Virus record (IMG/VR): IMGVR_UViG_3300037541_000632
Location: 1 to 64,000 of that record
DNA from: a virus
Direction: 5' to 3' (one strand)
Length of the DNA stretch: 64,000 nt
Shown here: positions 1-64,000 of the stretch, one piece after another
Position numbering within the stretch: the stretch's first letter is position 1
How the letters are laid out: the number at the start of each line of letters is the position of its first letter
Translations under genes and position numbers: made by a program
Notes under the pieces: model-generated
The model's input: the letters and a program-made list of their open reading frames with translations, nothing else
What the model was told of the DNA's origin: nothing
Databases searched by the model: none

Positions 1-921
1 TACAACCGCGAAACTGGGGGAAATTTAAAAAGACCTCAGCCTGAAGGCGGGTCTCGTAGAGATTCATTCTGCGCGCGCATGAAGGGTATGAAAGCTAAAC
101 TGACTAGTGCAGAAACAGCAAGAGATCCTGATTCTCGTATTAACAAGTCACTTCGTAAATGGAAGTGCTCGTATGATATGAGCGAAATTAAAGAAGCTGC
201 AAAACGTAAAGGTCTTTGGGCAAATATACATGCCAAACGTGAACGAGGTGAAGCTCCTGCAAAACCCGGAGATGCTGATTTTCCAGATGCAAAGAACTGG
301 AAGAAAGTCACTAAGGAGTCCGAAAAGGAAGCTGCTGGTCGTTGCTGGAAAGGTTATGAACCTGTGCCGGGAATGAAGGCTAAAACTAAAGGTAGCTGTC
401 GCCCTGTTGGTGCAGGCAAAAAGGAATCAGTTAAAAAAGCTGATGAAGAAGAAATGGCTAATAAGCTCATGAACATTCAACAGTTCATGGGTCAAAATCC
501 ACGTAGAGAACTTAGTGAAGAAGAAACTAAAGCAGTAGAAAAAAGAAAAGGAGCTTTGCTTCCTTCCTTCTTTCCAAATTATTCTGACTCTCCTACAGTT
601 AAAATGTATAGCCCATTAATGCCAACTTTAGCTATGGGCGCTTTAGGCGGTGCGGGTGGATCGCTGCTCGGTAAAGTAATTGGTAAAGCTACAGGTAATG
701 AAGACGCTGGTACTTTAGTCGGTGGTGCAGGTGGCGCAGGGTTAGCAGCACTTATTGCTTATTTAAAGCGTAAACAGGAAAATGCGAATGTAGAAGAAAT
801 CATGCGCAGATTACCTCGCGGAGCTACTCTTCGTGATTATGAAGCTGATCCTTTAGTACAAAAGGATATGGATAGAAAATCTCAATTAGCTATGGCTGCT
901 ATGCTTGCAGGCCGACTTTAA
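1..921 (+). CDS. 5'-partial polyprotein of small basic phage modules plus a C-terminal glycine-zipper domain (probable virion internal protein)
   Basis: Frame is open from base 1 (YNRETGGNLKRPQPEGGSRRDSFCARMKGMK...RINKSLRKWKC). GLWANIHAKR and CWKGY modules, familiar from T4-like cyanophage small proteins, follow, separated by KEAA/KEAA/KKAD. Confidence 0.7.
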   Translation, partial: YNRETGGNLKRPQPEGGSRRDSFCARMKGMKAKLTSAETARDPDSRINKSLRKWKCSYDMSEIKEAAKRKGLWANIHAKRERGEAPAKPGDADFPDAKNWKKVTKESEKEAAGRCWKGYEPVPGMKAKTKGSCRPVGAGKKESVKKADEEEMANKLMNIQQFMGQNPRRELSEEETKAVEKRKGALLPSFFPNYSDSPTVKMYSPLMPTLAMGALGGAGGSLLGKVIGKATGNEDAGTLVGGAGGAGLAALIAYLKRKQENANVEEIMRRLPRGATLRDYEADPLVQKDMDRKSQLAMAAMLAGRL

Positions 922-1100
922 TTGAATCCTAACTAATCTTCTCTGCTCGTCGTATTTGGCAAACATCTGTTTTGCTTTGTCTACTTCTTTATTATTTATA
1001 AAGAGTGCAAAGCAGTATTTACTATTATAACGAATAGGATTATATTTATGACACAAAGCGTCTAGCTTGCGCAATTTCTGCCAAAGCTTTGTTTTATCTT

Positions 1101-1175
1101 TGGTCGAGAGACCAGGACTCGAACCTGGACTTGCAGTACGTCTACTCATGTTCTGACCTCTTAAACTATCTCTCG
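1101..1175 (-). tRNA. tRNA-like RNA with aberrant anticodon arm (pseudo-tRNA or decoy)
   Basis: Perfect acceptor CGAGAGA/TCTCTCG, A73-CCA end, T-arm CCAGG-TTCGAGT-CCTGG and D-arm; the anticodon arm is mismatched and lacks U33. Confidence 0.6.
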
Positions 1176-1179
1176 TTGT

Positions 1180-1728
1180 TTATTTATTGGTAATCCAGCA
1201 AAGCTCGCTAACTGAAATGATCTTGTCGTGAAGAGCTGTAAATTCAGATACAGCGCGATAAACACCATCCCACTCATAGTCATGCCCCGCAAATAATCCA
1301 CCTGGCTTTACTTTTGGATACCAAGCTTCAATGTCTGCTTTAATGTCCTCGTATGTATGCGATGCGTCTAGGAATACAAAATCAAGCGAGTCGTCTTCAA
1401 ACTGCATAGCAGCTTCTAAGGAAGGCATACGCAGTGGGACAATAACAGAATCAATAGCCTTAGTATTATTAATAAACTCACTATACAATGAGTCATTTTT
1501 AATACAGTGCATGTCCTGATGCTCAGAACTTCCTTTCCAAGTGTCTACACAATAAAGTTGAATAGGCTTACCAGAGTTAATGATCTCAACGCCAAGAAAC
1601 GCAGCGCTGCGTCCTTTCCAAGAACCTACCTCTACAAACTTACCGGCTGCAAACTGTTGTACAGCCTGAGTATATAGTCCGGGATACGTAAACCAGTCTT
1701 CACCAATGGTATTATAAAAGTGATCCAT
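1180..1728 (-). CDS. class I SAM-dependent methyltransferase (Methyltransf_24-like)
   Basis: VEVGSWKGRS, VDTW, DFVFLDASHTY and GGLFAGHDY motifs. Confidence 0.85.
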   Translation of the reverse strand: MDHFYNTIGEDWFTYPGLYTQAVQQFAAGKFVEVGSWKGRSAAFLGVEIINSGKPIQLYCVDTWKGSSEHQDMHCIKNDSLYSEFINNTKAIDSVIVPLRMPSLEAAMQFEDDSLDFVFLDASHTYEDIKADIEAWYPKVKPGGLFAGHDYEWDGVYRAVSEFTALHDKIISVSELCWITNK

Positions 1729-1731
1729 AAA

Positions 1732-2370
1732 TTAAATTTTCTTTTCGAACACTGCGAATCCATTACGCCAATTTGGAGCATCGGTCAAACAAACCCACTG
1801 GTCTGACTTGATTAGCTCATCGTAAATTTGAAAACATTTAAATGCTTGATGCACATCATCAATAAAAATAACTCTAGCTTTATCTCTGATTAAAACAAAT
1901 TCAGAATAGCCTGTGAATTCGCTACCATCTAGGAACACGCTGTCATATGACGATAGCGCGCCTAAATTCATACTGTCTGCTTCCTTGATGCACTCCACAT
2001 CGCGGTCATACCAAGACTTAACTAATTCTTTAGGATGAACGTGTTTTGGAATTTTATTGTAAGGACTGTTCCAGACATCTTCAAAATCTTTATACAATAG
2101 CTCATCATAACTAATACTAGATTTATTATGACAATGCACAAAATCAAGATGCTCATACATCTTTTGTAGATGTAAAAATTTGTCAGGTATGATCTCCACA
2201 CAGTCTATATGCAAGTCCCCACCAAGTACCTGCATTGCTTGCACAAAACAATTAGTGGATCCTTCACCACTCCAAGAACCTAGTTCAAGATTTTTACGCA
2301 GCTGTTTGTTGACAACAGTGTTATAAATAGAATTTCCTACGACGTCTTGTAATGTAATCTCAGCATGCAT
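1732..2370 (-). CDS. SAM-dependent methyltransferase-like protein
   Basis: LELGSWSGEGST, VFLDGSEF and IFIDD motifs; lies in the glycan cluster. Confidence 0.6.
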   Translation of the reverse strand: MHAEITLQDVVGNSIYNTVVNKQLRKNLELGSWSGEGSTNCFVQAMQVLGGDLHIDCVEIIPDKFLHLQKMYEHLDFVHCHNKSSISYDELLYKDFEDVWNSPYNKIPKHVHPKELVKSWYDRDVECIKEADSMNLGALSSYDSVFLDGSEFTGYSEFVLIRDKARVIFIDDVHQAFKCFQIYDELIKSDQWVCLTDAPNWRNGFAVFEKKI

Positions 2371-3172
2371 AATTTTTAATAAGTGTGTACCAATATTCTA
2401 TATCTAAATATTTTCTGTCTATCACTAGATTAGACATGTTATTGATTACATCGTCAAGTTTATTCCAGTCTTCTATTTGAATAATTGGTAAAAAGTCCCA
2501 GCTATCATACATGAAGTGTTTTTCAACTACAGGTATACAACCGAAATAAAGCGCTTCCCATGTTCTATGACAGTCTATACCGTTTCCTCTTGGAGAAGCT
2601 ACATAACGATGTAACTGCATTATATCGCGATAGTCTTTAAAGGATTTACCTGAATCGAATACACACGCGCTATTAGAGGTAAGAATGTTTTTAACATTCT
2701 CTCTGTTATGATGCGTATAAAGACTGAAGTTACAATATACAGAGTTTGATTTATCTCCTGCGATAAGCGGCAAATCCAATACATCAGGCACGATAGCGCC
2801 GCCTTTACTAAAACCTTCATGATTTTCTAAACCAATAGGAACAGGAATTAAATCTGGATGTTGGTAATTAGCATTCTGCGCAAACCACTTACTTATGCAA
2901 GCAGGTTTAACTTTAAATATATTTTCGTCTATTGAGTAGTCAGAGCAATGCGTAACTAACTTATACGGTCCTTCTTTTTTACCGCTAAGCAAAGCGCTGA
3001 AAAGAACTCCAATGTAATCAGTTTTGCAAAATATAATATCTCCAGGTTTTAGACTGTTTACATCAAAGGAACCGGGTTGGTCTATAATTAGATTCGCTAC
3101 TTTTTGTAAATTTACACCATTTATTACTGATTCGACTACTTTCATATTTTTAATATCTACTTTTACGTTCAA
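2360..3172 (-). CDS. exostosin/GT47-like glycosyltransferase
   Basis: SPRGNGIDCHRTWEALYFGCIP signature; start uncertain (TTG, or a downstream ATG). Confidence 0.7.
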   Translation of the reverse strand: MNVKVDIKNMKVVESVINGVNLQKVANLIIDQPGSFDVNSLKPGDIIFCKTDYIGVLFSALLSGKKEGPYKLVTHCSDYSIDENIFKVKPACISKWFAQNANYQHPDLIPVPIGLENHEGFSKGGAIVPDVLDLPLIAGDKSNSVYCNFSLYTHHNRENVKNILTSNSACVFDSGKSFKDYRDIMQLHRYVASPRGNGIDCHRTWEALYFGCIPVVEKHFMYDSWDFLPIIQIEDWNKLDDVINNMSNLVIDRKYLDIEYWYTLIKNYAC

Positions 3173-4355
3173 CGATCATAGCAGGTTTGCCGCTGTCTAC
3201 GGCACTTCGGAAAGCGTTTAAAACATCCTTACCTGTAACAGGATCTAATACTGGAAATGAAACAGCAGCCCTAAAAACATTTGTAAAATCTTGAGAATGC
3301 GTAGGCCCGGAGTAAAAAGGCCCACCATCCGCAACAACAGCACGAATGATAACCGGCACTTTGTACTGCCCGTGAGAGATCCGCTCAATCTTATCGATAT
3401 GGTTTACGATAGCGTCCATCGCCACCAGCATGAAGTCATGACGCTCGTAATAAAGAACAGGTATAAAACCTTCAAAGGACATACCTATAGCTAACCCAGC
3501 CATTAAATTCTCTGCAACTGGAGTTTCTAGCTTTTGAGATAATGGTACATACTTCAGAGTTCCCATAGCGTCACCACGTTTCACATTGTAACCAATGAAA
3601 ACAACATTGCGGCTAGACAGCTCTTCCATAGCCACAGCAACTGCATCCTTATACGACAAGCTTGTATTATCGTATTCAGGATAGTCTGTGTATACCTCAC
3701 TCGCAATAGATGGGAAATATTCCTCATCTGTTTTTTTGACTGCTTTGCTTAAATCAATCTTACCCGGCATACGCGCATGAGGATAAGTGATGTCGTAGTA
3801 GTACTTCAGCACATTAGGAGAAGCCCATTTAATATCACCTGTTTTACCCCAACGCTCATCGTTAGGTGTTTCAACAGACCGATTATTATTCTCAATTACA
3901 AATGTGCAAGGAAGGTCTAATCCTTCCGCATAACGCGCAGCTTCAAAAAGATGCCCAGAATCCTCTGTACCGTCACCGACAAAGCACCAGACTTTTTGTT
4001 TGGAGCCTTTCTGCTTTAAAGCCCAGGCAATACCTACAGCAATTCCGGGAGTACCGCCAATAATCGCAGAGCAAAAGAAATTTCTACTGCGATCATAAAT
4101 AAACATGCTCTGTCCGTTAAGTATTTTCTGCGCTAATTCGTCAGCAGGAATACCGTGTAATAAAGCATGGTAATGACTTCTGTGGTTGGACAACACGTAG
4201 TCATCTTTATCGATATTATTAAAAATATCAATTAACTGGTCTTCGTTACCTCCCGATAAATGGAAAAGAAAAGGTAACTTGTTATCAAGGTAAAGCTCTC
4301 CGATTCTTGTTTCAAAGTCGATGAGATCTTGTTTGGAAAGGTTGGTTGTACTCAT
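3150..4355 (-). CDS. fused TPP-dependent E1 alpha / transketolase pyrimidine-binding domain enzyme
   Basis: HLSGGNE, NHRSHYH and GDG...ENN (TPP motif), then ETPVAENLMAGLAIG and GPTHSQ. Start moved to ATG 4355, just after the upstream stop. Confidence 0.85.
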   Translation of the reverse strand: MSTTNLSKQDLIDFETRIGELYLDNKLPFLFHLSGGNEDQLIDIFNNIDKDDYVLSNHRSHYHALLHGIPADELAQKILNGQSMFIYDRSRNFFCSAIIGGTPGIAVGIAWALKQKGSKQKVWCFVGDGTEDSGHLFEAARYAEGLDLPCTFVIENNNRSVETPNDERWGKTGDIKWASPNVLKYYYDITYPHARMPGKIDLSKAVKKTDEEYFPSIASEVYTDYPEYDNTSLSYKDAVAVAMEELSSRNVVFIGYNVKRGDAMGTLKYVPLSQKLETPVAENLMAGLAIGMSFEGFIPVLYYERHDFMLVAMDAIVNHIDKIERISHGQYKVPVIIRAVVADGGPFYSGPTHSQDFTNVFRAAVSFPVLDPVTGKDVLNAFRSAVDSGKPAMIVERKSRY

Positions 4356-4356
4356 A

Positions 4357-5454
4357 TTAAACAAACGCGTCGTAGCTGTCGTTAGCAAGTTTATCGTATA
4401 GCGCAACTTTATTATGGTTTGCGCATTCGTGATGACACACATTGCACGGTTTAAATTTATCGTGCCATTCTTTAACTTCATCAGAGAACCAAGCCTCTGA
4501 GAATTTTCTGTTTTGCATACCAGCGATCAAACCATGCTTACTATAAGCAGTGTTGTGACACGCATAGATGTTCAAGTCCGCACCCACAACGCAAGTTGTC
4601 TGCGCATACAAACAACGGTTGAACGGTCTCACCGGTGACTTAGACGCGCTGTCTAAATCATATGTAGTGTTAATGGAAAAGTTATCATCGCAAAAAGACT
4701 GACATTCTAAAAGCTGCTCAACAACGCGAGCAGCAATAGGAGTATGATACTCTTTGAAACCGCTAATATAAACTGGACTAAAACGAATGTTCTCTACGCC
4801 ACAATCCTTTAGTTGTTTTGCAAAGTCTACAATACCTTCGTGGTTATCTCTGGTAATGATAAAATTAACGCCCAGATCAGAATTAGCATTCTTCATCTTT
4901 GCGAAGTTTGTAATGTTATCTAAAACACCGGTAAAGAAGCGACCAGGGACATTGCGAGATTCCACCATCTGCTTCTCGCTAGTGTAATCCATAGAAATAC
5001 GAACCCACTTAGCATGTGCTAAAGTCTCTGCACGCGCACCCTGCAGTAACTGCCCATTGGTAATAATAGATAACGCTATATTCCTATCCAGCGTTCGCTG
5101 CATGATAGACGCTATGTCTTTATGAAGTAGAGGTTCTCCACCGCCAGAAAATGTCACTGCTTTAGTGCCAATATCAGCCAGGTCATCGATGAGTCCAAGA
5201 GCAGCATCCGAAGGCATGATATCCTGTTCTCGCATTGTCTCATGCATCCCGGCCTGCAAATGCTTATCAGGTCTGTCCTTAGGTCTTAAAGTACCATCAG
5301 AATACACACACCAGTGACAAGCATGATTACAGCGATTTATAGGCTTGATGCGTACATAAATCGGCGCAGTTAAAACATTATCTCTGAAACTTTGTACTTT
5401 CTCAGGAAAAGCAAATATCTTGTAATCGCTATATTTATTTTGTTTTAAACTCAT
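4357..5454 (-). CDS. radical SAM protein with SPASM/twitch-like C-terminus
   Basis: CNHACHWC, FSGGGEPLL, ITNG motifs and C-terminal Cys cluster. Confidence 0.9.
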   Translation of the reverse strand: MSLKQNKYSDYKIFAFPEKVQSFRDNVLTAPIYVRIKPINRCNHACHWCVYSDGTLRPKDRPDKHLQAGMHETMREQDIMPSDAALGLIDDLADIGTKAVTFSGGGEPLLHKDIASIMQRTLDRNIALSIITNGQLLQGARAETLAHAKWVRISMDYTSEKQMVESRNVPGRFFTGVLDNITNFAKMKNANSDLGVNFIITRDNHEGIVDFAKQLKDCGVENIRFSPVYISGFKEYHTPIAARVVEQLLECQSFCDDNFSINTTYDLDSASKSPVRPFNRCLYAQTTCVVGADLNIYACHNTAYSKHGLIAGMQNRKFSEAWFSDEVKEWHDKFKPCNVCHHECANHNKVALYDKLANDSYDAFV

Positions 5455-5455
5455 T

Positions 5456-6133
5456 TTAATTAATTATGCTCCAGTTTTTATTTAAAGTAGGTAACTGCCA
5501 GGAAGGATTTATTCGAGCATACCGATGCACGAATAATTTTACTTCTTTAGATATTCTATCGGTGTAGTCAACAAAAAACATCAAAGAAGAATCAATTACA
5601 TGAATTTCTTTTGCGGCTGCAGCTAACTTTATATAGTCCGTTAAGCTAAACCCGGAAACTGGATTGACATGTATTACAGGAAGGTCCGTATGTAACTTTG
5701 TTACAGAAAATCCCCGAGACGTATCTTCGTGAACAAGTACATAGTCTTCAGGAGGATTTATTACACTAAAAAGCGTGTTTTCACGCATTGATTCAGGACA
5801 ATAAAAATTTTTGTACCTAGCTTCAAAATTAACATCAGCCAGTTTATAAAACTGCTGATCAAAAGGTTCTTGCGCGTTCAATTGCCCAAAACCTATAAAC
5901 TTATAATTTAAGTTAGGGTTAGCTTTTATAAAGTTTAAAACTTCCGCGTCGTCTTTAGGTATACACCACACATCCAAATCTGAATACATTGACGCTACCG
6001 AGTTTAAGTTTTGAGGCTTGCAGAATATAGCTAAAGGACCATACCGTTCGGCATACGTGCGAACGATACCATGACAAATAATATGATCACCTAAACCCAA
6101 ATGGTGATATAAAAATAATCTATTCATTAACAA
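5456..6133 (-). CDS. glycosyltransferase-like protein (GT-B type)
   Basis: HHLGLGDHI N-terminal motif and IHVIDSS; cluster context. Confidence 0.55.
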   Translation of the reverse strand: MLMNRLFLYHHLGLGDHIICHGIVRTYAERYGPLAIFCKPQNLNSVASMYSDLDVWCIPKDDAEVLNFIKANPNLNYKFIGFGQLNAQEPFDQQFYKLADVNFEARYKNFYCPESMRENTLFSVINPPEDYVLVHEDTSRGFSVTKLHTDLPVIHVNPVSGFSLTDYIKLAAAAKEIHVIDSSLMFFVDYTDRISKEVKLFVHRYARINPSWQLPTLNKNWSIIN

Positions 6134-6860
6134 ACTTCACGTTAGCTCTGTGGTGCATGAACAATTGCTCGTAAGGTCTGAACGCTAAATGATTTCCCCA
6201 TTCAGAAGGTTCAGGTAAAACGCAGACACCGTGTTTAACTGCGAGTATAGATAAAATAGACTGGTCATGCCTATGATCTCTAAACACGTCAAATTCAGAT
6301 ATGCCTTCTATTTTATTATCAGAAATGACATCGTAGTTTCTGCACCACATATCATAGTCGTTAACAAACTTTAAAGTATTGTCATCTTTCCGGTACATCT
6401 GATAAGCTGCATCCATTTGCTTTGCATACCAGAAGTCCGGGGTGTCTGCGCCCATTAAGGTAAAGCAAGAACGCTTAGTCCAGTTAATGTTACGCCAACA
6501 CAAGCCTTGGGGATTGCCGTCTCTGTTATCAAATAGAACAATACCCATCTCACTAGCTCTATTATACAGATAGTCTAGGTTCCGCATTACAAGATTACCG
6601 CTATCTGCGTAAAACACAATATCACCAGGATCAACTTTGGATAAAGCATCTAAAATGATTTGCGTTTTCCAAGCCCAAAAACCATAACCGCGCGTTTCCT
6701 TATAAATATCTTTGTACTTATCTTTGAAATGGTAATCTAGACTATTTTCGTCGTAGGCCATAACTACATCAACACCTCCGCGCGAGAGCGCCGAGTCGCC
6801 AAGATACTTTTGAGATTCATAATACTTAGGCGTAGCGAATGATATTAAAACTTTTTTCAT
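6120..6860 (-). CDS. glycosyltransferase-like protein (GT-A type)
   Basis: RGYGFWAWK, YADSG and HRHDQSILS motifs. Confidence 0.65.
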   Translation of the reverse strand: MKKVLISFATPKYYESQKYLGDSALSRGGVDVVMAYDENSLDYHFKDKYKDIYKETRGYGFWAWKTQIILDALSKVDPGDIVFYADSGNLVMRNLDYLYNRASEMGIVLFDNRDGNPQGLCWRNINWTKRSCFTLMGADTPDFWYAKQMDAAYQMYRKDDNTLKFVNDYDMWCRNYDVISDNKIEGISEFDVFRDHRHDQSILSILAVKHGVCVLPEPSEWGNHLAFRPYEQLFMHHRANVKFVNE

Positions 6861-6877
6861 AAATCAATAATAAGACA

Positions 6878-7099
6878 TCAGTAACTCATCTCGTTGTTAT
6901 GTAGATCTCTGGCATCCAGGATGGCCCAGCTGTCTGTCGTTTCATCGCTATCAGGCGTAACAGTAATAATACTACCGCTAATCTTTTTTATATACACGGT
7001 TTGACCGTAATTTAACTTTTTACTAGTTCTAGTTTTAACTGCGGCTTTTCCGCCTTCAGTCAAATAAAATGCGTTTCCTTGGTCTTTAGGTCTGTTCAT
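6878..7099 (-). CDS. hypothetical protein
   Basis: ATG-started ORF tiling with neighbours. Confidence 0.5.
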   Translation of the reverse strand: MNRPKDQGNAFYLTEGGKAAVKTRTSKKLNYGQTVYIKKISGSIITVTPDSDETTDSWAILDARDLHNNEMSY

Positions 7100-7279
7100 A
7101 AATAAGCTGTCCTTTGTCTCATTACCAAACTAATAAATATTAGTCGGGGTTAATTAAATAGATCTCTTTTAAAGTCATCTCTGCGTCTCTCAAACTGACG
7201 AACAATTCTATTTCTTTTCCTTCTACATTTTGGAAAGCAGATTTTTTTACGTAACCAAAAGAAAAGTAGTGTAATAGAT

Positions 7280-7504
7280 TTAAACATTTTTATAAAAGGG
7301 TCCTTGTTGCTCGTCACACCAACATTGAGTTCTACCAGGTCTGACTACATGTAAACCACAGTTTTTACTGTCGCACAACTGCCATTCCTGATAACCATCA
7401 CTTACTGTTTTCTTTTTTTTAAATATCTGATCATAGTTAGACTCGAATTTATTCCAGTCGGTTGATTGGCGAATAGCCGAACCTTTTCCTGCTTCTCCAT
7501 TCAT
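7280..7504 (-). CDS. small phage protein
   Basis: GKGS..R...F.SNYD.IF motif seen in small phage proteins; Cys-containing tail. Confidence 0.55.
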   Translation of the reverse strand: MNGEAGKGSAIRQSTDWNKFESNYDQIFKKKKTVSDGYQEWQLCDSKNCGLHVVRPGRTQCWCDEQQGPFYKNV

Positions 7505-7508
7505 ATGT

Positions 7509-8519
7509 TTATGTTGGTAGACAATTTTCGGTAGTACAATCTAAACCAATAAAGCCTTTTTCTCCGGGCAGCTTGTCGGCTTGATAATAGGAACCTGGAA
7601 AACCTCTAAATGACATAAACGTTAAGCGCACGCCACAAAGAACATCACAAGTATATATATATGATCCTTGTAAAGTTACGTAAGGTACATTTGAGTAACA
7701 AGCCTGGCTGTAAGGGTACTCTTGGCCCTCGTAGGAGCAGGTACATTCAAAGTCATTATTATCGCAAGACCCTGTGCAACTTTTAGTATAAGGCGTACCA
7801 TATATCTCATAACAAGCACAACAATAATTACTGTAATTACACCTATATGATTCTATATCTTCAGCAAAACTAAAAGAATTTATGTCAGCCCAGTATTCGT
7901 TAGGATATGGGCTTTCATAAGGATATGAAATTGGTGTTATACTTGGATTGTTGCTGCAGTCATACGGCGTAATAAAAGGACTACCAGTACCGCCAGGATA
8001 ATTGTTGTACCAATGATCACCATATAAAATACCTCTGTTATCTGGATTAATACCATACATTTCTAATCGCCCTAGATTGTGGCAGTATTGAAATTCAGTT
8101 TGAATATAAGGAATTCTAATAGAGAAATCTAGAGTTATAGTAGCGCCGTAATTTATATAAAAAGTGTGAATGGGAATACCTCCAGCAGCGTTTGTAACGC
8201 CTGCGGAGCCCAGCTCTTTGAAAGTTACATTAGAACCAGTCCCAGAGCTGAAAGTACAAGCCGGTAGATCAGCAGTAATGTCTGAATTATAATTCTCATA
8301 AAACCCTTGTGTTCCTAGCGAGGAGCTAGGTTCGAGTAATACGAATGCGTCGGGGTAGGAGCCGCTATAAGGGACAGCTAACAAGGGCGTATGACAGCAA
8401 GTAGCAGTTTTAGTAGAGCATATGTCAGGGTACGCAGACTGTATAGAAGGATGCGTAATGGTATTACAAAGTTGCGGACCTCCTGATGGTCCTACCGCAT
8501 TTAAAATATAGTTAGCCAT
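7509..8519 (-). CDS. Cys/Tyr/Pro-rich hypothetical protein
   Basis: 336 aa ORF with many cysteines and few lysines. Confidence 0.7.
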   Translation of the reverse strand: MANYILNAVGPSGGPQLCNTITHPSIQSAYPDICSTKTATCCHTPLLAVPYSGSYPDAFVLLEPSSSLGTQGFYENYNSDITADLPACTFSSGTGSNVTFKELGSAGVTNAAGGIPIHTFYINYGATITLDFSIRIPYIQTEFQYCHNLGRLEMYGINPDNRGILYGDHWYNNYPGGTGSPFITPYDCSNNPSITPISYPYESPYPNEYWADINSFSFAEDIESYRCNYSNYCCACYEIYGTPYTKSCTGSCDNNDFECTCSYEGQEYPYSQACYSNVPYVTLQGSYIYTCDVLCGVRLTFMSFRGFPGSYYQADKLPGEKGFIGLDCTTENCLPT

Positions 8520-8636
8520 AATAATTAATTAAAAAATTCGTCTTCTTTACCGCAACTACAGCAAGGTTCTCCGGGACCGTTGCGCCAATTATGACAACCA
8601 ATGTAACATAACAATTTATCTATAAATTTATTCATG

Positions 8637-9215
8637 TTAAATACTGATTTCTTTCAAATTTTTGATTTTGGCAGTAATCACGTCCATAGCAACTGGCGTA
8701 TAATCGTGATGTTCGACACAAGCATTAAAATAAAAGGGATGCTGCTCATGAATAGGACCTAAAACCATCTGTGTGTCTTGTCCGATGATTCTTTCATGAA
8801 TATGCCCATGTAAATTAATGAATCCACGCTTAATGGAGTTCAAGTGTAACGGGATGTGAGTCATCATAACACCTTCTTTTGGTAAAATACGCATAGCATA
8901 CACTTCATCGAAGTAATCAGCGTAAAATTGGAAACCAAATATGTCATGGTTTCCCATAATAAGCCTCTTTTTACCATTTAGCCGCTTAACGACATCAATA
9001 TATCGTTTTTTCATTACCACATCACCAAGGTGATAGACCTTGTCATTCGGTTTAACGACGGAATTCCACTTATTTACGATATATTCGTCCATTTCCTCAA
9101 AACAAGAGAATCCTGGACGTACTTTTTCACCATTATCCCGGAGAAAAGTCAAAATATTCTCATGGGAGAAGTGAGTATCGGAAATAACAAAGGTATCTTT
9201 TTCAGTTTGCATCAT
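8637..9215 (-). CDS. calcineurin-like metallophosphoesterase
   Basis: SDTH, LGD, GNHD, TH.P and HGHIH motifs. Confidence 0.9.
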   Translation of the reverse strand: MMQTEKDTFVISDTHFSHENILTFLRDNGEKVRPGFSCFEEMDEYIVNKWNSVVKPNDKVYHLGDVVMKKRYIDVVKRLNGKKRLIMGNHDIFGFQFYADYFDEVYAMRILPKEGVMMTHIPLHLNSIKRGFINLHGHIHERIIGQDTQMVLGPIHEQHPFYFNACVEHHDYTPVAMDVITAKIKNLKEISI

Positions 9216-9414
9216 TTTTTTGATCTTTTTTTACTTTTTTGTACAAAACTCGTTTTTGTTTCTTTATATTTAGTAATTGCATGGCCTTTAGTGCCTTTAC
9301 TGCTGTGTTTACTGCCAGTATGTAGCTATTGTAGCTCTGGTGATCCGGGCTTATTTGGCTTAATAAGCTGTCTAGCTGCGCTATTGCTGTTTCTAGGTTG
9401 CTATATGAACTCAT
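9202..9414 (-). CDS. hypothetical protein
   Basis: Overlaps both neighbours in an operon-like manner. Confidence 0.55.
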   Translation of the reverse strand: MSSYSNLETAIAQLDSLLSQISPDHQSYNSYILAVNTAVKALKAMQLLNIKKQKRVLYKKVKKDQKNDAN

Positions 9415-9833
9415 TTTACATTTAAATCAGAAACTGTGTTTAACTTTATACTAATATATTCAATTCCGTTGATTTCTTTAATGCTCCACAGCTTATCCTC
9501 AGGTACTTCTACGAATTCCAGTTTAGAAAAGCGATCATTCATAGCATCTAAACCGATAAAATCAGCCACCTCCAATAAAGCAGGATGATCTCGAGGTATA
9601 TCTGCGCAGTGGTGGATATATGTATTTTTAATTTCTTCCAAACCTTTACCGTCTTTAGTATTGATAAGCGCGGCGTGATAGTTTAACGCGCTTGTTTTCA
9701 GTAGAATAGACTTAAAATTCTCTGTATATTTTGTAAAAGGAATATTGGCCTTCTTCAGAAACAGCTCGTGAGCCTCTTTAGATAGCCCAAATCCTGCATT
9801 GTTCTTGTTAATAAGTACTTTCTTAGCGCTCAT
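9411..9833 (-). CDS. conserved phage hypothetical protein
   Basis: KVLINK...GFGLS...RDHP.L...G.EY pattern common in phages. Confidence 0.7.
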   Translation of the reverse strand: MSAKKVLINKNNAGFGLSKEAHELFLKKANIPFTKYTENFKSILLKTSALNYHAALINTKDGKGLEEIKNTYIHHCADIPRDHPALLEVADFIGLDAMNDRFSKLEFVEVPEDKLWSIKEINGIEYISIKLNTVSDLNVK

Positions 9834-9903
9834 AATTATGTAAATTTATTTGCTTGCTTTTATTTCAATAAAGAGCTACAGTCTTTTGTCAACCCCTAAC
9901 ATT

Positions 9904-10101
9904 ATGGAAGAACTTGTAAACATCCTCAATCCTTATCTGGATAACCCTTGGGTAAAAGTTGCCACTGCTGTAGTCACTCTGGCGTCTACAATTGCGGCCC
10001 TGACTCCCACACCTAAGCCCGGCTCACTCTGGGCCAAAGCCTATAGCGTTATAGACTTCCTGGCTTTGAATATCGGCAAGGCCAAACAGCCTAGTAAGTA
10101 A
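9904..10101 (+). CDS. putative holin / small membrane protein
   Basis: Hydrophobic segment then TPTPK; directly upstream of the amidase; start moved to ATG 9904. Confidence 0.5.
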   Translation: MEELVNILNPYLDNPWVKVATAVVTLASTIAALTPTPKPGSLWAKAYSVIDFLALNIGKAKQPSK

Positions 10102-10116
10102 ATTAAACCCGTAACA

Positions 10117-10152
10117 GAAGCTGCGTCATCGAAAGGTGACGCAGCTTTTTTG
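10117..10152 (+). terminator. intrinsic terminator
   Basis: AAGCTGCGTCA-TCGAAAGG-TGACGCAGCTT hairpin followed by a T-tract. Confidence 0.75.
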
Positions 10153-10189
10153 TTTACATGCCGACCATAAACGGTAGAGTACCAGCCAT

Positions 10190-10960
10190 ATGAGTTACGC
10201 AAACGTAGGTAAAGTCTGGTCGTTAGAAAGTTTAGATACTTATCTAAATAGTGTTGAAAAGCCAACCTGGTGTAAAGGTGTGTGTTTGCACCATACAGCC
10301 GCACCATCACTGTCTATGCGCCCGCAAGGCTTGCTTAGCCAGCACATCCGTAATATGGAGTCATTTTACAAAAGCAAAGGATGGAGCGCGGGTCCTCATT
10401 TCTTTATTGATGAAAATGAGATCTTCGGTATGACTCCGCCAAATCTAAAAGGCGTACACGCTGTTTCCTTTAATGGTAGTGCAATAGGCATAGAAGTTCT
10501 TGGTGACTATGATACAGAATTTCACAATAGCGGCAGAGGATTAGAATGCTGGAAAACAACAGCGGCTGCTACAGCTAAAATTCTAAATTGGTTAAACCTA
10601 GAACCAAACTATAGCACTGTGTTATTCCATAGAGACGATCCCAAGACTACCAAGACATGCCCGGGATCTAGGGTACAGAAGAGCTGGGTTTTAGAACTTA
10701 TTAGATCTGTAAATACAAAGTCATTGGATAACCAAACAGTACATAACCCTGTGAATGACATGCAGTTTGTCCAAGTAGCAGAATATCTTCAGAATGTAAA
10801 AAATTATAGTTCTGAAGATATTAAAACCCTGCTAAAAAAAGACACTGACGGCTTATTCTACTTTGGCAATGAGTGGTTAGAAAATGCTTATTACGATGTT
10901 AAACAAAAGTCTACGGTGGCTCCAATTAAAGAACTGTATAACATACCTAAAAAGAAATGA
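10190..10960 (+). CDS. N-acetylmuramoyl-L-alanine amidase endolysin (Amidase_2)
   Basis: LHHTA, HFFID, HA..N...IGIE and HRD...TCPG zinc-amidase motifs. Confidence 0.88.
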   Translation: MSYANVGKVWSLESLDTYLNSVEKPTWCKGVCLHHTAAPSLSMRPQGLLSQHIRNMESFYKSKGWSAGPHFFIDENEIFGMTPPNLKGVHAVSFNGSAIGIEVLGDYDTEFHNSGRGLECWKTTAAATAKILNWLNLEPNYSTVLFHRDDPKTTKTCPGSRVQKSWVLELIRSVNTKSLDNQTVHNPVNDMQFVQVAEYLQNVKNYSSEDIKTLLKKDTDGLFYFGNEWLENAYYDVKQKSTVAPIKELYNIPKKK

Positions 10961-11244
10961 ATCCAGTTACATCGATTATAGATCTAATTAAGTATGCGCT
11001 TAAAGCGCTTACAGCTTTTTTAGAACTTCGCAGAGAGACATATTTTTTAGAAGCCTCAGCAAAACATTTAGAATACAAAGAAAGTATCAGAAATGAAATC
11101 ACTAAACTTCGCAATCAAGGTACTAGTATTGCTACAGATCGTGCTGATCTCCTCATGCACTCACTCCAAGAAAGAGAGCGTGCTTGGGAGCGTGCATCAG
11201 CCACCTATTTTAGCTATACAAGCGGGAACAAGAATCTTAACTAA
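10957..11244 (+). CDS. putative i-spanin (Rz-like)
   Basis: N-terminal hydrophobic helix then coiled coil; follows the endolysin and is overlapped by a lipoprotein ORF. Confidence 0.55.
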   Translation: MNPVTSIIDLIKYALKALTAFLELRRETYFLEASAKHLEYKESIRNEITKLRNQGTSIATDRADLLMHSLQERERAWERASATYFSYTSGNKNLN

Positions 11245-11332
11245 AGAAGGACTATACATCGTAGAGAAAGACGAAGTATGGCATTCAGACAGACGCTACC
11301 GGGAGTTGGAGATGCGTCTGTCTTATAAGTGA
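11093..11332 (+). CDS. putative o-spanin lipoprotein (Rz1-like)
   Basis: Signal peptide with lipobox LISS-C; overlaps the upstream ORF in another frame. Confidence 0.55.
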   Translation: MKSLNFAIKVLVLLQIVLISSCTHSKKESVLGSVHQPPILAIQAGTRILTKEGLYIVEKDEVWHSDRRYRELEMRLSYK

Positions 11333-12001
11333 TCAGGTCCAGAAATAGTTTCTGAACTTGATCATCTGAATCAGTATATTTTCATCTGTCTGGTCGATAA
11401 GAGCTTCCAGGCGATTTACTTCTTTGTACATATCTTGGTATTCCTCAATAGCACTAGGTTTAAGTAAAACAGATATATTCCGACTTGGATAAGCTTTGTC
11501 TTTTTCTTTTTCAAGATTAGCTCTTCCTTCGTTAATCCAAACGCACGCCGTATTTAGCCATGCTTTAAACTCAGCGTGTTCCTCGTGCGCCTGCCAGTCT
11601 ACCATTGATTCATCTGCTTCTTTTTTGAACTGCAGAATAGTAGCAAAGTTTACATACAAAATTATTGATGCGGTATCCGCATACCTTTTGGGTACAGCTT
11701 TCCTAATCATAGCGTTCTCTGGTACAAAGAATGTTTTTACCTTGTACCGCAGGGACCGCCATTTACGATAAAGCTTATACTCTATATCTTCAATAGCGTC
11801 ACGAATAGCATACTGAATAGGATGCGCCTTCATAACATTAACCCGCCACGCATCCCATTCTTCCATACTAGCCGCAAAAGGAACGCTATAAAAATAACCT
11901 TTGAATTCTAGATATTTAAACAACTTGGAAAAAATACCACGTTGCAGTCTTATTTCTTTAATTTGTTCTTCAGTCATTGTGTAGGCTTTTTGATTTTTCA
12001 T
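11333..12001 (-). CDS. hypothetical protein
   Basis: 222 aa ORF with ATGA overlap to the upstream gene. Confidence 0.7.
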   Translation of the reverse strand: MKNQKAYTMTEEQIKEIRLQRGIFSKLFKYLEFKGYFYSVPFAASMEEWDAWRVNVMKAHPIQYAIRDAIEDIEYKLYRKWRSLRYKVKTFFVPENAMIRKAVPKRYADTASIILYVNFATILQFKKEADESMVDWQAHEEHAEFKAWLNTACVWINEGRANLEKEKDKAYPSRNISVLLKPSAIEEYQDMYKEVNRLEALIDQTDENILIQMIKFRNYFWT

Positions 12002-13752
12002 TTTAGCTTTTCAAACTCAATTAAATTCTTTGCAATTCTTTCTCTTTCGTGCGCGGGAATCAGCTGAGCAGCAAGAGGACTTTCAATAAGCGTTTTAGCT
12101 GCTTTAATTGCCTCGCCCTTGTTACCACTGCGCGCAGCCATAATTGAATACTCATCCAGCATACGCCATTGCTGAATATCAGCGCGAACAAACAAACTAT
12201 CTCTGGTAGGCGGGATCTTGACACCTAAAGAAACAAATGCCCAAGCTAATGCAAAGCGTTCTTTATCTCTCAAATAAATAATAAGATCAAATAAAGCGTC
12301 TACGCGCGAAGGTCGATATTCCCAGGCCTTGAGAAACGCATCAATAATTTCTTCATCTTTATATTTAAGCGAGGTCTTGAGGCGAGCTACCATGTACTTA
12401 GAATAGTACACCTCTTCTTCCCAGCCTCCGAGATCTGCTCGCTGTTGATACGCGATAAGGGAACGCTCATGCATTCCAGCATCTCTGTAACTTTGCGCCA
12501 AATAAAAAGTATATCTGCTTTTAAGACCGTCATCGATTGTATCCGCTAGTAGTGCTTTCTCTAAAATAAGAGCGTCACTGATATATTTCTTCTGCCCAGA
12601 AAATCCGTTTCTAGTATCAGAGGCAGAAGCATGAATAATAACATTATTCAATACAACCGCTGGAAACATTTTAACGTCTTTAGGACCATCCAGATACTCA
12701 TGCAGCACGCCTACATATTTCCATTCATAAGCGTTATTCACAACCTGCACTCTGCTGTATTCAAGCCCGCCATGAATAATTTTAAGATGGTATTGATCAA
12801 ACTTTAGATTTTTAAGTACATTCTTATCGCCTTTAATTTCAATGTAATCATCAGCGTCCATTACAAGAGTATAGTCACCCTTATCTCTAGCAAGTTTAAG
12901 CGACTCTGTTCTGTTGGTAGCAAAATCAATCCAAGGCCGTTCATGAAGTTCCCCGGGAATGCCCCACTCAGCCATAAGGTCTTTGATAAGCTGCTGTGTG
13001 CCATCGGTTGAACCCGTGTCGCAGATTACCCAAGAATCAATGGTGTCCTTAACAGACTCAAGGCAGCGACGCATATTGTGAAGTTCATTCTTCACAATCA
13101 TAGCCAGCACAATTTTAGAATTTGCCGGGCGAGTTAGTTCCAGAAACTTACCATGCCCTTGCATATAATTTCTCTGATCATTACTCTCCAGATAAGTTTT
13201 ATCCCACTCTGCTTTATTAAAAATAGGATGTTTATGCTCAAGCACAATATGCTTAGCCTCTTTAATTACACCGTCTTTATGTGCAGCCCAGGTAAAATAG
13301 TTATCACTGTATACGCTAAAGAAATCAGGATGAAACAAAAAGCCCTGCGTCTCATAGCGCTTACGATTTAGAATAGCCATGCAGAGCAAGTCATCTGTGC
13401 GATGCCCATCTGAAATAGCCAACACCTGTTCTCCTTCTACACCTTCAAACTCCTTGATAATGCTTTCGTCCCAACCCTCAACTGGTTCCCAGTCGTCAGA
13501 CAGCTGAATAAGGATTTCACCATTACTAGCTTTAGCACATGCATTCCAAGCAGCTACGCAACCTTTACCTCGCGCCACAATAACTCTTTGAGTATTAATA
13601 TCTGTAAGGCTATCGTTATCGTCATCATCAATACCAAAGATATGTTCAATAGCTTTAGGATCTTTAGCCGAGTTCAACCATTTATCACGACATTCAGTAG
13701 CTTGTTTCGAACGTCCACGGGTTGCATGCAGGAGGGATATTTTATAGCTCAT
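11998..13752 (-). CDS. double GT2 glycosyltransferase with TPR-like C-terminus
   Basis: First GT-A domain (IDDDD, LSDDW, YSDN); second domain MIVKNE...DTGSTDGT...MDADD...VLHE; RYTFYLAQSYRDAG helical repeats. Confidence 0.85.
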   Translation of the reverse strand: MSYKISLLHATRGRSKQATECRDKWLNSAKDPKAIEHIFGIDDDDNDSLTDINTQRVIVARGKGCVAAWNACAKASNGEILIQLSDDWEPVEGWDESIIKEFEGVEGEQVLAISDGHRTDDLLCMAILNRKRYETQGFLFHPDFFSVYSDNYFTWAAHKDGVIKEAKHIVLEHKHPIFNKAEWDKTYLESNDQRNYMQGHGKFLELTRPANSKIVLAMIVKNELHNMRRCLESVKDTIDSWVICDTGSTDGTQQLIKDLMAEWGIPGELHERPWIDFATNRTESLKLARDKGDYTLVMDADDYIEIKGDKNVLKNLKFDQYHLKIIHGGLEYSRVQVVNNAYEWKYVGVLHEYLDGPKDVKMFPAVVLNNVIIHASASDTRNGFSGQKKYISDALILEKALLADTIDDGLKSRYTFYLAQSYRDAGMHERSLIAYQQRADLGGWEEEVYYSKYMVARLKTSLKYKDEEIIDAFLKAWEYRPSRVDALFDLIIYLRDKERFALAWAFVSLGVKIPPTRDSLFVRADIQQWRMLDEYSIMAARSGNKGEAIKAAKTLIESPLAAQLIPAHERERIAKNLIEFEKLK

Positions 13753-13811
13753 AAAAAGGTATCAACTTCTATATAGAGAAGTAGAATCTTGTAAAGAGCA
13801 AAAAATAAAAA

Positions 13812-13876
13812 ACCTCTCAGCCATACACTATATTCAGGTGATCAGTCTGCAGGGAGTGTATAACTGAGAGTCGGTT
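13812..13876 (-). other. long intergenic hairpin (ncRNA or terminator)
   Basis: CTCTCAG/CTGAGAG and ATACACT/AGTGTAT stems followed by a T-tract on the - strand. Confidence 0.45.
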
Positions 13877-13965
13877 CCACTTTTTGTTTATTTGTAGCTT
13901 CCCCAATTTTTAAGAGCACCCGACAAATTGCGCATCGTTGAGAGGCGTGCCGAGTATACAATAAA

Positions 13966-14394
13966 TTAATCGCAGCTATTGAGACGTTTGTCAACAGCAT
14001 TGAGAGCGTTGACTATAAATGTAGCAAAGTCAGAATAAATAGTTGTAGCAATAATTTCTCCTGACTTGCTGTAAATTCTGTAGTCCATAAGAGTACTTTT
14101 AATTTCATACGGCCCGGGAAACTCGGTTTGCAAAGTAAAATGCGCAGCTGTTTCTAATGTAGGTTTAATTAACAGACTGAACTCTTTATTTTCTTTTTTT
14201 AGAGCTTCTAGTTCCTTGGAGAAATGCAAATTAGCAGCTCTTAAATTGTCTATGTCTGCGGGTAGGTATGGAATACGCTCAACTAATTTATCAGCGTATT
14301 TACGGCTTTCGTTTAAAGCAGCCCTAAGCTGCTTAACTTCTAACTGAAGATTATCTATAGTTTCCAGTTGTTTCTTTTTATGTTTATTGGGCAT
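13966..14394 (-). CDS. hypothetical coiled-coil protein
   Basis: ORF; likely start MPNKH. Confidence 0.6.
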   Translation of the reverse strand: MPNKHKKKQLETIDNLQLEVKQLRAALNESRKYADKLVERIPYLPADIDNLRAANLHFSKELEALKKENKEFSLLIKPTLETAAHFTLQTEFPGPYEIKSTLMDYRIYSKSGEIIATTIYSDFATFIVNALNAVDKRLNSCD

Positions 14395-14529
14395 AGGGTA
14401 CAGCAGGAAAAACAAACTCTTTCTTTTTAACTATAACTTTAGGCGCTTCTGGTGATTTAAATTGTACCTCTTCTTTATGCGTACAGGATACAATTATCAA
14501 TGAATATAACAGTGATACTAAATACTTTT

Positions 14530-14991
14530 TCATAGTAGGATTAGGAATGCGCTTTGAACTTCTTGAGGTGAAAGGAAAGTTTCTTTTGCTGTCTGTGGTT
14601 CAAAAAATCTTAACTGGAATTCTTCTTTACCTGCTACCTTTACAACAGCACAATTGATAGAGTGATTACCTATTTCATTATCTTTGTAATTAAATACTCC
14701 CAAAGATAAACCAGCTGGCGCGCTGTTTTTGTCTCCCCACTGCAGCGCATGAGACATCTGTCCTAAAGCCTGCACAACGCGTGAGTATTTATCGCAATCT
14801 CTGTATTGAGCTTGCCAGTCCTTCAAGGTATCGATTACCTGCGTAGATAATTCCCAAAAGAACTGAGGTGCTTTAACTGCATCCAGATAAACATAATTGT
14901 CATCCATTAAACAGACACAGTTCTTTTTAATACCGCTAGCTTCAATGACTTTAAGTATGTGGCTCCTATTGTATGTTTTGATTTCAGACAT
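14530..14991 (-). CDS. putative papain/transglutaminase-like Cys-His protein
   Basis: DCDKYS...HSINC...FFEPQ catalytic-triad-like pattern. Confidence 0.5.
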   Translation of the reverse strand: MSEIKTYNRSHILKVIEASGIKKNCVCLMDDNYVYLDAVKAPQFFWELSTQVIDTLKDWQAQYRDCDKYSRVVQALGQMSHALQWGDKNSAPAGLSLGVFNYKDNEIGNHSINCAVVKVAGKEEFQLRFFEPQTAKETFLSPQEVQSAFLILL

Positions 14992-15007
14992 AAAGTAAAA
15001 TGTTAGT

Positions 15008-15082
15008 TGGCTCCCAGAGTAGGGCTCGAACCTACGACCTAATGGTTAACAGCCATCCGCTCTACCGCTGAGCTACCCGGGA
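15008..15082 (-). tRNA. tRNA-Asn(GTT)
   Basis: Cloverleaf, anticodon GTT, encoded CCA. Confidence 0.93.
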
Positions 15083-15125
15083 ATATTGGAATCTACTTTG
15101 TCCTATACGATAAGCCAATAAAAAA

Positions 15126-15200
15126 TGGTACTCCGAGAAGGACTCGAACCTTCAACCAATACCTTAAAAGGGTACTGCTCTACCATTGAGCTATCGGAGC
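15126..15200 (-). tRNA. tRNA-Lys(TTT)
   Basis: Cloverleaf, loop CTTTTAA, encoded CCA. Confidence 0.93.
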
Positions 15201-15202
15201 AT

Positions 15203-15279
15203 TGGAGCTCTGGGTCGGGGTCGAACCGACGAACCTCATGATTACAAATCACGTGCTCTACCAACTGAGCTACCAGAGC
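15203..15279 (-). tRNA. tRNA-Thr(TGT)
   Basis: Cloverleaf, loop TTTGTAA, encoded CCA. Confidence 0.93.
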
Positions 15280-15320
15280 ATGCGCGTTTGATAATCTTTA
15301 TTCTGAGATAGTCAAACGCT

Positions 15321-15581
15321 TTATTTAATAGAGTATTTAACTTCTATTTCTAATAGTTCAAACTCATCTTTATCTTTTTTATCTATCAGATCAGTTTTAA
15401 GTATGCTACGATCAAAGTCTTCTTCAATTACATTCCTAGCACTGTAAGCAGCCGCAGGAACGAAGTCATTAACGAGAAAAAGGTAAGGATCATTAAAAAT
15501 AAAGAAATTGAATACCACCCATTTACCTGTAGGTTTATGGCGGTACATAAACTTTTTCTCAACTGCAATTGTGTTTTCCAT
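15321..15581 (-). CDS. hypothetical protein
   Basis: ATG ORF between tRNAs. Confidence 0.6.
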   Translation of the reverse strand: MENTIAVEKKFMYRHKPTGKWVVFNFFIFNDPYLFLVNDFVPAAAYSARNVIEEDFDRSILKTDLIDKKDKDEFELLEIEVKYSIK

Positions 15582-15592
15582 AAGTTTTAAGA

Positions 15593-15666
15593 TGGTAGCC
15601 CTCCCAGGACTCGAACCTAGAACGAGAGAATCAAAATCTCCTGTGTTACCTTTACACCAAAGGGCT
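15593..15666 (-). tRNA. tRNA-Gln(TTG)
   Basis: Cloverleaf, loop TTTTGAT, encoded CCA. Confidence 0.9.
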
Positions 15667-16609
15667 ATAATCTGATGTTGCCTGAAGCAAGCTCAAACTT
15701 ATAATTCATATACGTCTGAGTAATTCCTTCTTCAAGTTTTATCTTTGGACTCCAGCCAATATATCTCATTCTACTAGAATCCATGATTTTACGCATAGTT
15801 CCGTCAGGCTTACTGCTGTCAAAGTTAATGGTGCCTTTAAAACCAACAGTAGATGCAATTAACGTAGCTAGGTCCTTGATACTAATGTCAGAACCATAAC
15901 CGACATTATAAATATATTGGCATGTGGTTAGCTCCATTAATAGTTTACAAGCTTTCGCCAGATCATCTACATGTAGGAACTCGCGCATGGGCGCGCCCGT
16001 ACCCCACAGAGTAACTGTGTCTTCTTTTCTAATATACTGAGAAGCCTCAAAGAATCTGCGAATTAATGCCGGGAGTACGTGACTAGTTTCTAGATTATAG
16101 TTATCTCCCGGACCATACAGGTTGCATGGCATAAGCGCTAGATATTCCAATCCCTTAGCCTTGCGATAATACTCACAGAGTTTTACACCGCATATTTTAG
16201 CCAGGGCATAAGCTTCATTAGTCTTCTCCAAAGGACCAGCAAGTAAATCAGCTTCAGAAATAGGACGATCAAATCCTTTTGGATAAATACAGGAGCTGCC
16301 AAAATAAATTAATTTAGGTACATTGTATTTAGCTGCAGTGTTAATACAGTTGTTAGCAATGGCCATGTTGTCTGTAAAGAATTCTACAGGGTTATTAGCA
16401 TTAGCTAAAATACCTCCAACTTTACCTGCAGCCACAATCACAGCCTGGATAGGCCCTTTGTATTTAAAGTAATAATCTACAGCTTGTGCATCGCACAAAT
16501 CAAGTTCCTGCCTCGTGGGTGCAAGCACATGATATTTTGTTTCATTGTTAAGCAATCTATGAATTGCTTTACCTACCATTCCATTAGCGCCTAATAACAG
16601 TACAGTCAT
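15665..16609 (-). CDS. fcl: GDP-L-fucose synthase
   Basis: GANGMVG, AGKVGGILAN, GSSCIYP, YALAK, PCNLYGPGDN, SHVLPALI, REFLHVDD and KPDG motifs. Confidence 0.95.
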   Translation of the reverse strand: MTVLLLGANGMVGKAIHRLLNNETKYHVLAPTRQELDLCDAQAVDYYFKYKGPIQAVIVAAGKVGGILANANNPVEFFTDNMAIANNCINTAAKYNVPKLIYFGSSCIYPKGFDRPISEADLLAGPLEKTNEAYALAKICGVKLCEYYRKAKGLEYLALMPCNLYGPGDNYNLETSHVLPALIRRFFEASQYIRKEDTVTLWGTGAPMREFLHVDDLAKACKLLMELTTCQYIYNVGYGSDISIKDLATLIASTVGFKGTINFDSSKPDGTMRKIMDSSRMRYIGWSPKIKLEEGITQTYMNYKFELASGNIRL

Positions 16610-16671
16610 AGTAATTTAAGTTTATTGTGTGTCCTTTAGCTTTGCATTAGTAACAGCATAAGCAATAGATA

Positions 16672-16712
16672 AAAATAATATCCGGACGCTGCATCGCTGC
16701 AGCGCCCGGATA
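16672..16712 (-). terminator. intrinsic terminator
   Basis: TCCGGGCGCTGCA/TGCAGCGTCCGGA hairpin followed by a T-rich tail on the - strand. Confidence 0.65.
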
Positions 16713-16724
16713 TATCTGTCAGTA

Positions 16725-16895
16725 TTAATAAATTTTTTCGATCTTAGCTACTTCTTCCCTCATCTTTTCATTAGAGGAAACAGTGTTGGCAAAATCAATC
16801 ATCTTATCACGAATATCATTGAGTTCCTCGCGGGTATAATCCCACGTATCTTCAAGATCTTGAATGTGGCGTTCTAGTTCTTTAGTCGCGGACAT
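16725..16895 (-). CDS. small coiled-coil protein (56 aa, not in ORF track)
   Basis: MSATKELERHIQDLEDTWDYTREELNDIRDK...; overlaps the upstream stop. Confidence 0.55.
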   Translation of the reverse strand: MSATKELERHIQDLEDTWDYTREELNDIRDKMIDFANTVSSNEKMREEVAKIEKIY

Positions 16896-17223
16896 TGCGT
16901 TTGGACATTTCGAAGTAATCGAATTCCTGCGCGATGACCAGCTCCCATTCCCCGGGAGGAACGGTTAGCGTGTCATGCCGCTCTGCGATAACACAACGTA
17001 CCTCTGCTGGCACGGAGTTACGCAAGAAGCGCTTGTTATCTTTCTTTAGAACCTCAACGCCAGGAAGGACATCGAGCACATGGTGGTTGCCGGTGGTTTC
17101 ACTATCAGCGATAATCAGACAGTTGTTCTCCACTTTGACAGGTGTAGCGTCAGCAGGGATTTTGGACTGAATGATTCCGCACTCGCCGTGGAGGATTGCT
17201 TTAGCTGCTTTAACGTTTTTCAT
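16882..17223 (-). CDS. His-containing cupin-like partner of DUF6745-like protein
   Basis: HGE...SETTGNHH...HDT...PPG.W....QEFD...R.V.D resembles the QGDV/GExTGHxH/HEEH/QREY family; start moved to MKNVK. Confidence 0.65.
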   Translation of the reverse strand: MKNVKAAKAILHGECGIIQSKIPADATPVKVENNCLIIADSETTGNHHVLDVLPGVEVLKKDNKRFLRNSVPAEVRCVIAERHDTLTVPPGEWELVIAQEFDYFEMSKRNVRD

Positions 17224-17308
17224 GATGTGGTGTGGTGTGTTGTGTACTTGGTACTGTTGTTTGTTTATTTGCAGAAGGAAAGCGGTTTTTATTCCTCTTT
17301 CCAAAATT

Positions 17309-18346
17309 TTAAGCGACGCCAACGATTTCTACGTTACGACCATAACGATCTTCTAACGCAGCTTCAATGGTTTTGCAACTAGGAGACACAGCCTCGACAT
17401 GCCAGATCTTTGTGGTCTGATTTAGCATCTTAAGGTGCGGCGCATAGTCGACATTAGGAAAGAGCGACTGCATATCCCAAAGCTCATACTCAGATTTGGT
17501 GTACCACTCGTCATTGTATGATGTATGAGAATCCACTTTTTTACCCATTTCAAGCAAACGCTCAACACCGATTTTGCGAACAAACTCGGCTTTAATGTCG
17601 GCATTCTTGATTTCGTGAATCCGCTCCACTGGAATTTTCTGCGCAGGAGTGACTGCGAGCCACTCTGGTACAGTCACGCCGTTGAGAGCGAAAATCTTAA
17701 TGTCGCCGTAGCCTTCATACACGACAGCAGGTCCGCCGTCGCAGTGAATAACACCAGCATCATTGAGTTTAACCAGAGATGGCTTCTCAGAAACAATGCA
17801 CATGTCCTGCACAGTGCCGGTGACGCCATGAATTGGGTAAATCAAACCAAGCTCTGTAGTAGTCTTCCAGATCTCGTAAAGTTCATCAACGCTGAGCTTA
17901 GACTCGTTTTTGGCCGCGTTGTCTACAGGTGTTCCGGTAGTTTCCAACGCAATTCCAAGTTCATACTTGAAGAAGTCGTAGAAAGCAAAGGTCGGAGCCG
18001 AGAACGAACCATTAAGATAAGGGGAAACATATTGTGTAAGTTTCCATTTCGGTCTTTTACCATTAAAGAAGTCGTCTACGCATTTCTTCAGCTCATTGAT
18101 TGCATGGCCGTGAGCTGCATAGTTACAAGCAACCCAAGCTTCCATCGGGTTGTTGAATATGATAACAGGAGTAGGCTCCTTATTAAGAATGTGACGCTGG
18201 ACATTTTGAATAATGTCTAGCGTACGATCATAGTTGAGACGTGCGGTATCATTACCAATCTTTATCCACTTAGCGACATACTCAGGCATTTTAGCTTTCT
18301 GCTCAGGAGTAAGTTCGGCGATCTTTTCTTTAATTTTGTTTTCCAT
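17309..18346 (-). CDS. DUF6745-like protein
   Basis: LTPEQ...KW..IG N-terminus, AFYDFF, SEKP...IHCDGGPAVVY...LNGVTVP, I.NA..K....KIG motifs. Confidence 0.75.
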   Translation of the reverse strand: MENKIKEKIAELTPEQKAKMPEYVAKWIKIGNDTARLNYDRTLDIIQNVQRHILNKEPTPVIIFNNPMEAWVACNYAAHGHAINELKKCVDDFFNGKRPKWKLTQYVSPYLNGSFSAPTFAFYDFFKYELGIALETTGTPVDNAAKNESKLSVDELYEIWKTTTELGLIYPIHGVTGTVQDMCIVSEKPSLVKLNDAGVIHCDGGPAVVYEGYGDIKIFALNGVTVPEWLAVTPAQKIPVERIHEIKNADIKAEFVRKIGVERLLEMGKKVDSHTSYNDEWYTKSEYELWDMQSLFPNVDYAPHLKMLNQTTKIWHVEAVSPSCKTIEAALEDRYGRNVEIVGVA

Positions 18347-18394
18347 GTTGAGTGTCTTTCAGTTTTATTGTTGTTTATATGTTATTAGTAGCGA

Positions 18395-19498
18395 TTAGCT
18401 TACGCCATAAGCGAAGGCACGATAGTCTAATACAGTTTCTGTAACCTTAGCTTGAAGTTTAACACTTTCTCCCTTGCTGTTCTTGAACACGAAGGTTTTA
18501 CCATCCTTACTGGCAGACACCAGATCGGTAGGAATAAATTCTGCGGTGACAAAGTCAGAATCATTATCTTCGTGATTTTTATCAATGTCAGTACGCTTAT
18601 ATTTATGATAGTAAATTTTAATACGATCACCCATAGGTTTACCAACAAAGTCACCGTTAGTAACGACATGCGTGTCAGGATAACCGGCAACACTGATTGT
18701 GGCGGTATAAGTATTTGAATCCTCGTACTCAGGCTTGATGTTAAGTAGACTAATAGCCTCAAACGGATCTTCGTTGAAGCGATTCATTTCCTCGACTAGG
18801 GCCTGTAGCATATCAAAATTAAAGGCGCTGAATAGCGTCTTTATACGAACGATATGATCGATTTGCGATTTATCGTTCAAATTGTCTTCGCAGTATTCAC
18901 GAATGAACTGCTCCTCAATGCCTTTGTAGTCGATGGAATAGAAGATACGCCCGGGACGGTTGCGCATGTTAATATCCAACTTCCACTTGTCATTGACGGT
19001 GAAAACATAAAGCTTGTTGGTAGGGTAAATACCATCCAACAAAGTGAGAACTTCCTTTTGCTTCTCCATGTCATAAACCTTTTCGAACTCATCGAAAAGA
19101 ATAACAGCAGGCTGTTCGATCTTTTGTAGCATATTGAAGAACGCATCACCTACGCGCGGGGTGTTAATAACAATCACAGGGAAATCTTTTGCCTGCGCAA
19201 AGCACGCCAACGTTTTAGCCAGCAAAGACTTACCGGAACCCTTTTCACCGCATAGAAGGACACCTGTAGCTGTATTTCTTTTTTCGTAGCTATACAAAAT
19301 ACGCTCGGCATATTTATCATTATGCCCGTACCTCTTTTGAGGTATATTAAAATTATCGATTTTCTCCAGCATGAGCTCCTCTGTTATCGGGTGCGCTCGA
19401 ATAGAATAAACTGCCGGAGGAAGCCTATCTTTAAAATTCATTAATTCCGGGTCGCGTAGAAGAACTGTACTGCCTTGGATACTAAAGATTGTGGACAT
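18395..19498 (-). CDS. AAA+ ATPase
   Basis: Walker A GEKGSGKS, Walker B ILFDEFEK, RPGR arginine finger; start moved to MSTIF. Confidence 0.9.
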   Translation of the reverse strand: MSTIFSIQGSTVLLRDPELMNFKDRLPPAVYSIRAHPITEELMLEKIDNFNIPQKRYGHNDKYAERILYSYEKRNTATGVLLCGEKGSGKSLLAKTLACFAQAKDFPVIVINTPRVGDAFFNMLQKIEQPAVILFDEFEKVYDMEKQKEVLTLLDGIYPTNKLYVFTVNDKWKLDINMRNRPGRIFYSIDYKGIEEQFIREYCEDNLNDKSQIDHIVRIKTLFSAFNFDMLQALVEEMNRFNEDPFEAISLLNIKPEYEDSNTYTATISVAGYPDTHVVTNGDFVGKPMGDRIKIYYHKYKRTDIDKNHEDNDSDFVTAEFIPTDLVSASKDGKTFVFKNSKGESVKLQAKVTETVLDYRAFAYGVS

Positions 19499-19523
19499 TG
19501 TGCTTTTAATTTTGGTGTGTGGT

Positions 19524-19922
19524 TTAAGCCGGAACAAATTTCTTAACTGCTAGCTTTTCTACTTCACTAAATGGACGGTTCTCTTTACCGAACCTATAAT
19601 CCGTCTCATGAAGAATATATAAATTACAATTCAAGTCATTAGCGACTTGTTGTAGTTTTTCAGAATCGTCTGCTAGATCCAAATCTCCCCACCAAATTTT
19701 ACCTTGGTCAGTGACCACATTAGCATTGAATACTGCTTGGTTGTTTGGTCTTTCAGATATGTACATACTTTTGCTAGAAGCAATCATTCGAGATAACTCG
19801 AATCCATGTTTCCGCATTACTTTTAATTCTGTGGCATGCCTCTGTGTTACTTGCGTAACTTCTGCATGAAATTCTTCATTCTGAGATTGCATATTTTTAT
19901 TCTGCGATTGCGTCTTTTTCAT
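19524..19922 (-). CDS. hypothetical protein
   Basis: ORF with FNANV...KIWWGDLDL motif. Confidence 0.7.
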   Translation of the reverse strand: MKKTQSQNKNMQSQNEEFHAEVTQVTQRHATELKVMRKHGFELSRMIASSKSMYISERPNNQAVFNANVVTDQGKIWWGDLDLADDSEKLQQVANDLNCNLYILHETDYRFGKENRPFSEVEKLAVKKFVPA

Positions 19923-20202
19923 TTATCAAATCATACCATTCTTTTGGAATGTCTACTACCTGATCGGTAACTAAAGCTGATCCATTGTCTTTGTCTATTT
20001 GTTCGATTGCGCGTTTCAAGTAAATAGCCTTATCAAGAGTTTCCTCGTAGGCATGCTGCAACCACTGTTTTAAAGACAAATCATTGTCTCTCACAGTGCT
20101 ATTATATTTTTTAATACCCATTTGTTGTCTGCGAGAAATATCTGCATGAAATTCTTCATTCTGAGATTGCATATTTTTATTCTGCGATTGCGTCTTTTTC
20201 AT
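19897..20202 (-). CDS. chimeric ORF built from pieces of three neighbouring genes
   Basis: N-terminus from 19524-19922, middle from 20571-20831, C-terminus from 20177-20632. Confidence 0.5.
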   Translation of the reverse strand: MKKTQSQNKNMQSQNEEFHADISRRQQMGIKKYNSTVRDNDLSLKQWLQHAYEETLDKAIYLKRAIEQIDKDNGSALVTDQVVDIPKEWYDLINEKDAIAE

Positions 20203-20632
20203 TTATCAAATCATACCATTCTTTTGGAATGTCTACTACCTGATCGGTAGTAACATAAAAAACTGAAGTTATCGCGGGCATAGCAGATTCAAAAACTTCT
20301 TGTAAAAGAAGCAGCACTTCTACAACACCCGCAGTTGAAGCGAAATACTGAACTCTACTCTCCGCTGGAAAAAGAAGAGTGAATATTTTAGTATCTGACT
20401 TAAATTTATTAGCTGCCTTAGCGGCGGCTTGCGCATTAGTTTTCTCTGCGTCCTTAGCTAAGATGGCTTGTTGCTTCAAGTCAGCAATACTAGCTGAAAT
20501 CGCCATATACTCAGCCACCCTAGCCTTCTTAATTTCTTTAGTCGGAGAAGAATTAATATCTGAATTGATTTTAGCTGCTCTTGCTTTCAGAGCCACTAGC
20601 TTGTGATTGATGGTAACTAAAGCTGATTCCAT
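20177..20632 (-). CDS. hypothetical protein
   Basis: 151 aa ORF. Confidence 0.65.
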   Translation of the reverse strand: MESALVTINHKLVALKARAAKINSDINSSPTKEIKKARVAEYMAISASIADLKQQAILAKDAEKTNAQAAAKAANKFKSDTKIFTLLFPAESRVQYFASTAGVVEVLLLLQEVFESAMPAITSVFYVTTDQVVDIPKEWYDLINEKDAIAE

Positions 20633-20831
20633 TGTCTTTGTCTATTTGTTCGATTGCGCGTTTCAAGTAAATAGCCTTATCAAGAGTTTCCTCGTAGGCA
20701 TGCTGCAACCACTGTTTTAAAGACAAATCATTGTCTCTCACAGTGCTATTATATTTTTTAATACCCATTTGTTGTCTGCGAGAAATATCTGCACAAACAT
20801 CCGCCTCAGTACCAATAACATTTATTTCCAT
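20571..20831 (-). CDS. conserved phage helical protein
   Basis: R...GIKKY...WLQHAYEE.LD.AIYL motif; likely start MEIN. Confidence 0.7.
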   Translation of the reverse strand: MEINVIGTEADVCADISRRQQMGIKKYNSTVRDNDLSLKQWLQHAYEETLDKAIYLKRAIEQIDKDNGISFSYHQSQASGSESKSS

Positions 20832-20883
20832 GGTGCGCGTGTTATACAATTGGCTTTGCATTCACGCAATACCAAAGTGTAAA

Positions 20884-21264
20884 TTATACGTTAGCGTTGT
20901 ATACCTTGAGTATGTTATTAGCCAATACACGACAAGATTCACGGTCACGATTAAATGTACCGTCTGATCTTTTAGGCGAAGCTATAAGAAGTAAAGTAGA
21001 TTCATATTCAGCTAACTGCGCTCTAAGATCTTTAATCTTAGTTTCTAGCGTTGTAACTAAATTCTTACTTATCTTTTTGTTTATACTTTTATCGCTAATT
21101 TTTGATATAATTTTTTTGTCGCACCATTCATCGTGTTTAGCGATAGGATCTTCTTCTGAACAAGTACACCAAGCACACTGACGTGCATTAGTGGTAGGTA
21201 CGGTTTTTTTATTAGAGACAGAGAATGACTGTCCTAGCGACTTTGGTATATCTAATCCATTCAT
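20884..21264 (-). CDS. hypothetical protein
   Basis: ORF with CxxC..H...C. Confidence 0.6.
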   Translation of the reverse strand: MNGLDIPKSLGQSFSVSNKKTVPTTNARQCAWCTCSEEDPIAKHDEWCDKKIISKISDKSINKKISKNLVTTLETKIKDLRAQLAEYESTLLLIASPKRSDGTFNRDRESCRVLANNILKVYNANV

Positions 21265-21436
21265 CTTTTGTAGATTGTTCTAGCTCATTCCATTTTCTGC
21301 GTTCCGGGTAAACCTTGGACCAGATTATTTCGGCCATAAGTTCCAGGTCTTGAATATCAGTAAGGGTGGTTTCACAACACTCACGATCTGTACAATCATA
21401 AGGTGTCGGACAATTTTGGCATGTGATAAAAAACAT
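21212..21436 (-). CDS. small Cys-rich protein
   Basis: CQNCPTPYDC...CC. Confidence 0.55.
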   Translation of the reverse strand: MFFITCQNCPTPYDCTDRECCETTLTDIQDLELMAEIIWSKVYPERRKWNELEQSTKDEWIRYTKVARTVILCL

Positions 21437-21638
21437 TATGTGTTAAGGTTATCCTCAAAAAACTTATCCTCAAAAAATCATTTACATTATAAAATGTGCG
21501 TCTGAAAGTATGGTTCCAAATATGCGCGCGGAAACCAATATCACACAGAGAATTAATGCGTTTATTAAATTCTAAATGACAGCACGCATTATGCACGTCG
21601 CTCATTAATCTGTCATATACATGGGCTTCAAGTGTCAT
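21396..21638 (-). CDS. degenerate terminal member of SVxx array 1
   Basis: Starts MTLE at the same 11-nt junction but the repeat is eroded. Confidence 0.55.
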   Translation of the reverse strand: MTLEAHVYDRLMSDVHNACCHLEFNKRINSLCDIGFRAHIWNHTFRRTFYNVNDFLRISFLRITLTHNVFYHMPKLSDTL

Positions 21639-21831
21639 ATGATTCAATTAGTTTATCAATTTTGTTGTAAACATCTCTGCAAAAAGAATAACGAAAATAA
21701 TGCTGAACAGAGTCATCAACAGAATCAATAACAGAATTACGAACAGATTGCCGAGCAGAATTAAAAACAGAATTTAAAACAGAATTCCAAACAGAATCAT
21801 AAACATTATAAACAGAAGCTTCAAGTGTCAT
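21628..21831 (-). CDS. SVxx-repeat protein (array 1 unit 11)
   Basis: MTLE...SYDT; 11-nt overlap. Confidence 0.7.
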   Translation of the reverse strand: MTLEASVYNVYDSVWNSVLNSVFNSARQSVRNSVIDSVDDSVQHYFRYSFCRDVYNKIDKLIESYDT

Positions 21832-22039
21832 ATGATTTCATTAGATCTTTGATTGAATTATATACAGAATTATAAACAGAATCCCAAACAGGCTTACAAA
21901 CAGAATTACAAACAGAACTACGAACAGAATTATGAAAAGAATTATGAAAAGAATTAAAAACATAATTATCAACATAATTCCAAACATAATTATCAACATA
22001 ATTACAAACAGAATCACAAACAGATTCTCTAAGTGTCAT
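21821..22039 (-). CDS. SVxx-repeat protein (array 1 unit 10)
   Basis: MTLR...KSYDT. Confidence 0.7.
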   Translation of the reverse strand: MTLRESVCDSVCNYVDNYVWNYVDNYVFNSFHNSFHNSVRSSVCNSVCKPVWDSVYNSVYNSIKDLMKSYDT

Positions 22040-22247
22040 CGGATTTAATTAGGTTATAGACAGAATCACAAACAGAATTATAAACAGAGTCTTTAATAGA
22101 ATCCCAAACAGAATGACGAACATAATCCCAAACAGAATTATAAACAGAATAATAAACAGAATTATAAACAGAATCCCAAACAGAATTATAAACAGAATCA
22201 CGAACAGAATTATAAACAGAATCACGAACAGAATCTTTAAGTGTCAT
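22029..22247 (-). CDS. SVxx-repeat protein (array 1 unit 9)
   Basis: MTLK...KSDDT. Confidence 0.7.
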   Translation of the reverse strand: MTLKDSVRDSVYNSVRDSVYNSVWDSVYNSVYYSVYNSVWDYVRHSVWDSIKDSVYNSVCDSVYNLIKSDDT

Positions 22248-22467
22248 GAGATTTAATTAGGTTACAGACAGAATCCCAAACAGAATCCCAAACAGAATGA
22301 CGAACAGAATTCCAAACAGAATACTGAACAGAATTATTAACAGAATTCCAAACAGAATAATAAACAGAATACTGAACAGAATTATCAACAGAATTCCAAC
22401 CAGAATTATGAACAGAATTATCAACAGAGTCACGAACAGAATTATAAACAGAATATTCAAGTGTCAT
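22237..22467 (-). CDS. SVxx-repeat protein (array 1 unit 8)
   Basis: MTLE...KSHDT. Confidence 0.7.
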   Translation of the reverse strand: MTLEYSVYNSVRDSVDNSVHNSGWNSVDNSVQYSVYYSVWNSVNNSVQYSVWNSVRHSVWDSVWDSVCNLIKSHDT

Positions 22468-22651
22468 GTGATTTAATTAAGGTGTGAATTGAATTATAAA
22501 CAGAATCTTCAACAGAATCCCAAACAGAATCCCGAACAGAATTAAAAACAGAATCATAAATAGAATCATAAATAGAATCATAAACAGAATCCCAAACAGA
22601 ATTAAAAACAGAATTCCAAACAGAATTATAAACAGAATCTTTAAGTGTCAT
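22457..22651 (-). CDS. SVxx-repeat protein (array 1 unit 7)
   Basis: MTLK...KSHDT. Confidence 0.7.
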   Translation of the reverse strand: MTLKDSVYNSVWNSVFNSVWDSVYDSIYDSIYDSVFNSVRDSVWDSVEDSVYNSIHTLIKSHDT

Positions 22652-22883
22652 ATGATTTCACTAGGTCTTTGACTGAATTATATACAGAATCCCAAACAGA
22701 ATCCCAAACAGAAATATCAACAGAATCCCGAACAGAATTATAAACAGAATCCCAAACAGAATCCCAAACAGAATTATAAACAGAATCCCAAACAGAATTA
22801 TCAACAGAATCAAGAACAGAATCCCAAACAGAATTACGAACAGAACTATGAACAAAATTATAAACAGAATCTTTAAGTGTCAT
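22641..22883 (-). CDS. SVxx-repeat protein (array 1 unit 6)
   Basis: MTLK...KSYDT. Confidence 0.7.
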   Translation of the reverse strand: MTLKDSVYNFVHSSVRNSVWDSVLDSVDNSVWDSVYNSVWDSVWDSVYNSVRDSVDISVWDSVWDSVYNSVKDLVKSYDT

Positions 22884-23091
22884 GAGATTTAATTAGATCT
22901 TTAATTGAGCTATAAACAGAATCCCAAACAGAAATATCAACAGAATCCCGAACAGAATTATAAACAGAATCCCAAACAGAATTATAAACAGAATCCCAAA
23001 CAGAATTATCAACAGAATCAAGAACAGAATCCCAAACAGAATTACGAACAGAATTACGAACAGAATTATAAACAGAATCTTTAAGTGTCAT
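22873..23091 (-). CDS. SVxx-repeat protein (array 1 unit 5)
   Basis: MTLK...KSHDT. Confidence 0.7.
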   Translation of the reverse strand: MTLKDSVYNSVRNSVRNSVWDSVLDSVDNSVWDSVYNSVWDSVYNSVRDSVDISVWDSVYSSIKDLIKSHDT

Positions 23092-23299
23092 GTGATTTAA
23101 TTAGGTTGGTAATTAAATTATAAACAGAAACGCGAACAGAGTTATTAACAGAATCAGAAACAGAGTTATAAACGGAATCAACAACAGAATCAACAACAGA
23201 ACCACGAACAGATTTATGAACAGAGTGCCGAGTAGAATTTAAAACAGAATTCCAAACAGAATTCCAAACAGAATTATAAACAGCGTGGTCAAGTGTCAT
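23081..23299 (-). CDS. SVxx-repeat protein (array 1 unit 4)
   Basis: MTLD...KSHDT. Confidence 0.7.
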   Translation of the reverse strand: MTLDHAVYNSVWNSVWNSVLNSTRHSVHKSVRGSVVDSVVDSVYNSVSDSVNNSVRVSVYNLITNLIKSHDT

Positions 23300-23471
23300 A
23301 TGATTTCACTAGGTCTTTGATTGAATTATATACAGAATCCCAAACAGAATCCCAAACAGAATTATAAACAGAATCCCAAACAGAATTATCAACAGAATCA
23401 AGAACAGAATCCCAAACAGAATTACGAACAGAATTACGAACAGAATTATAAACAGAATCTTTAAGTGTCAT
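23289..23471 (-). CDS. SVxx-repeat protein (array 1 unit 3)
   Basis: MTLK...KSYDT. Confidence 0.7.
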   Translation of the reverse strand: MTLKDSVYNSVRNSVRNSVWDSVLDSVDNSVWDSVYNSVWDSVWDSVYNSIKDLVKSYDT

Positions 23472-23667
23472 GTGATTTAATTAGATCTTTAATTGAGCTA
23501 TAAACAGAATCATGAACAGAAATCCGAACAGAGTCACGAACAGAATTATGAACAGAAACACAAACAGAATCCCAAACAGAATTATGAACAGAATTATGAA
23601 CAGAATTCCAAGCAGAACTATGAACAGGCTTACGAACAGAATAATAAACAGAATATTCAAGTGTCAT
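23461..23667 (-). CDS. SVxx-repeat protein (array 1 unit 2)
   Basis: MTLE...KSHDT. Confidence 0.7.
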   Translation of the reverse strand: MTLEYSVYYSVRKPVHSSAWNSVHNSVHNSVWDSVCVSVHNSVRDSVRISVHDSVYSSIKDLIKSHDT

Positions 23668-23875
23668 ATGATTTCACTAGGTCTTTGATTGAATTCCAAA
23701 CAGAATACTGAACAGAATTCCAAACAGAATTATTAACAGAATTCCAAACAGAATTCCAAACAGAATAATAAACAGAATCCCAAACAGAATTATCAACAGA
23801 ATCAAGAACAGAATCCCAAACAGAATTACGAACAGAATTACGAACAGAATTATAAACAGAATCTTTAAGTGTCAT
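23657..23875 (-). CDS. SVxx-repeat protein (array 1 unit 1)
   Basis: MTLK...KSYDT; ATGA overlap with the upstream gene. Confidence 0.7.
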   Translation of the reverse strand: MTLKDSVYNSVRNSVRNSVWDSVLDSVDNSVWDSVYYSVWNSVWNSVNNSVWNSVQYSVWNSIKDLVKSYDT

Positions 23876-24444
23876 GCGCTTATCCAGTCAGGTTTATTCT
23901 GTATCCACTTATGTAAGTGCTGTTTACCTGCTATGTAAAAATTACGATAGGCCTGCACCGAGTCTTCGCATTTAAATTCATCAGGCATCGCCTGCGCAAA
24001 TTCCGTTATAGATCCTTCAGGTACAAGACTATGCTGTAAATTTAGTTGAACCCAATTAATAAAAGGAATGCAGAAATGCTGTGCGGGCGCGCTATTAACA
24101 ATATCCGGGGCGTGAGGCTTACCTTCCTCTTTTAATTTAAGCAGCTCTTGTGCTTTCAGCCTATAACGCTGAATTCTTTCTGTATCCATGGCAAATGCAT
24201 GTGCAATTAACCACCTCATATTCTCCCGGGATACGCGGACCCATTTACTGCAGGGATGGTTGTAATGCGCGTATTTACGCACTGTACCTGCCTGAGTCCT
24301 AGGACAAGTCTCGTCAGCCAACTGCTCCGGTGAAAAGCAGTTGGCTAACATCTGAGCAGATTCCAATACCATTTTCACGACATGGGAATCTACAAGGTGT
24401 CTCGCCGACTTGACGGGGCACCTGTAAATTGCGAAGATATTCAT
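23872..24444 (-). CDS. pyrimidine-dimer DNA glycosylase-like protein
   Basis: MNIF...HVVKM.LESAQML...HYNHPCSKW...QAMPD...AYR.FY family pattern. Confidence 0.75.
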   Translation of the reverse strand: MNIFAIYRCPVKSARHLVDSHVVKMVLESAQMLANCFSPEQLADETCPRTQAGTVRKYAHYNHPCSKWVRVSRENMRWLIAHAFAMDTERIQRYRLKAQELLKLKEEGKPHAPDIVNSAPAQHFCIPFINWVQLNLQHSLVPEGSITEFAQAMPDEFKCEDSVQAYRNFYIAGKQHLHKWIQNKPDWISA

Positions 24445-24707
24445 TTAGCAAATTCTTTTGCCTTATCCCACTTTAACCAGACTCGAGGTCTTTCATCCTC
24501 GATATAATCAGAGAAATCATTTAAATCTCTCTCATCCTGCACATAGGCAGCGGCTTGAAATAAACCGTTGTCTACAACACAGACAAGGTTCTCTTCCCAT
24601 TCTTTGGGAGCGTCTGGAAGCAATATAGCTCCAGCTTTAATTAAATCTTCATCCTTATCAAGATATTTCAGCGGACCTGAAGGTGTGTGATTGATATACT
24701 TACCCAT
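24441..24707 (-). CDS. conserved phage hypothetical protein
   Basis: VCVVDNGLF.AA...D.RP..W motif. Confidence 0.7.
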   Translation of the reverse strand: MGKYINHTPSGPLKYLDKDEDLIKAGAILLPDAPKEWEENLVCVVDNGLFQAAAYVQDERDLNDFSDYIEDERPRVWLKWDKAKEFAK

Positions 24708-24713
24708 ACAATA

Positions 24714-25406
24714 CTATATAACACTAATACCCACATCTGTTGCATTGACTGATTCACCGGTATCTGGAGTAGACACCGCCTCTTCCTTATTACCTTTAGC
24801 CCTTGAAGGCTTCACTTCACCTTTACGCTCCCAAGCATTTCTACAGTAAAGTATAACATGTTTTGGTTGTAAGATTTCAGGAGGTTCTACAATAGTACTT
24901 GTGTAGCCGTGCGCGTACTTAACAGTTTTAACTTTTCCGGCGTTAGAATTTTTTACACTTATAGGTAAAAGTCTACGCCCACAAATTCTAAAAGAACGAG
25001 ATTTAGGGAAAATCTGATTCTCATGCATATCAATAGTAAAATAAACCTGCCCTCTTACAAAGTTACGTTGCCTTCCCAGCACATTAAATGCACAAGAAAT
25101 TCTATTATTTTCGCTTACCATAGTTATATTTAATACACCTCCGTAACTAACAGCGGCGTGATTAATTTTTACTTTTAACAATTTCATGAAGAAGTAATCC
25201 ATAGTTTTTGGATTATCCTCATTAAGGATCATTGTAGCGATTTCTCGAGCGGTGAAGTTTCTTGCAAACATTGAACTTTTTATTTGTTCTATTCCTTGGG
25301 ATATATACAAACTAATGTTATTTATATAAATTTTAGAAACATTTTCTTTTACTAATCCAAATTTATTTAAAATATAAGAAGATAATTTGGCACTGTTAAA
25401 TGTCAT
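24714..25406 (-). CDS. hypothetical protein
   Basis: 230 aa ORF. Confidence 0.65.
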   Translation of the reverse strand: MTFNSAKLSSYILNKFGLVKENVSKIYINNISLYISQGIEQIKSSMFARNFTAREIATMILNEDNPKTMDYFFMKLLKVKINHAAVSYGGVLNITMVSENNRISCAFNVLGRQRNFVRGQVYFTIDMHENQIFPKSRSFRICGRRLLPISVKNSNAGKVKTVKYAHGYTSTIVEPPEILQPKHVILYCRNAWERKGEVKPSRAKGNKEEAVSTPDTGESVNATDVGISVI

Positions 25407-25411
25407 GCTTT

Positions 25412-25786
25412 TTAGGATTTATAATCAATAGACTCTATAAGATTATAAAAAGGAACTAACTTTACACTGTAACCAGCATCTAATAGCTTATTAAACATTT
25501 CTTCTGCAGCTAAGACATTATGCGAATGCACTACTATTTTATTAATTGATTTAGTGCGTGGCTGCTCGCAAAGATAACGCACAACCTCCATACCGCAGTC
25601 TTCCCGGGAAGAGTTGACGTAAGCCTCGCCTCCTAAATCATGGTCCAGGAATAACCAGTCAATATTTATGCTATCCTTTATTAGTTTAATACACTGTTCC
25701 GCAGTCTCAGCACGAACAGCTTGTGGTATCTTGGATTGGAATTTATACCACCGTTGATGGTCATCATCTAAAAAAATAATTCTCAT
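25412..25786 (-). CDS. cyclic-phosphate-processing receiver-like domain protein
   Basis: FLDDD, LDHDLG and VHSHN motifs. Confidence 0.75.
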   Translation of the reverse strand: MRIIFLDDDHQRWYKFQSKIPQAVRAETAEQCIKLIKDSINIDWLFLDHDLGGEAYVNSSREDCGMEVVRYLCEQPRTKSINKIVVHSHNVLAAEEMFNKLLDAGYSVKLVPFYNLIESIDYKS

Positions 25787-26367
25787 AGTTTAAAAGCAAC
25801 TTTCTGTAACCAGTTATTAAATTTTTCTAACTTATAATGAATGGATAACAATACTTTACTAATAGCACGCGCTACCTTACCCCGAAAGGTTTTATAGTAA
25901 GCAGCGTCCGCTTCCATGATTTTCATTATCTCATTATTGCGCTCAATCCTAGGAGTCGGATCTTTTTCTTCGTATTCAATGCATTCCATACTAACTAGAA
26001 CACCATTCACTAATTTAACTTTTAGCTCAATTGAAATATCGATGGTGTCGCTATTGTAATAATCATATAGACAAATTGTATCAGTAATTAATTCAGGATT
26101 ACAGCTTCTAGCTGTTTCATTAAAATGAAAACCGAAGATTTCATTTGGGTTTTCATTTTTAACAAACTCTCCTTCCACCTCGTCTTTATGAAACATATAC
26201 GCACCATCCACATTTTTAAAATGGTAGGTTTGTAGTGCGTTATATAAATCTTTTGTTTGAAAGTCAGTGACTTCGTGCTTGAGTAAACTCGCATATTTTT
26301 GAATGCATGTGTCCTCCTGAGCTTTCAGAAGTTCAACTGGAACATGGACTGTGTCGTACATTCCCAT
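25783..26367 (-). CDS. conserved phage hypothetical protein
   Basis: MGMYD...FQTKDL motif. Confidence 0.7.
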   Translation of the reverse strand: MGMYDTVHVPVELLKAQEDTCIQKYASLLKHEVTDFQTKDLYNALQTYHFKNVDGAYMFHKDEVEGEFVKNENPNEIFGFHFNETARSCNPELITDTICLYDYYNSDTIDISIELKVKLVNGVLVSMECIEYEEKDPTPRIERNNEIMKIMEADAAYYKTFRGKVARAISKVLLSIHYKLEKFNNWLQKVAFKL

Positions 26368-26371
26368 AATT

Positions 26372-26830
26372 TTATGCTTCTATTTGTTCTGGTAAGTTAA
26401 GGATTTTCATGAAGGATTCATAAGCCATATGTCTGACTTTATCCTTCACACATGAGAAACCTTCACGCGCATCGATGTCATACTCCAATGCAGTGTACAG
26501 CAGAGGCAACATTTTGAGCATGTAATAAACACGGTTACTCATAACATAATTATCTCTGGACCTATCCATAAGACCTTTCTCTTCCAGAATATCTATAGTA
26601 TTTAATAATACTTCAGTCATTTGATGATTTGCCTCATCCAGGATTCCTCTCAATCCTTTATGACTTGCTTCAAACATTTTAGAATAAGCATCGCTCTTTT
26701 TACTTTCCTCTTTTGCCTGAGTACAAAGAGCATCAATAACTGAAGCAATATCCTGCTCAGTAATTTTAGAAACAGTAGCTACTGCTTCATTTAAGAATTC
26801 TTGTCTTGTTTTTGGGATTTCAGTTTCCAT
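26372..26830 (-). CDS. hypothetical protein
   Basis: ORF; likely start METE. Confidence 0.65.
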   Translation of the reverse strand: METEIPKTRQEFLNEAVATVSKITEQDIASVIDALCTQAKEESKKSDAYSKMFEASHKGLRGILDEANHQMTEVLLNTIDILEEKGLMDRSRDNYVMSNRVYYMLKMLPLLYTALEYDIDAREGFSCVKDKVRHMAYESFMKILNLPEQIEA

Positions 26831-26834
26831 GCTG

Positions 26835-27056
26835 TTATTGGTATGCGCTACCGGGCTGTCCTGGTTCATTGCTGTTTGTGCAGGCGAGGCTGTGGTCAGT
26901 AACATGCGGGCAGCGTTTATTACCGCATGTGCTACACACTACCATCCACCACGCGTGTGGATTACATTTTCTACAACTACAATCCGGATTTGGTATTACC
27001 TTATCCGGATTGAGCTTGTAATAAAAAGGATCGCTTTCTTTTAGCTGTTCACTCAT
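26835..27056 (-). CDS. small zinc-finger-like protein
   Basis: CSCRKC...CSTCGNKRCPH...CTNSNEPGQ.GS motif. Confidence 0.7.
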   Translation of the reverse strand: MSEQLKESDPFYYKLNPDKVIPNPDCSCRKCNPHAWWMVVCSTCGNKRCPHVTDHSLACTNSNEPGQPGSAYQ

Positions 27057-27297
27057 CTATTTCAGATATTGTATATTGATCTGCAGCCCAACAAATATAA
27101 GGAGCGCGTCCCGTATGTCTGAAGGCAGTTAAATCATCAGCATCATCAGCATTCCATTCCTTAACATCTTTAGTGACGTTAGTAATAGAATTAGTGAAAC
27201 GGACAATCTTACCTCTAGCTAAAATGTCTTCAATAAGCTGCCGCCTGCTTTTTAGGTCAGGCGACAGATCCCGTTCTGGAACAAGTCTTGCGCTCAT
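27049..27297 (-). CDS. hypothetical protein
   Basis: Tiling ORF. Confidence 0.55.
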   Translation of the reverse strand: MSARLVPERDLSPDLKSRRQLIEDILARGKIVRFTNSITNVTKDVKEWNADDADDLTAFRHTGRAPYICWAADQYTISEIDE

Positions 27298-27719
27298 TAT
27301 ACTAAATATTTATCTTTAAATTCGGTTACTTCATCTTTCAGCTTATGCCAGTAAGTGGTTGACTCAACCATCCAGCATTGCTCATCAGGAAATGTAGCTA
27401 GCTGTTGAGCCGCATGATGCAAAGAAAAAAGACATGCACAAAGCGCAAGGTTCTTAGCAGCATCCCGCAGTGTTTTAAACTTAATGTCCATACCTAAACT
27501 TATGTCTTCTGGGATAGCGGGTATATTGACATGAATCGAGTATGTAGACTCACAAAATTCAATACTACAACTAATTCCTCTTTTGATAGTAATTCTATAC
27601 TCATCATCTCTGCCCAGACCATTTAAAGTTCTGGCAAATATGACAGTGGCTTTTTGTAAAAACTCTTCGTCACTCAAACTTGAATTATCTTCAATTATTT
27701 TATCTTTCATATTCTTCAT
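27297..27719 (-). CDS. hypothetical protein
   Basis: Tiling ORF; likely start MKNM. Confidence 0.6.
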   Translation of the reverse strand: MKNMKDKIIEDNSSLSDEEFLQKATVIFARTLNGLGRDDEYRITIKRGISCSIEFCESTYSIHVNIPAIPEDISLGMDIKFKTLRDAAKNLALCACLFSLHHAAQQLATFPDEQCWMVESTTYWHKLKDEVTEFKDKYLV

Positions 27720-28197
27720 GCTTAACTGATACAATATATTTTCTACCAAGACAATTGTGTATAATGTATTTGCTTTTATTAATTGTAGTCCCGTTTATAA
27801 GAGATATACCTGTTGAGTCAGGTAATTCTACTCTTTCATATAACACATAATCAAGCTTCCTTCCATTCCAGGCAGATTTATAGGGTCTTTTACCCCACAC
27901 TAAATCAGCCCGTTTGCAGTATCTACAAGTTACCAAAGCTGAGTTAGCGCTGCATTTGTTTAGAGCAGATTTTACTCGTGCATTCCAAGAACGTATATAA
28001 TTATTTAAAGACGCTCTTCTTTTTGTGATGCTCTCGTCTATCACTGGATGCCCATAAGATATAGGATGAATGTATTGACCATTACAACCGCACGTTTTAT
28101 AAAAAGTAGATGGAAATTCGTCGGAAGGCCAAGGTGAAAATGTAGGCAATTTATTACAACGCCAACACGGTAAAATTTCTAATTCTTTAGGTTTCAT
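27700..28197 (-). CDS. zinc-ribbon protein (Lar-like N-terminus)
   Basis: LPCWRC...WNAR and a second CRYC. Confidence 0.55.
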   Translation of the reverse strand: MKPKELEILPCWRCNKLPTFSPWPSDEFPSTFYKTCGCNGQYIHPISYGHPVIDESITKRRASLNNYIRSWNARVKSALNKCSANSALVTCRYCKRADLVWGKRPYKSAWNGRKLDYVLYERVELPDSTGISLINGTTINKSKYIIHNCLGRKYIVSVKHEEYER

Positions 28198-28200
28198 AAA

Positions 28201-28482
28201 TTAATCTTTTATTTTATCTAAAAGATACTCAGCCAGTTCTTTAGCTTTATCTTTATCTATAATTACTTGATCACCATATGGGCTGTCTTTTGTGAGGATA
28301 CGCCATATCCAGCGAAGCTTAGTTTTCCAGCTGGGTTTACTGCTAGCCTGAAGAGTCCATATAGAAACATCAAAATGCTCGAATTCATGATAATAGTCCA
28401 AGCGAATAAATTCACTGTGACAATCACACTTAATAAACTTCTCGTTAGATTTTATAGGAGGGTCCTGAGTCATAATTACCAA
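28201..28482 (-). CDS. hypothetical protein
   Basis: KCDCHSE motif; start uncertain. Confidence 0.6.
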   Translation of the reverse strand: MVIMTQDPPIKSNEKFIKCDCHSEFIRLDYYHEFEHFDVSIWTLQASSKPSWKTKLRWIWRILTKDSPYGDQVIIDKDKAKELAEYLLDKIKD

Positions 28483-28847
28483 CGTTGAGGGTTATATTGG
28501 TTAGCGTATCTCTGCTTATTAATAGCTTTGAATTTTTCAGGAGATACTCCTGAAGCAACACAAGCCGTAAGTAATGGCAGTCCTTTATTATAAATTTCCA
28601 AAGCTCTATTGATCTGCTGGTCTGTAGGATGTTTACTAAACAACCGGGAATAGGCTTTGCAAGTATCTAAATCGCAAGCAACTGCTGCGTCATGTATACT
28701 TAATCCTTTAATTAGGATAAGGTTCGAGAGAATATTTTTCTCAGCTACGGCCTGCGAAAAACAATCTGTTTTAGGTTTCTTTGCATAAATAACTCTTTTT
28801 CTTTTACTTCTAACTCTTGTCTTTGGTTTTGTAGTTGTCTCAGTCAT
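28476..28847 (-). CDS. putative HTH DNA-binding protein
   Basis: Basic N-terminus and two G.S...A....G-like HTH segments. Confidence 0.5.
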   Translation of the reverse strand: MTETTTKPKTRVRSKRKRVIYAKKPKTDCFSQAVAEKNILSNLILIKGLSIHDAAVACDLDTCKAYSRLFSKHPTDQQINRALEIYNKGLPLLTACVASGVSPEKFKAINKQRYANQYNPQRW

Positions 28848-28874
28848 GATTTGTTTTGTTTTGAATTTGTTTTA

Positions 28875-29018
28875 TTAACCGAACGGATTAAAATTTCTAG
28901 CCCAGTAAAGCAGAGCCAGAAATACAATTACAGCTACGGAGAATACTCCGCTAAAATAACCACCCCAAAAGGTTCCATTAAGGAGCCAGTCCGGGATCTC
29001 GAGTGTTAATGCTAACAT
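28875..29018 (-). CDS. small membrane protein (47 aa, not in ORF track)
   Basis: MLALTLEIPDWLLNGTFWGGYFSGVFSVAVIVFLALLYW... Confidence 0.5.
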   Translation of the reverse strand: MLALTLEIPDWLLNGTFWGGYFSGVFSVAVIVFLALLYWARNFNPFG

Positions 29019-29019
29019 A

Positions 29020-29457
29020 TTAGTGTTTTAATAGTTCAGGGTTCTCAAAGATATTGCCAATGATTTCTGCTTCTCCAAGCCACAATGCATGTTCTCCGTG
29101 TGTAAATGCCGCATACTCTTCTGAGTACGAGATTGCTTCAGTGACTTCTTGATCCACATATTTGCAGGTAAGAATGTCACCTTCATAAATGTCATTACCG
29201 TTTTTATCTTTTAGTCCAGTGTATTGCTGGATGACGTATCTTGGTTCTTTGACGAATTTTGTTCCTTCAAGATAATAATCAGCAGCAGGAGAAGCAGTAA
29301 AAGATTCTTCATGATCACCATTAAATGTTCCAACATAATCAACAAGGTTGCCTGTGAATGGGCAAATTGTCCAATTGCTGTAGCAATGAAGACTGCTGCT
29401 GTTTTCTATCCAATTTTTATATTGTTTATCCCAAATGCGGAATTTTAGTTCTCTCAT
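29020..29457 (-). CDS. YopX family protein
   Basis: MRELKFRIWDK, QYTGLKDKNG.DIYEGDI and IIGNIFENPELL motifs. Confidence 0.9.
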   Translation of the reverse strand: MRELKFRIWDKQYKNWIENSSSLHCYSNWTICPFTGNLVDYVGTFNGDHEESFTASPAADYYLEGTKFVKEPRYVIQQYTGLKDKNGNDIYEGDILTCKYVDQEVTEAISYSEEYAAFTHGEHALWLGEAEIIGNIFENPELLKH

Positions 29458-29633
29458 TTATTTTGTGTAGTTAATACAAATATAACTTTATTAGTTACAG
29501 GGTTGATAGCCCATTCATGACTTAATACTTTCTTACCTTTGATTTTAAAACCTTTGACGTAGTAATCAATGACTTTAGCTAAATCTACTGCTACAGTCAT
29601 TTCATCGTATTCTTTATCTGGAGGATCGAACAT
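29454..29633 (-). CDS. hypothetical protein (59 aa, not in ORF track)
   Basis: Fills a gap; ATGA overlap with the YopX gene. Confidence 0.45.
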   Translation of the reverse strand: MFDPPDKEYDEMTVAVDLAKVIDYYVKGFKIKGKKVLSHEWAINPVTNKVIFVLTTQNK

Positions 29634-29674
29634 AGGTTTTTATTTCAATGATGAAGGACTCTAGGTCGTTAGTG

Positions 29675-30022
29675 TCACTCATATAGTTTCAGTTGATGTA
29701 GTTTTATTTCTTTTTCAACAAGCTTGTAAGTAGGTAAATCCTCAAGGATAGGGTACCCATCATTATCTTCACCTGCCTCCTCCTGATCGTGTTGTCTGCT
29801 GTTAAAATAAAAACTACCAAACCCATACTTAATAGTTTGGTTATCCTCCTTGTGGAGCAAAGCCCAAGTATAAGGGCCATTGTATATTATAATACTATCA
29901 CGCTCTAAGCGCACTCTGCTAATCTCAAAACAGTAACCTTCATATTGAAGTACTGTGGCAGTAAATAGGAATGTAATGAATTCATCCCATCCTATTTCTT
30001 TCTCAATCATTTTATGACTCAT
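29675..30022 (-). CDS. hypothetical protein
   Basis: Likely start MSHK, 1 nt after the upstream stop. Confidence 0.6.
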   Translation of the reverse strand: MSHKMIEKEIGWDEFITFLFTATVLQYEGYCFEISRVRLERDSIIIYNGPYTWALLHKEDNQTIKYGFGSFYFNSRQHDQEEAGEDNDGYPILEDLPTYKLVEKEIKLHQLKLYE

Positions 30023-30502
30023 GTCAGTATGGTATTTTTTTAAGCCATGCGCGGGCAGCTTCTTGTGCTGCGATCCACTTTTGCCGTGCATCCATCATTA
30101 CTTTATGTGTACAGTAAGCGTCCATTTCTTCGCGCGCAGTTTCCTCGTCGCCCCATTCTCGCTCAACTTCTCGGCGTATAGCCATGAGATCATGCGGGTA
30201 TGGATTTGCTAATAAATCAGCCACGATTTTAGCAGCTGACACTTCAACTACGGCAGGAGTATCCTCCTCTGGATCATCAACTGATCTATGGTAGCTACCC
30301 CAAAGAAAGATGGGTAGAAAAATAAGTGAACTAACCAACAAACCATGCCAGCCAGTAGCTGCAGTAAAAGCTATCATAAAAATAATAATTATACCAAGTC
30401 CCGGGTGAGTTCCGAATGTAGGTAAGTCGCAGAATGAACCTCTATACAAATGATAGAATAAGGTTTTTATTTTTTGAATCATGTCAGTATGGTATTTTTT
30501 TA
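30019..30502. repeat. 24-nt direct repeat at two gene junctions (30019-30042, 30479-30502)
   Basis: TCATGTCAGTATGGTATTTTTTTA occurs twice. Confidence 0.85.
30024..30482 (-). CDS. membrane protein
   Basis: Two hydrophobic segments near the N-terminus. Confidence 0.65.
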   Translation of the reverse strand: MIQKIKTLFYHLYRGSFCDLPTFGTHPGLGIIIIFMIAFTAATGWHGLLVSSLIFLPIFLWGSYHRSVDDPEEDTPAVVEVSAAKIVADLLANPYPHDLMAIRREVEREWGDEETAREEMDAYCTHKVMMDARQKWIAAQEAARAWLKKIPY

Positions 30503-30936
30503 GCTCTCAGCCAGCATATAGCTCTGGCAATTGCAGTATTGGAACATTTGTTCACACCCTGTAATGGAAGGAAGTGATCATACTCTTTCATCTCATCAGA
30601 GGTTAAAGTCTGCTCCGCATCATTCATGGCATTTAAGTTACCAGAGAAATTGGGAGGCCTGGCAGTTATCTTGCCTGAAGGACTAAACCAATGACTGCAT
30701 GGAATGTAATTAGCTTTCACCTCAGCAACTTCCTGCGTTGGTGTTTCATCAATATCCAATTTGATATACGCCACATTAGCAGGAGCATCCTTTATTACCT
30801 TTCGGACATAATTATTAAATCTGGTGTCCATGAGCCTAAGTCCTTTGACCCATGGATCCCCAAATTGCCAGGGTCTATACCCCATGGTTCTAGCTATCGC
30901 TTCATTAATCTTTCTGTTGTAGTAATCAACGTGCAT
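30484..30936 (-). CDS. phage ABA-sandwich-like protein
   Basis: INEAIA..MG...PNFSGNLNAM..AE pattern. Confidence 0.55.
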   Translation of the reverse strand: MHVDYYNRKINEAIARTMGYRPWQFGDPWVKGLRLMDTRFNNYVRKVIKDAPANVAYIKLDIDETPTQEVAEVKANYIPCSHWFSPSGKITARPPNFSGNLNAMNDAEQTLTSDEMKEYDHFLPLQGVNKCSNTAIARAICWLRAKKIPY

Positions 30937-31132
30937 AAAGCCGGGGAAGGGAATCACCTTCTAGTGATATTGTTAAACGCCACAAGTTAATAAAATAATA
31001 TGTTTTACAGTCATAGTCTATACTCCCTAAACTAAATGTGCCTTTTTTGTGTAGACACCAATCTATATGGAATTGAGTCGTAACTAATATTACCCTGTTT
31101 AAACAAGATAATATAAATTTAATCCTTTTCAT
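30926..31132 (-). CDS. hypothetical protein
   Basis: Tiling ORF. Confidence 0.45.
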   Translation of the reverse strand: MKRIKFILSCLNRVILVTTQFHIDWCLHKKGTFSLGSIDYDCKTYYFINLWRLTISLEGDSLPRLYAR

Positions 31133-31427
31133 ATTTATTTACTTTATCTACCATGCGCGCGTGCATGGCTTCAGCGTCTTTCCATCCACCAGAGCAGCGA
31201 TCTTGCTCATGATGAAGTTCTCCTCCAAAGACCATGGTCTCCCAAAGAACAGGAGGCCCATCACCAAAGCTATGGTCCAGTCCAAGGAATACTGTGGAGA
31301 CTTCCACACCATCAATCTTGTCAAAGGCAACACGACGCTTACTGATCGCAGCCATCCATGTTCCCCATTTAAGTAAATCAGGTTCTACTACGGGATTTTT
31401 GTTTTCGTCTAGAATGTATTTATTCAT
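31119..31427 (-). CDS. conserved phage hypothetical protein
   Basis: VSTVFLGLDH.F...PP.LWETMVFGG motif. Confidence 0.75.
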   Translation of the reverse strand: MNKYILDENKNPVVEPDLLKWGTWMAAISKRRVAFDKIDGVEVSTVFLGLDHSFGDGPPVLWETMVFGGELHHEQDRCSGGWKDAEAMHARMVDKVNKYEKD

Positions 31428-31671
31428 AATTATTTACTTTGGTTTTAAGCTTATTGTTAATAATGCTCTTCACCGATTTGTAGGCAGAATTATCAACAGA
31501 ATCCCAAACAGAATCCCAAACAGAGTCTTTAATAGAATCCCAAACAGAATTATAAACAGAATGACGAACAGAATCCCAAACAGAATACAAAACAGAATTA
31601 CGAAAAGAATCCAGAACAGAATTCCAAACAGAATTATCAACAGAGTCACGAACAGAATCTTCAAATGTCAT
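31420..31671 (-). CDS. SVxx-repeat protein (array 2 unit 8)
   Basis: MTFE...; divergent C-terminus. Confidence 0.7.
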   Translation of the reverse strand: MTFEDSVRDSVDNSVWNSVLDSFRNSVLYSVWDSVRHSVYNSVWDSIKDSVWDSVWDSVDNSAYKSVKSIINNKLKTKVNNYE

Positions 31672-31867
31672 ATGCTTTTATTAGTGTGTTAATTGAATTA
31701 TCAACAGAGTAACAAACGGGCTTACAAACAGGCTTACAAACAGAGTTAAGAACAGAAGACCAAACAGAATTATAAACAGAATCACGAACAGAATACAAAG
31801 CAGAAGACCAAACAGAATTATAAACAGAATCACGAACAAAATCCCGAACAGAATCTTCAAGTGTCAT
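31661..31867 (-). CDS. SVxx-repeat protein (array 2 unit 7)
   Basis: MTLE...KAYDI. Confidence 0.7.
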   Translation of the reverse strand: MTLEDSVRDFVRDSVYNSVWSSALYSVRDSVYNSVWSSVLNSVCKPVCKPVCYSVDNSINTLIKAYDI

Positions 31868-32087
31868 ATGCTTTTATTAGGTTGGTAATTGAATTATAAA
31901 CAGAATCTTCAACAGAATCATAAATAGAATTCCAAACAGAATTACGAACAGAATCCCAAACAGAAATATCAACAGAATAATAAACAGAATAATAAACAGA
32001 ATTATAAACAGAATCCCAAACAGAATTATAAACAGAATCACGAACAGAATCCCAAACAGAATCCCGAACAGAATCTTCAAGTGTCAT
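31857..32087 (-). CDS. SVxx-repeat protein (array 2 unit 6)
   Basis: MTLE...KAYDT. Confidence 0.7.
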   Translation of the reverse strand: MTLEDSVRDSVWDSVRDSVYNSVWDSVYNSVYYSVYYSVDISVWDSVRNSVWNSIYDSVEDSVYNSITNLIKAYDT

Positions 32088-32271
32088 ATGCTTTTATTAG
32101 GTTGGTAATTGAATTATAAACAGAATCCCAAACAGAATCCCGAACAGAATTATAAACAGAATGACGAACAGAATCCCAAACAGAATCCCGAACAGAATTA
32201 TCAACAGAATCCCAAACAGAATTATAAACAGAATAACAAACAGAATACAAAGCAGAATGCTCAAGTGTCAT
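32077..32271 (-). CDS. SVxx-repeat protein (array 2 unit 5)
   Basis: MTLE...KAYDT. Confidence 0.7.
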   Translation of the reverse strand: MTLEHSALYSVCYSVYNSVWDSVDNSVRDSVWDSVRHSVYNSVRDSVWDSVYNSITNLIKAYDT

Positions 32272-32467
32272 ATGATTTCATTAGATCTTTGATTGAATTA
32301 TATACAGAATCCCAAACAGAATTATCAACAGAATCCCAAACAGAATGACGAACAGAATCCCAAACAGAATCCCGAACAGAATTATCAACAGAATCCCAAA
32401 CAGAATTATAAACAGAAGTACAAAAAGAGGCACGAACAAAATAATAAACAGATTCTTCAAGTGTCAT
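32261..32467 (-). CDS. SVxx-repeat protein (array 2 unit 4)
   Basis: MTLE...KSYDT. Confidence 0.7.
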   Translation of the reverse strand: MTLEESVYYFVRASFCTSVYNSVWDSVDNSVRDSVWDSVRHSVWDSVDNSVWDSVYNSIKDLMKSYDT

Positions 32468-32567
32468 ATGCTTTTATTAGATTGGTGATTGAGTTATAAA
32501 CAGAATCTTCAACAGAGTCCCAAACAGAATTATTAACAGAAATACGAACAGAATCTTCAAGTGTCAT
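32457..32567 (-). CDS. SVxx-repeat protein (array 2 unit 3, 36 aa, not in ORF track)
   Basis: MTLEDSVRISVNNSVWDSVEDSVYNSITNLIKAYDT. Confidence 0.7.
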   Translation of the reverse strand: MTLEDSVRISVNNSVWDSVEDSVYNSITNLIKAYDT

Positions 32568-32763
32568 ATGCTTTTATTAGGTTATACACAGAATTATAAA
32601 CAGAATTATAAACAGAAACACGAACAGAATTACCAACAGAACGCCAAACAGAAATATTAACAGAATTACTAACAGAATCCCAAACAGAATTATCAACAGA
32701 ATTCCGAACAGAATTACGAACAGAATCCCAAACAGAATTCCAAACATATTCTTCAAGTTTCAT
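32557..32763 (-). CDS. SVxx-repeat protein (array 2 unit 2)
   Basis: MKLE...KAYDT. Confidence 0.7.
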   Translation of the reverse strand: MKLEEYVWNSVWDSVRNSVRNSVDNSVWDSVSNSVNISVWRSVGNSVRVSVYNSVYNSVYNLIKAYDT

Positions 32764-32971
32764 AGGATTTTATTAGATTGGTGATTGAATTATATACAGA
32801 ATTATAAACAGAAACACGAACAGAATTACCAACAGAACGCCAAACAGAAATATTAACAGAATAATAAACAGAACTTTGAACAGGATTACTAACAGAATCA
32901 TTAACAGAATCAAGAACAGAATTACAAACAGAATTAAGAACAGGATCCCAAACAGAAGCTTTAAGTGTCAT
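32753..32971 (-). CDS. SVxx-repeat protein (array 2 unit 1)
   Basis: MTLK...KSYET; start moved to the conserved ATGACACTTAA. Confidence 0.7.
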   Translation of the reverse strand: MTLKASVWDPVLNSVCNSVLDSVNDSVSNPVQSSVYYSVNISVWRSVGNSVRVSVYNSVYNSITNLIKSYET

Positions 32972-32988
32972 ATGATTGTGCAAAGCTA

Positions 32989-33621
32989 TCAATAATACCG
33001 GGTGTGTTGGCCGATGCGTACACCTGCTTTTTTAAATATATTTTTAGTGTTTTTCATGTCAGTAAAGTAGTCAAGTGGTTGCAGTACAGTAGGTAATTGT
33101 TGTTCAAGTATAGTGTCACACACGCCTGTAAAACCATTATTCCAGTCTCGCCTAATACGGGTCCAAGAATAGAATAATAGATTGTTATTAGCGCAACGAG
33201 ATATAGCCGCAATATCCAATGGTAGGTTATGCGTCAAAGCCATACTCAATGCCATAGTTTCGGCATCATGCTCAAGCGCCAGTGTGTTTCTAAACGCTAA
33301 TTCTATCTCTGGTTTAGAAAGAACAATAGATCTGTTCAACCAGTTAATATATTTATACGTACCTTCCTTATGCAAATAATGCCATAATTCAGTCTTATCT
33401 CTGTGCTGAATGAAATGGGCATACTCGTGCAAAAATGTATATACACTAAATGATCCCTGTCCCATAGCCACAGTCAGTGAATTACGCGCAGCATCAAATG
33501 TCCCAGAGTATTTATTATTAATTACTCTCTTATTAGTTAAATGAACACTGATTCCATGTTGAATCAGTTCTTGTACTTTGGAGCCTATGAATTCGAGGCA
33601 CCTAGAGGGAATGGTATCCAT
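32989..33621 (-). CDS. HExxH zinc metallopeptidase-like protein
   Basis: FLHEYAH...LEHDAE. Confidence 0.65.
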   Translation of the reverse strand: MDTIPSRCLEFIGSKVQELIQHGISVHLTNKRVINNKYSGTFDAARNSLTVAMGQGSFSVYTFLHEYAHFIQHRDKTELWHYLHKEGTYKYINWLNRSIVLSKPEIELAFRNTLALEHDAETMALSMALTHNLPLDIAAISRCANNNLLFYSWTRIRRDWNNGFTGVCDTILEQQLPTVLQPLDYFTDMKNTKNIFKKAGVRIGQHTRYY

Positions 33622-34100
33622 CTTTCTAAAATAGCGGAAAAGCTATCGAACATATATTCAATTTCCCGATTACCATCAATACTTGCCCATGGAGCAGGTA
33701 AAGCATCGACAGCGCCAACCAATTTAGTTTGGTCTGCATATGTATGAGGCTTGCGCTCCTTACATACACTTAACGAAGTGTTTACATAAACAAATTTAGT
33801 GTCAGGCAATAACTGCAGTACTTCATTCCTTTGCTCTTGGAATGGCGCACAAGCAGCAACTATTACAGCAATACCCAAGTCCTTGTAAGTCTTAGCCAGC
33901 CGGGTAATGCGACGAGTATTTTCTAATCTCGCATCTTTAGACAATCCAATCTCAGGCCAGTAATTATTTCTTAATTCATCCGCATCCAGCACTATGAATG
34001 TAATATGCCATGGCGCAATTAACTGCTGTGCATATCTGGTAATTGTAGTTTTGCCACTTCCAGATAATCCGTACAACCAAAGCACTGAATGCATATGCAT
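33585..34100 (-). CDS. cysC: adenylylsulfate kinase
   Basis: WLYGLSGSGKTT, LDADELR, GLSKDAR.EN..R and VYVNTSL.VC.ER motifs. Confidence 0.85.
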   Translation of the reverse strand: MHMHSVLWLYGLSGSGKTTITRYAQQLIAPWHITFIVLDADELRNNYWPEIGLSKDARLENTRRITRLAKTYKDLGIAVIVAACAPFQEQRNEVLQLLPDTKFVYVNTSLSVCKERKPHTYADQTKLVGAVDALPAPWASIDGNREIEYMFDSFSAILERWIPFPLGASNS

Positions 34101-35716
34101 TATAATTTATAACCAAAGGTCGTGTACATAAATTGTTCACACCGTTTAATAGTCTCCCGGGATTCCATGGATATGGCATTACGATCATAGGTCTGACTAT
34201 TAGTGTGCGCAGGATCTAATTTAAGTTTACCTGAAATTAAATCCTTCATCACATTAACTTTATATGGTTGTCCAATTACATTTAAAAGGTTACGCAGGTC
34301 ACTAAACATATGCTCAGTGCGTCCAATTAATTCCACTTTATTATTGGTAGGAAAATTTGAATCCTTTCCCAGGTACCTACGAACTAATGTTGTGTAATGC
34401 CCAAGCCAGAACTGCCCATAATCCTTTAACCATTCATCAAATGAAGTAGTGGCGAGTTCAGCTGCTGAGAATCTAGAATGCGCAGTATTCATATTCCAGT
34501 GATAGAATGACATCCACCAAGCTACAGGATGACGAACAAAACTAAAGAATGGCTTACCATTCTCAGGCATCTGCGATGCAAATAAATGACCATAATGCGG
34601 CGTCTTAATTACCTGTGATTTGTCAGTAATCGCTCCTAATAGCCAAAGCGCAGTATTTAAAGTAGTACCACCACATTTAGGAATGTGAATGAAGTTACAA
34701 TGAGAGAGTAAATAGTTGGACATAGTATTAATTAAATCTGGGGGAGGTTGGGGGTTGGTGCTATTGCTATAGCTAATTAAATCTGGGTGAAACTGTCGGA
34801 TGAAATCTATTTTCTTAGCGGCATCACATGCATGCCCTGCAAAATGAACAATAGAATAACTCAGCTTATATTGATTTACGATATCTGCTCTAGCCCATAA
34901 ATGCACAGATACGAATTTAACATAGCTAGCTAATAAATGCACATTGGAAATACAGAACCAATTAAAGTAATGATTCAAGAATGCCTGCTCAAAGAAGTAT
35001 TCACCGGGCCAAGCTCTGGATAACCAATCCACATTATATAAATGCCGAAGCATCCGCACACTATTCACGAATAAATACTGACCAGCATTAAATGCATATA
35101 TTTCCTTATCCCGGAACTCATTCATTTTAGCTAAATCATAATCCACCAAATTATGAAACTTGGTATTATGCAAATGATCTGAATAAGAATGAATAGCCGA
35201 ATAAAATATATCTGGATCTAATTCCAAATTAAACAATTCACTAATCGGCTCCTTAGCCATAATATCCACATCCAAGAATAATACCTTTCCATAATCATTA
35301 ATATTCTTGAACTGATATATCTTCAATTTATTCATTGAAGCCTCAACACCATCCTTAGCCTCAGGCACAGAATGAAACAGTAAATTAAATCCTTTTAAAT
35401 CAATTACTCCATCACCAATCAATTTATTAATTTTAGTTTCAAACAAAGGAGAACATATAACCAATAAATCAAATGCATCATTTTTATCTTTATTAACAAT
35501 AGATCTTAAACAATACGTAAATAAATCAATATATGACTCACTATAATTAATAGTGAAGTAAATCAAGTTTTTCTTTCCCAGCGGTACATTACTGGAATTA
35601 AATGTATCCCTATACCGGGAATTTAATTCCTCCAGCAAATTATCCTCTGCATATAATCTTCCTTCGTTTTTACGCATTAATGCTGACGCGGGAACTGCTG
35701 GGTTTGTATTAATCAT
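34100..35716 (-). CDS. GT8-like glycosyltransferase fused to a sulfotransferase
   Basis: N-terminal KL...FLDVD...FNAG...EQAFLN...HFAG; C-terminal FIHIPKCGGTT (5'-PSB loop) and FVRHP..W..S (3'-PB). Confidence 0.8.
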   Translation of the reverse strand: MINTNPAVPASALMRKNEGRLYAEDNLLEELNSRYRDTFNSSNVPLGKKNLIYFTINYSESYIDLFTYCLRSIVNKDKNDAFDLLVICSPLFETKINKLIGDGVIDLKGFNLLFHSVPEAKDGVEASMNKLKIYQFKNINDYGKVLFLDVDIMAKEPISELFNLELDPDIFYSAIHSYSDHLHNTKFHNLVDYDLAKMNEFRDKEIYAFNAGQYLFVNSVRMLRHLYNVDWLSRAWPGEYFFEQAFLNHYFNWFCISNVHLLASYVKFVSVHLWARADIVNQYKLSYSIVHFAGHACDAAKKIDFIRQFHPDLISYSNSTNPQPPPDLINTMSNYLLSHCNFIHIPKCGGTTLNTALWLLGAITDKSQVIKTPHYGHLFASQMPENGKPFFSFVRHPVAWWMSFYHWNMNTAHSRFSAAELATTSFDEWLKDYGQFWLGHYTTLVRRYLGKDSNFPTNNKVELIGRTEHMFSDLRNLLNVIGQPYKVNVMKDLISGKLKLDPAHTNSQTYDRNAISMESRETIKRCEQFMYTTFGYKL

Positions 35717-35818
35717 TAAATTTATTTAAATAAATATACCTATCAATTATGACTCTCTTTTTTTATCTATCAGCTAAATAAAAAAAGATGATTGTAATAG
35801 CATGCATGCAATTTGTAA

Positions 35819-35850
35819 ATCCTGGGGTTGAAATTAATCAACCCCAGGAC
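35819..35850 (-). terminator. stem-loop / terminator
   Basis: TCCTGGGGTTGA/TCAACCCCAGGA inverted repeat. Confidence 0.6.
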
Positions 35851-35867
35851 ATTAAGATACAGCTTAA

Positions 35868-36023
35868 TTACTTTTTCGCGACTACTTCGCTTCCACCTTT
35901 AATATTACCACACACAGTACAGCGATGACCTTTGCTGCACTTATTGTGGACTCGTTGACTTTTGCCATGCAGGGTATCTTGGGATGCATGGACGCAATTA
36001 CAGGTACGGACGGATACTGACAT
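35868..36023 (-). CDS. small zinc-ribbon protein (51 aa, not in ORF track)
   Basis: MSVSVRTCNCVH..QD..HG...RVHN......RCTVCG; A/C-rich leader and downstream hairpin. Confidence 0.65.
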   Translation of the reverse strand: MSVSVRTCNCVHASQDTLHGKSQRVHNKCSKGHRCTVCGNIKGGSEVVAKK

Positions 36024-36077
36024 ATTTGTGTGTTCTCTATTTGTTTGGTGTTTGGTTGACTATCAAATTCAATATTA

Positions 36078-36446
36078 TCAATTATAGGTAATGGCTCTGA
36101 TTTCTACTTGTCTAAGCAACTCCTCTCGGAACAAGGACAACTTACCATTTAAATTAAGGTTCATACCTTCAAATACATCAGGTTGCTTGGAAACGCGGTG
36201 ATATACCAGCTCGCGTAATCCCCACTTAAAGCAATTGTACAATGCAAGCTTAGCCGCACCTGCTGTATTAAATGCTGTCTTCCCGGACCACGTTTTAATG
36301 CGTATTCCTTTGTAGAAGATTCCATACAGCTGATGCGGTGCATTATTTCTCGAAGAAATATGCTGGTCTAAGCAATGCGTAACATAATCTTGCAAAGTTT
36401 CAGGGACTTCACTCATTTCTTCTACATCATCACATTCATTCATCAT
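36078..36446 (-). CDS. hypothetical protein
   Basis: Tiling ORF. Confidence 0.6.
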   Translation of the reverse strand: MMNECDDVEEMSEVPETLQDYVTHCLDQHISSRNNAPHQLYGIFYKGIRIKTWSGKTAFNTAGAAKLALYNCFKWGLRELVYHRVSKQPDVFEGMNLNLNGKLSLFREELLRQVEIRAITYN

Positions 36447-36627
36447 CTTTTATTTCTTCGGCTGCTTTATACATAAAACATAATGTATCTAAAATAGCTT
36501 TTATAAACAAAACTATACATACCCAACCTGGAGCATCTGCTTCCAAGGCTGAAAATGCCGCAATGTACCACAAGGCAGCAATCACTTCTTCACGTTGTGA
36601 AGGTCTCCACACGGGTTCTTTTTCCAT
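36436..36627 (-). CDS. small membrane protein
   Basis: Two hydrophobic segments. Confidence 0.55.
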   Translation of the reverse strand: MEKEPVWRPSQREEVIAALWYIAAFSALEADAPGWVCIVLFIKAILDTLCFMYKAAEEIKDDE

Positions 36628-36636
36628 TGTTTTAAT

Positions 36637-36954
36637 TTATAATTGTTTACCATACTGCAGTTCTTTGATTTTCATCTTAGAATATGCCTGCATAAGCTCA
36701 TTCAACTCTTCACTATCACCGGTATACTCAGATGCCAGGATAATGTATAAATTACGCTTTAACGAGCTATCAGGTAGTTCGTCTATAACCAATTCCAACT
36801 GCTTTAAAGGATCAGCCGGATCCAGTATTGCTAAAGAAGCTTTTACAGCCCAAAAGCATAGGACAGTAATAAATAAAGCAGTGGCTAATACCATGAATAT
36901 GGCATAACAACCTGCTAATACAGATGCCAGTTTACTTGGCTTTTTTTGATTCAT
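36637..36954 (-). CDS. membrane-anchored protein
   Basis: N-terminal transmembrane helix. Confidence 0.6.
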   Translation of the reverse strand: MNQKKPSKLASVLAGCYAIFMVLATALFITVLCFWAVKASLAILDPADPLKQLELVIDELPDSSLKRNLYIILASEYTGDSEELNELMQAYSKMKIKELQYGKQL

Positions 36955-36956
36955 AA

Positions 36957-37334
36957 TTATTTAATTAACGAACTGATTTTTTCAAGGACGTACAGCCTAG
37001 GAGCTATTAACGGATAAAGCACATCCATGATCTGAACAGAGAAAGTGACTGCGCCTAAAATAAATGCAACAATATTAAAGATCGCAATAGGCAGACCATC
37101 CACGTCCTCTTCACAATACCATTTTTGTTTACAGTAAGTAACATGAAACCAGCTTGTGACTGCTACTAATAGTAAACCAAACAAGGGCGCGACAACTTCT
37201 GATGCTGCGCCCCAGGTAATGATTTCTTTTCCAAGCTCAGGTGTCTGAACTTCAATGAATTTAGCGACGTCTTCAGCGGTCTTCATTCCGCCATCCAACA
37301 ACTTCTTGACGTAAGGTTCGAGTGTCTCATTCAT
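36957..37334 (-). CDS. membrane protein
   Basis: Two TM segments and an APRLYVL C-terminal motif. Confidence 0.65.
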   Translation of the reverse strand: MNETLEPYVKKLLDGGMKTAEDVAKFIEVQTPELGKEIITWGAASEVVAPLFGLLLVAVTSWFHVTYCKQKWYCEEDVDGLPIAIFNIVAFILGAVTFSVQIMDVLYPLIAPRLYVLEKISSLIK

Positions 37335-37864
37335 GGTTTGTATAAGAGTTTAAGTACTTTAGCGATGTCTTTGAATGACAAATTTAAATCGTCATTCAAC
37401 GCAGTTAGTGATTTAGCGTCGTCGTAATGGAACACAGGAGTACCGTCTATTTCAAGTTCTTTTTTATTATAAACGTTTACAAATACGCCTTTAGGCAGGT
37501 CACCGGAACTTCCTAAAATATTAAAAACAGGATTGTCACTCGCAAGGTAGTGTTCATCAAAATAATATACATCTGTCCCATCGCCTTTTTTGTCTTTAGA
37601 TGAAGAGTAAGTAATTAAACGTCCTTGCGTCTTACTCAAAACACCAAGGCAGCAGTATCCTAATTTACCAGTACTTAATTTTTCACATAGCGACCTATAA
37701 TTCTGTCTGTAATTACCGCTATTCAAAGCTGTAACCCAAGCTGTTAACCCGGGCAGCTTGATCTTTTTGTAATCACTTGGTAATGATACCAATACATTAA
37801 TGTTTTTACCTTTAGTAGTGGATTTGAATACTATTTCTTTTGTTTTACTTTTTTTATTTTTCAT
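37331..37864 (-). CDS. conserved phage hypothetical protein
   Basis: W..AL.SG.Y.Q...L...YCCLGVL...LND...SF..IA motif. Confidence 0.75.
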   Translation of the reverse strand: MKNKKSKTKEIVFKSTTKGKNINVLVSLPSDYKKIKLPGLTAWVTALNSGNYRQNYRSLCEKLSTGKLGYCCLGVLSKTQGRLITYSSSKDKKGDGTDVYYFDEHYLASDNPVFNILGSSGDLPKGVFVNVYNKKELEIDGTPVFHYDDAKSLTALNDDLNLSFKDIAKVLKLLYKP

Positions 37865-37912
37865 AAGGCTGTCTTAATTTGTATTGTTTTTAACCAAGCG
37901 ACTCATGTTATT

Positions 37913-38368
37913 TTATTCTAAGTTGAAAATATATTTACTTCTTCCAAAGCCAAAGGTGACAGCGCTTATGCCTGTAGTTTCTCTTTTGGACGCCGGATCG
38001 CCTTTTACCATCTCTCTGCTAATGTATTCATAATCCAGAGTAAAGGTATTCTCTTTGATGAATTGAAAATATTTATACCAGGATTTAAATCCATATTTAA
38101 TTTTACAGTAAAAATGATTGCTCAACCATCTACCCCCGGGAAGGAAGGCGAACCAACCATAGCTAGCAATACGGTAGCCCATGTAAGCAGCTAACGGCTG
38201 AAAAATAAGGTTACGTACACTGTGGTTTATGCACAACAGGTATAGACATATAGTGGACGAAACAATAAATAGTATAAAGGCTGTTAAAAATTCTTTATCG
38301 CGCATTAAAGTTTTTATAACAGAAAGCAAATTTTTTATTTTGTCTTTAGTTTCTATCATGGAAACCAT
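37913..38368 (-). CDS. membrane protein
   Basis: Hydrophobic segment; start uncertain. Confidence 0.55.
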   Translation of the reverse strand: MVSMIETKDKIKNLLSVIKTLMRDKEFLTAFILFIVSSTICLYLLCINHSVRNLIFQPLAAYMGYRIASYGWFAFLPGGRWLSNHFYCKIKYGFKSWYKYFQFIKENTFTLDYEYISREMVKGDPASKRETTGISAVTFGFGRSKYIFNLE

Positions 38369-38373
38369 TGCGA

Positions 38374-38715
38374 CTATTCCTTTCTATTCTTCTGTAAAAT
38401 TAAAAGTTTGTTGTTTAAATCAATTTCAAGCGCATGCCCCTTGTTTTCTTCAACTGCAATAGAATGCTTATTAGCAAGTGCTAAAATAAATTGGTCCTTG
38501 AGAACAGAAACCGTTTTGATTTGCTCTTCAATCTGCTGCTCAATGTTAGCTACCATAGTAAAAAGAACTGTCTTTAGAGAACCTAACTGCAAATTGATAA
38601 TGTTGATAAAAGCACATTCGTCATCTGTAAGAAGGAATTTTGTTTTATCATCAGGCTTGATCAAGGGTGTCAAATCTTCACCCATGTTAAAAATTTCTGT
38701 TGTGATGGGTTTCAT
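38374..38715 (-). CDS. hypothetical protein
   Basis: Tiling ORF. Confidence 0.6.
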   Translation of the reverse strand: MKPITTEIFNMGEDLTPLIKPDDKTKFLLTDDECAFINIINLQLGSLKTVLFTMVANIEQQIEEQIKTVSVLKDQFILALANKHSIAVEENKGHALEIDLNNKLLILQKNRKE

Positions 38716-38716
38716 G

Positions 38717-39622
38717 TTAGTTCATCCAGGGTGCGACTTCAGTAGTCTTTGTTAAATTATACGCAGGCTTGTTATCATCAACTTTATGTACCGAAACATT
38801 ATCGTTTTCTACAATAATCATGCTCGCTTTGCTGACGTGACTCATCAAGGTTTTCATGACGTTTTGAGCTTTGTCCAGATCAAATTTTGGATTATTAAGA
38901 TCAAGCTTTTCAAGCTCGATAATCATATTTCTGACTGTATTAATTTTATTCAAATCCGTACAACCAGCCATTTTATACTTTGCTAAGTTGATCATTACAG
39001 ATCTACCACAGTCAAAACAGAATTGTTTATTTTCATCTTTAACATTCTCTATATACTTAATCGCAGCAGCGGACGCATTAGGATGCCGCTCCATGTCAGG
39101 CACAAAGCACATAACACCACACGAAGTACAAGGCTCGCTTTCTTGAAAAACAATGGCTTTGGCAAGCAATGTAGCTTCAAACAACTTACTGGGATCGCTT
39201 TTGATTTTCTCATAAAGCTTATCCAGCTTAATTTTAGTCGGCATAAACATACCAATGCTAGACTTTTTATGAAAATTTAATTCAACGCCATTTAAAACAA
39301 TCAACATTTCTGGCGTCACGCTTAAACTTTTATTTTCATATAAATTAATCAGCAGTTTATTTTTCATATAATTTTCACCGTTGAGTGCATAAAAATCACA
39401 GCCACTGTATGTTGCTGGATCTTTCTGCATTCTATTAACAAACTCTGCGTGAATCAGAGCACAAGAAGCATACCAAGTAAATTTACCGGTAGCTTCATCT
39501 TTAAGAATTGTCATTTGACCTTTTTTATTTAAACAAACACCAATAAAGGTGCGAGTAAAAACAAGTTGATCGTATATTTTGTCTAGAAGGATATTGAGGG
39601 GATTCTGTGTGGATGATGTCAT
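38717..39622 (-). CDS. hypothetical protein with a CxxC...CxxC zinc site
   Basis: CTSC and CFDC. Confidence 0.7.
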   Translation of the reverse strand: MTSSTQNPLNILLDKIYDQLVFTRTFIGVCLNKKGQMTILKDEATGKFTWYASCALIHAEFVNRMQKDPATYSGCDFYALNGENYMKNKLLINLYENKSLSVTPEMLIVLNGVELNFHKKSSIGMFMPTKIKLDKLYEKIKSDPSKLFEATLLAKAIVFQESEPCTSCGVMCFVPDMERHPNASAAAIKYIENVKDENKQFCFDCGRSVMINLAKYKMAGCTDLNKINTVRNMIIELEKLDLNNPKFDLDKAQNVMKTLMSHVSKASMIIVENDNVSVHKVDDNKPAYNLTKTTEVAPWMN

Positions 39623-39629
39623 ATAACTA

Positions 39630-39670
39630 AAATAAAAGCCCCTGCCCGGAATTACCGGGCAGGGGTTTTG
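39630..39670 (-). terminator. intrinsic terminator
   Basis: CCCCTGCCCGG-AATTA-CCGGGCAGGGG with flanking A/T tracts. Confidence 0.8.
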
Positions 39671-39815
39671 GGTTTGATGTCGAATTGGGCGACTAACTGA
39701 CCTGTTAACCTTTTGACAATACTGCCTATAATATCAGGATCTACCTTTCCAGGATGCGCGCGGGCAGCGCATAACACGCTGCCCGCGATAGCCCTACGAA
39801 GCGCTTGCTGATTCT

Positions 39816-40442
39816 TCATGCTTGAATACGTTGCGCTGCAAGTTCAAAATCTGAACGAGCACATACAACGCTTTCCTCCAGTGCTTCCCGCAGCAGTGTC
39901 CAGCCTGCTGCGGCCTTTCCTGTTTTGTAATCCATGAAGGTCACACCATATGCGTGCGTGTACGCAATGGTTCCATCCATCTCATTGACGACACGCTCAT
40001 ATGAACGTCCCGACATAGTAGCAGGAAGGTCCTCCCAGACCGAAAGAACAGCAATCTTTTTGATAAGATTACGTACAATATCTCTGTCAGTATCTGACAA
40101 GGAGATTTCCCACAGATTCCTGTAGGCTCTAGCTCCCAGTTGCTGGGCCTTGACTACCAGTTGTTGGTGCTCATCAGTGGCTGACATCTTGCGACGTGCA
40201 ATCACTTCATTAAGCTCCGTCGCTGCATCCTCGGCGTAATCTACCGAAGACATCGCCTGTTTGAAGATCTGCTGTTCTTTACCGCTCCCATGCTCAGGTA
40301 ACCAAGCATAGATTGCTCTTACTCTTTGGACGCTCTTATGTGCATCCATATCTGTCAAAATCTGACAGATTCTATTTCCAGTCTCCTGCCCTTCGTATGT
40401 CAAGGACAGGAGACTTTCAGTGTGGTGGTGTTGTATTTTCAT
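39816..40442 (-). CDS. hypothetical protein (putative early gene)
   Basis: 208 aa, preceded by the conserved promoter-like motif. Confidence 0.7.
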   Translation of the reverse strand: MKIQHHHTESLLSLTYEGQETGNRICQILTDMDAHKSVQRVRAIYAWLPEHGSGKEQQIFKQAMSSVDYAEDAATELNEVIARRKMSATDEHQQLVVKAQQLGARAYRNLWEISLSDTDRDIVRNLIKKIAVLSVWEDLPATMSGRSYERVVNEMDGTIAYTHAYGVTFMDYKTGKAAAGWTLLREALEESVVCARSDFELAAQRIQA

Positions 40443-40462
40443 GATAAATAGCGTGCTCCGCT

Positions 40463-40497
40463 ACAAATCTATATAACACAACAGCACCTTTTATATC
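40463..40497 (-). promoter_or_regulatory. conserved phage promoter-like motif, copy 1
   Basis: GATATA-N10-TTGTGTTATATAGATTTGT. Confidence 0.6.
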
Positions 40498-41068
40498 AAG
40501 GCATACAGAGAGACTTAACCATATCCACTTTATCCGGGGAAAGGTTGAACTGCCCTACATACTGATTAATAGGTAGTTTAGATTTAATTAAACTCTTATA
40601 ACGTGGCACGTTACCTTTCGGTAATTTCACTTCCTTATCAGGAGTATGATTGGTTGTAGAAAGCGCCTGTACATTTTTAATAATCACAGTCTGAATATCT
40701 CCTGATTCAAATTCAGATTGGTAAAAATGCATACCACCCTGTTTGACTGTAGGATTCTTAAACTGCATTTCCTTAACAGGCTTATCGTCGCTCATGCTTT
40801 TGGTAAAGCTATCAAGCTGCTCTGTAACAGCAGTAGCCCACTCAGTAATATCAGCATCTGCAGGTCTCAATTCACTCATGAAGAACTCAGTTTCTTTATT
40901 GAGTTTTTCATGACTGGTCTTAATCAGATTTTTATATCCATCATCAGGTAGTAAAAGAACTACATAATCTTTTACTGAACCATCTGAACTTTTATAACCT
41001 TTCAACATTAGCGTTCTATCTCCAGCTAATGCTTTTTCAATTTCAGTTTTAATTTCGTCTGTTGTCAT
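40496..41068 (-). CDS. hypothetical protein
   Basis: 190 aa ORF. Confidence 0.7.
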   Translation of the reverse strand: MTTDEIKTEIEKALAGDRTLMLKGYKSSDGSVKDYVVLLLPDDGYKNLIKTSHEKLNKETEFFMSELRPADADITEWATAVTEQLDSFTKSMSDDKPVKEMQFKNPTVKQGGMHFYQSEFESGDIQTVIIKNVQALSTTNHTPDKEVKLPKGNVPRYKSLIKSKLPINQYVGQFNLSPDKVDMVKSLCMP

Positions 41069-41087
41069 GGTGTTTGGGATTTAATAG

Positions 41088-41125
41088 CTAAATAAAAAGG
41101 GCTACCACACTTAAGTGTGGTAGCC
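41088..41125 (-). terminator. intrinsic terminator
   Basis: GGGCTACCACAC-TTAA-GTGTGGTAGCCC plus T-tract. Confidence 0.85.
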
Positions 41126-41148
41126 CTCAGATTTACTGACTTGCGTTA

Positions 41149-41433
41149 TTACGCGTCAACCGTTTCAGCGGTGTCCGTAGTGTCAGCAGTGTGAACTTGC
41201 GCCAAGACTTTGTTACCGTCAGTCTTCTTGTGGTGCAAATCAAAGCCATGCTTTTCAGCGTGTGCTTTGACAGTATTCACTTCCAATGCTTCGATCTCAA
41301 AGGAGTCTCCATGTGTAAGCGAACCAAAGAATTCGTCCCACAGGCTCTTACGAGGCTTGGTGCGAACGCGTTTGATGTTGGCTTCAAGTGGCTCAAGTCC
41401 CTTGATAATTTCAGGCAGTTCTTTTCTCTTCAT
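41149..41433 (-). CDS. small putative DNA-binding protein
   Basis: Basic N-terminus, GDSF motif; own leader and terminator. Confidence 0.6.
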   Translation of the reverse strand: MKRKELPEIIKGLEPLEANIKRVRTKPRKSLWDEFFGSLTHGDSFEIEALEVNTVKAHAEKHGFDLHHKKTDGNKVLAQVHTADTTDTAETVDA

Positions 41434-41546
41434 ATCTATTATGTGGTTTGTGGTTATTTATATTCTGGATTTGGCTCACACCGCTTCCAGGAATAATTTA
41501 ATGATGCCGAGATTTCTAAAGTAAGCAAGAAGAAAAAATCAAATTT

Positions 41547-41756
41547 TCAATTTTCAGTAGCTAAAGCAATGTCAGCAGGTTCAAAGTATTTATGCGCTTT
41601 ATCATCCATAGCGTAGAATTCACTATTGATAACTGTAACGTCGCGGCGAACAGAACCGTCTTTCAAAATAAAAGTCACCGGGCGGTAGACTTCTTTGACT
41701 GCAGGAAAGTTCTGAATGGATTCCACTATTTCACGAGGCAAACAAAAGTATCGCAT
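41547..41756 (-). CDS. hypothetical protein
   Basis: ATG ORF. Confidence 0.55.
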   Translation of the reverse strand: MRYFCLPREIVESIQNFPAVKEVYRPVTFILKDGSVRRDVTVINSEFYAMDDKAHKYFEPADIALATEN

Positions 41757-41759
41757 ACA

Positions 41760-42026
41760 TTATTTCTTAGCTAGTGCAGCGACTGGGAATTTAAAAGACA
41801 CAGTTGCTACCCCGGCTTTACTTTTAACTTTAACATCCGAGAACTCGAGGCCTTTAGCAAAGGCATCATTAATATTCTCGATAAGTCTAATACCAATTTC
41901 TTGGCGCTTATCAGGATCTTTGAGGTCAATGGCCAGTTGCGCCAATGTAAAATCGACAGCATTCAGCTGGTTAAAAATTGCCTCAACTTCAGGTACTTTG
42001 GTCGTGGAGTCTGTTTCGTCTGACAT
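41760..42026 (-). CDS. hypothetical protein
   Basis: ATG ORF. Confidence 0.6.
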   Translation of the reverse strand: MSDETDSTTKVPEVEAIFNQLNAVDFTLAQLAIDLKDPDKRQEIGIRLIENINDAFAKGLEFSDVKVKSKAGVATVSFKFPVAALAKK

Positions 42027-42077
42027 GATTTATTTGATAGTTAAAGAAATAACACGCACTATGTGTGTTATTTCGAG

Positions 42078-42170
42078 TGGTAGCCCAGGCCGGACTCGAA
42101 CCGGCAGTGTTTACCTCTTGGGTATCAGATTTTAAATCTGATGCGTTTCAACCAATTTCGCCACTGGGCC
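42078..42170 (-). tRNA. tRNA-Leu(TAA)
   Basis: Cloverleaf with long variable arm, loop TTTAAAA, CCA. Confidence 0.92.
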
Positions 42171-42177
42171 GTTATTA

Positions 42178-42453
42178 TTACAGTTTACCAAACTGGCTTA
42201 CTTTTACTTTGCTCACAAAGACTTTGAGATCGTGTGGTAGATCGACCTCATCGATGTCTTTGACTGCATCGTAAATTGTTTCCAGATACTTCTCTTTATC
42301 GACAGCCTCCTCATATGCAAGTGCATATTTTGAAATACTGTCGAAAATTTCTTGCTGCGTAGGCTGCCTAGTCAGGAGGGACATAACCACCATAATAAGC
42401 ATTGGCAGATTAATCAGAACGCAGAGGTGTGCGAATTTAGCTTTTGGTGACAT
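42178..42453 (-). CDS. membrane-anchored hypothetical protein
   Basis: N-terminal hydrophobic helix. Confidence 0.55.
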   Translation of the reverse strand: MSPKAKFAHLCVLINLPMLIMVVMSLLTRQPTQQEIFDSISKYALAYEEAVDKEKYLETIYDAVKDIDEVDLPHDLKVFVSKVKVSQFGKL

Positions 42454-42454
42454 A

Positions 42455-42661
42455 TTAACTGTGCATTAATTCTTGTTTTGCTTTGGTATAATCTAGAACA
42501 TCTTTTTCTAGACTTTCAATATGCTGCGTCCAGAACTTTTGATTGTCTTCATTCTGTTCGCCTTCTTTCCACCATTTTTTCCAAAGATCTATTTTTTGCT
42601 TAATCGCTTCAATTTTATCTTCGATTGCTACTGCAGCTAATACTATAGTTTTGCTAGTCAT
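42455..42661 (-). CDS. hypothetical coiled-coil protein
   Basis: ATG ORF with an A/C-rich leader. Confidence 0.6.
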   Translation of the reverse strand: MTSKTIVLAAVAIEDKIEAIKQKIDLWKKWWKEGEQNEDNQKFWTQHIESLEKDVLDYTKAKQELMHS

Positions 42662-42676
42662 GTTGTTGGTTTAAGT

Positions 42677-42782
42677 TGTGGGCGCGGCAGGAATCGAACC
42701 TGCCGCGCCCGTGGAATCCCAGCTAGGGTAAGTCTCAGGATTTCTCCCTTGATCGAGGCATGGAGCCTCTTGTCCCCTAGCC
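42677..42782 (-). ncRNA. structured RNA ending in a tRNA minihelix
   Basis: GGGCGCG-GCAGG-TTCGATT-CCTGC-CGCGCCC-ACA (42677-42710) preceded by a three-way junction closed by GCTAGGG/CCCTAGC. Confidence 0.55.
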
Positions 42783-42792
42783 GAGAAAATTG

Positions 42793-42924
42793 TTTGCCTA
42801 TCGCTGCAAGAGTCCCCGGATAAGGTCCGAAGCGTATACTCTCTTGCACTTCTACCGCATGTCGGCCCAGAGGGCTACGCTCGTCATGATATCGGTATCC
42901 GCCAGTACAGACACGATAGGCAAA
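42793..42924 (-). ncRNA. putative structured ncRNA
   Basis: 11-bp closing helix TTTGCCTATCG/CGATAGGCAAA and inner TGCAAGAG/CTCTTGCA. Confidence 0.45.
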
Positions 42925-42925
42925 T

Positions 42926-43001
42926 TGGTCGGCCCAGAGGGATTCGAACCCCCAACCAAAGAATTATGAGTTCTCTGCTCTAACCATTGAGCTATAGGCC
43001 G
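42926..43001 (-). tRNA. tRNA-Ile2/Met(CAT)
   Basis: Cloverleaf, loop CTCATAA, CCA; paired 1:72, so not an initiator. Confidence 0.9.
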
Positions 43002-43010
43002 GAAAATTAA

Positions 43011-43142
43011 TTAGCAGTGCAGCTTCTTATCCATCAACGATGTTCTATTAGATACTTACTAGCCTTGCAATCTCCACCGTAAAACGGAGGCAGTCTTCCC
43101 GGCATCGCTTTCTCGCTGCATTTTATTGTGATGAACTGCTAA
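43011..43142 (-). ncRNA. putative structured ncRNA
   Basis: Nested helices TTAGCAGT/ACTGCTAA, TGCAGC/GCTGCA and CGATG/CATCG. Confidence 0.4.
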
Positions 43143-43238
43143 AATTAATTTGTGTGGTACTACTGGTTACGGCTCTGTTTCGTACTTCTCCACGGCTAAT
43201 ATTATGGACGCACACAAAAATTGTTTATGTCAAAGAAC

Positions 43239-43313
43239 TGGTACCCGGTGAGGGAATCGAACCCCCATTGAAGCTTTAGAAGAGCTCTGTCCTATCCATT
43301 AAACGAACCGGGC
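43239..43313 (-). tRNA. tRNA-Arg(TCT)
   Basis: Cloverleaf, loop CTTCTAA, CCA. Confidence 0.92.
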
Positions 43314-43460
43314 GAAAAGGATTCCATGCATTAACCAACTTCACTCTAAGCGCAAGAGTTAATTTGATAAATACATGTCAACCTCACTCGAGGTTGAAGG
43401 ACGCAAACGATACGTCCTGAAGATGTCTTGCCGCATACACCATGTGTACTATATTACCCT

Positions 43461-43817
43461 ATGCCTTCACCCTCGTCTTCAAAAAGAAATAGAGTAATGC
43501 GTCTGGCAAGAAAATACAACCTCGTAAAAAAAGCCGGAGGTCAATGTGTGATATGCGGGTACAAAAAAAATTTATCTAGTTTGGCTTTTCATCATATATA
43601 TGAAAAAAAAACAAGGTTGTCTGGAAATCATTTAATTAAAATGTCTTTGCGTGGAGCAGAAGAAGAACTCAATCAATGCGTTTTAGTATGTCATAACTGC
43701 CACAGCGAAATTCATAATCCTGAAATCTCGCTAAAAAAGATTGCTAAAATGTGTAAACTTATTGATGAAAATAAATTAACACATAATCAAGCATACAAGC
43801 AGTTCTTCGACAGTTAA
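43461..43817 (+). CDS. HNH endonuclease
   Basis: GGQCVICGY...LAFHH...C.LVCHNCH.EIH; start moved to ATG 43461, after TTGCCG-N16-TATATT. Confidence 0.85.
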   Translation: MPSPSSSKRNRVMRLARKYNLVKKAGGQCVICGYKKNLSSLAFHHIYEKKTRLSGNHLIKMSLRGAEEELNQCVLVCHNCHSEIHNPEISLKKIAKMCKLIDENKLTHNQAYKQFFDS

Positions 43818-43830
43818 GGAAAAAGAAAGT

Positions 43831-43865
43831 TAGACCCGCGTCGTGATGGCTACGACGCGGGTCTT
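43831..43865 (-). terminator. intrinsic terminator
   Basis: AGACCCGCGTCGT/ACGACGCGGGTCT hairpin between convergent genes. Confidence 0.75.
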
Positions 43866-43918
43866 GGTGCCATGAACCAAACAACAACACATGTGCCACC
43901 AGTGCTGTTGTTATCCCT

Positions 43919-44125
43919 TTACAGGGATATACTAGGCAGAGGATTGCCTAGCGCATTTTTAACCTGACTGCCCAGGTTTATTCCGTGCAAGCACGGCTGC
44001 CTAGCACGATGCGTGCCCAGCATTTGTATTTCCTGCAGAGTCTCATCTCCGGGATTACGGCTCATGATATATTCCCGAGCTGCCAATATACCTACAATGC
44101 GTGGGTGATTATTGATGTGTGTCAT
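43919..44125 (-). CDS. hypothetical protein (putative early gene)
   Basis: Lies between the promoter-like motif and a terminator. Confidence 0.5.
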   Translation of the reverse strand: MTHINNHPRIVGILAAREYIMSRNPGDETLQEIQMLGTHRARQPCLHGINLGSQVKNALGNPLPSISL

Positions 44126-44200
44126 ATTATTATTATTCTATTTGTTTTTGTTTTATACCCATAAAGTATAGGTATTTGTGTAACAGATATTACTATCCGT

Positions 44201-44235
44201 ACAAATTTATATAACACAATAACAAGTGTTATTGC
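44201..44235 (-). promoter_or_regulatory. conserved phage promoter-like motif, copy 2
   Basis: GCAATA-N10-TTGTGTTATATAAATTTGT. Confidence 0.65.
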
Positions 44236-44699
44236 GCCTTATATAGATCAACAACTGCTGCTACATCTTTAGCAGACTTCACCTGATGAATAAGAGCTCT
44301 GTATTTATACATGAACATCTTATTCTTTATTTTAAATATGTCAGTAAGGTGTCCTTTGGAATCTATCACAAAGGCATCTGAAGGAATTACATTCTCCTGT
44401 AACTCACTATCCCGGGTAATGACGAAGTCTGCAGAATACCTAATCTCGCGCACAGCTTTACCGTCTGGACCTTTAAACTTCTCCTGTAAAAGAAAATCCA
44501 CCTGCCTATGTATAGTCACACCTTCAGGTAAAAGTCTAGCCAACAACTTATATGTCTCTGCTTCCCATTTAGAATCAAAGACAATACCTTCGTATGTCCT
44601 TGCCTCTTTGGGAGAGACTTTATATCGCCCATACTTTGCACTCTTGTTTATCAGAGCCGCTAGATTAGCTGCGGATGTTTTGTTACGCGGTACACTCAT
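44229..44699 (-). CDS. DUF1064-like PD-(D/E)xK nuclease
   Basis: GIVFDSKWEA, RQV.F.L, Y.ADF, IDSKG..T..F.IK.K motifs. Confidence 0.85.
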   Translation of the reverse strand: MSVPRNKTSAANLAALINKSAKYGRYKVSPKEARTYEGIVFDSKWEAETYKLLARLLPEGVTIHRQVDFLLQEKFKGPDGKAVREIRYSADFVITRDSELQENVIPSDAFVIDSKGHLTDIFKIKNKMFMYKYRALIHQVKSAKDVAAVVDLYKAQ

Positions 44700-46048
44700 T
44701 TATTTTCTGCTGCTACTGCTTTTGCAGGAGTAACAGGAGTAGACATTGCTTGGTCAATCAAGTCATCATCTTCAGATAATTCATCAATTACATCAGGCGT
44801 AGCTCTACCCGTAGAAAAAGGTTTGCGATCATTAGTCTGCTTCTCTTCGCTAGAGTCAATGCTATCTTCTGAATTTAAATCTTCATTCTGTTCGATGTCA
44901 TCTTCTTCAGAAGTATGTTCCCCCTGGCCTTTCATTTTATTGACTAGTGCCAGAATATCTTCAAGAGACATTTCATTGGCTTCTTTACTAATAACAAAAC
45001 CATCATTAAGTTTACCTACCATTTCAAATCTATTCATCGCACCAATGGTGCCTGCGATTTTAATAAGAGTGTCTAAACATTCCTCATTTTGCAAGCTAGC
45101 AATCTTGGTAAACCTAGGAGCCATATCGTTATACTCGGCAGCTGCGAGCAAAGCTACAACAGGATTTAATGACGCGCTTTTAACGCAGTAACTAATGGCA
45201 CACTGCTTCTGTATAGGCGTGATATTAATTTCTGATGCACCTTTAATGGTGTCCATAGCAGAATCAAAACCATACTCAAGAATGTGCGTTGCTAATTCCG
45301 GGCCTCTGCCTTGAGCAGTCGCATGCACAATATCTACTAACTCAGATTGTGCTGCGGACTTACTACCCATGCATAAATGAACAAGAAATTCTAAAGCATC
45401 ATCTGATTGCTCCACAGATGCTGATTTATTGTAAGCCGTATTTTCCTCTTCAGCTTCCTGTTCTTCTTTAGGATTCTTGCGAATGACAATACGCTTGGGC
45501 GCTGTGTTCTTTGGTTTCTTAACTCTAGGGAAAGTTTTATCCAAAGCTTTATTGGTTAAAGCACCAGCGGCAATAGCGCTAAGCAAAGTAAAAGCCACGG
45601 GAGAAGACCAGATTAATTCTCTTAAACCCATGGGCTCGCCTGCTGCCGCCGCATTCTTAGCCTGCGCTTCTTGTTGCGCATTTTCAATAAATGCTTGCTG
45701 CGCTTGATCCAATTGTTCTTGTAATTGTTTGCGTTTAACATTCTGATAAAGCTTTCTCACTAAAGCATAAGTACCAAGTGTAGAAAGTAAACCGCCGGTT
45801 AAAGCCATACCTCCAGCCGCTAAATCTATAGGACCTGAACTTTCGTTTTCGTTAGCAGACTTACCCACGTTAAGATAAAGCGTATCATCATCTTCTTTAT
45901 CTGTATCGTCAGGAACTTGCTGTTTAAGTGTATTGATATAATTAATCAATGAGGTGAGCAAAGCACCAGAACCACCAATAGCGGCACCGCCAATAAGGTA
46001 ATTTTTGATTAGTTCTTTACTGCGGGGAGTTAAGGCTATCTTTTCCAT
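44696..46048 (-). CDS. putative virion protein with glycine-rich hydrophobic segments and many K-x-A motifs
   Basis: Three Gly/Ala-rich hydrophobic helices; KSA, KNA, KIA and KEA motifs. Confidence 0.65.
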   Translation of the reverse strand: MEKIALTPRSKELIKNYLIGGAAIGGSGALLTSLINYINTLKQQVPDDTDKEDDDTLYLNVGKSANENESSGPIDLAAGGMALTGGLLSTLGTYALVRKLYQNVKRKQLQEQLDQAQQAFIENAQQEAQAKNAAAAGEPMGLRELIWSSPVAFTLLSAIAAGALTNKALDKTFPRVKKPKNTAPKRIVIRKNPKEEQEAEEENTAYNKSASVEQSDDALEFLVHLCMGSKSAAQSELVDIVHATAQGRGPELATHILEYGFDSAMDTIKGASEINITPIQKQCAISYCVKSASLNPVVALLAAAEYNDMAPRFTKIASLQNEECLDTLIKIAGTIGAMNRFEMVGKLNDGFVISKEANEMSLEDILALVNKMKGQGEHTSEEDDIEQNEDLNSEDSIDSSEEKQTNDRKPFSTGRATPDVIDELSEDDDLIDQAMSTPVTPAKAVAAENK

Positions 46049-46049
46049 T

Positions 46050-46487
46050 TTAAGAAGTCGTAATGAGTTGTTTGTATTCTACTCTAAAGTATTCCAAAAG
46101 CATCAACCATTTTCCTTCATGGAAATTTTCCTTGCGACTTGCAAGAATAATTGAAGGGGCATCCTCAGGTTGTTGCTTGGAAAGTAAAGCATTTAGTTCT
46201 TTGAGCTTATCAGGATTAGCAGCATCAAAAACAGCTACAACAGGTCCTATTAATCTAGTAGATTGAGGGAAACGTTTATACTGATCTTCAAATGTAGGAG
46301 TGGCTATCCAAATTGTTTTTCCTTTAGGGTCTCTCTCTTCTTTAAAATCAGAGTCATCCACTTTATCTTTAGTAGTGACTTCTGGAGAAATAGAAGAAGG
46401 TTGAATTTTATTTGGATCAACCTTTACTCCAGACCCCGGGTCCATCATTTCTGCTAACATAACCGCCATCTCATCTGCTGTACTCAT
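46050..46487 (-). CDS. hypothetical protein
   Basis: Tiling ORF. Confidence 0.7.
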   Translation of the reverse strand: MSTADEMAVMLAEMMDPGSGVKVDPNKIQPSSISPEVTTKDKVDDSDFKEERDPKGKTIWIATPTFEDQYKRFPQSTRLIGPVVAVFDAANPDKLKELNALLSKQQPEDAPSIILASRKENFHEGKWLMLLEYFRVEYKQLITTS

Positions 46488-46493
46488 AAATTA

Positions 46494-47141
46494 TTAAAAT
46501 AAGTTTTCTCTTTCTGCTATTTCTTGGACTTGTGCTGCTAATTGTGCTGGTGCTAAATTTTTAGTTCCTAACTGTCTTTTGATCTCATCTGAAATCTTAT
46601 TATAGTAATCAATTTTGGCTTTAACTACTTCAGCCTCATCTTCGTCTTCTTGCGCATGCCTATTAAGAAGCCAATACAAGCCTCCAGTTATACCACCTCC
46701 AACAGCACCGACACCGGCTATGGCTCTAACAACTTCAGGTGTAACTTTACCTGCTGTAGTCAGTATATTAGGAAGAAAATTAGCGGCTTGTTTAACTATG
46801 GTATCATTAGAGGCTTCTTTAATCTGCTGTTCGTATTCATCGGCAATCTTACCAAGAGAGGCAAGCGCAGCGTCAGAATAAGCGTCGAATTCAGGATACC
46901 AAGATGGTGTGTGCGCAAGCTTTTCAAAAATGTGATACTCTATTTCAGTTTTACGCCCAGCTTCTGCGAAAGCATCAGCAGCAATTTTACATGCAAACTT
47001 TTGAATAAATCCATAGTTTGTTTCTTTGTAATTATCGATGGTAGAGACTAACCCAGATATAGTTACAAGACTTTGTGGATCTCTGCCGCGAGCAGCAGAA
47101 GCTAATTTAACGCCTAAATTAAAAAATGATGAATCATTCAT
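46494..47141 (-). CDS. putative virion protein, K-x-A rich, with glycine zipper
   Basis: KLA/KIA/KEA/KQA; GVGAVGGGITGGL segment. Confidence 0.65.
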   Translation of the reverse strand: MNDSSFFNLGVKLASAARGRDPQSLVTISGLVSTIDNYKETNYGFIQKFACKIAADAFAEAGRKTEIEYHIFEKLAHTPSWYPEFDAYSDAALASLGKIADEYEQQIKEASNDTIVKQAANFLPNILTTAGKVTPEVVRAIAGVGAVGGGITGGLYWLLNRHAQEDEDEAEVVKAKIDYYNKISDEIKRQLGTKNLAPAQLAAQVQEIAERENLF

Positions 47142-47142
47142 G

Positions 47143-48129
47143 TTAAAGATAATTTCCTAAAAGAGTTCTGCCTTGGAAAGATGGCTGACCTAAATCGTTC
47201 CTGGGAACAGGAGGACCAAACAAAGACCTAGCAACAGTACCGCCAAAAATAGCGCCTAATACTGTACCAATCAAACCCTTATTCATTAAAAATCTAGCTA
47301 CGATGGCACCAACAGCAGCGCCTCCGAAACCAATTAAAGAATTAGATAATTGAGAAACTTCATTTCCTGCTAATTGCGATACACCAGCAATGAGCTGACT
47401 TTTTTCAGAAAAGGATAATCCCGGGGCGTCTTGGATAAGCTGTACAACTCTAGCCTGCGCGTCAGAAGCGCTTGTGAAAGCAGCTTTAACATTTGCTGGT
47501 TTATTCATACCAGCTAAGGCCTGCGATCTATTCAGGGCGTTTATTCTTTTAAGTTCTTCGGGTGTCCATTTTTCCCGTTCAAGATTAGGAGCGTCCCACT
47601 GCGGTTTATATTTACGCAGATAACCACTATAAGCACCCAGTGAACCTGTAGCTAAACCACCAATTAAAGCATTACGAAGTAAATTATTAGATACTGAATT
47701 ACCGGTTAGCAGATTCAAAATACCAGTACCTGCCGCACCAAGTAACAGCCCCGGAGCCATAGACAGCAAACCGCCAGCAAGAGGACCTTTGTTTAAAACT
47801 TCACCAATAGCAGGCCCATAGCCTTTATAAAGCTGATTGATCTTATCACCCATCGCATAGCCAAATGATCTATTACTTTGGAATGGATGGTAGTAAGCAT
47901 TTAATGCTGCATATTCGGGATTCTGTTTTTTAAACTGGTCATCGTATGTTGACATCCACTGGAGAGGAGACATCTCCATGGTATCCTCTTTATAAGGAGA
48001 AAGAGGATTAGGTACAGTTATTGTTCCGGCGTCAGAGGTCGAAAAATCATGAATCTTGTTTTTAATCTTGCCCTTTATGGCAGGATCCAAAGCATTATAC
48101 AGTGCTGTTAATGAGGGATCTTGGGTCAT
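47143..48129 (-). CDS. glycine-zipper membrane-type protein
   Basis: Two pairs of GxxxG hydrophobic helices separated by KAA. Confidence 0.65.
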   Translation of the reverse strand: MTQDPSLTALYNALDPAIKGKIKNKIHDFSTSDAGTITVPNPLSPYKEDTMEMSPLQWMSTYDDQFKKQNPEYAALNAYYHPFQSNRSFGYAMGDKINQLYKGYGPAIGEVLNKGPLAGGLLSMAPGLLLGAAGTGILNLLTGNSVSNNLLRNALIGGLATGSLGAYSGYLRKYKPQWDAPNLEREKWTPEELKRINALNRSQALAGMNKPANVKAAFTSASDAQARVVQLIQDAPGLSFSEKSQLIAGVSQLAGNEVSQLSNSLIGFGGAAVGAIVARFLMNKGLIGTVLGAIFGGTVARSLFGPPVPRNDLGQPSFQGRTLLGNYL

Positions 48130-48130
48130 C

Positions 48131-48400
48131 TTATCTATCTCCGTTACGGTAACGACCGTAGATTAAAGCACCGCCTCCAGTGCCTGTGACCATTTGTTTA
48201 TTGTTGATACCTATATCAATAGGCATATCATCAGGATTAGGTCTCCAAGGATCTGTATAGTTTTGATTACCCGCAGATCCAGGTATTCCCTTTACAGAAT
48301 CCCACTGTTTGACGCTGGCAGGTTGTCCGTTGTCTATACAAGCTTGTTCTGCTTTTTTTAGCAGATAAAAGCTTGCAGCTAATTTAGTCAAAACGTCCAT
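48131..48400 (-). CDS. small protein with K-x-A leader
   Basis: MDVLTKLAASFYLLKKA; upstream TTGTCT-N17-TAAACT. Confidence 0.55.
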   Translation of the reverse strand: MDVLTKLAASFYLLKKAEQACIDNGQPASVKQWDSVKGIPGSAGNQNYTDPWRPNPDDMPIDIGINNKQMVTGTGGGALIYGRYRNGDR

Positions 48401-48445
48401 GATACAGTTTAACATATCATGGACGTTAAGACAAATACAAATATA

Positions 48446-48787
48446 CTAGAATTCTTTACCGTGCAGTCTTTCCCGGGTAGTGTTGTATTGAATCTTAGCT
48501 GCCATAGCTTCAAAGACCCTCCACTTCCGCCCAGCTGCCAAATCGCAAATGCGAATAATAGCATCAGCTAGTTCAGCCTCAACACCAGTATATTCTTTTA
48601 CCTTGTCATCAGGAGGATTGCCGTGTCTCAAAGCCTCGAGAGCTTCGGAAAGCTCTGAATGGATAAGCGCTATAGCTTCACCATCATTACGTTCCTTGTC
48701 CCAGAACCCTTTGTTAACTGCATTCTGGTAAATAGCTACAGAAACAGTATTCATTACATCCACCCAGTCGATTTTAATTTCTTCCAT
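48446..48787 (-). CDS. MazG-like nucleotide pyrophosphohydrolase
   Basis: IALIHSELSEALEALR...ELADAIIRI.D...K..YN..R...HGK. Confidence 0.85.
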   Translation of the reverse strand: MEEIKIDWVDVMNTVSVAIYQNAVNKGFWDKERNDGEAIALIHSELSEALEALRHGNPPDDKVKEYTGVEAELADAIIRICDLAAGRKWRVFEAMAAKIQYNTTRERLHGKEF

Positions 48788-48796
48788 TTGATTTAT

Positions 48797-50608
48797 TTAC
48801 ATTGGTTGTGATAAAGCCTGCCTGCCCTGACTTTCAGCTTGAGATCTCATTTCTTCCATCTTTTGCTTAGCCATTGCATGCAAGTTTGGATTTGACGTGC
48901 GAACAGCTGCCATTTGCTTCTGCCGTTCACCGACAGGCAACTGCAACCATTGCTGTGCCATTTCAGCAGCTTTATTCTGGATGTCAAGTGGATTCATATC
49001 CCCACCTCCAGCTGCGCCCTCCATGCCAGCAGGAGAGCTTCCTCCACCACCACCTTGCTGCGCTTGCTGCGCCAAGATACTGTCCATAGAACCCAGTTGT
49101 TGTTGCCTTTGGAAATCAGATTGAAGTTTCGCCTGCTCTTTCTGAATTTCAATATCTTCCTGAGCACGCTGTTTGGCCGCTTCAACAGGGTCTTTGATAC
49201 CGAACGGACCATATGCAATGGAACGAGGAATTTCAGCACCAGCTGCAAGTTGCATGTATACGCGTTGACGTTCAAGATCATCAGCAAGACGAGGAAGCTG
49301 AAGAGAAGCTTCAAGACGCTGCTGCCCAATATAGTCACATATTCTTCCAGCCGCCCATTTTACAATTCTTGCAAATCCTTGATGAATAAAATGAAATGAA
49401 TTTTCAAATAAACGAACAGCAGTAGGGATCTGCTGCACCTGAAGAGAACCTTTAAACAGTTCCGCAGGATAACCCATAGAATCCAGCAGAACATTGTTAT
49501 GATATTCCACAAGTTCCTTAGGCGCTAAACTTTTACCTTGAGCTCCAAATTCTTGATAGCTAACAGGGAATGGCAAAGCGTGCATTGCAAAAGGATCAAG
49601 ACGGCGACGCTTGATAACCTCTTTAATCTCAGAGCCCCACCGGTTCAGAAGCATGTAATTCATTGGGTCGCTAGCCTGCGAAGAAGCCACAGGATGGAAC
49701 ATACGGAAAGGAAGCATATAGTCTAAACCAACAGCTTCATCAATTTTACGCAAAACCTGAAGCTGATGAATATGCCGGAAGTTAGCTATGGTTTCAGGCA
49801 GTCCCCAACCATAGTTGGAAACACCTGAAATTGTAGGAGCCTTGAAATGAAACACCTGCCCTTCATTAAACAAGAAATCCTGTTCAAGCGCGATAGCCTT
49901 GAGCATACTCATGGGCGTCTCATTCACCTGATACATAATACTATTTTTAATCATAGTAACCCACTCAGGTTCAAAACGATAAATCATTTGTTGCTTGCCG
50001 CTCATGAATGAGTGCTGCAAAACAATCTGACGAGGATCTATTTTACGTAATCTAATTCTAGACTTGTCCCGGGAAGGGCGGTCAATGAAATCTAGTTTAA
50101 CTCTAGCTCTTTTATCTTTAGGTCTGTCAAAGGTAGTAGGATCAGGCACATCATATTTCATGGCCTTATAATCATACTTTACATCCGCGCCGAACATAGG
50201 AAGCGCGTACTCTTTATATTTACCATCTCTATGATCAACAAGAACACGATCAAATGGAAGATGCAATCTAAGGAATGCATTACCGTAACACGCCCATTCC
50301 TGACCTACTTCAAGTAATGCCCCGAAAATGTCCAGATCATCAATAAGGAATTTCTTAAATTCATCACGCTCATCTTGATCCCCGTCTTTGCCTACAAAAT
50401 CAATATCCGTAACAAAGTGGCTAATTACTCTAGTAGAAGCGCGACGATAAAGAGGGTTTAAATAATAAAGGAATAAACAGAAGTCTAAAGCAGACTGTAA
50501 CTCTGTTGGAATAGCCGTGCTACTAGGAAGCAGGAAGGGGTCAGCAAAGACTCTGTTTTTACCTGTCCAAACTGCAAATGCGTCGTTGTCGCCGGGATAA
50601 TTGACCAT
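48797..50608 (-). CDS. putative portal protein
   Basis: 603 aa; YGNAF, VFHFK...GWGLP and helical Q-rich C-terminus resemble portal architecture; virion-gene context. Confidence 0.6.
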   Translation of the reverse strand: MVNYPGDNDAFAVWTGKNRVFADPFLLPSSTAIPTELQSALDFCLFLYYLNPLYRRASTRVISHFVTDIDFVGKDGDQDERDEFKKFLIDDLDIFGALLEVGQEWACYGNAFLRLHLPFDRVLVDHRDGKYKEYALPMFGADVKYDYKAMKYDVPDPTTFDRPKDKRARVKLDFIDRPSRDKSRIRLRKIDPRQIVLQHSFMSGKQQMIYRFEPEWVTMIKNSIMYQVNETPMSMLKAIALEQDFLFNEGQVFHFKAPTISGVSNYGWGLPETIANFRHIHQLQVLRKIDEAVGLDYMLPFRMFHPVASSQASDPMNYMLLNRWGSEIKEVIKRRRLDPFAMHALPFPVSYQEFGAQGKSLAPKELVEYHNNVLLDSMGYPAELFKGSLQVQQIPTAVRLFENSFHFIHQGFARIVKWAAGRICDYIGQQRLEASLQLPRLADDLERQRVYMQLAAGAEIPRSIAYGPFGIKDPVEAAKQRAQEDIEIQKEQAKLQSDFQRQQQLGSMDSILAQQAQQGGGGGSSPAGMEGAAGGGDMNPLDIQNKAAEMAQQWLQLPVGERQKQMAAVRTSNPNLHAMAKQKMEEMRSQAESQGRQALSQPM

Positions 50609-50610
50609 AA

Positions 50611-50781
50611 TTAATATTTGATAAAATCTTCTTTGTCATCGAGTTCACTGCTGAGCTGCTGCAGCGACGCCTTTTTATAATTGTCTCTTTCGCATTCAAC
50701 ATTGGGATTATTACAATCACAAGGTTTTCCTGTGCTAGGACACAATGTTTTGTTTTTTATAACAACTCCTTGTTTAATCAT
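50611..50781 (-). CDS. small Cys-containing protein (56 aa, not in ORF track)
   Basis: MIKQGVV...CPSTGKPCDC...KKAS; fills the gap exactly. Confidence 0.5.
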   Translation of the reverse strand: MIKQGVVIKNKTLCPSTGKPCDCNNPNVECERDNYKKASLQQLSSELDDKEDFIKY

Positions 50782-50783
50782 AA

Positions 50784-51371
50784 TTATTCAGGTTGAACTC
50801 GCAGGAAGGACACAAATGTAAAAGGTATTTTGGGAAAAGTAAAGAACCCTCCCGCATAAATTACAGAATAGTCCTGCCCTAGGTATTGTATAGTTAATTC
50901 TGTATTTATGTTTGGCTCGAACTGTATAGCATCCTTTTTAATCATAAAGGCAACGCCAAAATCAGTGATACTAACATTTAAAGCTTTAAAGCCTATCTTG
51001 CCGAAAGGACTAACAATCTTTATTTCTTCGTGTGCAGTTGTTTGTTCAAGATAAGCAGAAAACATCTGTACAGGATCTTTACTCACCATAACTCTTTCTT
51101 TGTACGCGCGTGTTTCTTCCATAGAACATAAAGCATCTGGATCTTGGAAACCAACATCAGAAATTTCTTCTTCTGGATTGGTTGTAAAATCTGTATCATC
51201 GCCATCATCGGAAACGTAAGCCACGTTCTCTTGTATTGTCAGAACTGGCAGTTCAATACCAAATTGCGAGGCTTTAACTTTATGTCCCTGTAAAAGCTTC
51301 TCTTTAAAGCTCTTCATAGCAGACACAGCCTGTGGCGTTCTTTCAACTCCCGTATCAATACTTTGCGACAT
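50784..51371 (-). CDS. hypothetical protein
   Basis: 195 aa ORF. Confidence 0.7.
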   Translation of the reverse strand: MSQSIDTGVERTPQAVSAMKSFKEKLLQGHKVKASQFGIELPVLTIQENVAYVSDDGDDTDFTTNPEEEISDVGFQDPDALCSMEETRAYKERVMVSKDPVQMFSAYLEQTTAHEEIKIVSPFGKIGFKALNVSITDFGVAFMIKKDAIQFEPNINTELTIQYLGQDYSVIYAGGFFTFPKIPFTFVSFLRVQPE

Positions 51372-51373
51372 AA

Positions 51374-52072
51374 TTATATAGTATATTTCTTAGCATTGTC
51401 TGTGAACTTAGCAACGCTCTTTTGTGATTTATAGTGTTTTTTCTTTCCTGTGGTTACCTGATGTTTAATAGCACTAACTGCGTGTATATCCAAATCACCC
51501 TCCATGACTGGTATATTCATACTACCTACTTTTTTAGATAGTGTAAACATAACACATAGATGCCCTCCAAATACATCTATCTCATAAAAGTTATTTTCAT
51601 CACCACAAACAATCTTGGCAGTCTCATATTCATTTTTTCTATTAACAAATTCTAAAGACAAAATCATGTCTTTAGGCACAAGCGTTTCAAACAGAAACAT
51701 AGCAGCTTTGCGTACAATCTGAGAAGCCTGATATTGGTTGCCTTGTCCTAGGCACTGCGCATATGATTCCTTGAAGTCTGTAAATATGTTTCTGGCTTCA
51801 GAGAATTTAGCTTTAAAATCAAATATACCATTAATAAAATTAGCATCCAAACCTAACTGCTGAGTTGAAGAACGAATCAAAGCTAAGCGCGCTCTTTTAT
51901 TTACACCCTGCAGTAAACGATACCACGCGGATCTGCTAGAGTACCCTAGCGTGTTGGATATATCTGTATGTGTTTTGTTATTAGCTTTAGCCCAACTGTT
52001 CAAACATTTAATCCACCTCTGTGTCTGTGCCGGGGTTGCGAAAGCGCCTAGCTTTGGTTTTTTGTATCCCAT
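51374..52072 (-). CDS. putative HTH (XRE-like) DNA-binding protein
   Basis: THTDISNTLGYSSRSAWYRLLQG. Confidence 0.55.
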   Translation of the reverse strand: MGYKKPKLGAFATPAQTQRWIKCLNSWAKANNKTHTDISNTLGYSSRSAWYRLLQGVNKRARLALIRSSTQQLGLDANFINGIFDFKAKFSEARNIFTDFKESYAQCLGQGNQYQASQIVRKAAMFLFETLVPKDMILSLEFVNRKNEYETAKIVCGDENNFYEIDVFGGHLCVMFTLSKKVGSMNIPVMEGDLDIHAVSAIKHQVTTGKKKHYKSQKSVAKFTDNAKKYTI

Positions 52073-52437
52073 ATTTCTTTATTTTTTAAAACATTCGATT
52101 TCTTATTTTTTATGGGAGTCTCATAACTAGGTTTAGCCTCCCCTAAATGATCGACATGTCTATAGTCACATTCCCACAGAACGCGAGCTAAAAATTCACT
52201 TACTGCTACGACTTTATCTTCTGTCCAATCTCGACATGACTCATGCAACGCTTCATGCAAGACAATCAATAATCGCTGAAAACCTTTTAACCTTACATCA
52301 ATAGATATAATTGACGTTTTGTCGCTTACCTTTTCCCATAAACCAAGAGACTGCCTGTGTCCTAGCTTGGTTTCTACCAGCTTAATCTTTTTTCTATTCT
52401 TGTTAGTTTTAGTATTTGCTGATTTCGATTTGGGCAT
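52048..52437 (-). CDS. HExxH protein
   Basis: LHEALH motif, basic termini. Confidence 0.6.
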   Translation of the reverse strand: MPKSKSANTKTNKNRKKIKLVETKLGHRQSLGLWEKVSDKTSIISIDVRLKGFQRLLIVLHEALHESCRDWTEDKVVAVSEFLARVLWECDYRHVDHLGEAKPSYETPIKNKKSNVLKNKEIWDTKNQS

Positions 52438-52480
52438 AAAAAAACTCCGTGGTAGATATACTCTACCACGGAGGCAAAAA
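52438..52480 (-). terminator. intrinsic terminator
   Basis: CTCCGTGGTAGA/TCTACCACGGAG hairpin plus T-tract. Confidence 0.75.
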
Positions 52481-52495
52481 GTTGCATCAAGATTA

Positions 52496-52681
52496 TTACT
52501 GTAGCCCTTCGAGGATGTTACCGCGAAGTTCTACGAATTTATTTTCTCTGGCTTTGTCTTGCTCGACATAGTCAGCAAACTTTTTAGACGTGGTGTTGTC
52601 ATCGTATACTGCGGATGTATGACGGATAAAACCTTCATACTTAGCTTGGCGGATTAGTTCAGGAGTGATTTCTTGTGACAT
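52496..52681 (-). CDS. hypothetical protein
   Basis: ATG ORF with its own promoter and terminator. Confidence 0.6.
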   Translation of the reverse strand: MSQEITPELIRQAKYEGFIRHTSAVYDDNTTSKKFADYVEQDKARENKFVELRGNILEGLQ

Positions 52682-52690
52682 AGTGTTATG

Positions 52691-52718
52691 AGTTTAGAAT
52701 GATGCTTAATTTTGTCAA
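52691..52718 (-). promoter_or_regulatory. sigma70-like promoter
   Basis: TTGACA-N16-TAAACT. Confidence 0.55.
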
Positions 52719-52727
52719 TACTTTTGT

Positions 52728-53411
52728 TTATAGTAAATGAAATTGCGGCTTATTAGCTTGCGATGACGGCGGGCCAGCAGGCATTGCGTCCCGAAGCGCT
52801 CCTCTGTAGGCAGGTACACCAGACGGCGGGCGATAAGGCAGGCGACGAGCTCCTTGGTAGGAAGGCGTGCCAGACTGAGGGGCGAATCCTGGATCTTGCC
52901 CGTGCTGTGAATTTAAACTTTTTAAGTAATCTTGATACTGATTACCAGATGGTGGAATAAAATCTTTATCTGGTGTGTTCCAGTTATTAACAGACTCCAG
53001 TTTATTCTCAGGTAGATAACCAGGCGATGTCCGAGGTGTTAAATTTTTTATAGACTGCATAGGGTTACTATTGAATCCTTGATTTAATGCACCTAACCCT
53101 CTGTCTAATAAACCACCTATATTTTGCCCGACTTGACCGCCTAGGCTTTTACCCGCAATGTTACCTAACTGCTGGCCTCCCATAATACTACCAGCGATAC
53201 CACCTAAAGTATCACCAATACCATATTTATTACCTAGCATTTGACCCATGCGCTGACCGCCAACAAGATTACCAACAAACCCGCCTGCAGCGCCTCCTAA
53301 AGTGGTACCAAGCTGCTGACCCATCTGACCTAGTGCGTTGGGAGCTAAAGCATTAAAGTTAGCCAGCTTAAATAAATAACTAGAAGCAATTAGTTTGTCT
53401 GCATTCTTCAT
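52728..53411 (-). CDS. glycine-zipper protein with DKL..KxA leader
   Basis: DKLIASSYLFKLA then GxxxG repeats. Confidence 0.7.
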   Translation of the reverse strand: MKNADKLIASSYLFKLANFNALAPNALGQMGQQLGTTLGGAAGGFVGNLVGGQRMGQMLGNKYGIGDTLGGIAGSIMGGQQLGNIAGKSLGGQVGQNIGGLLDRGLGALNQGFNSNPMQSIKNLTPRTSPGYLPENKLESVNNWNTPDKDFIPPSGNQYQDYLKSLNSQHGQDPGFAPQSGTPSYQGARRLPYRPPSGVPAYRGALRDAMPAGPPSSQANKPQFHLL

Positions 53412-53417
53412 AAGATA

Positions 53418-54389
53418 TTACCATTCACCGTAACCATACTCTGGATTGTATATGTCTTTAGCTCGCGGCTTCATCAAGTCAACACCTTGAGCTTGTAAGC
53501 CCTTCAGATAATTCATTTTAGCCTCATCCAGACGTGAGCCCTCGGTATAGTTACCCATGTATTGCCTGAATATTTGATTATAATCAGGCTGGGCAGCAGG
53601 AGGAGCAGCAGCAGGAGCAGCAGCAGGAGCAGCAGGAGGAGGAGGAGTGGAAGGCGGCGCAGCAGGTCGAAGTGCGGGCGGCTGACTGGAGGTGACCGGT
53701 GCAGGCATCGGTGCCGGTTGAGGAGTCAAAACAGGAGCGGGGCTGGGCAGGGCGGGAGTAGCAGTAGCTGCTGAGGTAGGGATCTGGTAAGGTTGAGGAG
53801 CGCCTCCTACACCCATAGCTCTATTAACACCATATGCGCCTAAAGCGCCAGCGCCTAAACCAACAGCCCCAGCTTGAACTAATGGATTCTTAGCTGCAGA
53901 TACTAAACCGCTACGAACGGCGGCGGCACTACTATTCAAACGATCGCGAGCGGCAGCAACGCCACTACTCAAACGATTACGAGCTGCAGCAGCGCCACCT
54001 CTTATGGCTTGTCCCGTGCCAGTCATAACCTGCCCAAGCCCTTGCCTAGCTAAACCTAATCCTGTAGGCATAGCTGCGACAGCAGCTGGAGCAACTGCAG
54101 CTAAAGCAGGAGCAGCCGCTGTTTGCGTTAAAAAGGAAGGCAAAGGTAAAACAGCAGGAGCCGCTGGAACAACATCAGGCACATTACGTAAAATAGGCTT
54201 CCGTGAAGTACGTTTAGGCGCACGTTGGGTAGTAATTTTGGGTTTTATTTTCCTGGCTGAGCTGGTGGATGTCCGCGCCAAATTTTTGGCCATCGCAATA
54301 CCTACGCGACCCGAACCTCCGCCAGCAGATTTAATTACGTACCCAGATAAAAAAAGTTTGTCTGAAAAATTCATAAAATAAGGTGACAT
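53418..54389 (-). CDS. Ala/Pro-rich protein with DKL..KxA leader
   Basis: DKLFLSGYVIKSA; may start at the second Met (54374). Confidence 0.7.
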   Translation of the reverse strand: MSPYFMNFSDKLFLSGYVIKSAGGGSGRVGIAMAKNLARTSTSSARKIKPKITTQRAPKRTSRKPILRNVPDVVPAAPAVLPLPSFLTQTAAAPALAAVAPAAVAAMPTGLGLARQGLGQVMTGTGQAIRGGAAAARNRLSSGVAAARDRLNSSAAAVRSGLVSAAKNPLVQAGAVGLGAGALGAYGVNRAMGVGGAPQPYQIPTSAATATPALPSPAPVLTPQPAPMPAPVTSSQPPALRPAAPPSTPPPPAAPAAAPAAAPPAAQPDYNQIFRQYMGNYTEGSRLDEAKMNYLKGLQAQGVDLMKPRAKDIYNPEYGYGEW

Positions 54390-54443
54390 AATAAAATGTA
54401 TTTTAGTTTACAAGTCAAGAAAATTTGCCTAACTAGCTTTAAT

Positions 54444-55130
54444 TTACGGTATAGCTGCGGGCATAGGTTTAGTTGCTTTTCTATGAAGTTCTAAAGCTTT
54501 TTGTAGGGCTGTATTTATGTCTTTAGAAGAAACTCGAGCAGCATTATTTCCTGTTCCGTGGTAGTATGACCGTTCGCCTTTAGCTGGAAGAGCTGCCCAC
54601 TCTTTAGCGAGGTTAATTCTCATTTGATCGGCATTAATTTTACCTGCTAAATAATCTTTAAAACCTCTTCTATCCATTAAACTTCTAGCGTAGGTATCCT
54701 GTGTGCCCTGATTAAACAAAGTTTTATTTAAATCATGTTTATGCTGCGCTGCCAGATTTCTTAAATTCTTATTGAGAATCTGATACCCACCTGCGGCAGT
54801 TCCACCATAAGTTTTCAATCTTTCTTTTTGTATATCAAGAACTTGCTGTAGCGTTTTACCAGTCAAACCAAATGGTTTATTACTGCCCACCATGGTGTCG
54901 TAACCGGCCACATTAGCTTCACCTCTTCTTATAACATCCAGTATAGGCTGATAATATGCGAATGAATTAACAGCCTGGTTATTAACAACAGGCTTAGCTT
55001 TAGTTATAGGAATAGCTTTAGGCGCTGGAGTAGTCGCTGTAGCAGGCAGTCCGGTTATCACAGAGGAATAAGAAGAGCGTGCTCGCTTTATAATAAACGA
55101 ACTTAAATTTAATTTGTCTAAACTATTCAT
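54444..55130 (-). CDS. lambda-R/GH104-like lysozyme (virion-associated) with DKL..KxA leader
   Basis: I..GE...Y...TAAGGYQIL...QD....L...LAKEWAALP. Confidence 0.8.
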   Translation of the reverse strand: MNSLDKLNLSSFIIKRARSSYSSVITGLPATATTPAPKAIPITKAKPVVNNQAVNSFAYYQPILDVIRRGEANVAGYDTMVGSNKPFGLTGKTLQQVLDIQKERLKTYGGTAAGGYQILNKNLRNLAAQHKHDLNKTLFNQGTQDTYARSLMDRRGFKDYLAGKINADQMRINLAKEWAALPAKGERSYYHGTGNNAARVSSKDINTALQKALELHRKATKPMPAAIP

Positions 55131-55131
55131 A

Positions 55132-55857
55132 TTAGTCTGGTAATTTTACAGTAAGTCCGTCAAGATCTTCAGGACTCATCCATTGATATTTCTTGGTTCT
55201 GCGATTAAAGAATTTCTGATACGGTTTACCGTCAGATCCAATTTTTGAGCCCCACGCCATTCTGGTATCAATTCCTATCTTTTCACTCTCCGGGCCTTCT
55301 AGGGTCGATACGAATCCAAACTGATCTGTCCTGATAGCCTGCATATCTTCAGTAATGGCATTATCAGTACCAATACCGCCCGGACCCATCTGGGTAGCTC
55401 TACGTGATTGCTCTAATAGATGTAGCGGATTAATTTCTTCCAAAGGCGAAGATAAAGGATTACCTATCAGGAACTTTTCCATATAGGAATCAAATGCAAA
55501 AGGACCCACAGCTTTAAGATTCTTATGCCGGGCAATTAGCGGCATCATTGATCCGCGCACTCTATCACTATCTAAACGCACACGTTCAGATAACAGACGA
55601 TCAGTAGTTAATATTCTTTTGAATAATAAACTATCTCGCTCATCAGGTTTATCCAGCCCACGATTAATAGCGAGAAGTTTTTGAGAGGCGGAAAGTAACC
55701 CCTTAACTCCTACAGGAACATACTCTTCTTCATCATCCGGAATACCGTTGTCGTTTGAATCGATTTTACGATTAGGCAGAATGGAGCGAACCTTAGCAAC
55801 AGCTGAAGCTTGCTTCTGCACCTTGGAAAGTATCTCATCTATTTGGGATTTATTCAT
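55132..55857 (-). CDS. RNA polymerase beta subunit fragment (fork / RpoB domain 3 region)
   Basis: EINPL..LEQSRR.T.MGPGGI...QFGFV...EGPESEKIG aligns to RpoB NPLSE..HKRR...LGPGG...YGR.C..ETPEG.NIG. Confidence 0.85.
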   Translation of the reverse strand: MNKSQIDEILSKVQKQASAVAKVRSILPNRKIDSNDNGIPDDEEEYVPVGVKGLLSASQKLLAINRGLDKPDERDSLLFKRILTTDRLLSERVRLDSDRVRGSMMPLIARHKNLKAVGPFAFDSYMEKFLIGNPLSSPLEEINPLHLLEQSRRATQMGPGGIGTDNAITEDMQAIRTDQFGFVSTLEGPESEKIGIDTRMAWGSKIGSDGKPYQKFFNRRTKKYQWMSPEDLDGLTVKLPD

Positions 55858-57056
55858 TAGCTCTCATAGCCTCCCGTATATTTCTTAGTGAGATGTGCAG
55901 CGCCTGGAGATAACGCAAGTGCCGCGTAAGTTGGCAAACCAACAAAAGGAGAAAGTCTTTGAAGCTTGGTTAGTTTACCTTTAGCTAATCTATTGAGTAA
56001 ATTGGAACCACGCACAGAAGCATCTAATTCAGATGCTAATAAAGGCGAGGCTAATAAAGGCGAAGCTAATGCGGTGTTTCTACCTACTTCTTCGTTTTTA
56101 GTATGAATAATATTACCTGTAGCTAATGCTGGAGCCAGCATTGATAACTGGCGAGTTAAAGGTTTAGTATATATTTTTGGTCCCATCGCGTGGCCCATTT
56201 CGTGCGCTAAGATACCAGGACGAAGTGCCCCTTTGACGCCTCGCATATTATCTGAATAATAAAACGAATCAGGATCTATAATAAAACCTTTGGCTTTGTC
56301 TTTACCCACGTCAGCGCCTGACAATTTTTTAATTAATCTAGAAATTAAAGAGTCGTTGTTATCAGTGTAAGCAGGTCCAGAAAATAAAGATCTGGTAAGT
56401 GTTTCTCCGACTGGGCCTAAATCCGGTTTTTTTATTCTATACGTGCCGTCAAAATTAGGATCAACTATTTTTATTTTTTTACTTCTTAAAAATCTGTTGA
56501 AAAGACCATCTACCTCAGGACTAAGTGGCGGTGCAATATCTTTAAAAATCTTGGGAACCGCATGATTAAAATAAAGAGATCCAAAAAAAGGTGGTATCAT
56601 CGCGCTTATGCTGGCCGCTATATTAGCTCTAGACGCGTCTGATGAATCTTTAGGAGCGGTGCTGGCACTTTTATCTTGTAAAGATCTTCGTGTCATTTCT
56701 CCACTAACAATAGCTTGAGTTACTGGAATAGAAAGTCCCGCAGCAAGAAAAGCCTTGGCTTTAGGACCTAATATAGACACACCCGTTCTACCTATAAGCT
56801 GAGCCAGGTTACTTCTGAATTTTGCGCCAGGAAGCATGCCTGGTAATTTATGCCCTTGGGAAGCGATAGCCCCTGCAATTCCAAAAGGAATTAATTTAGA
56901 ATAGCCATGCGAGTCTCCCCTCAACGCAGCATCATAGGCGTTAGTAAGAGAATTTTGACCAAATGCTTTCCTTTTAAGAGACCACAATTCATTATTATAA
57001 AAAGGAGAAGACAATAATAAATAATCAGATAAATTAAAATCTTTACTTTCTTGCAT
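55857..57056 (-). CDS. membrane-associated HExxH zinc metallopeptidase-like protein
   Basis: LAHEMGHA...ELDAS.RG...TY; hydrophobic segments. Confidence 0.7.
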   Translation of the reverse strand: MQESKDFNLSDYLLLSSPFYNNELWSLKRKAFGQNSLTNAYDAALRGDSHGYSKLIPFGIAGAIASQGHKLPGMLPGAKFRSNLAQLIGRTGVSILGPKAKAFLAAGLSIPVTQAIVSGEMTRRSLQDKSASTAPKDSSDASRANIAASISAMIPPFFGSLYFNHAVPKIFKDIAPPLSPEVDGLFNRFLRSKKIKIVDPNFDGTYRIKKPDLGPVGETLTRSLFSGPAYTDNNDSLISRLIKKLSGADVGKDKAKGFIIDPDSFYYSDNMRGVKGALRPGILAHEMGHAMGPKIYTKPLTRQLSMLAPALATGNIIHTKNEEVGRNTALASPLLASPLLASELDASVRGSNLLNRLAKGKLTKLQRLSPFVGLPTYAALALSPGAAHLTKKYTGGYES

Positions 57057-57061
57057 ATATG

Positions 57062-57787
57062 TTATTCATTTGATTTATGATACTTATTCCAAGCGTCTTC
57101 TTTATAATTTTCCATAGCTTCAGCTAATTGTCCACGCACTTCTTCGTCTTCAATCATTTTCAGAGGATCGATAGCCCAGTTACGTAAAGCGAAAGCACGA
57201 CGCGGAGTTGGATTCTTTTTAAACTGAGAACCATGTCTAGCTTTAAAAGACTTCCACCGTTTAATCTGTCTATCGTCATCTTCAGATCTACGGCCAGCTT
57301 TGTACTGCTCGTACCATTGCAACCAGCCCATAGGATCGACATCACTTTTGATCCATTCAGAAGGCCACTTATCCATGGATGCTAACCGGGGACCGTAGTG
57401 ACCGTAGATAGCATTGTAAGCATCCTGAATTTCTTCAGGTTTATAGTCAGGAATAAAATCAGATTCTGCCGCTTCTTTTTTATACTTATTCACTGACTTT
57501 TCTTTTTTTAATTTATGCTCGTAAGGGTTATCCAAATTATCTATGTCTTCAGCATCTAATTCCAATTCATAAATAGTAGGCTCTCCTTTTGGTTCTTTTT
57601 TCCATTTTGGTTCAGTCCCAAGATAATGCACTTCTTCTAAATCGGAGTCATCCCAGGTTTTACCAGTATCTTCATGGTACAAACCCATCAATCTAGCAAT
57701 AGCCATGTCAGGAGTAATATATGATCCCTCTCTTAACACTTCTATATCTTTATATGGCGAACCATGGTAATACTTTTTTTTATTCAT
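57062..57787 (-). CDS. two-domain protein: ADP-ribosyltransferase-like N-terminus plus DP.GW.QWY domain
   Basis: YYHGS...Y.TP....A; KEAA linker; DPMGWLQWY...GRR..DD.RQIKRW. Confidence 0.55.
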   Translation of the reverse strand: MNKKKYYHGSPYKDIEVLREGSYITPDMAIARLMGLYHEDTGKTWDDSDLEEVHYLGTEPKWKKEPKGEPTIYELELDAEDIDNLDNPYEHKLKKEKSVNKYKKEAAESDFIPDYKPEEIQDAYNAIYGHYGPRLASMDKWPSEWIKSDVDPMGWLQWYEQYKAGRRSEDDDRQIKRWKSFKARHGSQFKKNPTPRRAFALRNWAIDPLKMIEDEEVRGQLAEAMENYKEDAWNKYHKSNE

Positions 57788-58979
57788 AGTCTAAATCCTC
57801 CTGGTATACGCGCTTTACATTTTTAGGAATTACTTCCCGAGGAACATGGATTCTAAATCCTGTAGGCATGTGTGTAATACCAGACATACGCCCATCCTGA
57901 TCAACAATAAATTCATCAGGATACCTAGCCAAGGCTGCAGCCATAATAGCTGTCTTCTTTTTGTACTCTTCTTTAGCTTGCGCGCTATGCGTTCTAGCCT
58001 GCATTAACGCATGCATATCTGCAGCAGATTTAATACCTTCGTCTTCGTCAAAATAATTATCGTAAACATGCGCAGGTTCAAAATCAGGATTAAAAGGCAT
58101 TTCATCAATAACTTTTTCAGCTGCTTGTTTACCCTGCCATTGCGCTTCCCACTGCGAGGCTATCTTTGGATCAAACATGTTAGGCAGATTCTTCTGCGCT
58201 ACCCGAGCATGAATCTGTGCCGCTTCTAAGGCGTTACGAACAGACGTCATTTTATCTTCTCTTGATTTATCCAATTTCTTTTGACGTGCCGGAACAAGAC
58301 GGTCATATGCTTTATCAAATACACGCGCGTCGTACTTCATTTGATTCGCACGAAAGATTTCAGGACCCCAGGACTTTTCCAGTTCCTTATCACTTGTGCC
58401 TAAATCTTTTAGAAGACTGTACAGGTGCAAATTAGCTTGAGAAATCTTCACTCTATACTGTGTAGTCTCAGGTTCAAAACCAACACGGAAACCAATACCC
58501 GTACCAGGTTTAACATTGAACTGAGTTTCTAATTCTCCGTTAGCCTGTCTACGAGTGTAGACCCCGGGAAGAAGGCGTGATTGCATAATAGATGCGTACT
58601 CATTACCTCCATGAATAAATGTACCCCTGTTAGTAAGGTAAGGTACCTTCATTAATGATATGCGTTTCTCTTCTAACAACTGATCATTAGTGTTATCAAA
58701 TAATTTTATTGTACCTCTTAATTTTTTAGTTATGTATTTATTTTCAAGCAGGTTTTTCTTCTGTTCTGATACAGGCACATCTTCTCTATCGTCGTAGTCT
58801 ACATCTTGTAATTCCATTCTTACATTTCCATAATTAACAGGAAATGATTTGATCATGGAATTTTTTACACCATCAAAAATTTGATTGCGTAATGTAGTGA
58901 AGTCATCAAAGTCGCGAAGTATAACGCCTTTTGGTAATTCTTCTTCTGGCTCAATATTTTGCTGCATATGGTGAAACAT
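57780..58979 (-). CDS. RNA polymerase beta subunit N-terminal fragment with C-terminal appended module
   Basis: VPYLT.RGTFI.GG.EY...Q.R..PGVY aligns to RpoB P.MT..GTFIING.ERV..SQL.RSPG. Confidence 0.8.
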   Translation of the reverse strand: MFHHMQQNIEPEEELPKGVILRDFDDFTTLRNQIFDGVKNSMIKSFPVNYGNVRMELQDVDYDDREDVPVSEQKKNLLENKYITKKLRGTIKLFDNTNDQLLEEKRISLMKVPYLTNRGTFIHGGNEYASIMQSRLLPGVYTRRQANGELETQFNVKPGTGIGFRVGFEPETTQYRVKISQANLHLYSLLKDLGTSDKELEKSWGPEIFRANQMKYDARVFDKAYDRLVPARQKKLDKSREDKMTSVRNALEAAQIHARVAQKNLPNMFDPKIASQWEAQWQGKQAAEKVIDEMPFNPDFEPAHVYDNYFDEDEGIKSAADMHALMQARTHSAQAKEEYKKKTAIMAAALARYPDEFIVDQDGRMSGITHMPTGFRIHVPREVIPKNVKRVYQEDLDYE

Positions 58980-59077
58980 AATTTACTTGATAACTAAAAA
59001 AAAGCAAAACTTGATAGGTAAAAAAGAGACCCTAAGATCTCTCTCCGGCGTTATGGTGCCGGTACCCTTTGGTTATT

Positions 59078-59278
59078 TTATTTTTTCTTGCGACTACTAG
59101 TAAGTGCGTACGCAACACCGATGCTATAGAACAGCACCGCTCCGCCCAGTACACATATGAGCTGACGCTGCCAAAAGGCAACTGCCTGCTCATGGGTGAT
59201 GCCGACCGCCAAGGCGTTATGGTACGCCATTACGTACACTAAGACAATCAACGACAAGAATAATATTACGTATTTCAT
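59078..59278 (-). CDS. small two-TM membrane protein (putative early gene)
   Basis: Two hydrophobic helices, basic tail; downstream of the promoter-like motif. Confidence 0.6.
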   Translation of the reverse strand: MKYVILFLSLIVLVYVMAYHNALAVGITHEQAVAFWQRQLICVLGGAVLFYSIGVAYALTSSRKKK

Positions 59279-59332
59279 ATGTTATGTGTGTTAATTAGAG
59301 AACCCCAAATAATAGATTATTAACTAGGGGTT

Positions 59333-59367
59333 ACAATTATATATAGCACAATACGAATGGCTATTGC
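59333..59367 (-). promoter_or_regulatory. conserved phage promoter-like motif, copy 3
   Basis: GCAATA-N10-TTGTGCTATATATAATTGT. Confidence 0.65.
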
Positions 59368-59375
59368 ATACGAGG

Positions 59376-59420
59376 CTGATAGGTAAAAAAGAGGCGCGGT
59401 AGTTATCCGCGATCTCTTTA
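59376..59420 (-). terminator. terminator with TTTTTTACCTATCAG tail
   Basis: GAG..CGCGG/CCGCG.CTC hairpin then T-tract. Confidence 0.6.
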
Positions 59421-59426
59421 ATAATA

Positions 59427-60344
59427 CTAAACTCCCATGAGTTCAGCATCGAATCGACCTGTAGCTAACGGCAGCATCCGTTCGTACAAGTCAGGATCCA
59501 GCGTGCTGAATCCCAAGTCTCCTTTGACGAAGACATTACGATAAACCTCTTGTGGTCTATCGCTGCTGATGTCCTCAACAGGTTCTTCCGTAGATGCTTT
59601 ATACATGAGCCCCACCTCAGTTACACCGAGGTAGCTGAGCATGTCACGAAGGGCATTCGTCCAATTTTGAGGATAGTCTTTTAGGACTACCTCCTCCTCG
59701 TTTGAGGAGATCATCGGAATAGGCAGGGCATACCCTAGGGTTGCCTCACCCTTACGCCCCAAATCAAGCATGACTCGTTGCCAAGGCCGTGGAAGCTCCT
59801 TGGTTGTCTTGTCTGCTCGACAGACCAACTCAATAGGACACCCCTCATGGAGTGTCGCTTGAGAGAAACTGTCATGAAAAGCTCGAGCTGTAAAGGAGCG
59901 GCTTTCATAATTACCCGAATTGGCTGTAATCATAGGCGCATGGCCTAGGGTTACACGATGAACTCCACCAGGAAAGCGGAGTCCAGATGCTTGCCCCTTT
60001 ACAGGGCTGCTGTTCTCCCAGTCCTGAATTTCAGGATGAGAACCCAGCTTACCGTCACCACCTCTTATCATATACCTGCCGTCCAAAACGTACGCAGATA
60101 CAATGCTCAGTGTTACGTCTTCCGTTATAGCCTTCCACCTAGCGCCTGCGCGCTGCCAGAATGGAAGGAACTGTCCCGGTTGGAGGTACGCTTTACCATT
60201 CTGGGTCGGAAAACTCAACCCAAAGTTAGCCCAGCACTCTTGCTGAGCTTTGTCATCTGCCATCATAGGACTGTGCTCAAGCACGGTCTCTATTATCGTT
60301 TGCGCTATGTTTGGCGCTTGTGCTGTTGTTGTTTTTGTCATCAT
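59427..60344 (-). CDS. hypothetical protein (putative early gene)
   Basis: About 305 aa, visibly more GC-rich; likely start MMTK. Confidence 0.7.
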   Translation of the reverse strand: MMTKTTTAQAPNIAQTIIETVLEHSPMMADDKAQQECWANFGLSFPTQNGKAYLQPGQFLPFWQRAGARWKAITEDVTLSIVSAYVLDGRYMIRGGDGKLGSHPEIQDWENSSPVKGQASGLRFPGGVHRVTLGHAPMITANSGNYESRSFTARAFHDSFSQATLHEGCPIELVCRADKTTKELPRPWQRVMLDLGRKGEATLGYALPIPMISSNEEEVVLKDYPQNWTNALRDMLSYLGVTEVGLMYKASTEEPVEDISSDRPQEVYRNVFVKGDLGFSTLDPDLYERMLPLATGRFDAELMGV

Positions 60345-60510
60345 GGCTATTTTCTTTTTTGTTAACTGCAAACCATATTGAGCCTACAGTTAAAATTGGT
60401 ATTACTGGCCAAGCTAAACTAATTAAGCTGACCATAGAAATTACAACGGGTGCAGCTACTGCAAGAGTAACTGCACCCGTGGCGGTGTTGATAATATGTG
60501 AACGGTCCAC
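60277..60510 (-). CDS. small membrane protein
   Basis: Long hydrophobic stretch; GTG start abuts the promoter-like motif. Confidence 0.4.
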   Translation of the reverse strand: MDRSHIINTATGAVTLAVAAPVVISMVSLISLAWPVIPILTVGSIWFAVNKKENSHDDKNNNSTSAKHSANDNRDRA

Positions 60511-60543
60511 AATTATTTATAACACAACAAGAAGTTGTATTGC
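60509..60543 (-). promoter_or_regulatory. conserved phage promoter-like motif, copy 4
   Basis: GCAATA-N10-TTGTGTTATAAATAATTGT. Confidence 0.65.
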
Positions 60544-60546
60544 AAA

Positions 60547-61137
60547 TTAATTACGGGCAGTAGAAACAACGGAAATCTGATTACCGGATACATTCAAAAC
60601 TTCAAATCCTCCAGGCAAAGTGTCACCTGTGGATACAGATGTCACAGCATCAAGAGAATTAATAAGCTTCAAGATTTTAGCTTTGTTAACACCAGCAGGA
60701 CATTGCGTAACTTCTACACCGCCTGTCTTGCTGTTAACTTTCAAAACAATGTCTTCTTTTCCTTGCAGATTGTCAGGGAGCACTGCTTTGCTAGCATAAT
60801 AAGTTTTAGGAATAACATCAATATCGATGACCTTATCCTCACTATCTTGAATAATTACAAAATCATTATGAAGTCTAGAATCAAGGCCGTCGCGAACTTT
60901 GCCGGGGGTTTGTCTGCCTTCGCATCTTTTCCAGACATCAAATGTGCAAACTTGTTTTACCTCGCGGTAATTATTTGAAACAAATTTGCATAAATATTTA
61001 TGATTATCTCCGCCTTCAGGGTCTGCCTCAACAAGAGGAGGCTTCATGCTAAATGCTTCTGTTTTCTTGATACGCTCACGCTTTGGTTTAATCAAAGCAC
61101 CTGGTGCTGCTATACTGGATACTGTGGTGTTACTCAT
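60547..61137 (-). CDS. hypothetical protein
   Basis: 196 aa; ATGA overlap with the upstream gene. Confidence 0.7.
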   Translation of the reverse strand: MSNTTVSSIAAPGALIKPKRERIKKTEAFSMKPPLVEADPEGGDNHKYLCKFVSNNYREVKQVCTFDVWKRCEGRQTPGKVRDGLDSRLHNDFVIIQDSEDKVIDIDVIPKTYYASKAVLPDNLQGKEDIVLKVNSKTGGVEVTQCPAGVNKAKILKLINSLDAVTSVSTGDTLPGGFEVLNVSGNQISVVSTARN

Positions 61138-61544
61138 ATAAGTCCTTTTTGTTTTCGTTGAAGATAAATAATTTTTTCTATCAAGTCAGCTTTCAATAAG
61201 CCAGGAGTGCAGTTAGGGCAAGTTTGAATATGATAAGAATGTTTTTTTTCAAATACAAAACCATCCTTATCTTTATGAGGATCTAACCAACCCATAACCA
61301 TCTTACACTTACAGCATACAACTTTTGAGCACTCAACATATGTACCAGCACAAAGCTTACAAAGCGGCTCCATCACGTTATTGACAACGCCGGAATTGTA
61401 AATTTTAAAATCGGTAAAATGTTTCTGTCTGCCGCAGGCCACACAAGGAGAATGTGTAGTAGAAGTTATGACTTCAGTAGGAGGCGGTAGGCTACTCAAT
61501 AGCCTAAATGCTTGTTGTGCTGCTGCAGGTAATTCCTGATTCAT
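61134..61544 (-). CDS. zinc-finger protein
   Basis: Four CxxC pairs. Confidence 0.7.
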   Translation of the reverse strand: MNQELPAAAQQAFRLLSSLPPPTEVITSTTHSPCVACGRQKHFTDFKIYNSGVVNNVMEPLCKLCAGTYVECSKVVCCKCKMVMGWLDPHKDKDGFVFEKKHSYHIQTCPNCTPGLLKADLIEKIIYLQRKQKGLI

Positions 61545-61546
61545 AT

Positions 61547-63217
61547 TTAATTATTAACTTGAAAGTATTTTTCTAAATAGCCATGCTTATCATTATCGGG
61601 AGTTTTAACATATCCCAATACTTGATCTAGCTTCGTATGCGCTCTAGCTGCTTTAATAGCCAGTCGCTCAAAGTCGATCTGATTAACAGAGCCTATAATT
61701 CTCGTAGCGGATCCACGGTAAGGTGGAATGAACCGGATAACAGATTGATCATCCCATTTTTTGAAGTGGTTGGTGATAGTCTGATAGCCCAAACCGATAT
61801 GATCAGAGAACCAGTTCAGATCTATATTAAAGAAGCCATCTTCTTCTATACCGTATTCTAAAATAGTATTCCACCACACCTCAAATCTGGAATCATCTTC
61901 TGGTGTATTCTCATCCAGTCTGATTTTAGCAATCTTCTCGCCGTTCTTTTCTCGTTCTATAATTCTATTAGATTTTAGAACTTCCAAAATAGCAGGCACT
62001 TTACGACTAAATAAATTAGTCTTCTTTGCTATGTCACTGATTGTGAGTTGCGATATTCCATTACTATCTGCAGCTAAATTAAGAACACGCATTACAGCAT
62101 TGATCTCAGACTTAGAAGGATAACTGCACTCTATAAAAAACTTCTGTGTATTATAACTATCAGGAGAATAGAATGTCATGCAAGTCGAGTCTTTACCATC
62201 ACGACCAGCACGACCTACTTCCTGAGCAAGTGCTTCTAATGATCCCGGGATATCGCGGTGAACGACACCACGAATGTTACCTTTGTCCACGCCCATACCA
62301 AACGCATTAGTAGCTACCATGACACGAATTTTATCATTCATGAACATGTCCTGATTAACACGCTTGTCTGTAGGCGATAGCTCGCCATGGAAAATAATTA
62401 CATCTTCTCTGAGAGCGGACATTAATTGTTTAGCAGTCTGCTCAACTTTATTAATGGTTGCACAGTAAACAATAACAGGCCCATCTACACCAGAGATGAA
62501 ATCAGCAAGCTGAGTCTCACTCAACATGTTGTCACTCTTAAGGTGTAGGTTAGTTCTACGTGGATAGTATGAAAGCCGCTGTGCATTCTCTAAATGAAGC
62601 ACACGACGGATGTCATGTTCGACTTCATCCGGACATGTGGCAGTAAATGCAGATACAACTTTAGGGTTCTTTTCACGAATGAAATCGCCCACGAGACAAT
62701 AACTGGATCTAAAATTATCAGACCACTGCGACAAACAATGAGCCTCATCCATGACAACCATGTCAGGAGGCACGCGAGCCATAGCGTCTTTAAATGCCTC
62801 ATTGTGTAAACGCTCAGGCGCTACATAAATAAATTGAAGTTCTCCTTCAGCCCAACGCTTGATAGCTGCTTGGTTTTCAGCTTCAGTTTGCATTGAGGAA
62901 ATAGCCTGCGCTTTAATTCCTTTAGCCGTTAGACCTTGAACCTGATCGCGCATAAGCGCGACCAGGGGCGAGAAAACAATGGCTCGCCAACCAAGGCATA
63001 ACGTCGGAATTACAAAGCAAGCGGTTTTACCCGTAGAGGTCGGAAGAATACACACGGTATCTCTTTGAGCCATAATATTAACAATCACCGGTTCTTGACC
63101 TGCGCGTAACTGAGAAAACCCCATTACGCTCAGAGCATTAGGCAACTGTGTATACCCGCTCTTCAAGACATCCATGTTAATCTTGGACTCTCTAGTCTGC
63201 TTTATAGTCTCTGACAT
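61547..63217 (-). CDS. recQ: RecQ-family ATP-dependent DNA helicase
   Basis: SPLVALMRDQV, YVAPERL, DEAHCLSQW..FR..Y, ATNAFGMGVDK and QEVGRAGRDG motifs; likely start MSET. Confidence 0.93.
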   Translation of the reverse strand: MSETIKQTRESKINMDVLKSGYTQLPNALSVMGFSQLRAGQEPVIVNIMAQRDTVCILPTSTGKTACFVIPTLCLGWRAIVFSPLVALMRDQVQGLTAKGIKAQAISSMQTEAENQAAIKRWAEGELQFIYVAPERLHNEAFKDAMARVPPDMVVMDEAHCLSQWSDNFRSSYCLVGDFIREKNPKVVSAFTATCPDEVEHDIRRVLHLENAQRLSYYPRRTNLHLKSDNMLSETQLADFISGVDGPVIVYCATINKVEQTAKQLMSALREDVIIFHGELSPTDKRVNQDMFMNDKIRVMVATNAFGMGVDKGNIRGVVHRDIPGSLEALAQEVGRAGRDGKDSTCMTFYSPDSYNTQKFFIECSYPSKSEINAVMRVLNLAADSNGISQLTISDIAKKTNLFSRKVPAILEVLKSNRIIEREKNGEKIAKIRLDENTPEDDSRFEVWWNTILEYGIEEDGFFNIDLNWFSDHIGLGYQTITNHFKKWDDQSVIRFIPPYRGSATRIIGSVNQIDFERLAIKAARAHTKLDQVLGYVKTPDNDKHGYLEKYFQVNN

Positions 63218-63747
63218 ATATATTTTAAAGTACTCAAACACTGCTCCGTTTTAGACTCACCTTGCGGCGTAAGGTCTAACCATCTAGCTATGGTTTTATA
63301 ATTAAAGTTCTGCCTGCGGTCAAGTGTCAAAATGGTTGGCTTATGGAAAGCCTCGCATATATCCACTGTTACCCGGGATAGGCGTTGAACATATTCATCG
63401 ACACTAGATATGGCAGTACCGTGCTTGAGCAAGTACCATCTATAAATAGGCAGTAAAATGTTATTGGGGTGTACGGTAAATATACGTCGCCTCTCCATAT
63501 TATCAGAATGGATAAGAGAGGCAATGATATTAGCTACACCACCATGTTTAGCAATTTCATAAGAAGATATATGAATTGTTTCATCACAATTACCAGCGCA
63601 CGTACTAGCTATAGGACTAGCGGTGTCACAGTTAATGCAATAAATGTCATATGATTCATCCCAGATTTGTTCTGGTAAAAAAGGAAAGGAAACTCCACCA
63701 TCAGTTTCTTTTACGAAAGCGATGATGGAGTAATTTTGATTAAACAT
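63202..63747 (-). CDS. hypothetical protein
   Basis: 181 aa tiling ORF. Confidence 0.65.
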   Translation of the reverse strand: MFNQNYSIIAFVKETDGGVSFPFLPEQIWDESYDIYCINCDTASPIASTCAGNCDETIHISSYEIAKHGGVANIIASLIHSDNMERRRIFTVHPNNILLPIYRWYLLKHGTAISSVDEYVQRLSRVTVDICEAFHKPTILTLDRRQNFNYKTIARWLDLTPQGESKTEQCLSTLKYICQRL

Positions 63748-64000
63748 CAGGAAAGATTTTCAGGTGTTCGAATGAAAGATCTAAATGGTTCTTTTCTAAT
63801 TAATAAAACATGCGGATATTTAGGATGATACTGAATTCTTTGTTCTCTAAATTTAACACTGTGGTGTAAGCCTTTAGGATAAAATATAAATGTTAATAAT
63901 TTCCTACCAAACTTAGGATCATGCATGCATAAATTCATAGCATCAAAATCACCCAAGGGTCTTGGTATGTTAAATTCTTTATCAATAGGTACAACAAATT
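63747..64000 (-). CDS. hypothetical protein, 5'-partial
   Basis: Frame stays open to the window end. Confidence 0.55.
   Translation of the reverse strand, partial: FVVPIDKEFNIPRPLGDFDAMNLCMHDPKFGRKLLTFIFYPKGLHHSVKFREQRIQYHPKYPHVLLIRKEPFRSFIRTPENLS

Follow-up and report, generated by a model that had tools for sequence, protein, structure and literature searches.

Tetrapeptide-Repeat Mini-Genes and a Repeat-Less DUF6745 Protein in a Large Phage: A Possible Split Recognition Module

Introduction

Why would a phage encode a DUF6745 protein devoid of the tetrapeptide tract that many of its homologues carry internally, when the same genome harbours free-standing copies of this very repeat? The question arises from positions 1–64,000 of the IMG/VR virus record IMGVR_UViG_3300037541_000632, which belongs to a large uncultured phage; this whole stretch of 64,000 nucleotides is referred to here as the window. 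An earlier note, made from the sequence alone, had proposed a split system in which the variable module is outsourced to exchangeable peptides, or else peptides that mimic or inhibit the DUF6745 proteins of the host or of rival phages.

The Locus

The elements described in that note (ATPase, DUF6745-like protein, His-containing partner, 56-aa ORF and terminator) were all located on the minus strand, together with two arrays of mini-genes:

16678..16713 (-), intrinsic-terminator-like hairpin after the 56-aa ORF: 16 pairs (9 GC), a loop of 4, then a T-run
16725..16895 (-), 56-aa ORF, overlapping the end of the 113-aa partner gene by 14 nt
16882..17223 (-), His-rich partner of 113 aa, predicted all-beta, phrog_27831 family
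17309..18346 (-), repeat-less DUF6745 homologue of 345 aa, the putative scaffold
18395..19537 (-), AAA-type ATPase of 380 aa (PF00004 at 34 bits, cut-off 21.2; phrog_2376 at 1e-87)
21628..23875 (-), array 1: 11 overlapping SVxx mini-genes of 60–80 aa, delimited by ORFs, alignment and profile search
31420..32971 (-), array 2: 8 SVxx mini-genes, one of which (32457–32567) is 36 aa long

Array 1 lies upstream of the ATPase gene, with 2.1 kb between the end of the array and the ATPase start, and unrelated genes separate the DUF6745 gene from the two arrays, which lie at distances of 2 and 12 kb. That they share a strand says little, because nearly all the genes of the window are on the minus strand. 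The whole 101-kb record contains one DUF6745 and exactly 19 SVxx mini-gene units (11 + 8), where the earlier note had estimated about 19. Among GenBank phages, no match was obtained by megablast of positions 16000–24000 or by tblastn of DUF6745 and its partner, searches in which the low-complexity filter may hide a mini-gene.

A Divergent DUF6745 Protein without the Repeat Tract

Judged by profile searches, the product of the gene at 17309–18346 is genuinely homologous to DUF6745, though divergent. Its score against PF20530 is 25.3–25.9 bits, under the cut-off of 27, and the match covers only profile positions 46–130 of 206; close relatives score 42 (L028), 23 (L034) and 19 bits (L003) against the same profile. 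The protein matches phrog_31813 at 1.5e-8. A profile of 103 C-domains, taken from the Pfam-positive members P0121–P0240, detects it at E 9.1e-36, and the canonical N-segment profile (LT.EQ ... KW..IG ... P.I...P) at E 5e-12, in a colinear match that precedes the position of the tract. As the Pfam cut-off is narrowly missed, the protein was filed as a divergent homologue within a phage subfamily; the family assignment given in the earlier note holds. Most of its homologues at 45–94% identity carry the PF20530 flag in precomputed data. The number of near-length homologues is 257, and 6639 cluster representatives (50% identity) match DUF6745 at E ≤ 1e-3.

Repeat-bearing members of the family share a layout of ~75–95 N-terminal residues, 100–250 residues of tetrapeptide repeat and ~200–230 C-terminal residues. 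The tract is found between the N-terminal helix and the F-Y-D-F-F helix and comes in several flavours (SVxx, QVxx, NIxx and others), the first two residues being fixed and the last two variable. The alignment thus bears out the claim that homologues carry SV or QV repeats internally, at exactly the interval that had been named: repeat-bearing homologues are colinear with the window protein on both flanks, and the window protein has no tract. From NPMEAW to PYLNGSF it contains a non-periodic filler of 30 residues instead. The insertion point maps to approximately residues 76–106, an interval occupied by 100–165 repeat residues in L034, L042, P0214 and P0137 and by ~9 residues in L028. The tract is common in the subfamily, but not universal, with ~52 of the best 150 representatives carrying it and ~98 lacking it. 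The AF2 model of the window protein (pLDDT 90.7) has no Foldseek match at E ≤ 0.001 and a best VIA-align Z of 3.6, which is no proof of a new fold.

A Conserved Two-Gene Unit and Its Variable Neighbours

As far as gene order and homology searches tell, the conserved unit is DUF6745 plus the 113-aa His-rich beta protein of the phrog_27831 family, a phage accessory module. The partner adjoins DUF6745 in ~40 of 43 phage-type loci and its family does so in 26 of ~31 cellular loci; it is also found beside fused DUF6745 genes in viral loci. The partner ORF spans 16882–17322, and its homologues favour an ATG start at 17223 (113 aa), with a TTG at 17322 as a possible alternative. Invariant residues are G13, H48, H83, G91, V111 and the C-terminal D113, so that the protein ends in V-x-D. 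Distant homologues match phrog_27831 at ~1e-18, while the window copy itself gave no match in PHROG or Pfam, and in the protein atlas it matches solely viral hypothetical clusters. Its AF2 model (pLDDT 89.6) is all-beta with nine strands. The label "cupin-like" given to it previously could not be substantiated: the model has no Foldseek match at E ≤ 0.001, its best VIA-align Z is 3.2 with no cupin among the matches listed, and a profile search against PDB sequences returned nothing below E 0.2.

The AAA ATPase and the 56-aa ORF had also been counted as parts of a DUF6745 operon, and they turn out to be lineage-specific neighbours. Synteny of the ATPase with DUF6745 is confined to the L003/L226 contig, the relative at 79% identity, and on these grounds the ATPase is ruled out as a member of the unit. 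Only L003, the closest relative, has a homologue of the 56-aa ORF (E 6.9e-15), for which no Pfam or PHROG family was matched.

The Mini-Genes

All 19 units begin at an ATG of their own and end at an in-frame stop, with a start/stop overlap of 11 nt and no internal stops or frameshifts, and the profile search recovered all the mini-genes of array 1. Used as a query against longer proteins, a mini-gene gave 1399 matches, and the best 120 of these 1399 are nearly all PF20530 proteins. An unrelated third protein family also bears an SVxx tract, which is therefore not exclusive to DUF6745. The mini-gene organisation recurs in many phages, with lineage-specific heads and tails.

Codon usage within the repeat units is almost invariant: Ser is encoded by TCT in 178 of 179 cases and Val by GTT in 178 of 179, whereas these codons account for 34% and 41%, respectively, in other genes of the window. 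The x1 and x2 residues vary. Such frozen silent sites point to recent homogenisation at the DNA level. As a consequence of the repeat periodicity, the other frames and the opposite strand of the arrays are open as well.

Distribution of Arrays and Repeat-Less Genes

On viral contigs, 34 distinct DUF6745 genes without a repeat were compared with 38 repeat-bearing ones: at least three mini-genes lie within 10 kb and on the same strand for 22 of the former and for none of the latter (22/12 vs 0/38; Fisher p = 3e-10, from a table biased by the locus-finding route and by shared ancestry). Arrays and repeat-less DUF6745 genes are thus not independently distributed. In L014, L016/17 and L021, the mini-genes sit between DUF6745 and the partner gene. 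Among the eight array loci reached through a mini-gene query, seven have a DUF6745 without the repeat, and a fused form is absent from all eight. The remaining 12 of the 34 repeat-less genes have fewer than three mini-genes within 10 kb, and three contigs of 106–136 kb (40–53% complete) with a repeat-less DUF6745 contain no mini-genes anywhere. A scan of viral contigs for TCNGTN DNA of period 12 returned mostly plain microsatellites and true arrays only in L092, L148 and L158; two of these are on contigs already found through DUF6745, and the third contig (23% complete) gave no DUF6745 match.

The tree of C-domains needs 8 changes between the fused and repeat-less states, 5 of them forced by well-supported branches, and the array-bearing repeat-less lineages L243, L218, L231 and L251 are nested among fused lineages. 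Independent pairs agree in direction in 4–5 of 5 cases and never run in the opposite one, though five pairs cannot reach p = 0.05. The flavour of the mini-genes follows that of the nearest fused relative, being QV in L028 (compared with L002 and L034) and SV elsewhere.

Modelling of the Complex

The docking model of a mini-protein on the repeat-less scaffold reached ipSAE values of 0.82, 0.82 and 0.76, while the best of three controls scored 0.00. In the calibration, 58 of 80 solved complexes attained that mark, as did 2 of 110 mismatched pairs; the present job differed from this set in using self-made alignments and three chains. The partner pLDDT was 80–83 and at least 46% of the contacts were shared between runs. 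In the model, V51, V55, V59 and S54 of the mini-protein contact Y23, V24, W27, I28 and A117–F125 of the scaffold; the docking site corresponds to the two helices that bracket the tract in fused forms, and the mini-protein contributes its invariant Ser-Val face. The complex model lists no confident contacts of the mini-protein with the 113-aa partner.

This model supports the predicted binding of the mini-protein to the scaffold, although it may place the repeat through its resemblance to the abundant fused proteins rather than through binding in trans. Conserved positions are no more frequent among the modelled interface residues than elsewhere (16/81 vs 57/264, p = 0.88), and no clear covariation was seen between groove residues and repeat flavour.

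Since homology, co-distribution and the complex model all pass, the proposal of a split system is backed at the genomic and modelling levels, and none of the refuting conditions named in the note came true. Among the details that do not hold up is a constant presence of the library, as about one third of the repeat-less genes lack an array within 10 kb.

Weighing the Explanations

We consider it somewhat probable that the locus represents a two-gene module whose tract has been moved to the 19 mini-genes, which re-dock in trans on the scaffold. A less likely reading, which nevertheless deserves serious attention, is that the mini-genes derive from the DUF6745 tract but act alone, for instance as free decoys or by binding the same target, their adjacency reflecting origin only. 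The distance of the window arrays from the scaffold gene, the missing nearby arrays for one third of the repeat-less genes, the lack of conserved-residue enrichment at the modelled interface and the tract of the unrelated family all agree with it. So does the length of the tract in fused forms, which ranges from a few units up to ~60, implying that the scaffold tolerates its absence. However, peptides acting freely would not predict the absence of arrays beside all 38 fused genes; the complex model passes against its controls and uses the invariant repeat face, and several phages have their mini-genes placed between the DUF6745 and partner genes.

Other readings fare worse. That the arrays are a silent-cassette store of DNA, or slippage-prone 12-nt repeat DNA, recombining into repeat-bearing genes and producing no protein, would agree with the frozen codons and with the additional open frames, but appears improbable given that all 19 units keep their start, stop, overlap and frame, that many phages have arrays organised alike, with heads and tails specific to each lineage, and that a repeat-bearing acceptor gene is missing from this genome. 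The tight spacing, shared strand and strong terminator at the end of the four genes could suggest a single ATP-driven machine of ATPase, DUF6745, partner and 56-aa ORF, in which the ATPase loads or exchanges peptides. This is more improbable still, since outside the 79%-identical relative neither the ATPase nor the 56-aa ORF is seen with DUF6745, in contrast to the partner, present in nearly all phage-type and most cellular loci.

A Proposed Mechanism

Most phages and prophages with a DUF6745 have the long hypervariable tetrapeptide tract in cis. Under the preferred reading of re-docking in trans, the tract would have been lost from the scaffold gene in this phage lineage and would persist as 19 overlapping mini-genes in two arrays, which, we infer, originated by fission from DUF6745. 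Each mini-protein would dock in trans, its invariant Ser-Val stripe packing on the two tract-flanking helices and its variable x1 and x2 residues left exposed, so that a single scaffold could present many alternative surfaces.

The arena is likely to be phage–host or phage–phage conflict, as suggested by the analogy with Tweety gp54 (see below) and by two cellular copies located among phage-type early genes. The module of M. parascrofulaceum neighbours Ant, RecE, RecT, an HNH protein and a replication initiator, and that of a Dehalococcoidia MAG neighbours a primase and a methyltransferase. A host DUF6745 as the target of the peptides, as once envisaged, is unlikely, the two cellular loci examined being of this phage-type early kind. 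It is a tentative and rather doubtful extension that phages have repeatedly split the hypervariable helix into a multi-copy library of mini-proteins re-docking on a constant scaffold, as a combinatorial, protein-level recognition system tracking fast-evolving targets of the host or of rival phages.

Comparison with Known Systems

The nearest relatives of the window system are the fused DUF6745 proteins (PF20530, phrog_31813), such as P0137, P0214, L034 and L270, the prophage copy of Mycobacterium parascrofulaceum. Both share the homologous N-segment and C-domain, an adjacent phrog_27831-type partner and the status of phage or prophage accessory gene, and the repeat chemistry of the fused tract is that of the mini-genes: a fixed S/Q/N plus V/I, followed by two variable residues. 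The window system differs in that its tract resides in 19 separate mini-genes, each with its own start and stop.

Tweety gp54, the only tetrapeptide-repeat phage protein known to have been studied, is the closest analogue and not a homologue. Together with Che8 gp57 and PMC gp51, it has unique termini around 15–48 tetrapeptide repeats, in which Ala-Ala is fixed, the last two residues vary and silent sites do not change; the gene is dispensable and located among early genes, and variation in repeat number modulates evasion of the Phrann gp29/gp30 prophage defence (PMC2884959, PMC9262239). The two fixed and two variable residues of each tetrapeptide and the invariant silent positions are shared with the mini-genes of the window. 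In contrast to the window system, gp54 carries its repeat in cis, has no phrog_27831-type neighbour, and no detached mini-genes have been described for it. In our searches, gp54 (L253:1145–2269) had no Pfam match and none to the canC, canN, phA2, micro and p146 profiles used for DUF6745, the partner and the mini-genes. In the part of PMC2884959 that deals with the Bordetella phage BMP-1, VR2 of bbp36 is a tandem short repeat of variable copy number in a non-essential gene; as described there, it differs from the SVxx tract in its 24-bp unit and in belonging to a different protein.

A literature search for DUF6745 and for SVWDSV-type strings returned no paper on DUF6745 and one irrelevant match for the strings, and no paper was found describing a repeat-less DUF6745 with detached repeat mini-genes.

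Significance

DUF6745 forms a large family in phages and prophages, with 6639 representatives and no matching solved fold. If the mini-proteins re-dock, this would be a new viral way to diversify a binding surface while the scaffold gene remains unchanged: one core with tens of exchangeable surfaces, a principle distinct from diversity-generating retroelements (DGRs), shufflons and cassette recombination. It would also be a natural two-part system, easily testable by co-expression, and would give a role to many of the unexplained tiny tandem ORFs of large phage genomes.

Gene content of the window

This IMG/VR viral contig, 101 kb long and approximately 56% complete, contains exactly 19 mini-genes (free-standing SVxx-repeat ORFs) and one DUF6745 match. 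Nearly all of the window genes lie on the minus strand, so location on the same strand is little informative here.

Features of the window
18395-19537 (-), AAA-type ATPase (PF00004, 34 bits; phrog_2376, 1e-87)
17309-18346 (-), 345-aa DUF6745 homologue (Pfam and profile searches)
16882-17322 (-), partner ORF; homologues place the start at ATG 17223, giving 113 aa
16725-16895 (-), 56-aa ORF
16713-16678 (-), 16-bp hairpin with a T-run
21628-23875 (-), array 1, 11 overlapping SVxx mini-genes, upstream of the ATPase-DUF6745 genes
31420-32971 (-), array 2, 8 overlapping SVxx mini-genes, upstream of the ATPase-DUF6745 genes

The DUF6745 homologue and the missing repeat

The 17309-18346 protein scores 25.3 bits against the Pfam DUF6745 model (PF20530; cut-off 27), which it covers only in part. 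Profiles were built from 103-115 Pfam-positive proteins that carry the repeat, using their flanks outside it; the matches of these profiles to the C-domain (E 9.1e-36) and the N-segment (5e-12) identify it, by sequence, as a divergent DUF6745 homologue across both flanks. It has 257 near-length homologues, most of them flagged PF20530, and an exhaustive profile search of the family retrieved 6639 cluster representatives at E<=1e-3 and 609 at E<=1e-30. A search of solved folds gave no match for this scaffold.

A mini-gene query matched 1399 longer proteins, of which the best 120 are almost all PF20530 members of 390-570 aa. These fused proteins begin with around 75-95 N-terminal residues; a tetrapeptide tract 100-250 residues long follows, and after it come a Y-G-Q-H/W-L-A-F-Y-D-F-F helix and a C-domain of some 200-230 residues. 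Alignment located the insertion point: the tracts of L034 (QVxx), L042 (NIxx), P0214 and P0137 (both SVxx) lie between the NP.EAW segment and the PY..GSF...FYDFF helix, a position occupied by a non-periodic filler of 30 residues in the window protein and by only about nine residues in the repeat-less L028. The earlier note was thus right both in recalling an internal repeat in DUF6745 homologues and in observing its absence here. Within the phage-type subfamily (P0241-P0390), tract length varies continuously between zero and over 60 units, proteins of 300-340 aa having a few, with QVxx as the commonest internal flavour (27 of 52 tract-bearing representatives).

Arrays often accompany repeat-less DUF6745

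The co-occurrence of free mini-genes with repeat-less DUF6745, which the earlier note had proposed to check, was found in both directions. Of 43 viral loci retrieved with the repeat-less subfamily alignment, most carry same-strand mini-genes within 10 kb, in many cases immediately downstream; L014, L016/17 and L021 have them between DUF6745 and its partner. The reverse search, from the mini-gene query, yielded 79 viral loci, including eight true arrays: repeat-less DUF6745 lies within 10 kb of seven of these and a fused one of none, while about 35 of the 79 loci hold fused DUF6745 without arrays. When distinct genes are pooled, 22 of 34 repeat-less genes have at least three mini-genes (12 do not), against 0 of 38 fused genes with an array, a difference whose Fisher p = 3e-10 is inflated by the route of locus finding and by shared ancestry.

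The C-domain tree requires eight changes between the repeat-less and fused states, five of them forced by well-supported branches. Array-bearing repeat-less lineages are nested among fused ones (L243, 45 units; L218, 39; L231, 9; L251, 14), and the fused L002, L034, L213 and L042 fall inside the large repeat-less clade or adjoin it. The independent pairs point in the same direction in four to five of five cases and in the opposite direction in none, five pairs being too few to reach p = 0.05. Mini-gene flavour also tracks the nearest fused relative: the QVxx mini-genes of L028 match the QVxx tracts of the fused L002 and L034, and elsewhere the flavour is SVxx. Against the linkage, three contigs with a repeat-less gene (106-136 kb, though only 40-53% complete) have no array anywhere on them. 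Derivation of the mini-genes from the DUF6745 tract is considered highly probable.

Evolution of the arrays

The mini-gene products are 60-83 aa long and built of Ser-Val-x-x units, with one further unit of 36 aa. Start, stop and frame are intact in all of them, which argues for their predicted translation. Ser is encoded by TCT, and Val by GTT, in 178 of 179 repeat units each (34% and 41% in other window genes), while x1 accommodates 15 different residues and x2 10. This pattern is consistent with a 12-nt unit being homogenised and shuffled at the DNA level while its two exposed codons stay variable.

Among the phage's own genes are tRNA-Ser(AGA), a reader of TCT, and tRNA-Asn(GTT) (window 1101-1175 and 15008-15082), Asn being the commonest x2 residue; these tRNAs could be a supply for array translation, or a coincidence. 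At the downstream end of array 1, an 83-aa ORF (21396-21647, minus strand) starts with the mini-gene head M-N-H-M-T-L-E-A-H-V-Y, after which the SV periodicity is gone, and it looks like a decayed unit. Long open frames in other frames or on the opposite strand of the arrays, reading I-L-F-x, N-R-I-x and K-Q-N-x (e.g. 21841-22017, 22113-22256, 22905-23084), result from the 12-nt periodicity and do not warrant gene annotation without evidence. Elsewhere, each lineage has heads and tails of its own (V-Q-N-F-N-K-P-L in L014, F-M-x-D-Y-E-Y in L021, I-R-N-E-L-T-K in L028), and mini-genes of a second design (L006/L148, L012/L158, L092) carry M-N-K-I-N-D-(S/A)-V as head and S-V-(R/K)-D-Y-F-x-x-K as tail.

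The partner and the conserved unit

A partner homologue directly adjoins DUF6745 in about 40 of 43 phage-type viral loci, next to fused DUF6745 in viral loci too, and in 26 of about 31 loci of bacterial genomes and MAGs from many phyla. Distant members of the family match phrog_27831 at around 1e-18; the window copy itself has no match in PHROG or Pfam. Invariant residues are Gly, His, His, Gly and a C-terminal V-x-D, and the AF2 model is all-beta (pLDDT 89.6). Structure and sequence searches gave no convincing solved relative, so the label 'cupin-like' remains unverified. The operon described in the earlier note is present as ATPase, DUF6745, partner, 56-aa ORF and a terminator-like hairpin, but the ATPase and the 56-aa ORF, together with an upstream 132-aa ORF, are shared only with a 79%-identical relative (L003/L226) and are neighbours, not members of the conserved unit.

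Predicted docking of the mini-protein

The multimer prediction proposed in the earlier note was run with scaffold, partner and mini-protein, the last being the scored chain. It gave ipSAE values of 0.82, 0.82 and 0.76 (best of three controls, 0.00); 58 of 80 solved complexes attain this mark, as do 2 of 110 mismatched pairs, a calibration from which this model differs in using our own alignments and three chains. Mini-protein pLDDT was 80-83, with at least 46% of contacts common to runs. The tightest modelled contacts join its invariant V51, V55, V59 and S54 to scaffold Y23, V24, W27, I28 and A117-F125, which belong to the pair of helices on either side of the tract in fused proteins, and the i, i+4 spacing of the contacts is compatible with a helix whose variable x1 and x2 face outward.

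The model supports predicted binding of the mini-protein to the scaffold. Because fused proteins are abundant, it may simply reproduce their cis arrangement; the modelled interface residues show no conservation enrichment (p = 0.88), and no covariation was found between groove residues and repeat flavour. Docking of the mini-proteins back in trans is, on balance, slightly favoured.

A third SVxx-bearing family

About 37 of the 79 viral loci from the mini-gene query encode a third, unrelated family with an internal SVxx tract (L202:9605-10366, L216:5818-6576, L190:9419-10399; three tandem paralogues at L201:9632-11905). The tract is therefore a module common to at least two unrelated scaffolds. 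These proteins have 250-330 aa, the tract in the middle, a weakly DUF7666-like N-domain (E 0.0015) and the C-domain motif D-L-W..G-L-x-P-S-F-D-G-K-x-W-R-L-H.

Cellular context and possible role

The DUF6745-partner module of Mycobacterium parascrofulaceum is bordered by Ant, RecE and RecT on one flank and by HNH and a replication initiator on the opposite one; that of a Dehalococcoidia MAG is enclosed by a primase-polymerase and a DNA methyltransferase. In both cases the surroundings are early or accessory genes of phage type. One 2.64-Mb Dehalococcoidia MAG contig holds three copies of the fused DUF6745 and partner module (L257, L258, L268), with identical partner scores and DUF6745 open frames of 502-765 aa, suggesting a prophage or mobile element that is present in several copies of unequal tract length.

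The literature library searched yielded no paper on DUF6745 or its partner, nor any describing detached repeat mini-genes. Mycobacteriophage Tweety gp54 has 48 Ala-Ala-x-x repeats, with invariant silent positions, between unique N- and C-terminal regions; its gene is not essential, and altered repeat numbers allow escape from the Phrann gp29/gp30 defence (PMC2884959, PMC9262239). The likeness lies in a tetrapeptide whose first two residues are fixed and last two variable, with silent positions invariant. Neither Pfam nor the flank and partner profiles show gp54 to be a homologue of DUF6745, and it is for that reason an analogue only. By analogy, gp54 suggests a conflict role for the DUF6745 system, which may, tentatively, serve in counter-defence or recognition.

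Follow-up and report, generated by a model that had tools for sequence, protein, structure and literature searches.

Results

Chained mini-genes in an uncultured large phage

The DNA analyzed here is a 64,000-nt window (the whole stretch that was studied) of an uncultured large phage, taken from a metagenome-assembled record that is linear, 101 kb long, and 56% complete. Array 1 comprises 11 minus-strand ORFs of 60-80 aa at 21628-23875 (Table 1), each laid out as MTL(K/E/D/R), a run of S-V-x-x tetrads, and L(I/V/M)(K/E)S(Y/H/D)DT followed by the stop, and none with an internal stop (0/11). At all internal junctions the sequence is ATGACACTT(A/G)A, and the ATG lies 8 nt ahead of the stop, so that start and stop overlap by 11 nt and the frame advances by +1 with each unit. 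Across 236 tetrads, positions 1-6 of the underlying 12-mer (TCTGTT) are 93-100% fixed, positions 7-10 are variable, and positions 11-12 are ~90% AT; among the strict S-V tetrads (n = 201), the serine codon is TCT in 199 and the valine codon GTT in 193, with W/Y/R/D at x1 and N/D at x2. The tetrad run YN RN RN WD LD DN WD is common to the units starting at 23875, 23471, 23091, and 22883. The array DNA also has a strong AT skew and low GC.

Table 1. Arrays, units, and neighboring genes in the window
Feature	Coordinates	Strand	Description
Small cupin-like ORF	16882-17223	-	113 aa from ATG; motifs LHGECG, TTGNHHV, ERHD
P0029, repeat-less DUF6745-like protein	17309-18346	-	345 aa; modelled docking partner of units
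74-aa ORF	21212-21436	-	Homologue follows a unit as an in-frame fusion in relatives P0020 and P0025
Cap-only 12th ORF	21396-21638	-	Begins MTLEA; without S-V-x-x tract
Array 1 unit 11	21628-21831	-	67 aa; repeat register breaks near C-end
Array 1 unit 10	21821-22039	-	72 aa; several YVxx and SFxx tetrads
Array 1 unit 9	22029-22247	-	72 aa
Array 1 unit 8	22237-22467	-	76 aa
Array 1 unit 7	22457-22651	-	64 aa
Array 1 unit 6	22641-22883	-	80 aa; query in search for longer proteins
Array 1 unit 5	22873-23091	-	72 aa
Array 1 unit 4	23081-23299	-	72 aa
Array 1 unit 3	23289-23471	-	60 aa
Array 1 unit 2	23461-23667	-	68 aa
Array 1 unit 1	23657-23875	-	72 aa; ATG overlaps upstream gene's stop (ATGA)
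Upstream gene, Pyr_excise-like, phrog_624	23872-24444	-	Stop overlaps unit 1 start; operon context only
Array 2	31420-32971	-	8 chained units, same family as array 1; syntenic array in L092

Array 2 has unit starts at 32971, 32763, 32567, 32467, 32271, 32087, 31867, and 31671, of which the one at 32567 opens a 36-aa mini-unit, so that the two arrays comprise 19 units of 36-83 aa, all of them having an ATG and a stop codon of their own. Beyond array 1 lie the cap-only ORF, possibly a decayed unit, and the 74-aa ORF, which is 80% identical over 41 aa to the homologue fused behind a unit elsewhere (E 2e-23); the small cupin-like ORF is conserved beside DUF6745-like genes. Neither the S-V-x-x units nor the cap-only ORF matched Pfam or PHROG, megablast of 18000-28000 against phages returned no match, and the array matched no Rfam family. 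Terminator-like sites were absent among the eleven units, the only one lying at 21583-21597 in the cap-only ORF, and promoter-like sites across the array were fewer than in shuffles, a scan that is uninformative given that the organism's promoter type is not known.

The original prediction, made from the sequence alone, had described 11 units plus one degenerate copy, their layout with a near-fixed TCTGTT and two variable codons, and the lack of internal stops, and each of these points was borne out, with the cap-only ORF as the possible degenerate twelfth. Its observation that ten of 11 unit lengths are multiples of 4 aa follows trivially from fixed caps and a 12-nt unit; the block sharing it saw among units 1, 3, and 5 extends to the unit starting at 22883; and, treating the locus as one array only, it missed array 2. 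A scan of viral contigs for the junction 18-mer gave 92 single matches; real units were present in L092 only, and the remaining matches look like chance.

Coding frame and diversification

Both other frames of the array are also open (ILFx and FCxx readings), and therefore openness alone is no evidence of coding. The case for coding comes instead from related loci: the Ser and Val codons are near-fixed inside each locus, yet they differ between 27 such loci, TCN/AGY switches included. The pairs found are TCT/GTT, TCA/GTG, AGC/GTT, AGC/GTG, AGT/GTG, TCG/GTG, TCA/GTA, TCT/GTA, TCC/GTG, and AGT/GTT, and the residue spectrum across these loci is W/R/Y/G/S at x1 and N/D at x2. Because Ser-Val is kept by different codons between loci, the comparison indicates that the units are real, selected protein-coding sequences in the S-V-x-x frame.

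The arrays also change fast. In near-identical sister contigs the differences concentrate in the arrays: all six (6/6) between L104 and L107 in 6.2 kb fall inside the 415-bp array, 77 of the 90 differing positions between L111 and L112 are inside the array, and in L125 two units have merged into one. Together with the frozen silent sites, the variation at x1 and x2, and the blocks common to several units, these patterns indicate diversification by repeat shuffling, in agreement with the selected, shuffling coding units originally predicted.

Three further ideas on translation were abandoned. Coupling forced by a missing ribosome-binding site at the junctions was dropped as a special feature, the whole genome being poor in Shine-Dalgarno motifs (18 of its 87 long ORFs have one). 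A single polyprotein made by +1 frameshifting at ACT-TAA was rejected on the grounds that every unit has its own ATG, that junctions of other arrays differ (ATGA overlaps, short spacers), and, by reasoning, that the P-site tRNA would fail to re-pair after such a slip. A phage "tRNA-Ser(aga)" tied to the ~200 TCT codons was likewise dropped, the 75-nt ARAGORN call being without a long variable arm, poor in its anticodon stem, and below the Rfam tRNA threshold.

Relationship to DUF6745 proteins

With unit 6 as query, 1265 longer proteins matched at E<=1e-3 (best 1.2e-41), and PF20530 (DUF6745) was present in 99 of the 120 best longer matches, although low-complexity similarity can inflate such scores. 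A protein of L102 joins S-V-x-x x28 to PF20530, and P0029 aligns to it directly after the tract. P0029 itself scores 25.3 bits (hmmscan) and 25.9 bits (genome search) against PF20530, whose gathering score is 27 bits, matches phrog_31813 at 1.5e-8, and has homologues in 2694 cluster representatives. A period-4 tract occupies one fixed site, at ~residues 70-90, in 49 of the 150 best P0029 homologues; P0029 has no tract and carries a non-repeat linker at that site. Judged by sequence, the units are thus homologous to the internal tract of DUF6745 proteins, as detached copies, and the orphan invention envisaged in the original prediction gives way to a detached tract accompanied by a repeat-less DUF6745 gene. 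At least one further protein family (L101, L119, L124, L114, and L118) has S-V-x-x tracts but no DUF6745 match, so DUF6745 is not the only family to carry the tract.

Genomic context ties the arrays to the same family. PF20530 was found in 8 of 16 array-bearing viral records, usually beside the array, versus 0 of 46 unselected viral records (Fisher ~4e-6, an estimate), and in all three array-bearing records that are at least 88% complete. BLAST clustering identified DUF6745-like proteins as the only family spanning cap types, with members in 9 of the 16 array-bearing records, mostly adjacent to the array and all without the tract. No DUF6745 was seen in 7 of the 16, which are 15-32% complete, and in G015 the DUF6745 gene lies ~45 kb away from the array seen. 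The sequence record thus indicates that arrays are linked to repeat-less DUF6745.

Structure models

A unit alone is predicted to form a single helix (residues 3-71, pLDDT 86). Three runs of the unit with P0029 gave an ipSAE of 0.82, against 0.00 for the highest of three controls; an ipSAE at that mark was seen for 58 of 80 solved complexes and for 2 of 110 mismatched pairs. The partner had a pLDDT of 83 or more, and at least 47% of contacts were common to the runs; when chain 1 was unrelated, partner pLDDT dropped to 30. The predicted contacts on P0029 are residues 67-78 and 98-138, flanking the tract site. By our own reading of the model, all Ser and Val residues of the unit touch P0029, and the tetrad residues out of contact are all x1 or x2 (12/12), a modelled echo of the constant Ser/Val face and variable face that had been predicted. 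The docking score may be high just from relatives that carry the tract in cis. For the P0029 fold, nothing in PDB reached E<=0.001 with Foldseek, and a wide VIA-align search had a best Z of 3.7; these searches found no solved structural relative and offer no evidence of a new fold.

Discussion

We propose, with moderate confidence, that the 19 units are detached tract copies that dock in trans onto a repeat-less DUF6745 protein and probably serve phage-host conflict. Each unit would be a separate small protein, one long predicted alpha-helix with a fixed N-cap (MTL-) and C-cap (-LIKSYDT). The units would derive from the hypervariable tetrapeptide tract internal to many phage and prophage DUF6745 proteins and would then have been duplicated, and the tract would have been lost from the resident P0029. 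In the modelled arrangement, the mini-proteins most likely dock onto P0029 via Ser/Val and the caps, with some x1 and x2 residues exposed, which would make ~19 alternative helices available to one constant core. Diversification at the DNA level could proceed by slippage, unequal recombination, or gene conversion among the 12-nt units, with silent sites frozen thereby, and selection would keep S-V and favor change at x1 (W/Y/R/D and others) and x2 (N/D). As Tweety gp54 is the single studied phage protein with a hypervariable tetrapeptide tract of this build, we infer by analogy that the unit set probably serves phage-host conflict, e.g., by tuning a counter-defense. A bolder version, in which the DUF6745 core is loaded in trans with any of the ~19 shuffling helices as a combinatorial recognition system, giving a specificity repertoire against host defense or target proteins, we offer only tentatively, as an unlikely extension.

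The mini-proteins could instead act without DUF6745, as free helices that bind host proteins or act as decoys for them, or as helices that self-associate, with the DUF6745 linkage reflecting shared ancestry and gene neighborhood only. Such a role fits the confident single helix predicted for a unit alone, the tracts in other protein families, and the array-bearing records in which no DUF6745 was detected (7/16), but these last are fragments (15-32% complete), repeat-less DUF6745 recurs beside arrays across unrelated cap types, and the complex model passes its controls, the confidence of the unit dropping with an unrelated partner; we regard it as possible, though rather doubtful. It is less probable still that the number and order of units are partly a short-read assembly artefact on the 12-nt repeat, with fewer, more, or reordered units at the true locus. 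The caps and frame are intact in every unit, arrays of 18-36 units occur in independent assemblies, and the sister contigs L111 and L112 are 99.3% alike across a 22-unit array, which weighs against such an artefact in a record that is, admittedly, a linear and incomplete metagenome assembly with long identical blocks recurring between units. Finally, a 12-nt repeat working as DNA or RNA (protein-binding array, recombination hotspot, or structured transcript) with incidental ORFs, a reading favored by the silent sites frozen within the array, its three open frames, and its AT skew and low GC, is close to refuted by the differing codons (TCN versus AGY included) that keep Ser-Val between loci, protein-level cap conservation in other metagenomes, the tract lying in frame within >1000 longer proteins, and the missing Rfam match.

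The sequences place the Ser-Val tetrapeptide tract in a very large unstudied family, DUF6745, and indicate that some phages have it split off as arrays containing tens of independent genes. A candidate cultured phage with this module is Microcystis phage Ma-LMM01 (gp174/gp175). Should the mini-proteins load onto the DUF6745 core, viruses would have a new route to a variable-surface repertoire from one scaffold, and DUF6745 a first testable function. Further, three open frames combined with short, overlapping genes will lead gene callers and annotators to mishandle such arrays, and a description of the pattern would help phage annotation.

Comparison with known systems

Our literature searches found no paper naming DUF6745, none for S-V-x-x motif strings, and no published description of detached S-V-x-x arrays. 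The original statement that no such phage system had been described thus holds for the detached-array layout, whereas hypervariable tetrapeptide tracts have been published (Tweety gp54, PMC2884959).

Diversity-generating retroelements resemble the array in their targeted non-synonymous variation of a phage accessory gene. They were set aside, as a reverse transcriptase (PF00078) is absent from the 101-kb record (56% complete) and the array variation mixes all four bases rather than adenines alone, with whole 12-mers and blocks shuffled. Variable region 2 of Bordetella phage BMP-1 bbp36, cited as similar in the Tweety gp54 paper, is presented there as a short in-frame repeat whose copy number varies, in a gene that is non-essential (PMC2884959); compared by that description only, it differs in that its unit is 24 bp and confined to one gene, with no DUF6745 link known from it.

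Tweety gp54 is closer. This mycobacteriophage accessory protein (with Che8 gp57 and PMC gp51) carries an A-A-x-x x48 tract, and its 12-bp unit is invariant at the first six bases and at third codon positions, with variation at the first and second positions of x1 and x2 (PMC2884959); M. smegmatis genetics showed that changes in repeat number lead to escape from the Phrann gp29/gp30 defense (PMC9262239; PMC2884959). The array shares with gp54 a phage tetrapeptide tract, a 12-bp unit, and frozen first six bases, but the gp54 tract sits between two domains within one protein and has fixed Ala-Ala, whereas here the genes are detached and the fixed pair is Ser-Val. Membership of gp54 in DUF6745 is not supported, as it has no Pfam family and its hhalign probability against the alignment of the P0029 family is 0.05.

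The closest likeness is the internal tract of DUF6745 proteins themselves (PF20530, phrog_31813; phages and prophages), which matches the units in the S-V-x-x tetrad, the x1/x2 spectrum, and the 12-nt repeat with frozen silent sites. That tract lies between an N-terminal helical part and the PF20530 domain, whereas here there are 19 separate capped genes; the units are not embedded in one polypeptide and therefore represent a detached variant of the tract rather than members of the DUF6745 domain family.

Two arrays of capped mini-genes in one viral record

Array 1 comprises 11 minus-strand ORFs with products of 60–80 aa, each consisting of a fixed N-cap (MTL followed by K/E/D/R), 13–17 S-V-x-x tetrads with two variable residues (x1 and x2), and a fixed C-cap (L-I/V/M-K/E-S-Y/H/D-D-T). 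All junctions read ATGACACTT(A/G)A, with the ATG of the next unit 8 nt before the preceding stop, giving an 11-nt overlap and a one-frame shift per unit, while the start of unit 1 overlaps the stop of an upstream Pyr_excise-like gene as ATGA. These capped ORFs, their overlapping junctions, and a cap-only twelfth ORF bear out the array that the original prediction had placed here. Its observations that ten of 11 unit lengths are divisible by four and that units are stop-free also hold, but the former weighs little, being a consequence of fixed caps and a 12-nt unit, and the latter is no evidence by itself because the remaining two frames are equally open. A genome-wide pattern search for the junction returned two further occurrences and, through them, array 2, which brings the total to 19 units, with none beyond these in the whole 101-kb record.

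Positions of arrays, neighboring genes, and related features (window coordinates unless a related viral locus, L, is named)
Feature	Position	Strand	Remarks
Array 1	21628-23875	-	
Twelfth ORF	21396-21638		Cap only
Array 2	31420-32971		Eight units
ORF	32989-33621	-	210 aa; adjoins array 2 on its upstream side; conserved, with synteny, in L092; weak match to putative metallopeptidase family DUF6782 (E 0.004)
cREC_REC (cyclic-phosphate processing receiver) protein	25412-25786	-	124 aa; E 3.4e-19; ~1.5 kb upstream of array 1
ORF with unit-fused homologues	21212-21436		
P0029	17309-18346	-	DUF6745-like, repeat-less, 345 aa
Small cupin-like ORF	16882-17223		Follows P0029
Ma-LMM01 gp175-gp174	L145 6552-8083		Both annotated hypothetical; gp174 side repeat-less
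Transketolase-like protein	3150-4481	-	phrog_34187, E 2.9e-199
Sugar/sulfate enzyme cluster	33585-35716, 11998-13752, 15665-16609		APS kinase (PF01583, 1.6e-25); 538-aa protein (weak, sub-threshold GT8 and sulfotransferase matches); GT2 glycosyltransferase; NAD-dependent epimerase
tRNA-Ser(aga) candidate	1101-1175	-	75 nt
abiF RNA match (RF03085)	13918-13954	-	41.2 bits against Rfam gathering score of 37
Second tract family	L101 5635-6366, L119 779-1468, L124 768-1526, L114 1420-2265, L118, L109		
Long S-V-x-x reading frames	L103 1-3408		>300 aa, open at contig end, replacing short capped units

Arrays are protein-coding by comparison between loci

Across 236 tetrads, bases 1–6 of the 12-nt unit are TCTGTT (93–100% fixed), bases 7–10 vary, and bases 11–12 are ~90% AT. 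The repeat vocabulary is small (103 distinct 12-mers among 271), SVWD and SVYN are the commonest tetrads (42 occurrences each), and entire tetrad runs are shared between units. Capped relatives were also recovered from other metagenomes by protein search, and 26 loci from a scan of viral contigs; the coding test is a comparison between loci. The Ser and Val tetrad codons proved almost invariant inside any one locus and different between loci (TCT/GTT, TCA/GTG, AGC/GTT, AGC/GTG, AGT/GTG, TCG/GTG, TCA/GTA, TCT/GTA, TCC/GTG, and AGT/GTT), including switches between both serine codon families, which argues for selection on the Ser-Val protein and homogenisation of the DNA within each locus. The residue spectrum across all loci was W/R/Y/G/S at x1 and N/D at x2. 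This comparison shows that the arrays are protein-coding. Because Ser-Val is kept with differing codons between loci, it is very unlikely that the repeat acts only as DNA or RNA. No Rfam family matched the array.

Mini-gene arrays are widespread and change rapidly

Tandem mini-gene arrays occur in many viral contigs with differing cap sequences, and their junction geometry depends on the array (ATGA overlaps or short spacers), with an ATG of its own in every unit.

Mini-gene arrays in other viral contigs
Contig	Units	Caps
L116	36	MKLGKSIKDKV ... PKIKL
L111 / L112	22	MNKINDSV ... DYFKQK
L122	19	MNLENV ... PIREERKQG
L117	18	
L105 / L108 (single 170-kb contig)	7 and 3	MKTLGKPV ... SVRGIK
L104 / L107 / L115 / L125	1-3 each	MITEEKILNSV ... 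LEYAYDY
L092	3	Those of the window; syntenic with array 2

In two related metagenome proteins (P0020 and P0025), a unit continues in frame into a homologue of a window ORF, and in two others (P0004 and P0012) tract and cap follow a fused N-terminal domain, an arrangement also present where the L092 array begins. The caps are thus the points at which genes split and join. Judged from near-identical sister contigs, the arrays are the fastest-changing part of the sequence: L104 and L107 differ at six positions in 6.2 kb, all six inside the 415-bp array, while the array holds 77 of the 90 positions differing between L111 and L112, mainly as tetrad gains and losses. Further, one unit of L125 is a merger of two. 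A diversity-generating retroelement was rejected as the diversifier, since no reverse transcriptase is present in the 101-kb record and array variation is not restricted to adenines; diversification is therefore by repeat shuffling.

Units correspond to a tract within DUF6745 proteins

P0029 scores just below the cut-off for DUF6745 (PF20530; 25.3 bits against 27), matches phrog_31813 at 1.5e-8, and has homologues in 2694 cluster representatives. Among the best 150 of these, 49 carry a period-4 tract at a single fixed site (~residues 70–90, between a PLxAW and a WPY..G.F motif), with a fixed residue pair that varies by lineage (QV, SV, NL, KV, EV, and others). P0029 itself has an ordinary linker at this site, and aligns to L102, a PF20530-positive S-V-x-x protein, starting right after the L102 tract. 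Separately, a search with unit 6 returned 1265 longer proteins at E<=1e-3, with PF20530 in 99 of the best 120. Together, the tract in P0029 homologues and these matches indicate that the units are free-standing copies of the DUF6745 tract. A second family with an internal S-V-x-x tract and without a Pfam match has a conserved C-terminal domain behind the tract (motif GLVPSFDGK.WRLH) and no member in this genome.

Arrays and DUF6745 genes are also linked by occurrence. Eight of the 16 viral records with an array contained PF20530, among them each of the three with a completeness of at least 88%, against none of 46 unselected viral records and none of 14 control genomes (Fisher estimate ~4e-6, with control records not size-matched). 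In BLAST clustering of neighborhoods, DUF6745-like proteins were the sole family common to different cap types (9/16 records), their genes mostly directly adjoining the array, and all copies from array-bearing records were tract-less. The cupin-like ORF recurs next to DUF6745-like genes in three other records and, at weak pairwise similarity, the pair is probably also present in cultured Microcystis phage Ma-LMM01 (gp175 beside gp174). Ma-LMM01, a published phage, could serve as an experimental model.

Structure prediction supports docking of a unit on P0029

Unit 1 alone was predicted as a single helix (residues 3–71, pLDDT 86, pTM 0.38), and the P0029 fold was predicted confidently (pLDDT 91.6), with no solved relatives found (Foldseek, nothing at E<=0.001; VIA, best Z 3.7). 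Modelled together, they reached an ipSAE of 0.82 over three runs, and none of three controls exceeded 0.00. Among solved complexes, 58 of 80 attained the 0.82 mark, as did 2 of 110 mismatched pairs. The partner had a pLDDT of at least 83, contact agreement between runs was at least 47%, and unit pLDDT fell to 30 with an unrelated first chain. Predicted contacts involve P0029 residues 7-32, 52-78, 98-138, 149-176, 189-225, flanking the tract site. In unit 1, every Ser (15) and every Val/Ile (15) is in contact, as are both caps, leaving 12 tetrad residues outside (four x1 and eight x2). The models support binding of unit 1 by P0029, though the score may partly reflect likeness to relatives because these have the tract in cis.

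Genome setting

The source record is a linear IMG/VR fragment, estimated 56% complete, with seven solid tRNAs. Its transketolase-like protein (68.5% identity to Prochlorococcus phage P-TIM68, 59% to Synechococcus phage S-SM2) hints at a cyanophage-like gene pool; the Pyr_excise-like gene matches mainly Synechococcus phages, and nearest relatives are cyanophage genes for some genes of the record and not for others. The sugar/sulfate cluster could serve phage-encoded sulfated glycan or DNA modification. The tRNA-Ser(aga) candidate, called by ARAGORN, has no long variable arm, a mismatched anticodon stem, and a score below the Rfam tRNA threshold, and probably represents a tRNA that has decayed or is atypical. 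The codon matching its anticodon would be UCU, used ~200 times in the arrays.

Putative role and comparison with known systems

We propose that a DUF6745 core without repeats would take up, in trans, any one of ~19 alternative helices. Docking would rely on the caps and Ser/Val positions as its constant parts, and some of the x1/x2 positions would form a variable surface that stays exposed. By analogy with mycobacteriophage Tweety gp54, a protein with an A-A-x-x tract (PMC2884959), the unit set may serve in phage-host conflict, for example in tuning a counter-defence; mutants that escape the Phrann gp29/gp30 defence have altered gp54 repeat numbers (PMC9262239). The codon-position pattern of the gp54 tract matches that of our units (PMC2884959), whereas the fixed pair is A-A rather than S-V, and no relationship between gp54 and DUF6745 was detectable. 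The locus is genuine and codes for protein, and its mini-genes form a rapidly diversifying library of detached DUF6745 tracts with a putative role in such conflict; hypervariable phage repeats of such kind were already known, and what is new is their organisation as detached mini-genes.

Follow-up and report, generated by a model that had tools for sequence, protein, structure and literature searches.

Two arrays of predicted single-helix mini-genes with evidence of sequence exchange in a large uncultured phage

The stretch of DNA analyzed here, a window of 64,000 nt, comes from a large uncultured phage and carries two arrays of very short genes. The arrays lie on the same strand, 7.5 kb apart, and share one unit design, in which an N-terminal Met-Thr-Leu is followed by a variable number of tetrads of the form x1-x2-Ser-Val and a C-terminal cap; the caps that flank the repeat measure 3–12 residues. 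Inspection of the open reading frames and their translations resolves array 2 (31420–32971, minus strand, as are all features of the window given below) into a chain of eight mini-genes of 36–83 codons for amino acids. At a junction common to both arrays, the stop codon of one unit overlaps the ATG of the next by 11 nt, which shifts each successive unit by +1 in frame. A preliminary description of this region had reported eight units with the repeat and the junction of array 1, and both points stand: all eight are present, and the 11-nt overlap is identical in the two arrays. Its total of 20 units becomes 19 canonical units (11 plus 8) and one degenerate ORF in array 1. All 19 canonical units are intact, start with ATG, and keep a single tetrad register from start codon to stop.

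The first unit of array 2, B01 (72 aa, 32753–32971), starts 17 nt past the stop codon of a 210-aa gene (32989–33621) that provides a synteny anchor to the related locus L001. B01 and B02 (68 aa, 32557–32763) have an exact 67-nt block in common, in keeping with the long blocks noted earlier in these adjacent units. B03 (32457–32567), reported at the outset as a minimal 36-aa unit, is real and intact and comprises an N cap, five body tetrads, and a C cap; L001 has a still shorter unit of 28 aa. There follow B04 (68 aa, 32261–32467), B05 (64 aa, 32077–32271), B06 (76 aa, 31857–32087), and B07 (68 aa, 31661–31867). The last unit, B08 (83 aa, 31420–31671), has a divergent Lys/Asn-rich tail, and its end is overlapped over 8 nt by the ATG (31427) of the next gene. 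KAYDT ends predominate as first described, with four KAYDT and one KAYDI among the eight units; B04 ends in KSYDT, B01 in KSYET, and B08 in its own tail.

Array 1 contains eleven canonical units, A01–A11 (21628–23875), the first of which is joined via an ATGA to the upstream gene for a pyrimidine-dimer-glycosylase-like protein (phrog_624, 23872–24444), a synteny anchor to the related loci L002, L139, and L140. A degenerate twelfth unit (21396–21638) has the junction and four initial tetrads, beyond which the repeat is lost. The window also encodes an AAA ATPase (phrog_2376, 18395–19537), directly upstream of a 345-aa homolog of DUF6745 (17309–18346). This pair is kept in L002, as are the two small genes (113 and 56 aa, 16725–17223) that end the DUF6745 operon. 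The first strong hairpin downstream of both arrays that resembles an intrinsic terminator, with 16 pairs and a T run, lies at 16678–16713.

Within the tetrad, Ser-Val is constant, x2 is mostly Asn or Asp, and x1 is hypervariable (Trp, Tyr, Arg, Asp, and others), with an entropy of 1.3–1.7 bits at each of its three codon positions. An AF2 model of B06 shows one 73-residue helix spanning residues 3–75 (pLDDT 86), and the 4.0-residue period is not that of a classical coiled coil. Array 2 is predicted to be a set of real, translationally coupled mini-genes, each encoding one long amphipathic α-helix of 36–83 residues. Searches with the units yield no meaningful match in Pfam, PHROGs, or PADLOC, and a unit profile has no match to PDB sequences at E < 0.1. 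Among phage records, none matched positions 31000–34000 by megablast or one unit by tblastn with the low-complexity filter on. The ESM Atlas holds at least 30 clusters of similar viral proteins of 65–78 aa.

The coding of the tetrad invites a different reading. Its Ser codons are 94% TCT and its Val codons 96% GTT, compared to 30% and 40% genome-wide, and several frames are open on both strands. Such nearly invariant silent sites could mark a repeat that acts as a DNA or RNA element, or a neutral 12-nt minisatellite, with the ORFs as a by-product of a stop-free repeat. We reject this reading as highly improbable. The fixed codons change among lineages (TCT GTT in the window, TCT GTC in L002, mainly TCA GTT in L142, and TCG GTG in tracts in cis), whereas Ser-Val does not, and the ATG, caps, register, and stop are kept in 19 of 19 canonical units. 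The diverged array of L002 retains the protein periodicity only: at the array-2 site, at least six mini-ORFs are hydrophobic at 74–89% of every-fourth positions and contain no DNA repeat. The tract also lies in frame inside hundreds of two-domain proteins, and Tweety gp54, which is translated, is reported with the same silent-site pattern (PMC2884959). We give still less credence to the idea that the true products are small membrane peptides read from TTG starts in an overlapping hydrophobic frame of the Ile-Leu-Phe-Gly type. Most units do contain ORFs of 55–67 aa in that frame, but their only starts are TTG or GTG within the junction, the Ser-Val frame is fixed by homologs, and the character of the alternative frame shifts in L002 with the change of Val codon; this reading, too, is rejected.

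The unit repeat has its match in the inter-domain tract of DUF6745 (PF20530, phrog_31813) and related phage and prophage proteins, such as P0033 and P0064, with which the units share the x-x-Ser-Val tetrad and the preferred x1 and x2 residues. HMMER retrieves 316 longer proteins with the tract in frame at E ≤ 1e-3 (best 5e-38), scores that overstate homology on a low-complexity repeat; PF20530 is present in about 70 of the best 120 of these proteins. The tract is recovered in 4,342 representative clusters by a profile search. In DUF6745 the tract is internal to the protein and 6–60 tetrads long, whereas here it is spread over about 20 separate genes, each of which has its own start, caps, and stop. 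The units are pure tract and give no hit to the PF20530 model, whose coverage is confined to the C domain after the tract (residues 218–437 in P0033, for example).

The DUF6745 homolog of the window carries no tract. It scores 25.3 bits against PF20530 (gathering cut-off 27, E 1.1e-5), and hhalign aligns it with bona fide DUF6745 members over its full length, including the N and C domains (probability 100%, E 1.8e-40, 295 columns), leaving gaps at the tract positions; about 20 residues occupy the site where relatives have 6–60 tetrads. Arrays occur within 10 kb at 0 of 73 tract-bearing DUF6745 loci and are found at four of seven tract-less loci (the window, L002, L142, and L145), a contrast that overstates independence because the loci are phylogenetically related. 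The other three tract-less loci have no array within the DNA examined. In L002, L142, and L145, the arrays adjoin or flank the DUF6745 operon. An AF2 model of the tract-bearing P0064 shows confident N and C domains and a tract with pLDDT below 50, so that no cis geometry of the tract can be read from it. The DUF6745 homolog has no match to PDB sequences at E < 0.1. Structural comparison by Foldseek against the PDB (best E 1.5) and by VIA-align wide (best Z 4.2, mostly single-helix matches) gives no functional lead, and a literature search found no paper on DUF6745.

Comparison of the units reveals mosaics that cross between the arrays. In B06, the first 117 nt are ~95% identical to A09 and include an exact stretch of 71 nt, and the last 51 nt match B05 without a difference. 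B04 shares 80 nt exactly with B05 in the body, and its 50-nt C cap (32261–32310) is an exact copy of that of A10 (21821–21870), which bears out the KSYDT-type end described earlier as common to 21821–22039 and 32261–32467. The rare CKPV word, likewise reported from both arrays, is one identical DNA 12-mer in A10 and B07, and B08 and A09 have two consecutive rare words in common. The longest inter-array run of identical 12-mers consists of five words, lies within the 71-nt exact match, and has P = 0.003 when words are shuffled within units. Fourteen of 24 rare 12-mers occur in both arrays (15.2 ± 2.2 expected under free mixing). For 13.8 of the 19 units the nearest neighbor belongs to the same array, versus 9.2 expected (P = 0.03), an excess that indicates that within-array exchange dominates. 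These sequence comparisons support the view that arrays 1 and 2 have swapped sequence. The preliminary description had gone further and proposed ongoing inter-array gene conversion, to be abandoned if units clustered strictly by array and shared rare 12-mers no more than by chance. Clustering proves partial, and rare words are shared as in free mixing; exchange is upheld by the B06 and B04 mosaics and the common pool of rare words, but "ongoing" is more than a single assembly can bear. Two metagenome contigs carrying the junction contain no variant in which 23872–31427 is deleted or amplified.

Shared ancestry alone might also leave common blocks, as relics of one array that was split or duplicated with no later exchange. 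The partial clustering by array would fit such a history, as would the array-specific ends (KAYDT confined to array 2, KSHDT to array 1) and the mere 3 of 88 inter-array pairs with at least 40 nt in common. We nevertheless reject it as improbable, since L002, with flanks ~72% identical, already has arrays at both sites, and these are dissimilar to each other. From this comparison, the two-site layout is older than the split from L002, and because the two L002 sites differ, the identical caps and junctions of both arrays here must be younger than the layout itself. Turnover is moreover fast: at 92% flank identity, one of five L140 units has a clear counterpart here. Despite this turnover, the two arrays hold 71-nt and 50-nt exact tracts, an identical junction, and one pool of rare words, and the order of the common tracts is not collinear.

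Related loci extend the case for exchange to other lineages. The body of A04 matches an L140 unit at 191 of 192 nt (145 nt exact), next to a flanking gene that is 92.4% identical, and in both A04 and its counterpart the C cap has been converted to the local type of each genome. One further L140 unit has 42 nt in common with A11. Two-site synteny is seen in L001 and L002. A first junction pattern gave no matches in viral contigs, a looser one gave the L001 contig and chance matches and nothing else, and a locus search by the AAA ATPase alone returned no relatives.

Tweety gp54 is the nearest studied analog of the units, by analogy of build and not by membership. The gene for this mycobacteriophage protein is non-essential and contains a 12-nt repeat that encodes four residues, two of them constant and two variable; third codon positions are invariant, and first and second positions vary. 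Repeat number differs from one close phage to the next (PMC2884959). Che8 gp57 and PMC gp51 are grouped with Tweety gp54. Alterations in the gp54 repeat number modulate escape from the Phrann gp29/gp30 defense (PMC9262239). The units resemble gp54 in their 12-nt tetrapeptide repeat, their constant and variable residues, and the nearly invariant silent sites of their Ser and Val codons. The gp54 repeat, however, is of the Ala-Ala-x-x type and sits within one protein between unique N and C domains, whereas the units consist of repeat and short caps without flanking domains, and gp54 forms no free-standing gene arrays. No sequence relation is seen between gp54 and the unit profile (hhalign probability 0.1%), and gp54 matches no Pfam family. 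As cited in the same source, the VR2 repeat of bbp36 in the Bordetella phage BMP-1 is a tandem in-frame repeat of a non-essential gene, with 9–20 copies among isolates (PMC2884959); its repeat unit of 24 bp lies inside one gene, unlike the arrays. Diversity-generating retroelements (DGRs) likewise focus amino-acid hypervariability on defined positions of a phage protein scaffold, but diversity here arises from many gene copies and recombination. We rejected a DGR as unlikely: an RVT_1 search of the 101-kb record, which is 56% complete, found no reverse transcriptase, there is no template/variable repeat pair, and the variation is not adenine-specific.

Taken together, these observations lead us to propose that the mini-genes encode stand-alone copies of the tetrapeptide tract found between the N and C domains of many phage and prophage proteins, mainly DUF6745, and that the phage's own DUF6745 protein has lost its tract. 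The arrays would change through 12-nt slippage, unequal crossing-over, and gene conversion, mostly within one array, but also across the 7.5 kb that separate the two and from one related phage lineage to another. Such processes would homogenize the caps and the Ser and Val silent sites while x1 diversifies. The ~20 helices may then serve as alternative, exchangeable modules that differ in length and surface and that, by analogy with Tweety gp54, act with or replace the missing tract of a DUF6745/AAA-ATPase module in phage–host conflict. We regard this account as a whole, from coupled helix mini-genes through tract copies and inter-array exchange to the role in host conflict, as somewhat probable. 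Supply of the tract in trans by the mini-proteins is suggested by co-occurrence.

Alternatively, the mini-proteins could act independently of DUF6745, as self-assembling rods or as decoys or inhibitors of host defense or other host proteins, with common descent of the repeat as the sole link. We hold this to be unlikely. In its favor, DUF6745 is not the sole host of the tract, which is also part of another architecture whose N domain is DUF7666-like; three of the seven tract-less loci have no array in view; 13 kb separate array 2 from the DUF6745 gene; the ESM Atlas clusters contain proteins of unit size; and Trp, Tyr, and Arg, residues typical of binding surfaces, are frequent at x1. Against it, arrays are seen solely with tract-less DUF6745, at none of the 73 tract-bearing loci, and they abut or flank the DUF6745 operon in L002, L142, and L145. 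The proposed role with DUF6745 can also be taken further, to a split combinatorial system in which a single conserved DUF6745/AAA-ATPase core would take up in trans any one of ~20 interchangeable helical modules, unlike in length and surface, as a means of keeping up with host defenses, while words and caps would pass from one array to the other and entire cassettes would move between this phage and its relatives. We offer this stronger version as a doubtful speculation; if true, the locus would be a recombination-driven diversity library, functionally like a DGR or an antigenic-variation locus.

Proteins with tetrapeptide tracts are very common in phages, as the 4,342 representative clusters attest, and Tweety gp54 is their sole studied analog. 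At the locus described here, the tract takes a different genetic form: two arrays made up of many helix genes that stand alone and are translationally coupled. The locus offers measurable evidence of concerted evolution within and between arrays, of diversifying change at one tetrad position, and of cassette exchange between phage lineages, and the accessory genes between the arrays could be gained or lost through its direct repeats, which lie 7.5 kb from each other. The distribution of DUF6745 loci, with the tract in cis or arrays in trans, yields a testable hypothesis on this protein family.

The window derives from a large, cyanophage-like, uncultured phage, as judged from a transketolase-like gene that shares 68% identity with its Prochlorococcus phage P-TIM68 counterpart. 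The window covers the first 64 kb of a virus record of 101,264 bp, which CheckV rates as 56% complete, and the minus strand carries nearly all of its genes. ORF listing and a junction scan define two arrays of mini-genes: array 1 at 21396-23875 (-), with 11 canonical units (A01–A11) and one degenerate unit, and array 2 at 31420-32971 (-), with eight units (B01–B08). The preliminary description had placed eight units at exactly these array 2 coordinates and had counted among them a 36-aa unit at 32457-32567, which is indeed present. No third array was found across the full record. All units follow the same order of MTL, n tetrads of x1-x2-Ser-Val, a C cap in tetrad register, and a stop, with a one-codon slip in A11 only. 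An 11-nt overlap joins the stop of each unit to the next ATG, and the reading frame therefore advances by +1 from one unit to the next. ATGA couples the first array 1 unit to the gene upstream, and the last unit of array 2 overlaps the gene that follows by 8 nt. No strong terminator was found between array 2 and a hairpin at 16678-16713 that closes the DUF6745 operon, making a single long transcription unit across this interval plausible.

Because the 12-nt repeat lacks stops, it leaves multiple frames open. Four results establish the Ser-Val frame as the real protein-coding one. First, identical tetrads occur in frame with unrelated globular domains, in short and long homologues. Second, Ser-Val is kept across related phage contigs though the fixed codons change: TCT GTT in the window, L001, L139, and L140, TCT GTC in L002, mostly TCA GTT in L142, and TCG GTG in tracts in cis; the tetrads of L145 are of a Gln-Val type (CAA GTC). 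Third, the array 2 site of L002 holds ~10 mini-ORFs of 67-142 aa without a DNA repeat; in at least six of them, 74-89% of every-fourth positions are hydrophobic, and in five of these six the hydropathy autocorrelation peaks at lags 4 and 8. Fourth, all 19 canonical units are intact though the repeat is slippage-prone. AF2 modeled B06 from a 30-sequence alignment as one continuous helix (residues 3-75, mean pLDDT 86).

Across 257 tetrads, Ser is encoded by TCT in 94% (30% genome-wide) and Val by GTT in 96% (40% genome-wide), while each of the three positions of the x1 codon has an entropy of 1.3-1.7 bits. The x1 residues include Trp (62), Tyr (55), Arg (43), and Asp (19), and Asn or Asp fills x2 in 76% of tetrads. 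The mycobacteriophage protein Tweety gp54, which contains a 12-nt tetrapeptide repeat, likewise has frozen silent sites beside a hypervariable codon, from which Pham et al. inferred selection for variation (PMC2884959). Taken with the lineage-specific fixed codons, the frozen silent sites beside a hypervariable codon in the window amount to concerted evolution with x1 diversification.

The claim of ongoing exchange between the two arrays holds in part. The longest exact inter-array matches span 71 nt (A09/B06), 50 nt (A10/B04), and 45 nt (A05/B06). The first 117 nt of B06 match A09 and its last 51 nt match B05, while in B04 an 80-nt stretch corresponds to B05 and the C cap to A10; both units are mosaics. 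Between the arrays, at most five consecutive 12-mer words are identical (P = 0.003 for the maximum under within-unit word shuffling), although the count of runs of at least three words is not unusual under the same shuffling. Rare words (2-5 copies) mix, 14 of 24 being common to both arrays against 15.2 ± 2.2 under free mixing. Against full mixing, units cluster partly by array: the nearest neighbor lies in the same array for 13.8 of 19 units (9.2 expected, P = 0.03), and certain cap variants are confined to one array. The suggestion that recombination could delete or amplify 23872-31427 is mechanistically reasonable because the arrays share exact identities of 50-71 nt in direct orientation; neither variant was found in the two metagenome contigs having the junction.

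Comparison with related phages orders these events. L002, a 121-kb contig with flanks ~72% identical to the window, is syntenic with it from 14 to 35 kb. Its array 1 site carries 11 units with caps quite different from those of the window, followed directly by genes for a 142-aa protein, an AAA ATPase, and DUF6745. The two-site layout is old because L002 has units at the array 1 site and the diverged mini-ORFs at the array 2 site, and the window's arrays were homogenized later, given their common caps, junction, and long exact tracts. FMKSYDT-type caps occur both at the array 2 site of L001 (flank 81% identical) and at the array 1 site of L139 (flank 81% at the amino acid level), which is suggestive of homogenization in a second lineage, the two contigs perhaps being separate genomes. 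The first array 2-site unit in L001 (10630-10860) and in the related proteins P0008 and P0026 bears a ~40-aa non-repeat N-terminal extension that B01 lacks; L001 also has a 28-aa unit at 11046-11132.

L140 also carries the array 1 boundary, where the flanking gene shares 92.4% DNA identity with the window's. Among its five units, one (L140 431-649) is the counterpart of A04 (window 23081-23299), with 191 of 192 body positions identical and a 145-nt exact run, where flank divergence predicts ~15 differences. Of the seven positions at which the two units differ, six lie in the last 27 nt, where the L140 unit bears the cap type of all L140 units. Another L140 unit, u4, is identical to A11 over 42 nt, and the rest have no counterpart in the window. 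The comparison indicates rapid turnover, conversion of the C cap to the local type of each genome, and probably cassette transfer between lineages of co-circulating phages.

Just downstream of array 1, perfect direct repeats of 166 nt (19981-20146 = 20628-20793) and 109 nt (19861-19969 = 20141-20249) yield four small minus-strand ORFs with N- or C-terminal modules in common; L002 has its single 142-aa gene here. Between the arrays, 25412-25786 (-) encodes a cREC_REC receiver domain (PF20274, cyclic-phosphate processing, E 3e-19) that L002 also has, with 70% identity. Directly upstream of array 2, at 33585-35716 (-), an APS kinase (PF01583, E 1.6e-25) adjoins a 538-aa protein that weakly resembles glycosyltransferase family 8 (PF01501, E 5e-5) and a sulfotransferase (PF03567, E 0.008); the counterpart of the 538-aa gene is broken into two ORFs in L001, which also has a methyltransferase-like ORF inserted ahead of the kinase.

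The units are kin to an inter-domain repeat tract of larger proteins. A unit profile matches 4,342 representative clusters, and B06 as query retrieves 316 longer proteins at E ≤ 1e-3, of which ~70 of the best 120 contain DUF6745 (PF20530). The tract also occurs in a second architecture, ~300 aa long, whose N domain is DUF7666-like. The window encodes its own DUF6745 homologue at 17309-18346 (-), adjoining an AAA ATPase gene; its alignment with members that carry the tract runs from end to end (hhalign probability 100%, E 1.8e-40), with ~20 residues in the tract's place. C-domain patterns retrieved 80 viral loci, in 73 of which the DUF6745 gene contains 6-60 tetrads; none of these 73 has at least two free-standing mini-genes within 10 kb. 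Arrays do lie near four of the seven tract-less relatives (window, L002, L142, and L145), and none shows in the DNA retrieved for L141, L144, and L146. This contrast between cis tract and trans array (0/73 versus 4/7) is strong, but the loci are not phylogenetically independent. In L142, where the tract-less DUF6745 shares 43% identity with that of the window, Ser-Val arrays with a distinct cap type lie on either side of the gene (5368-6177 and 11411-13101), and the Gln-Val array of L145 lies directly 3′ of its DUF6745 gene.

The literature searched yielded no paper on DUF6745, PDB sequence searches with the homologue and unit profile found no solved relative, and structure comparison gave no fold match as a lead; structure prediction modeled the tract in cis at low confidence only. 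By build, the nearest studied analogue of the units is Tweety gp54, though unrelated in sequence, in which repeat gain and loss tunes escape from Phrann gp29/gp30 (PMC9262239). We hold the structural and evolutionary description of the arrays with high confidence. Far more tentatively, the arrays may provide a library of helices, varied in length and surface, that would work with or replace the tract missing from DUF6745/AAA in phage–host conflict.
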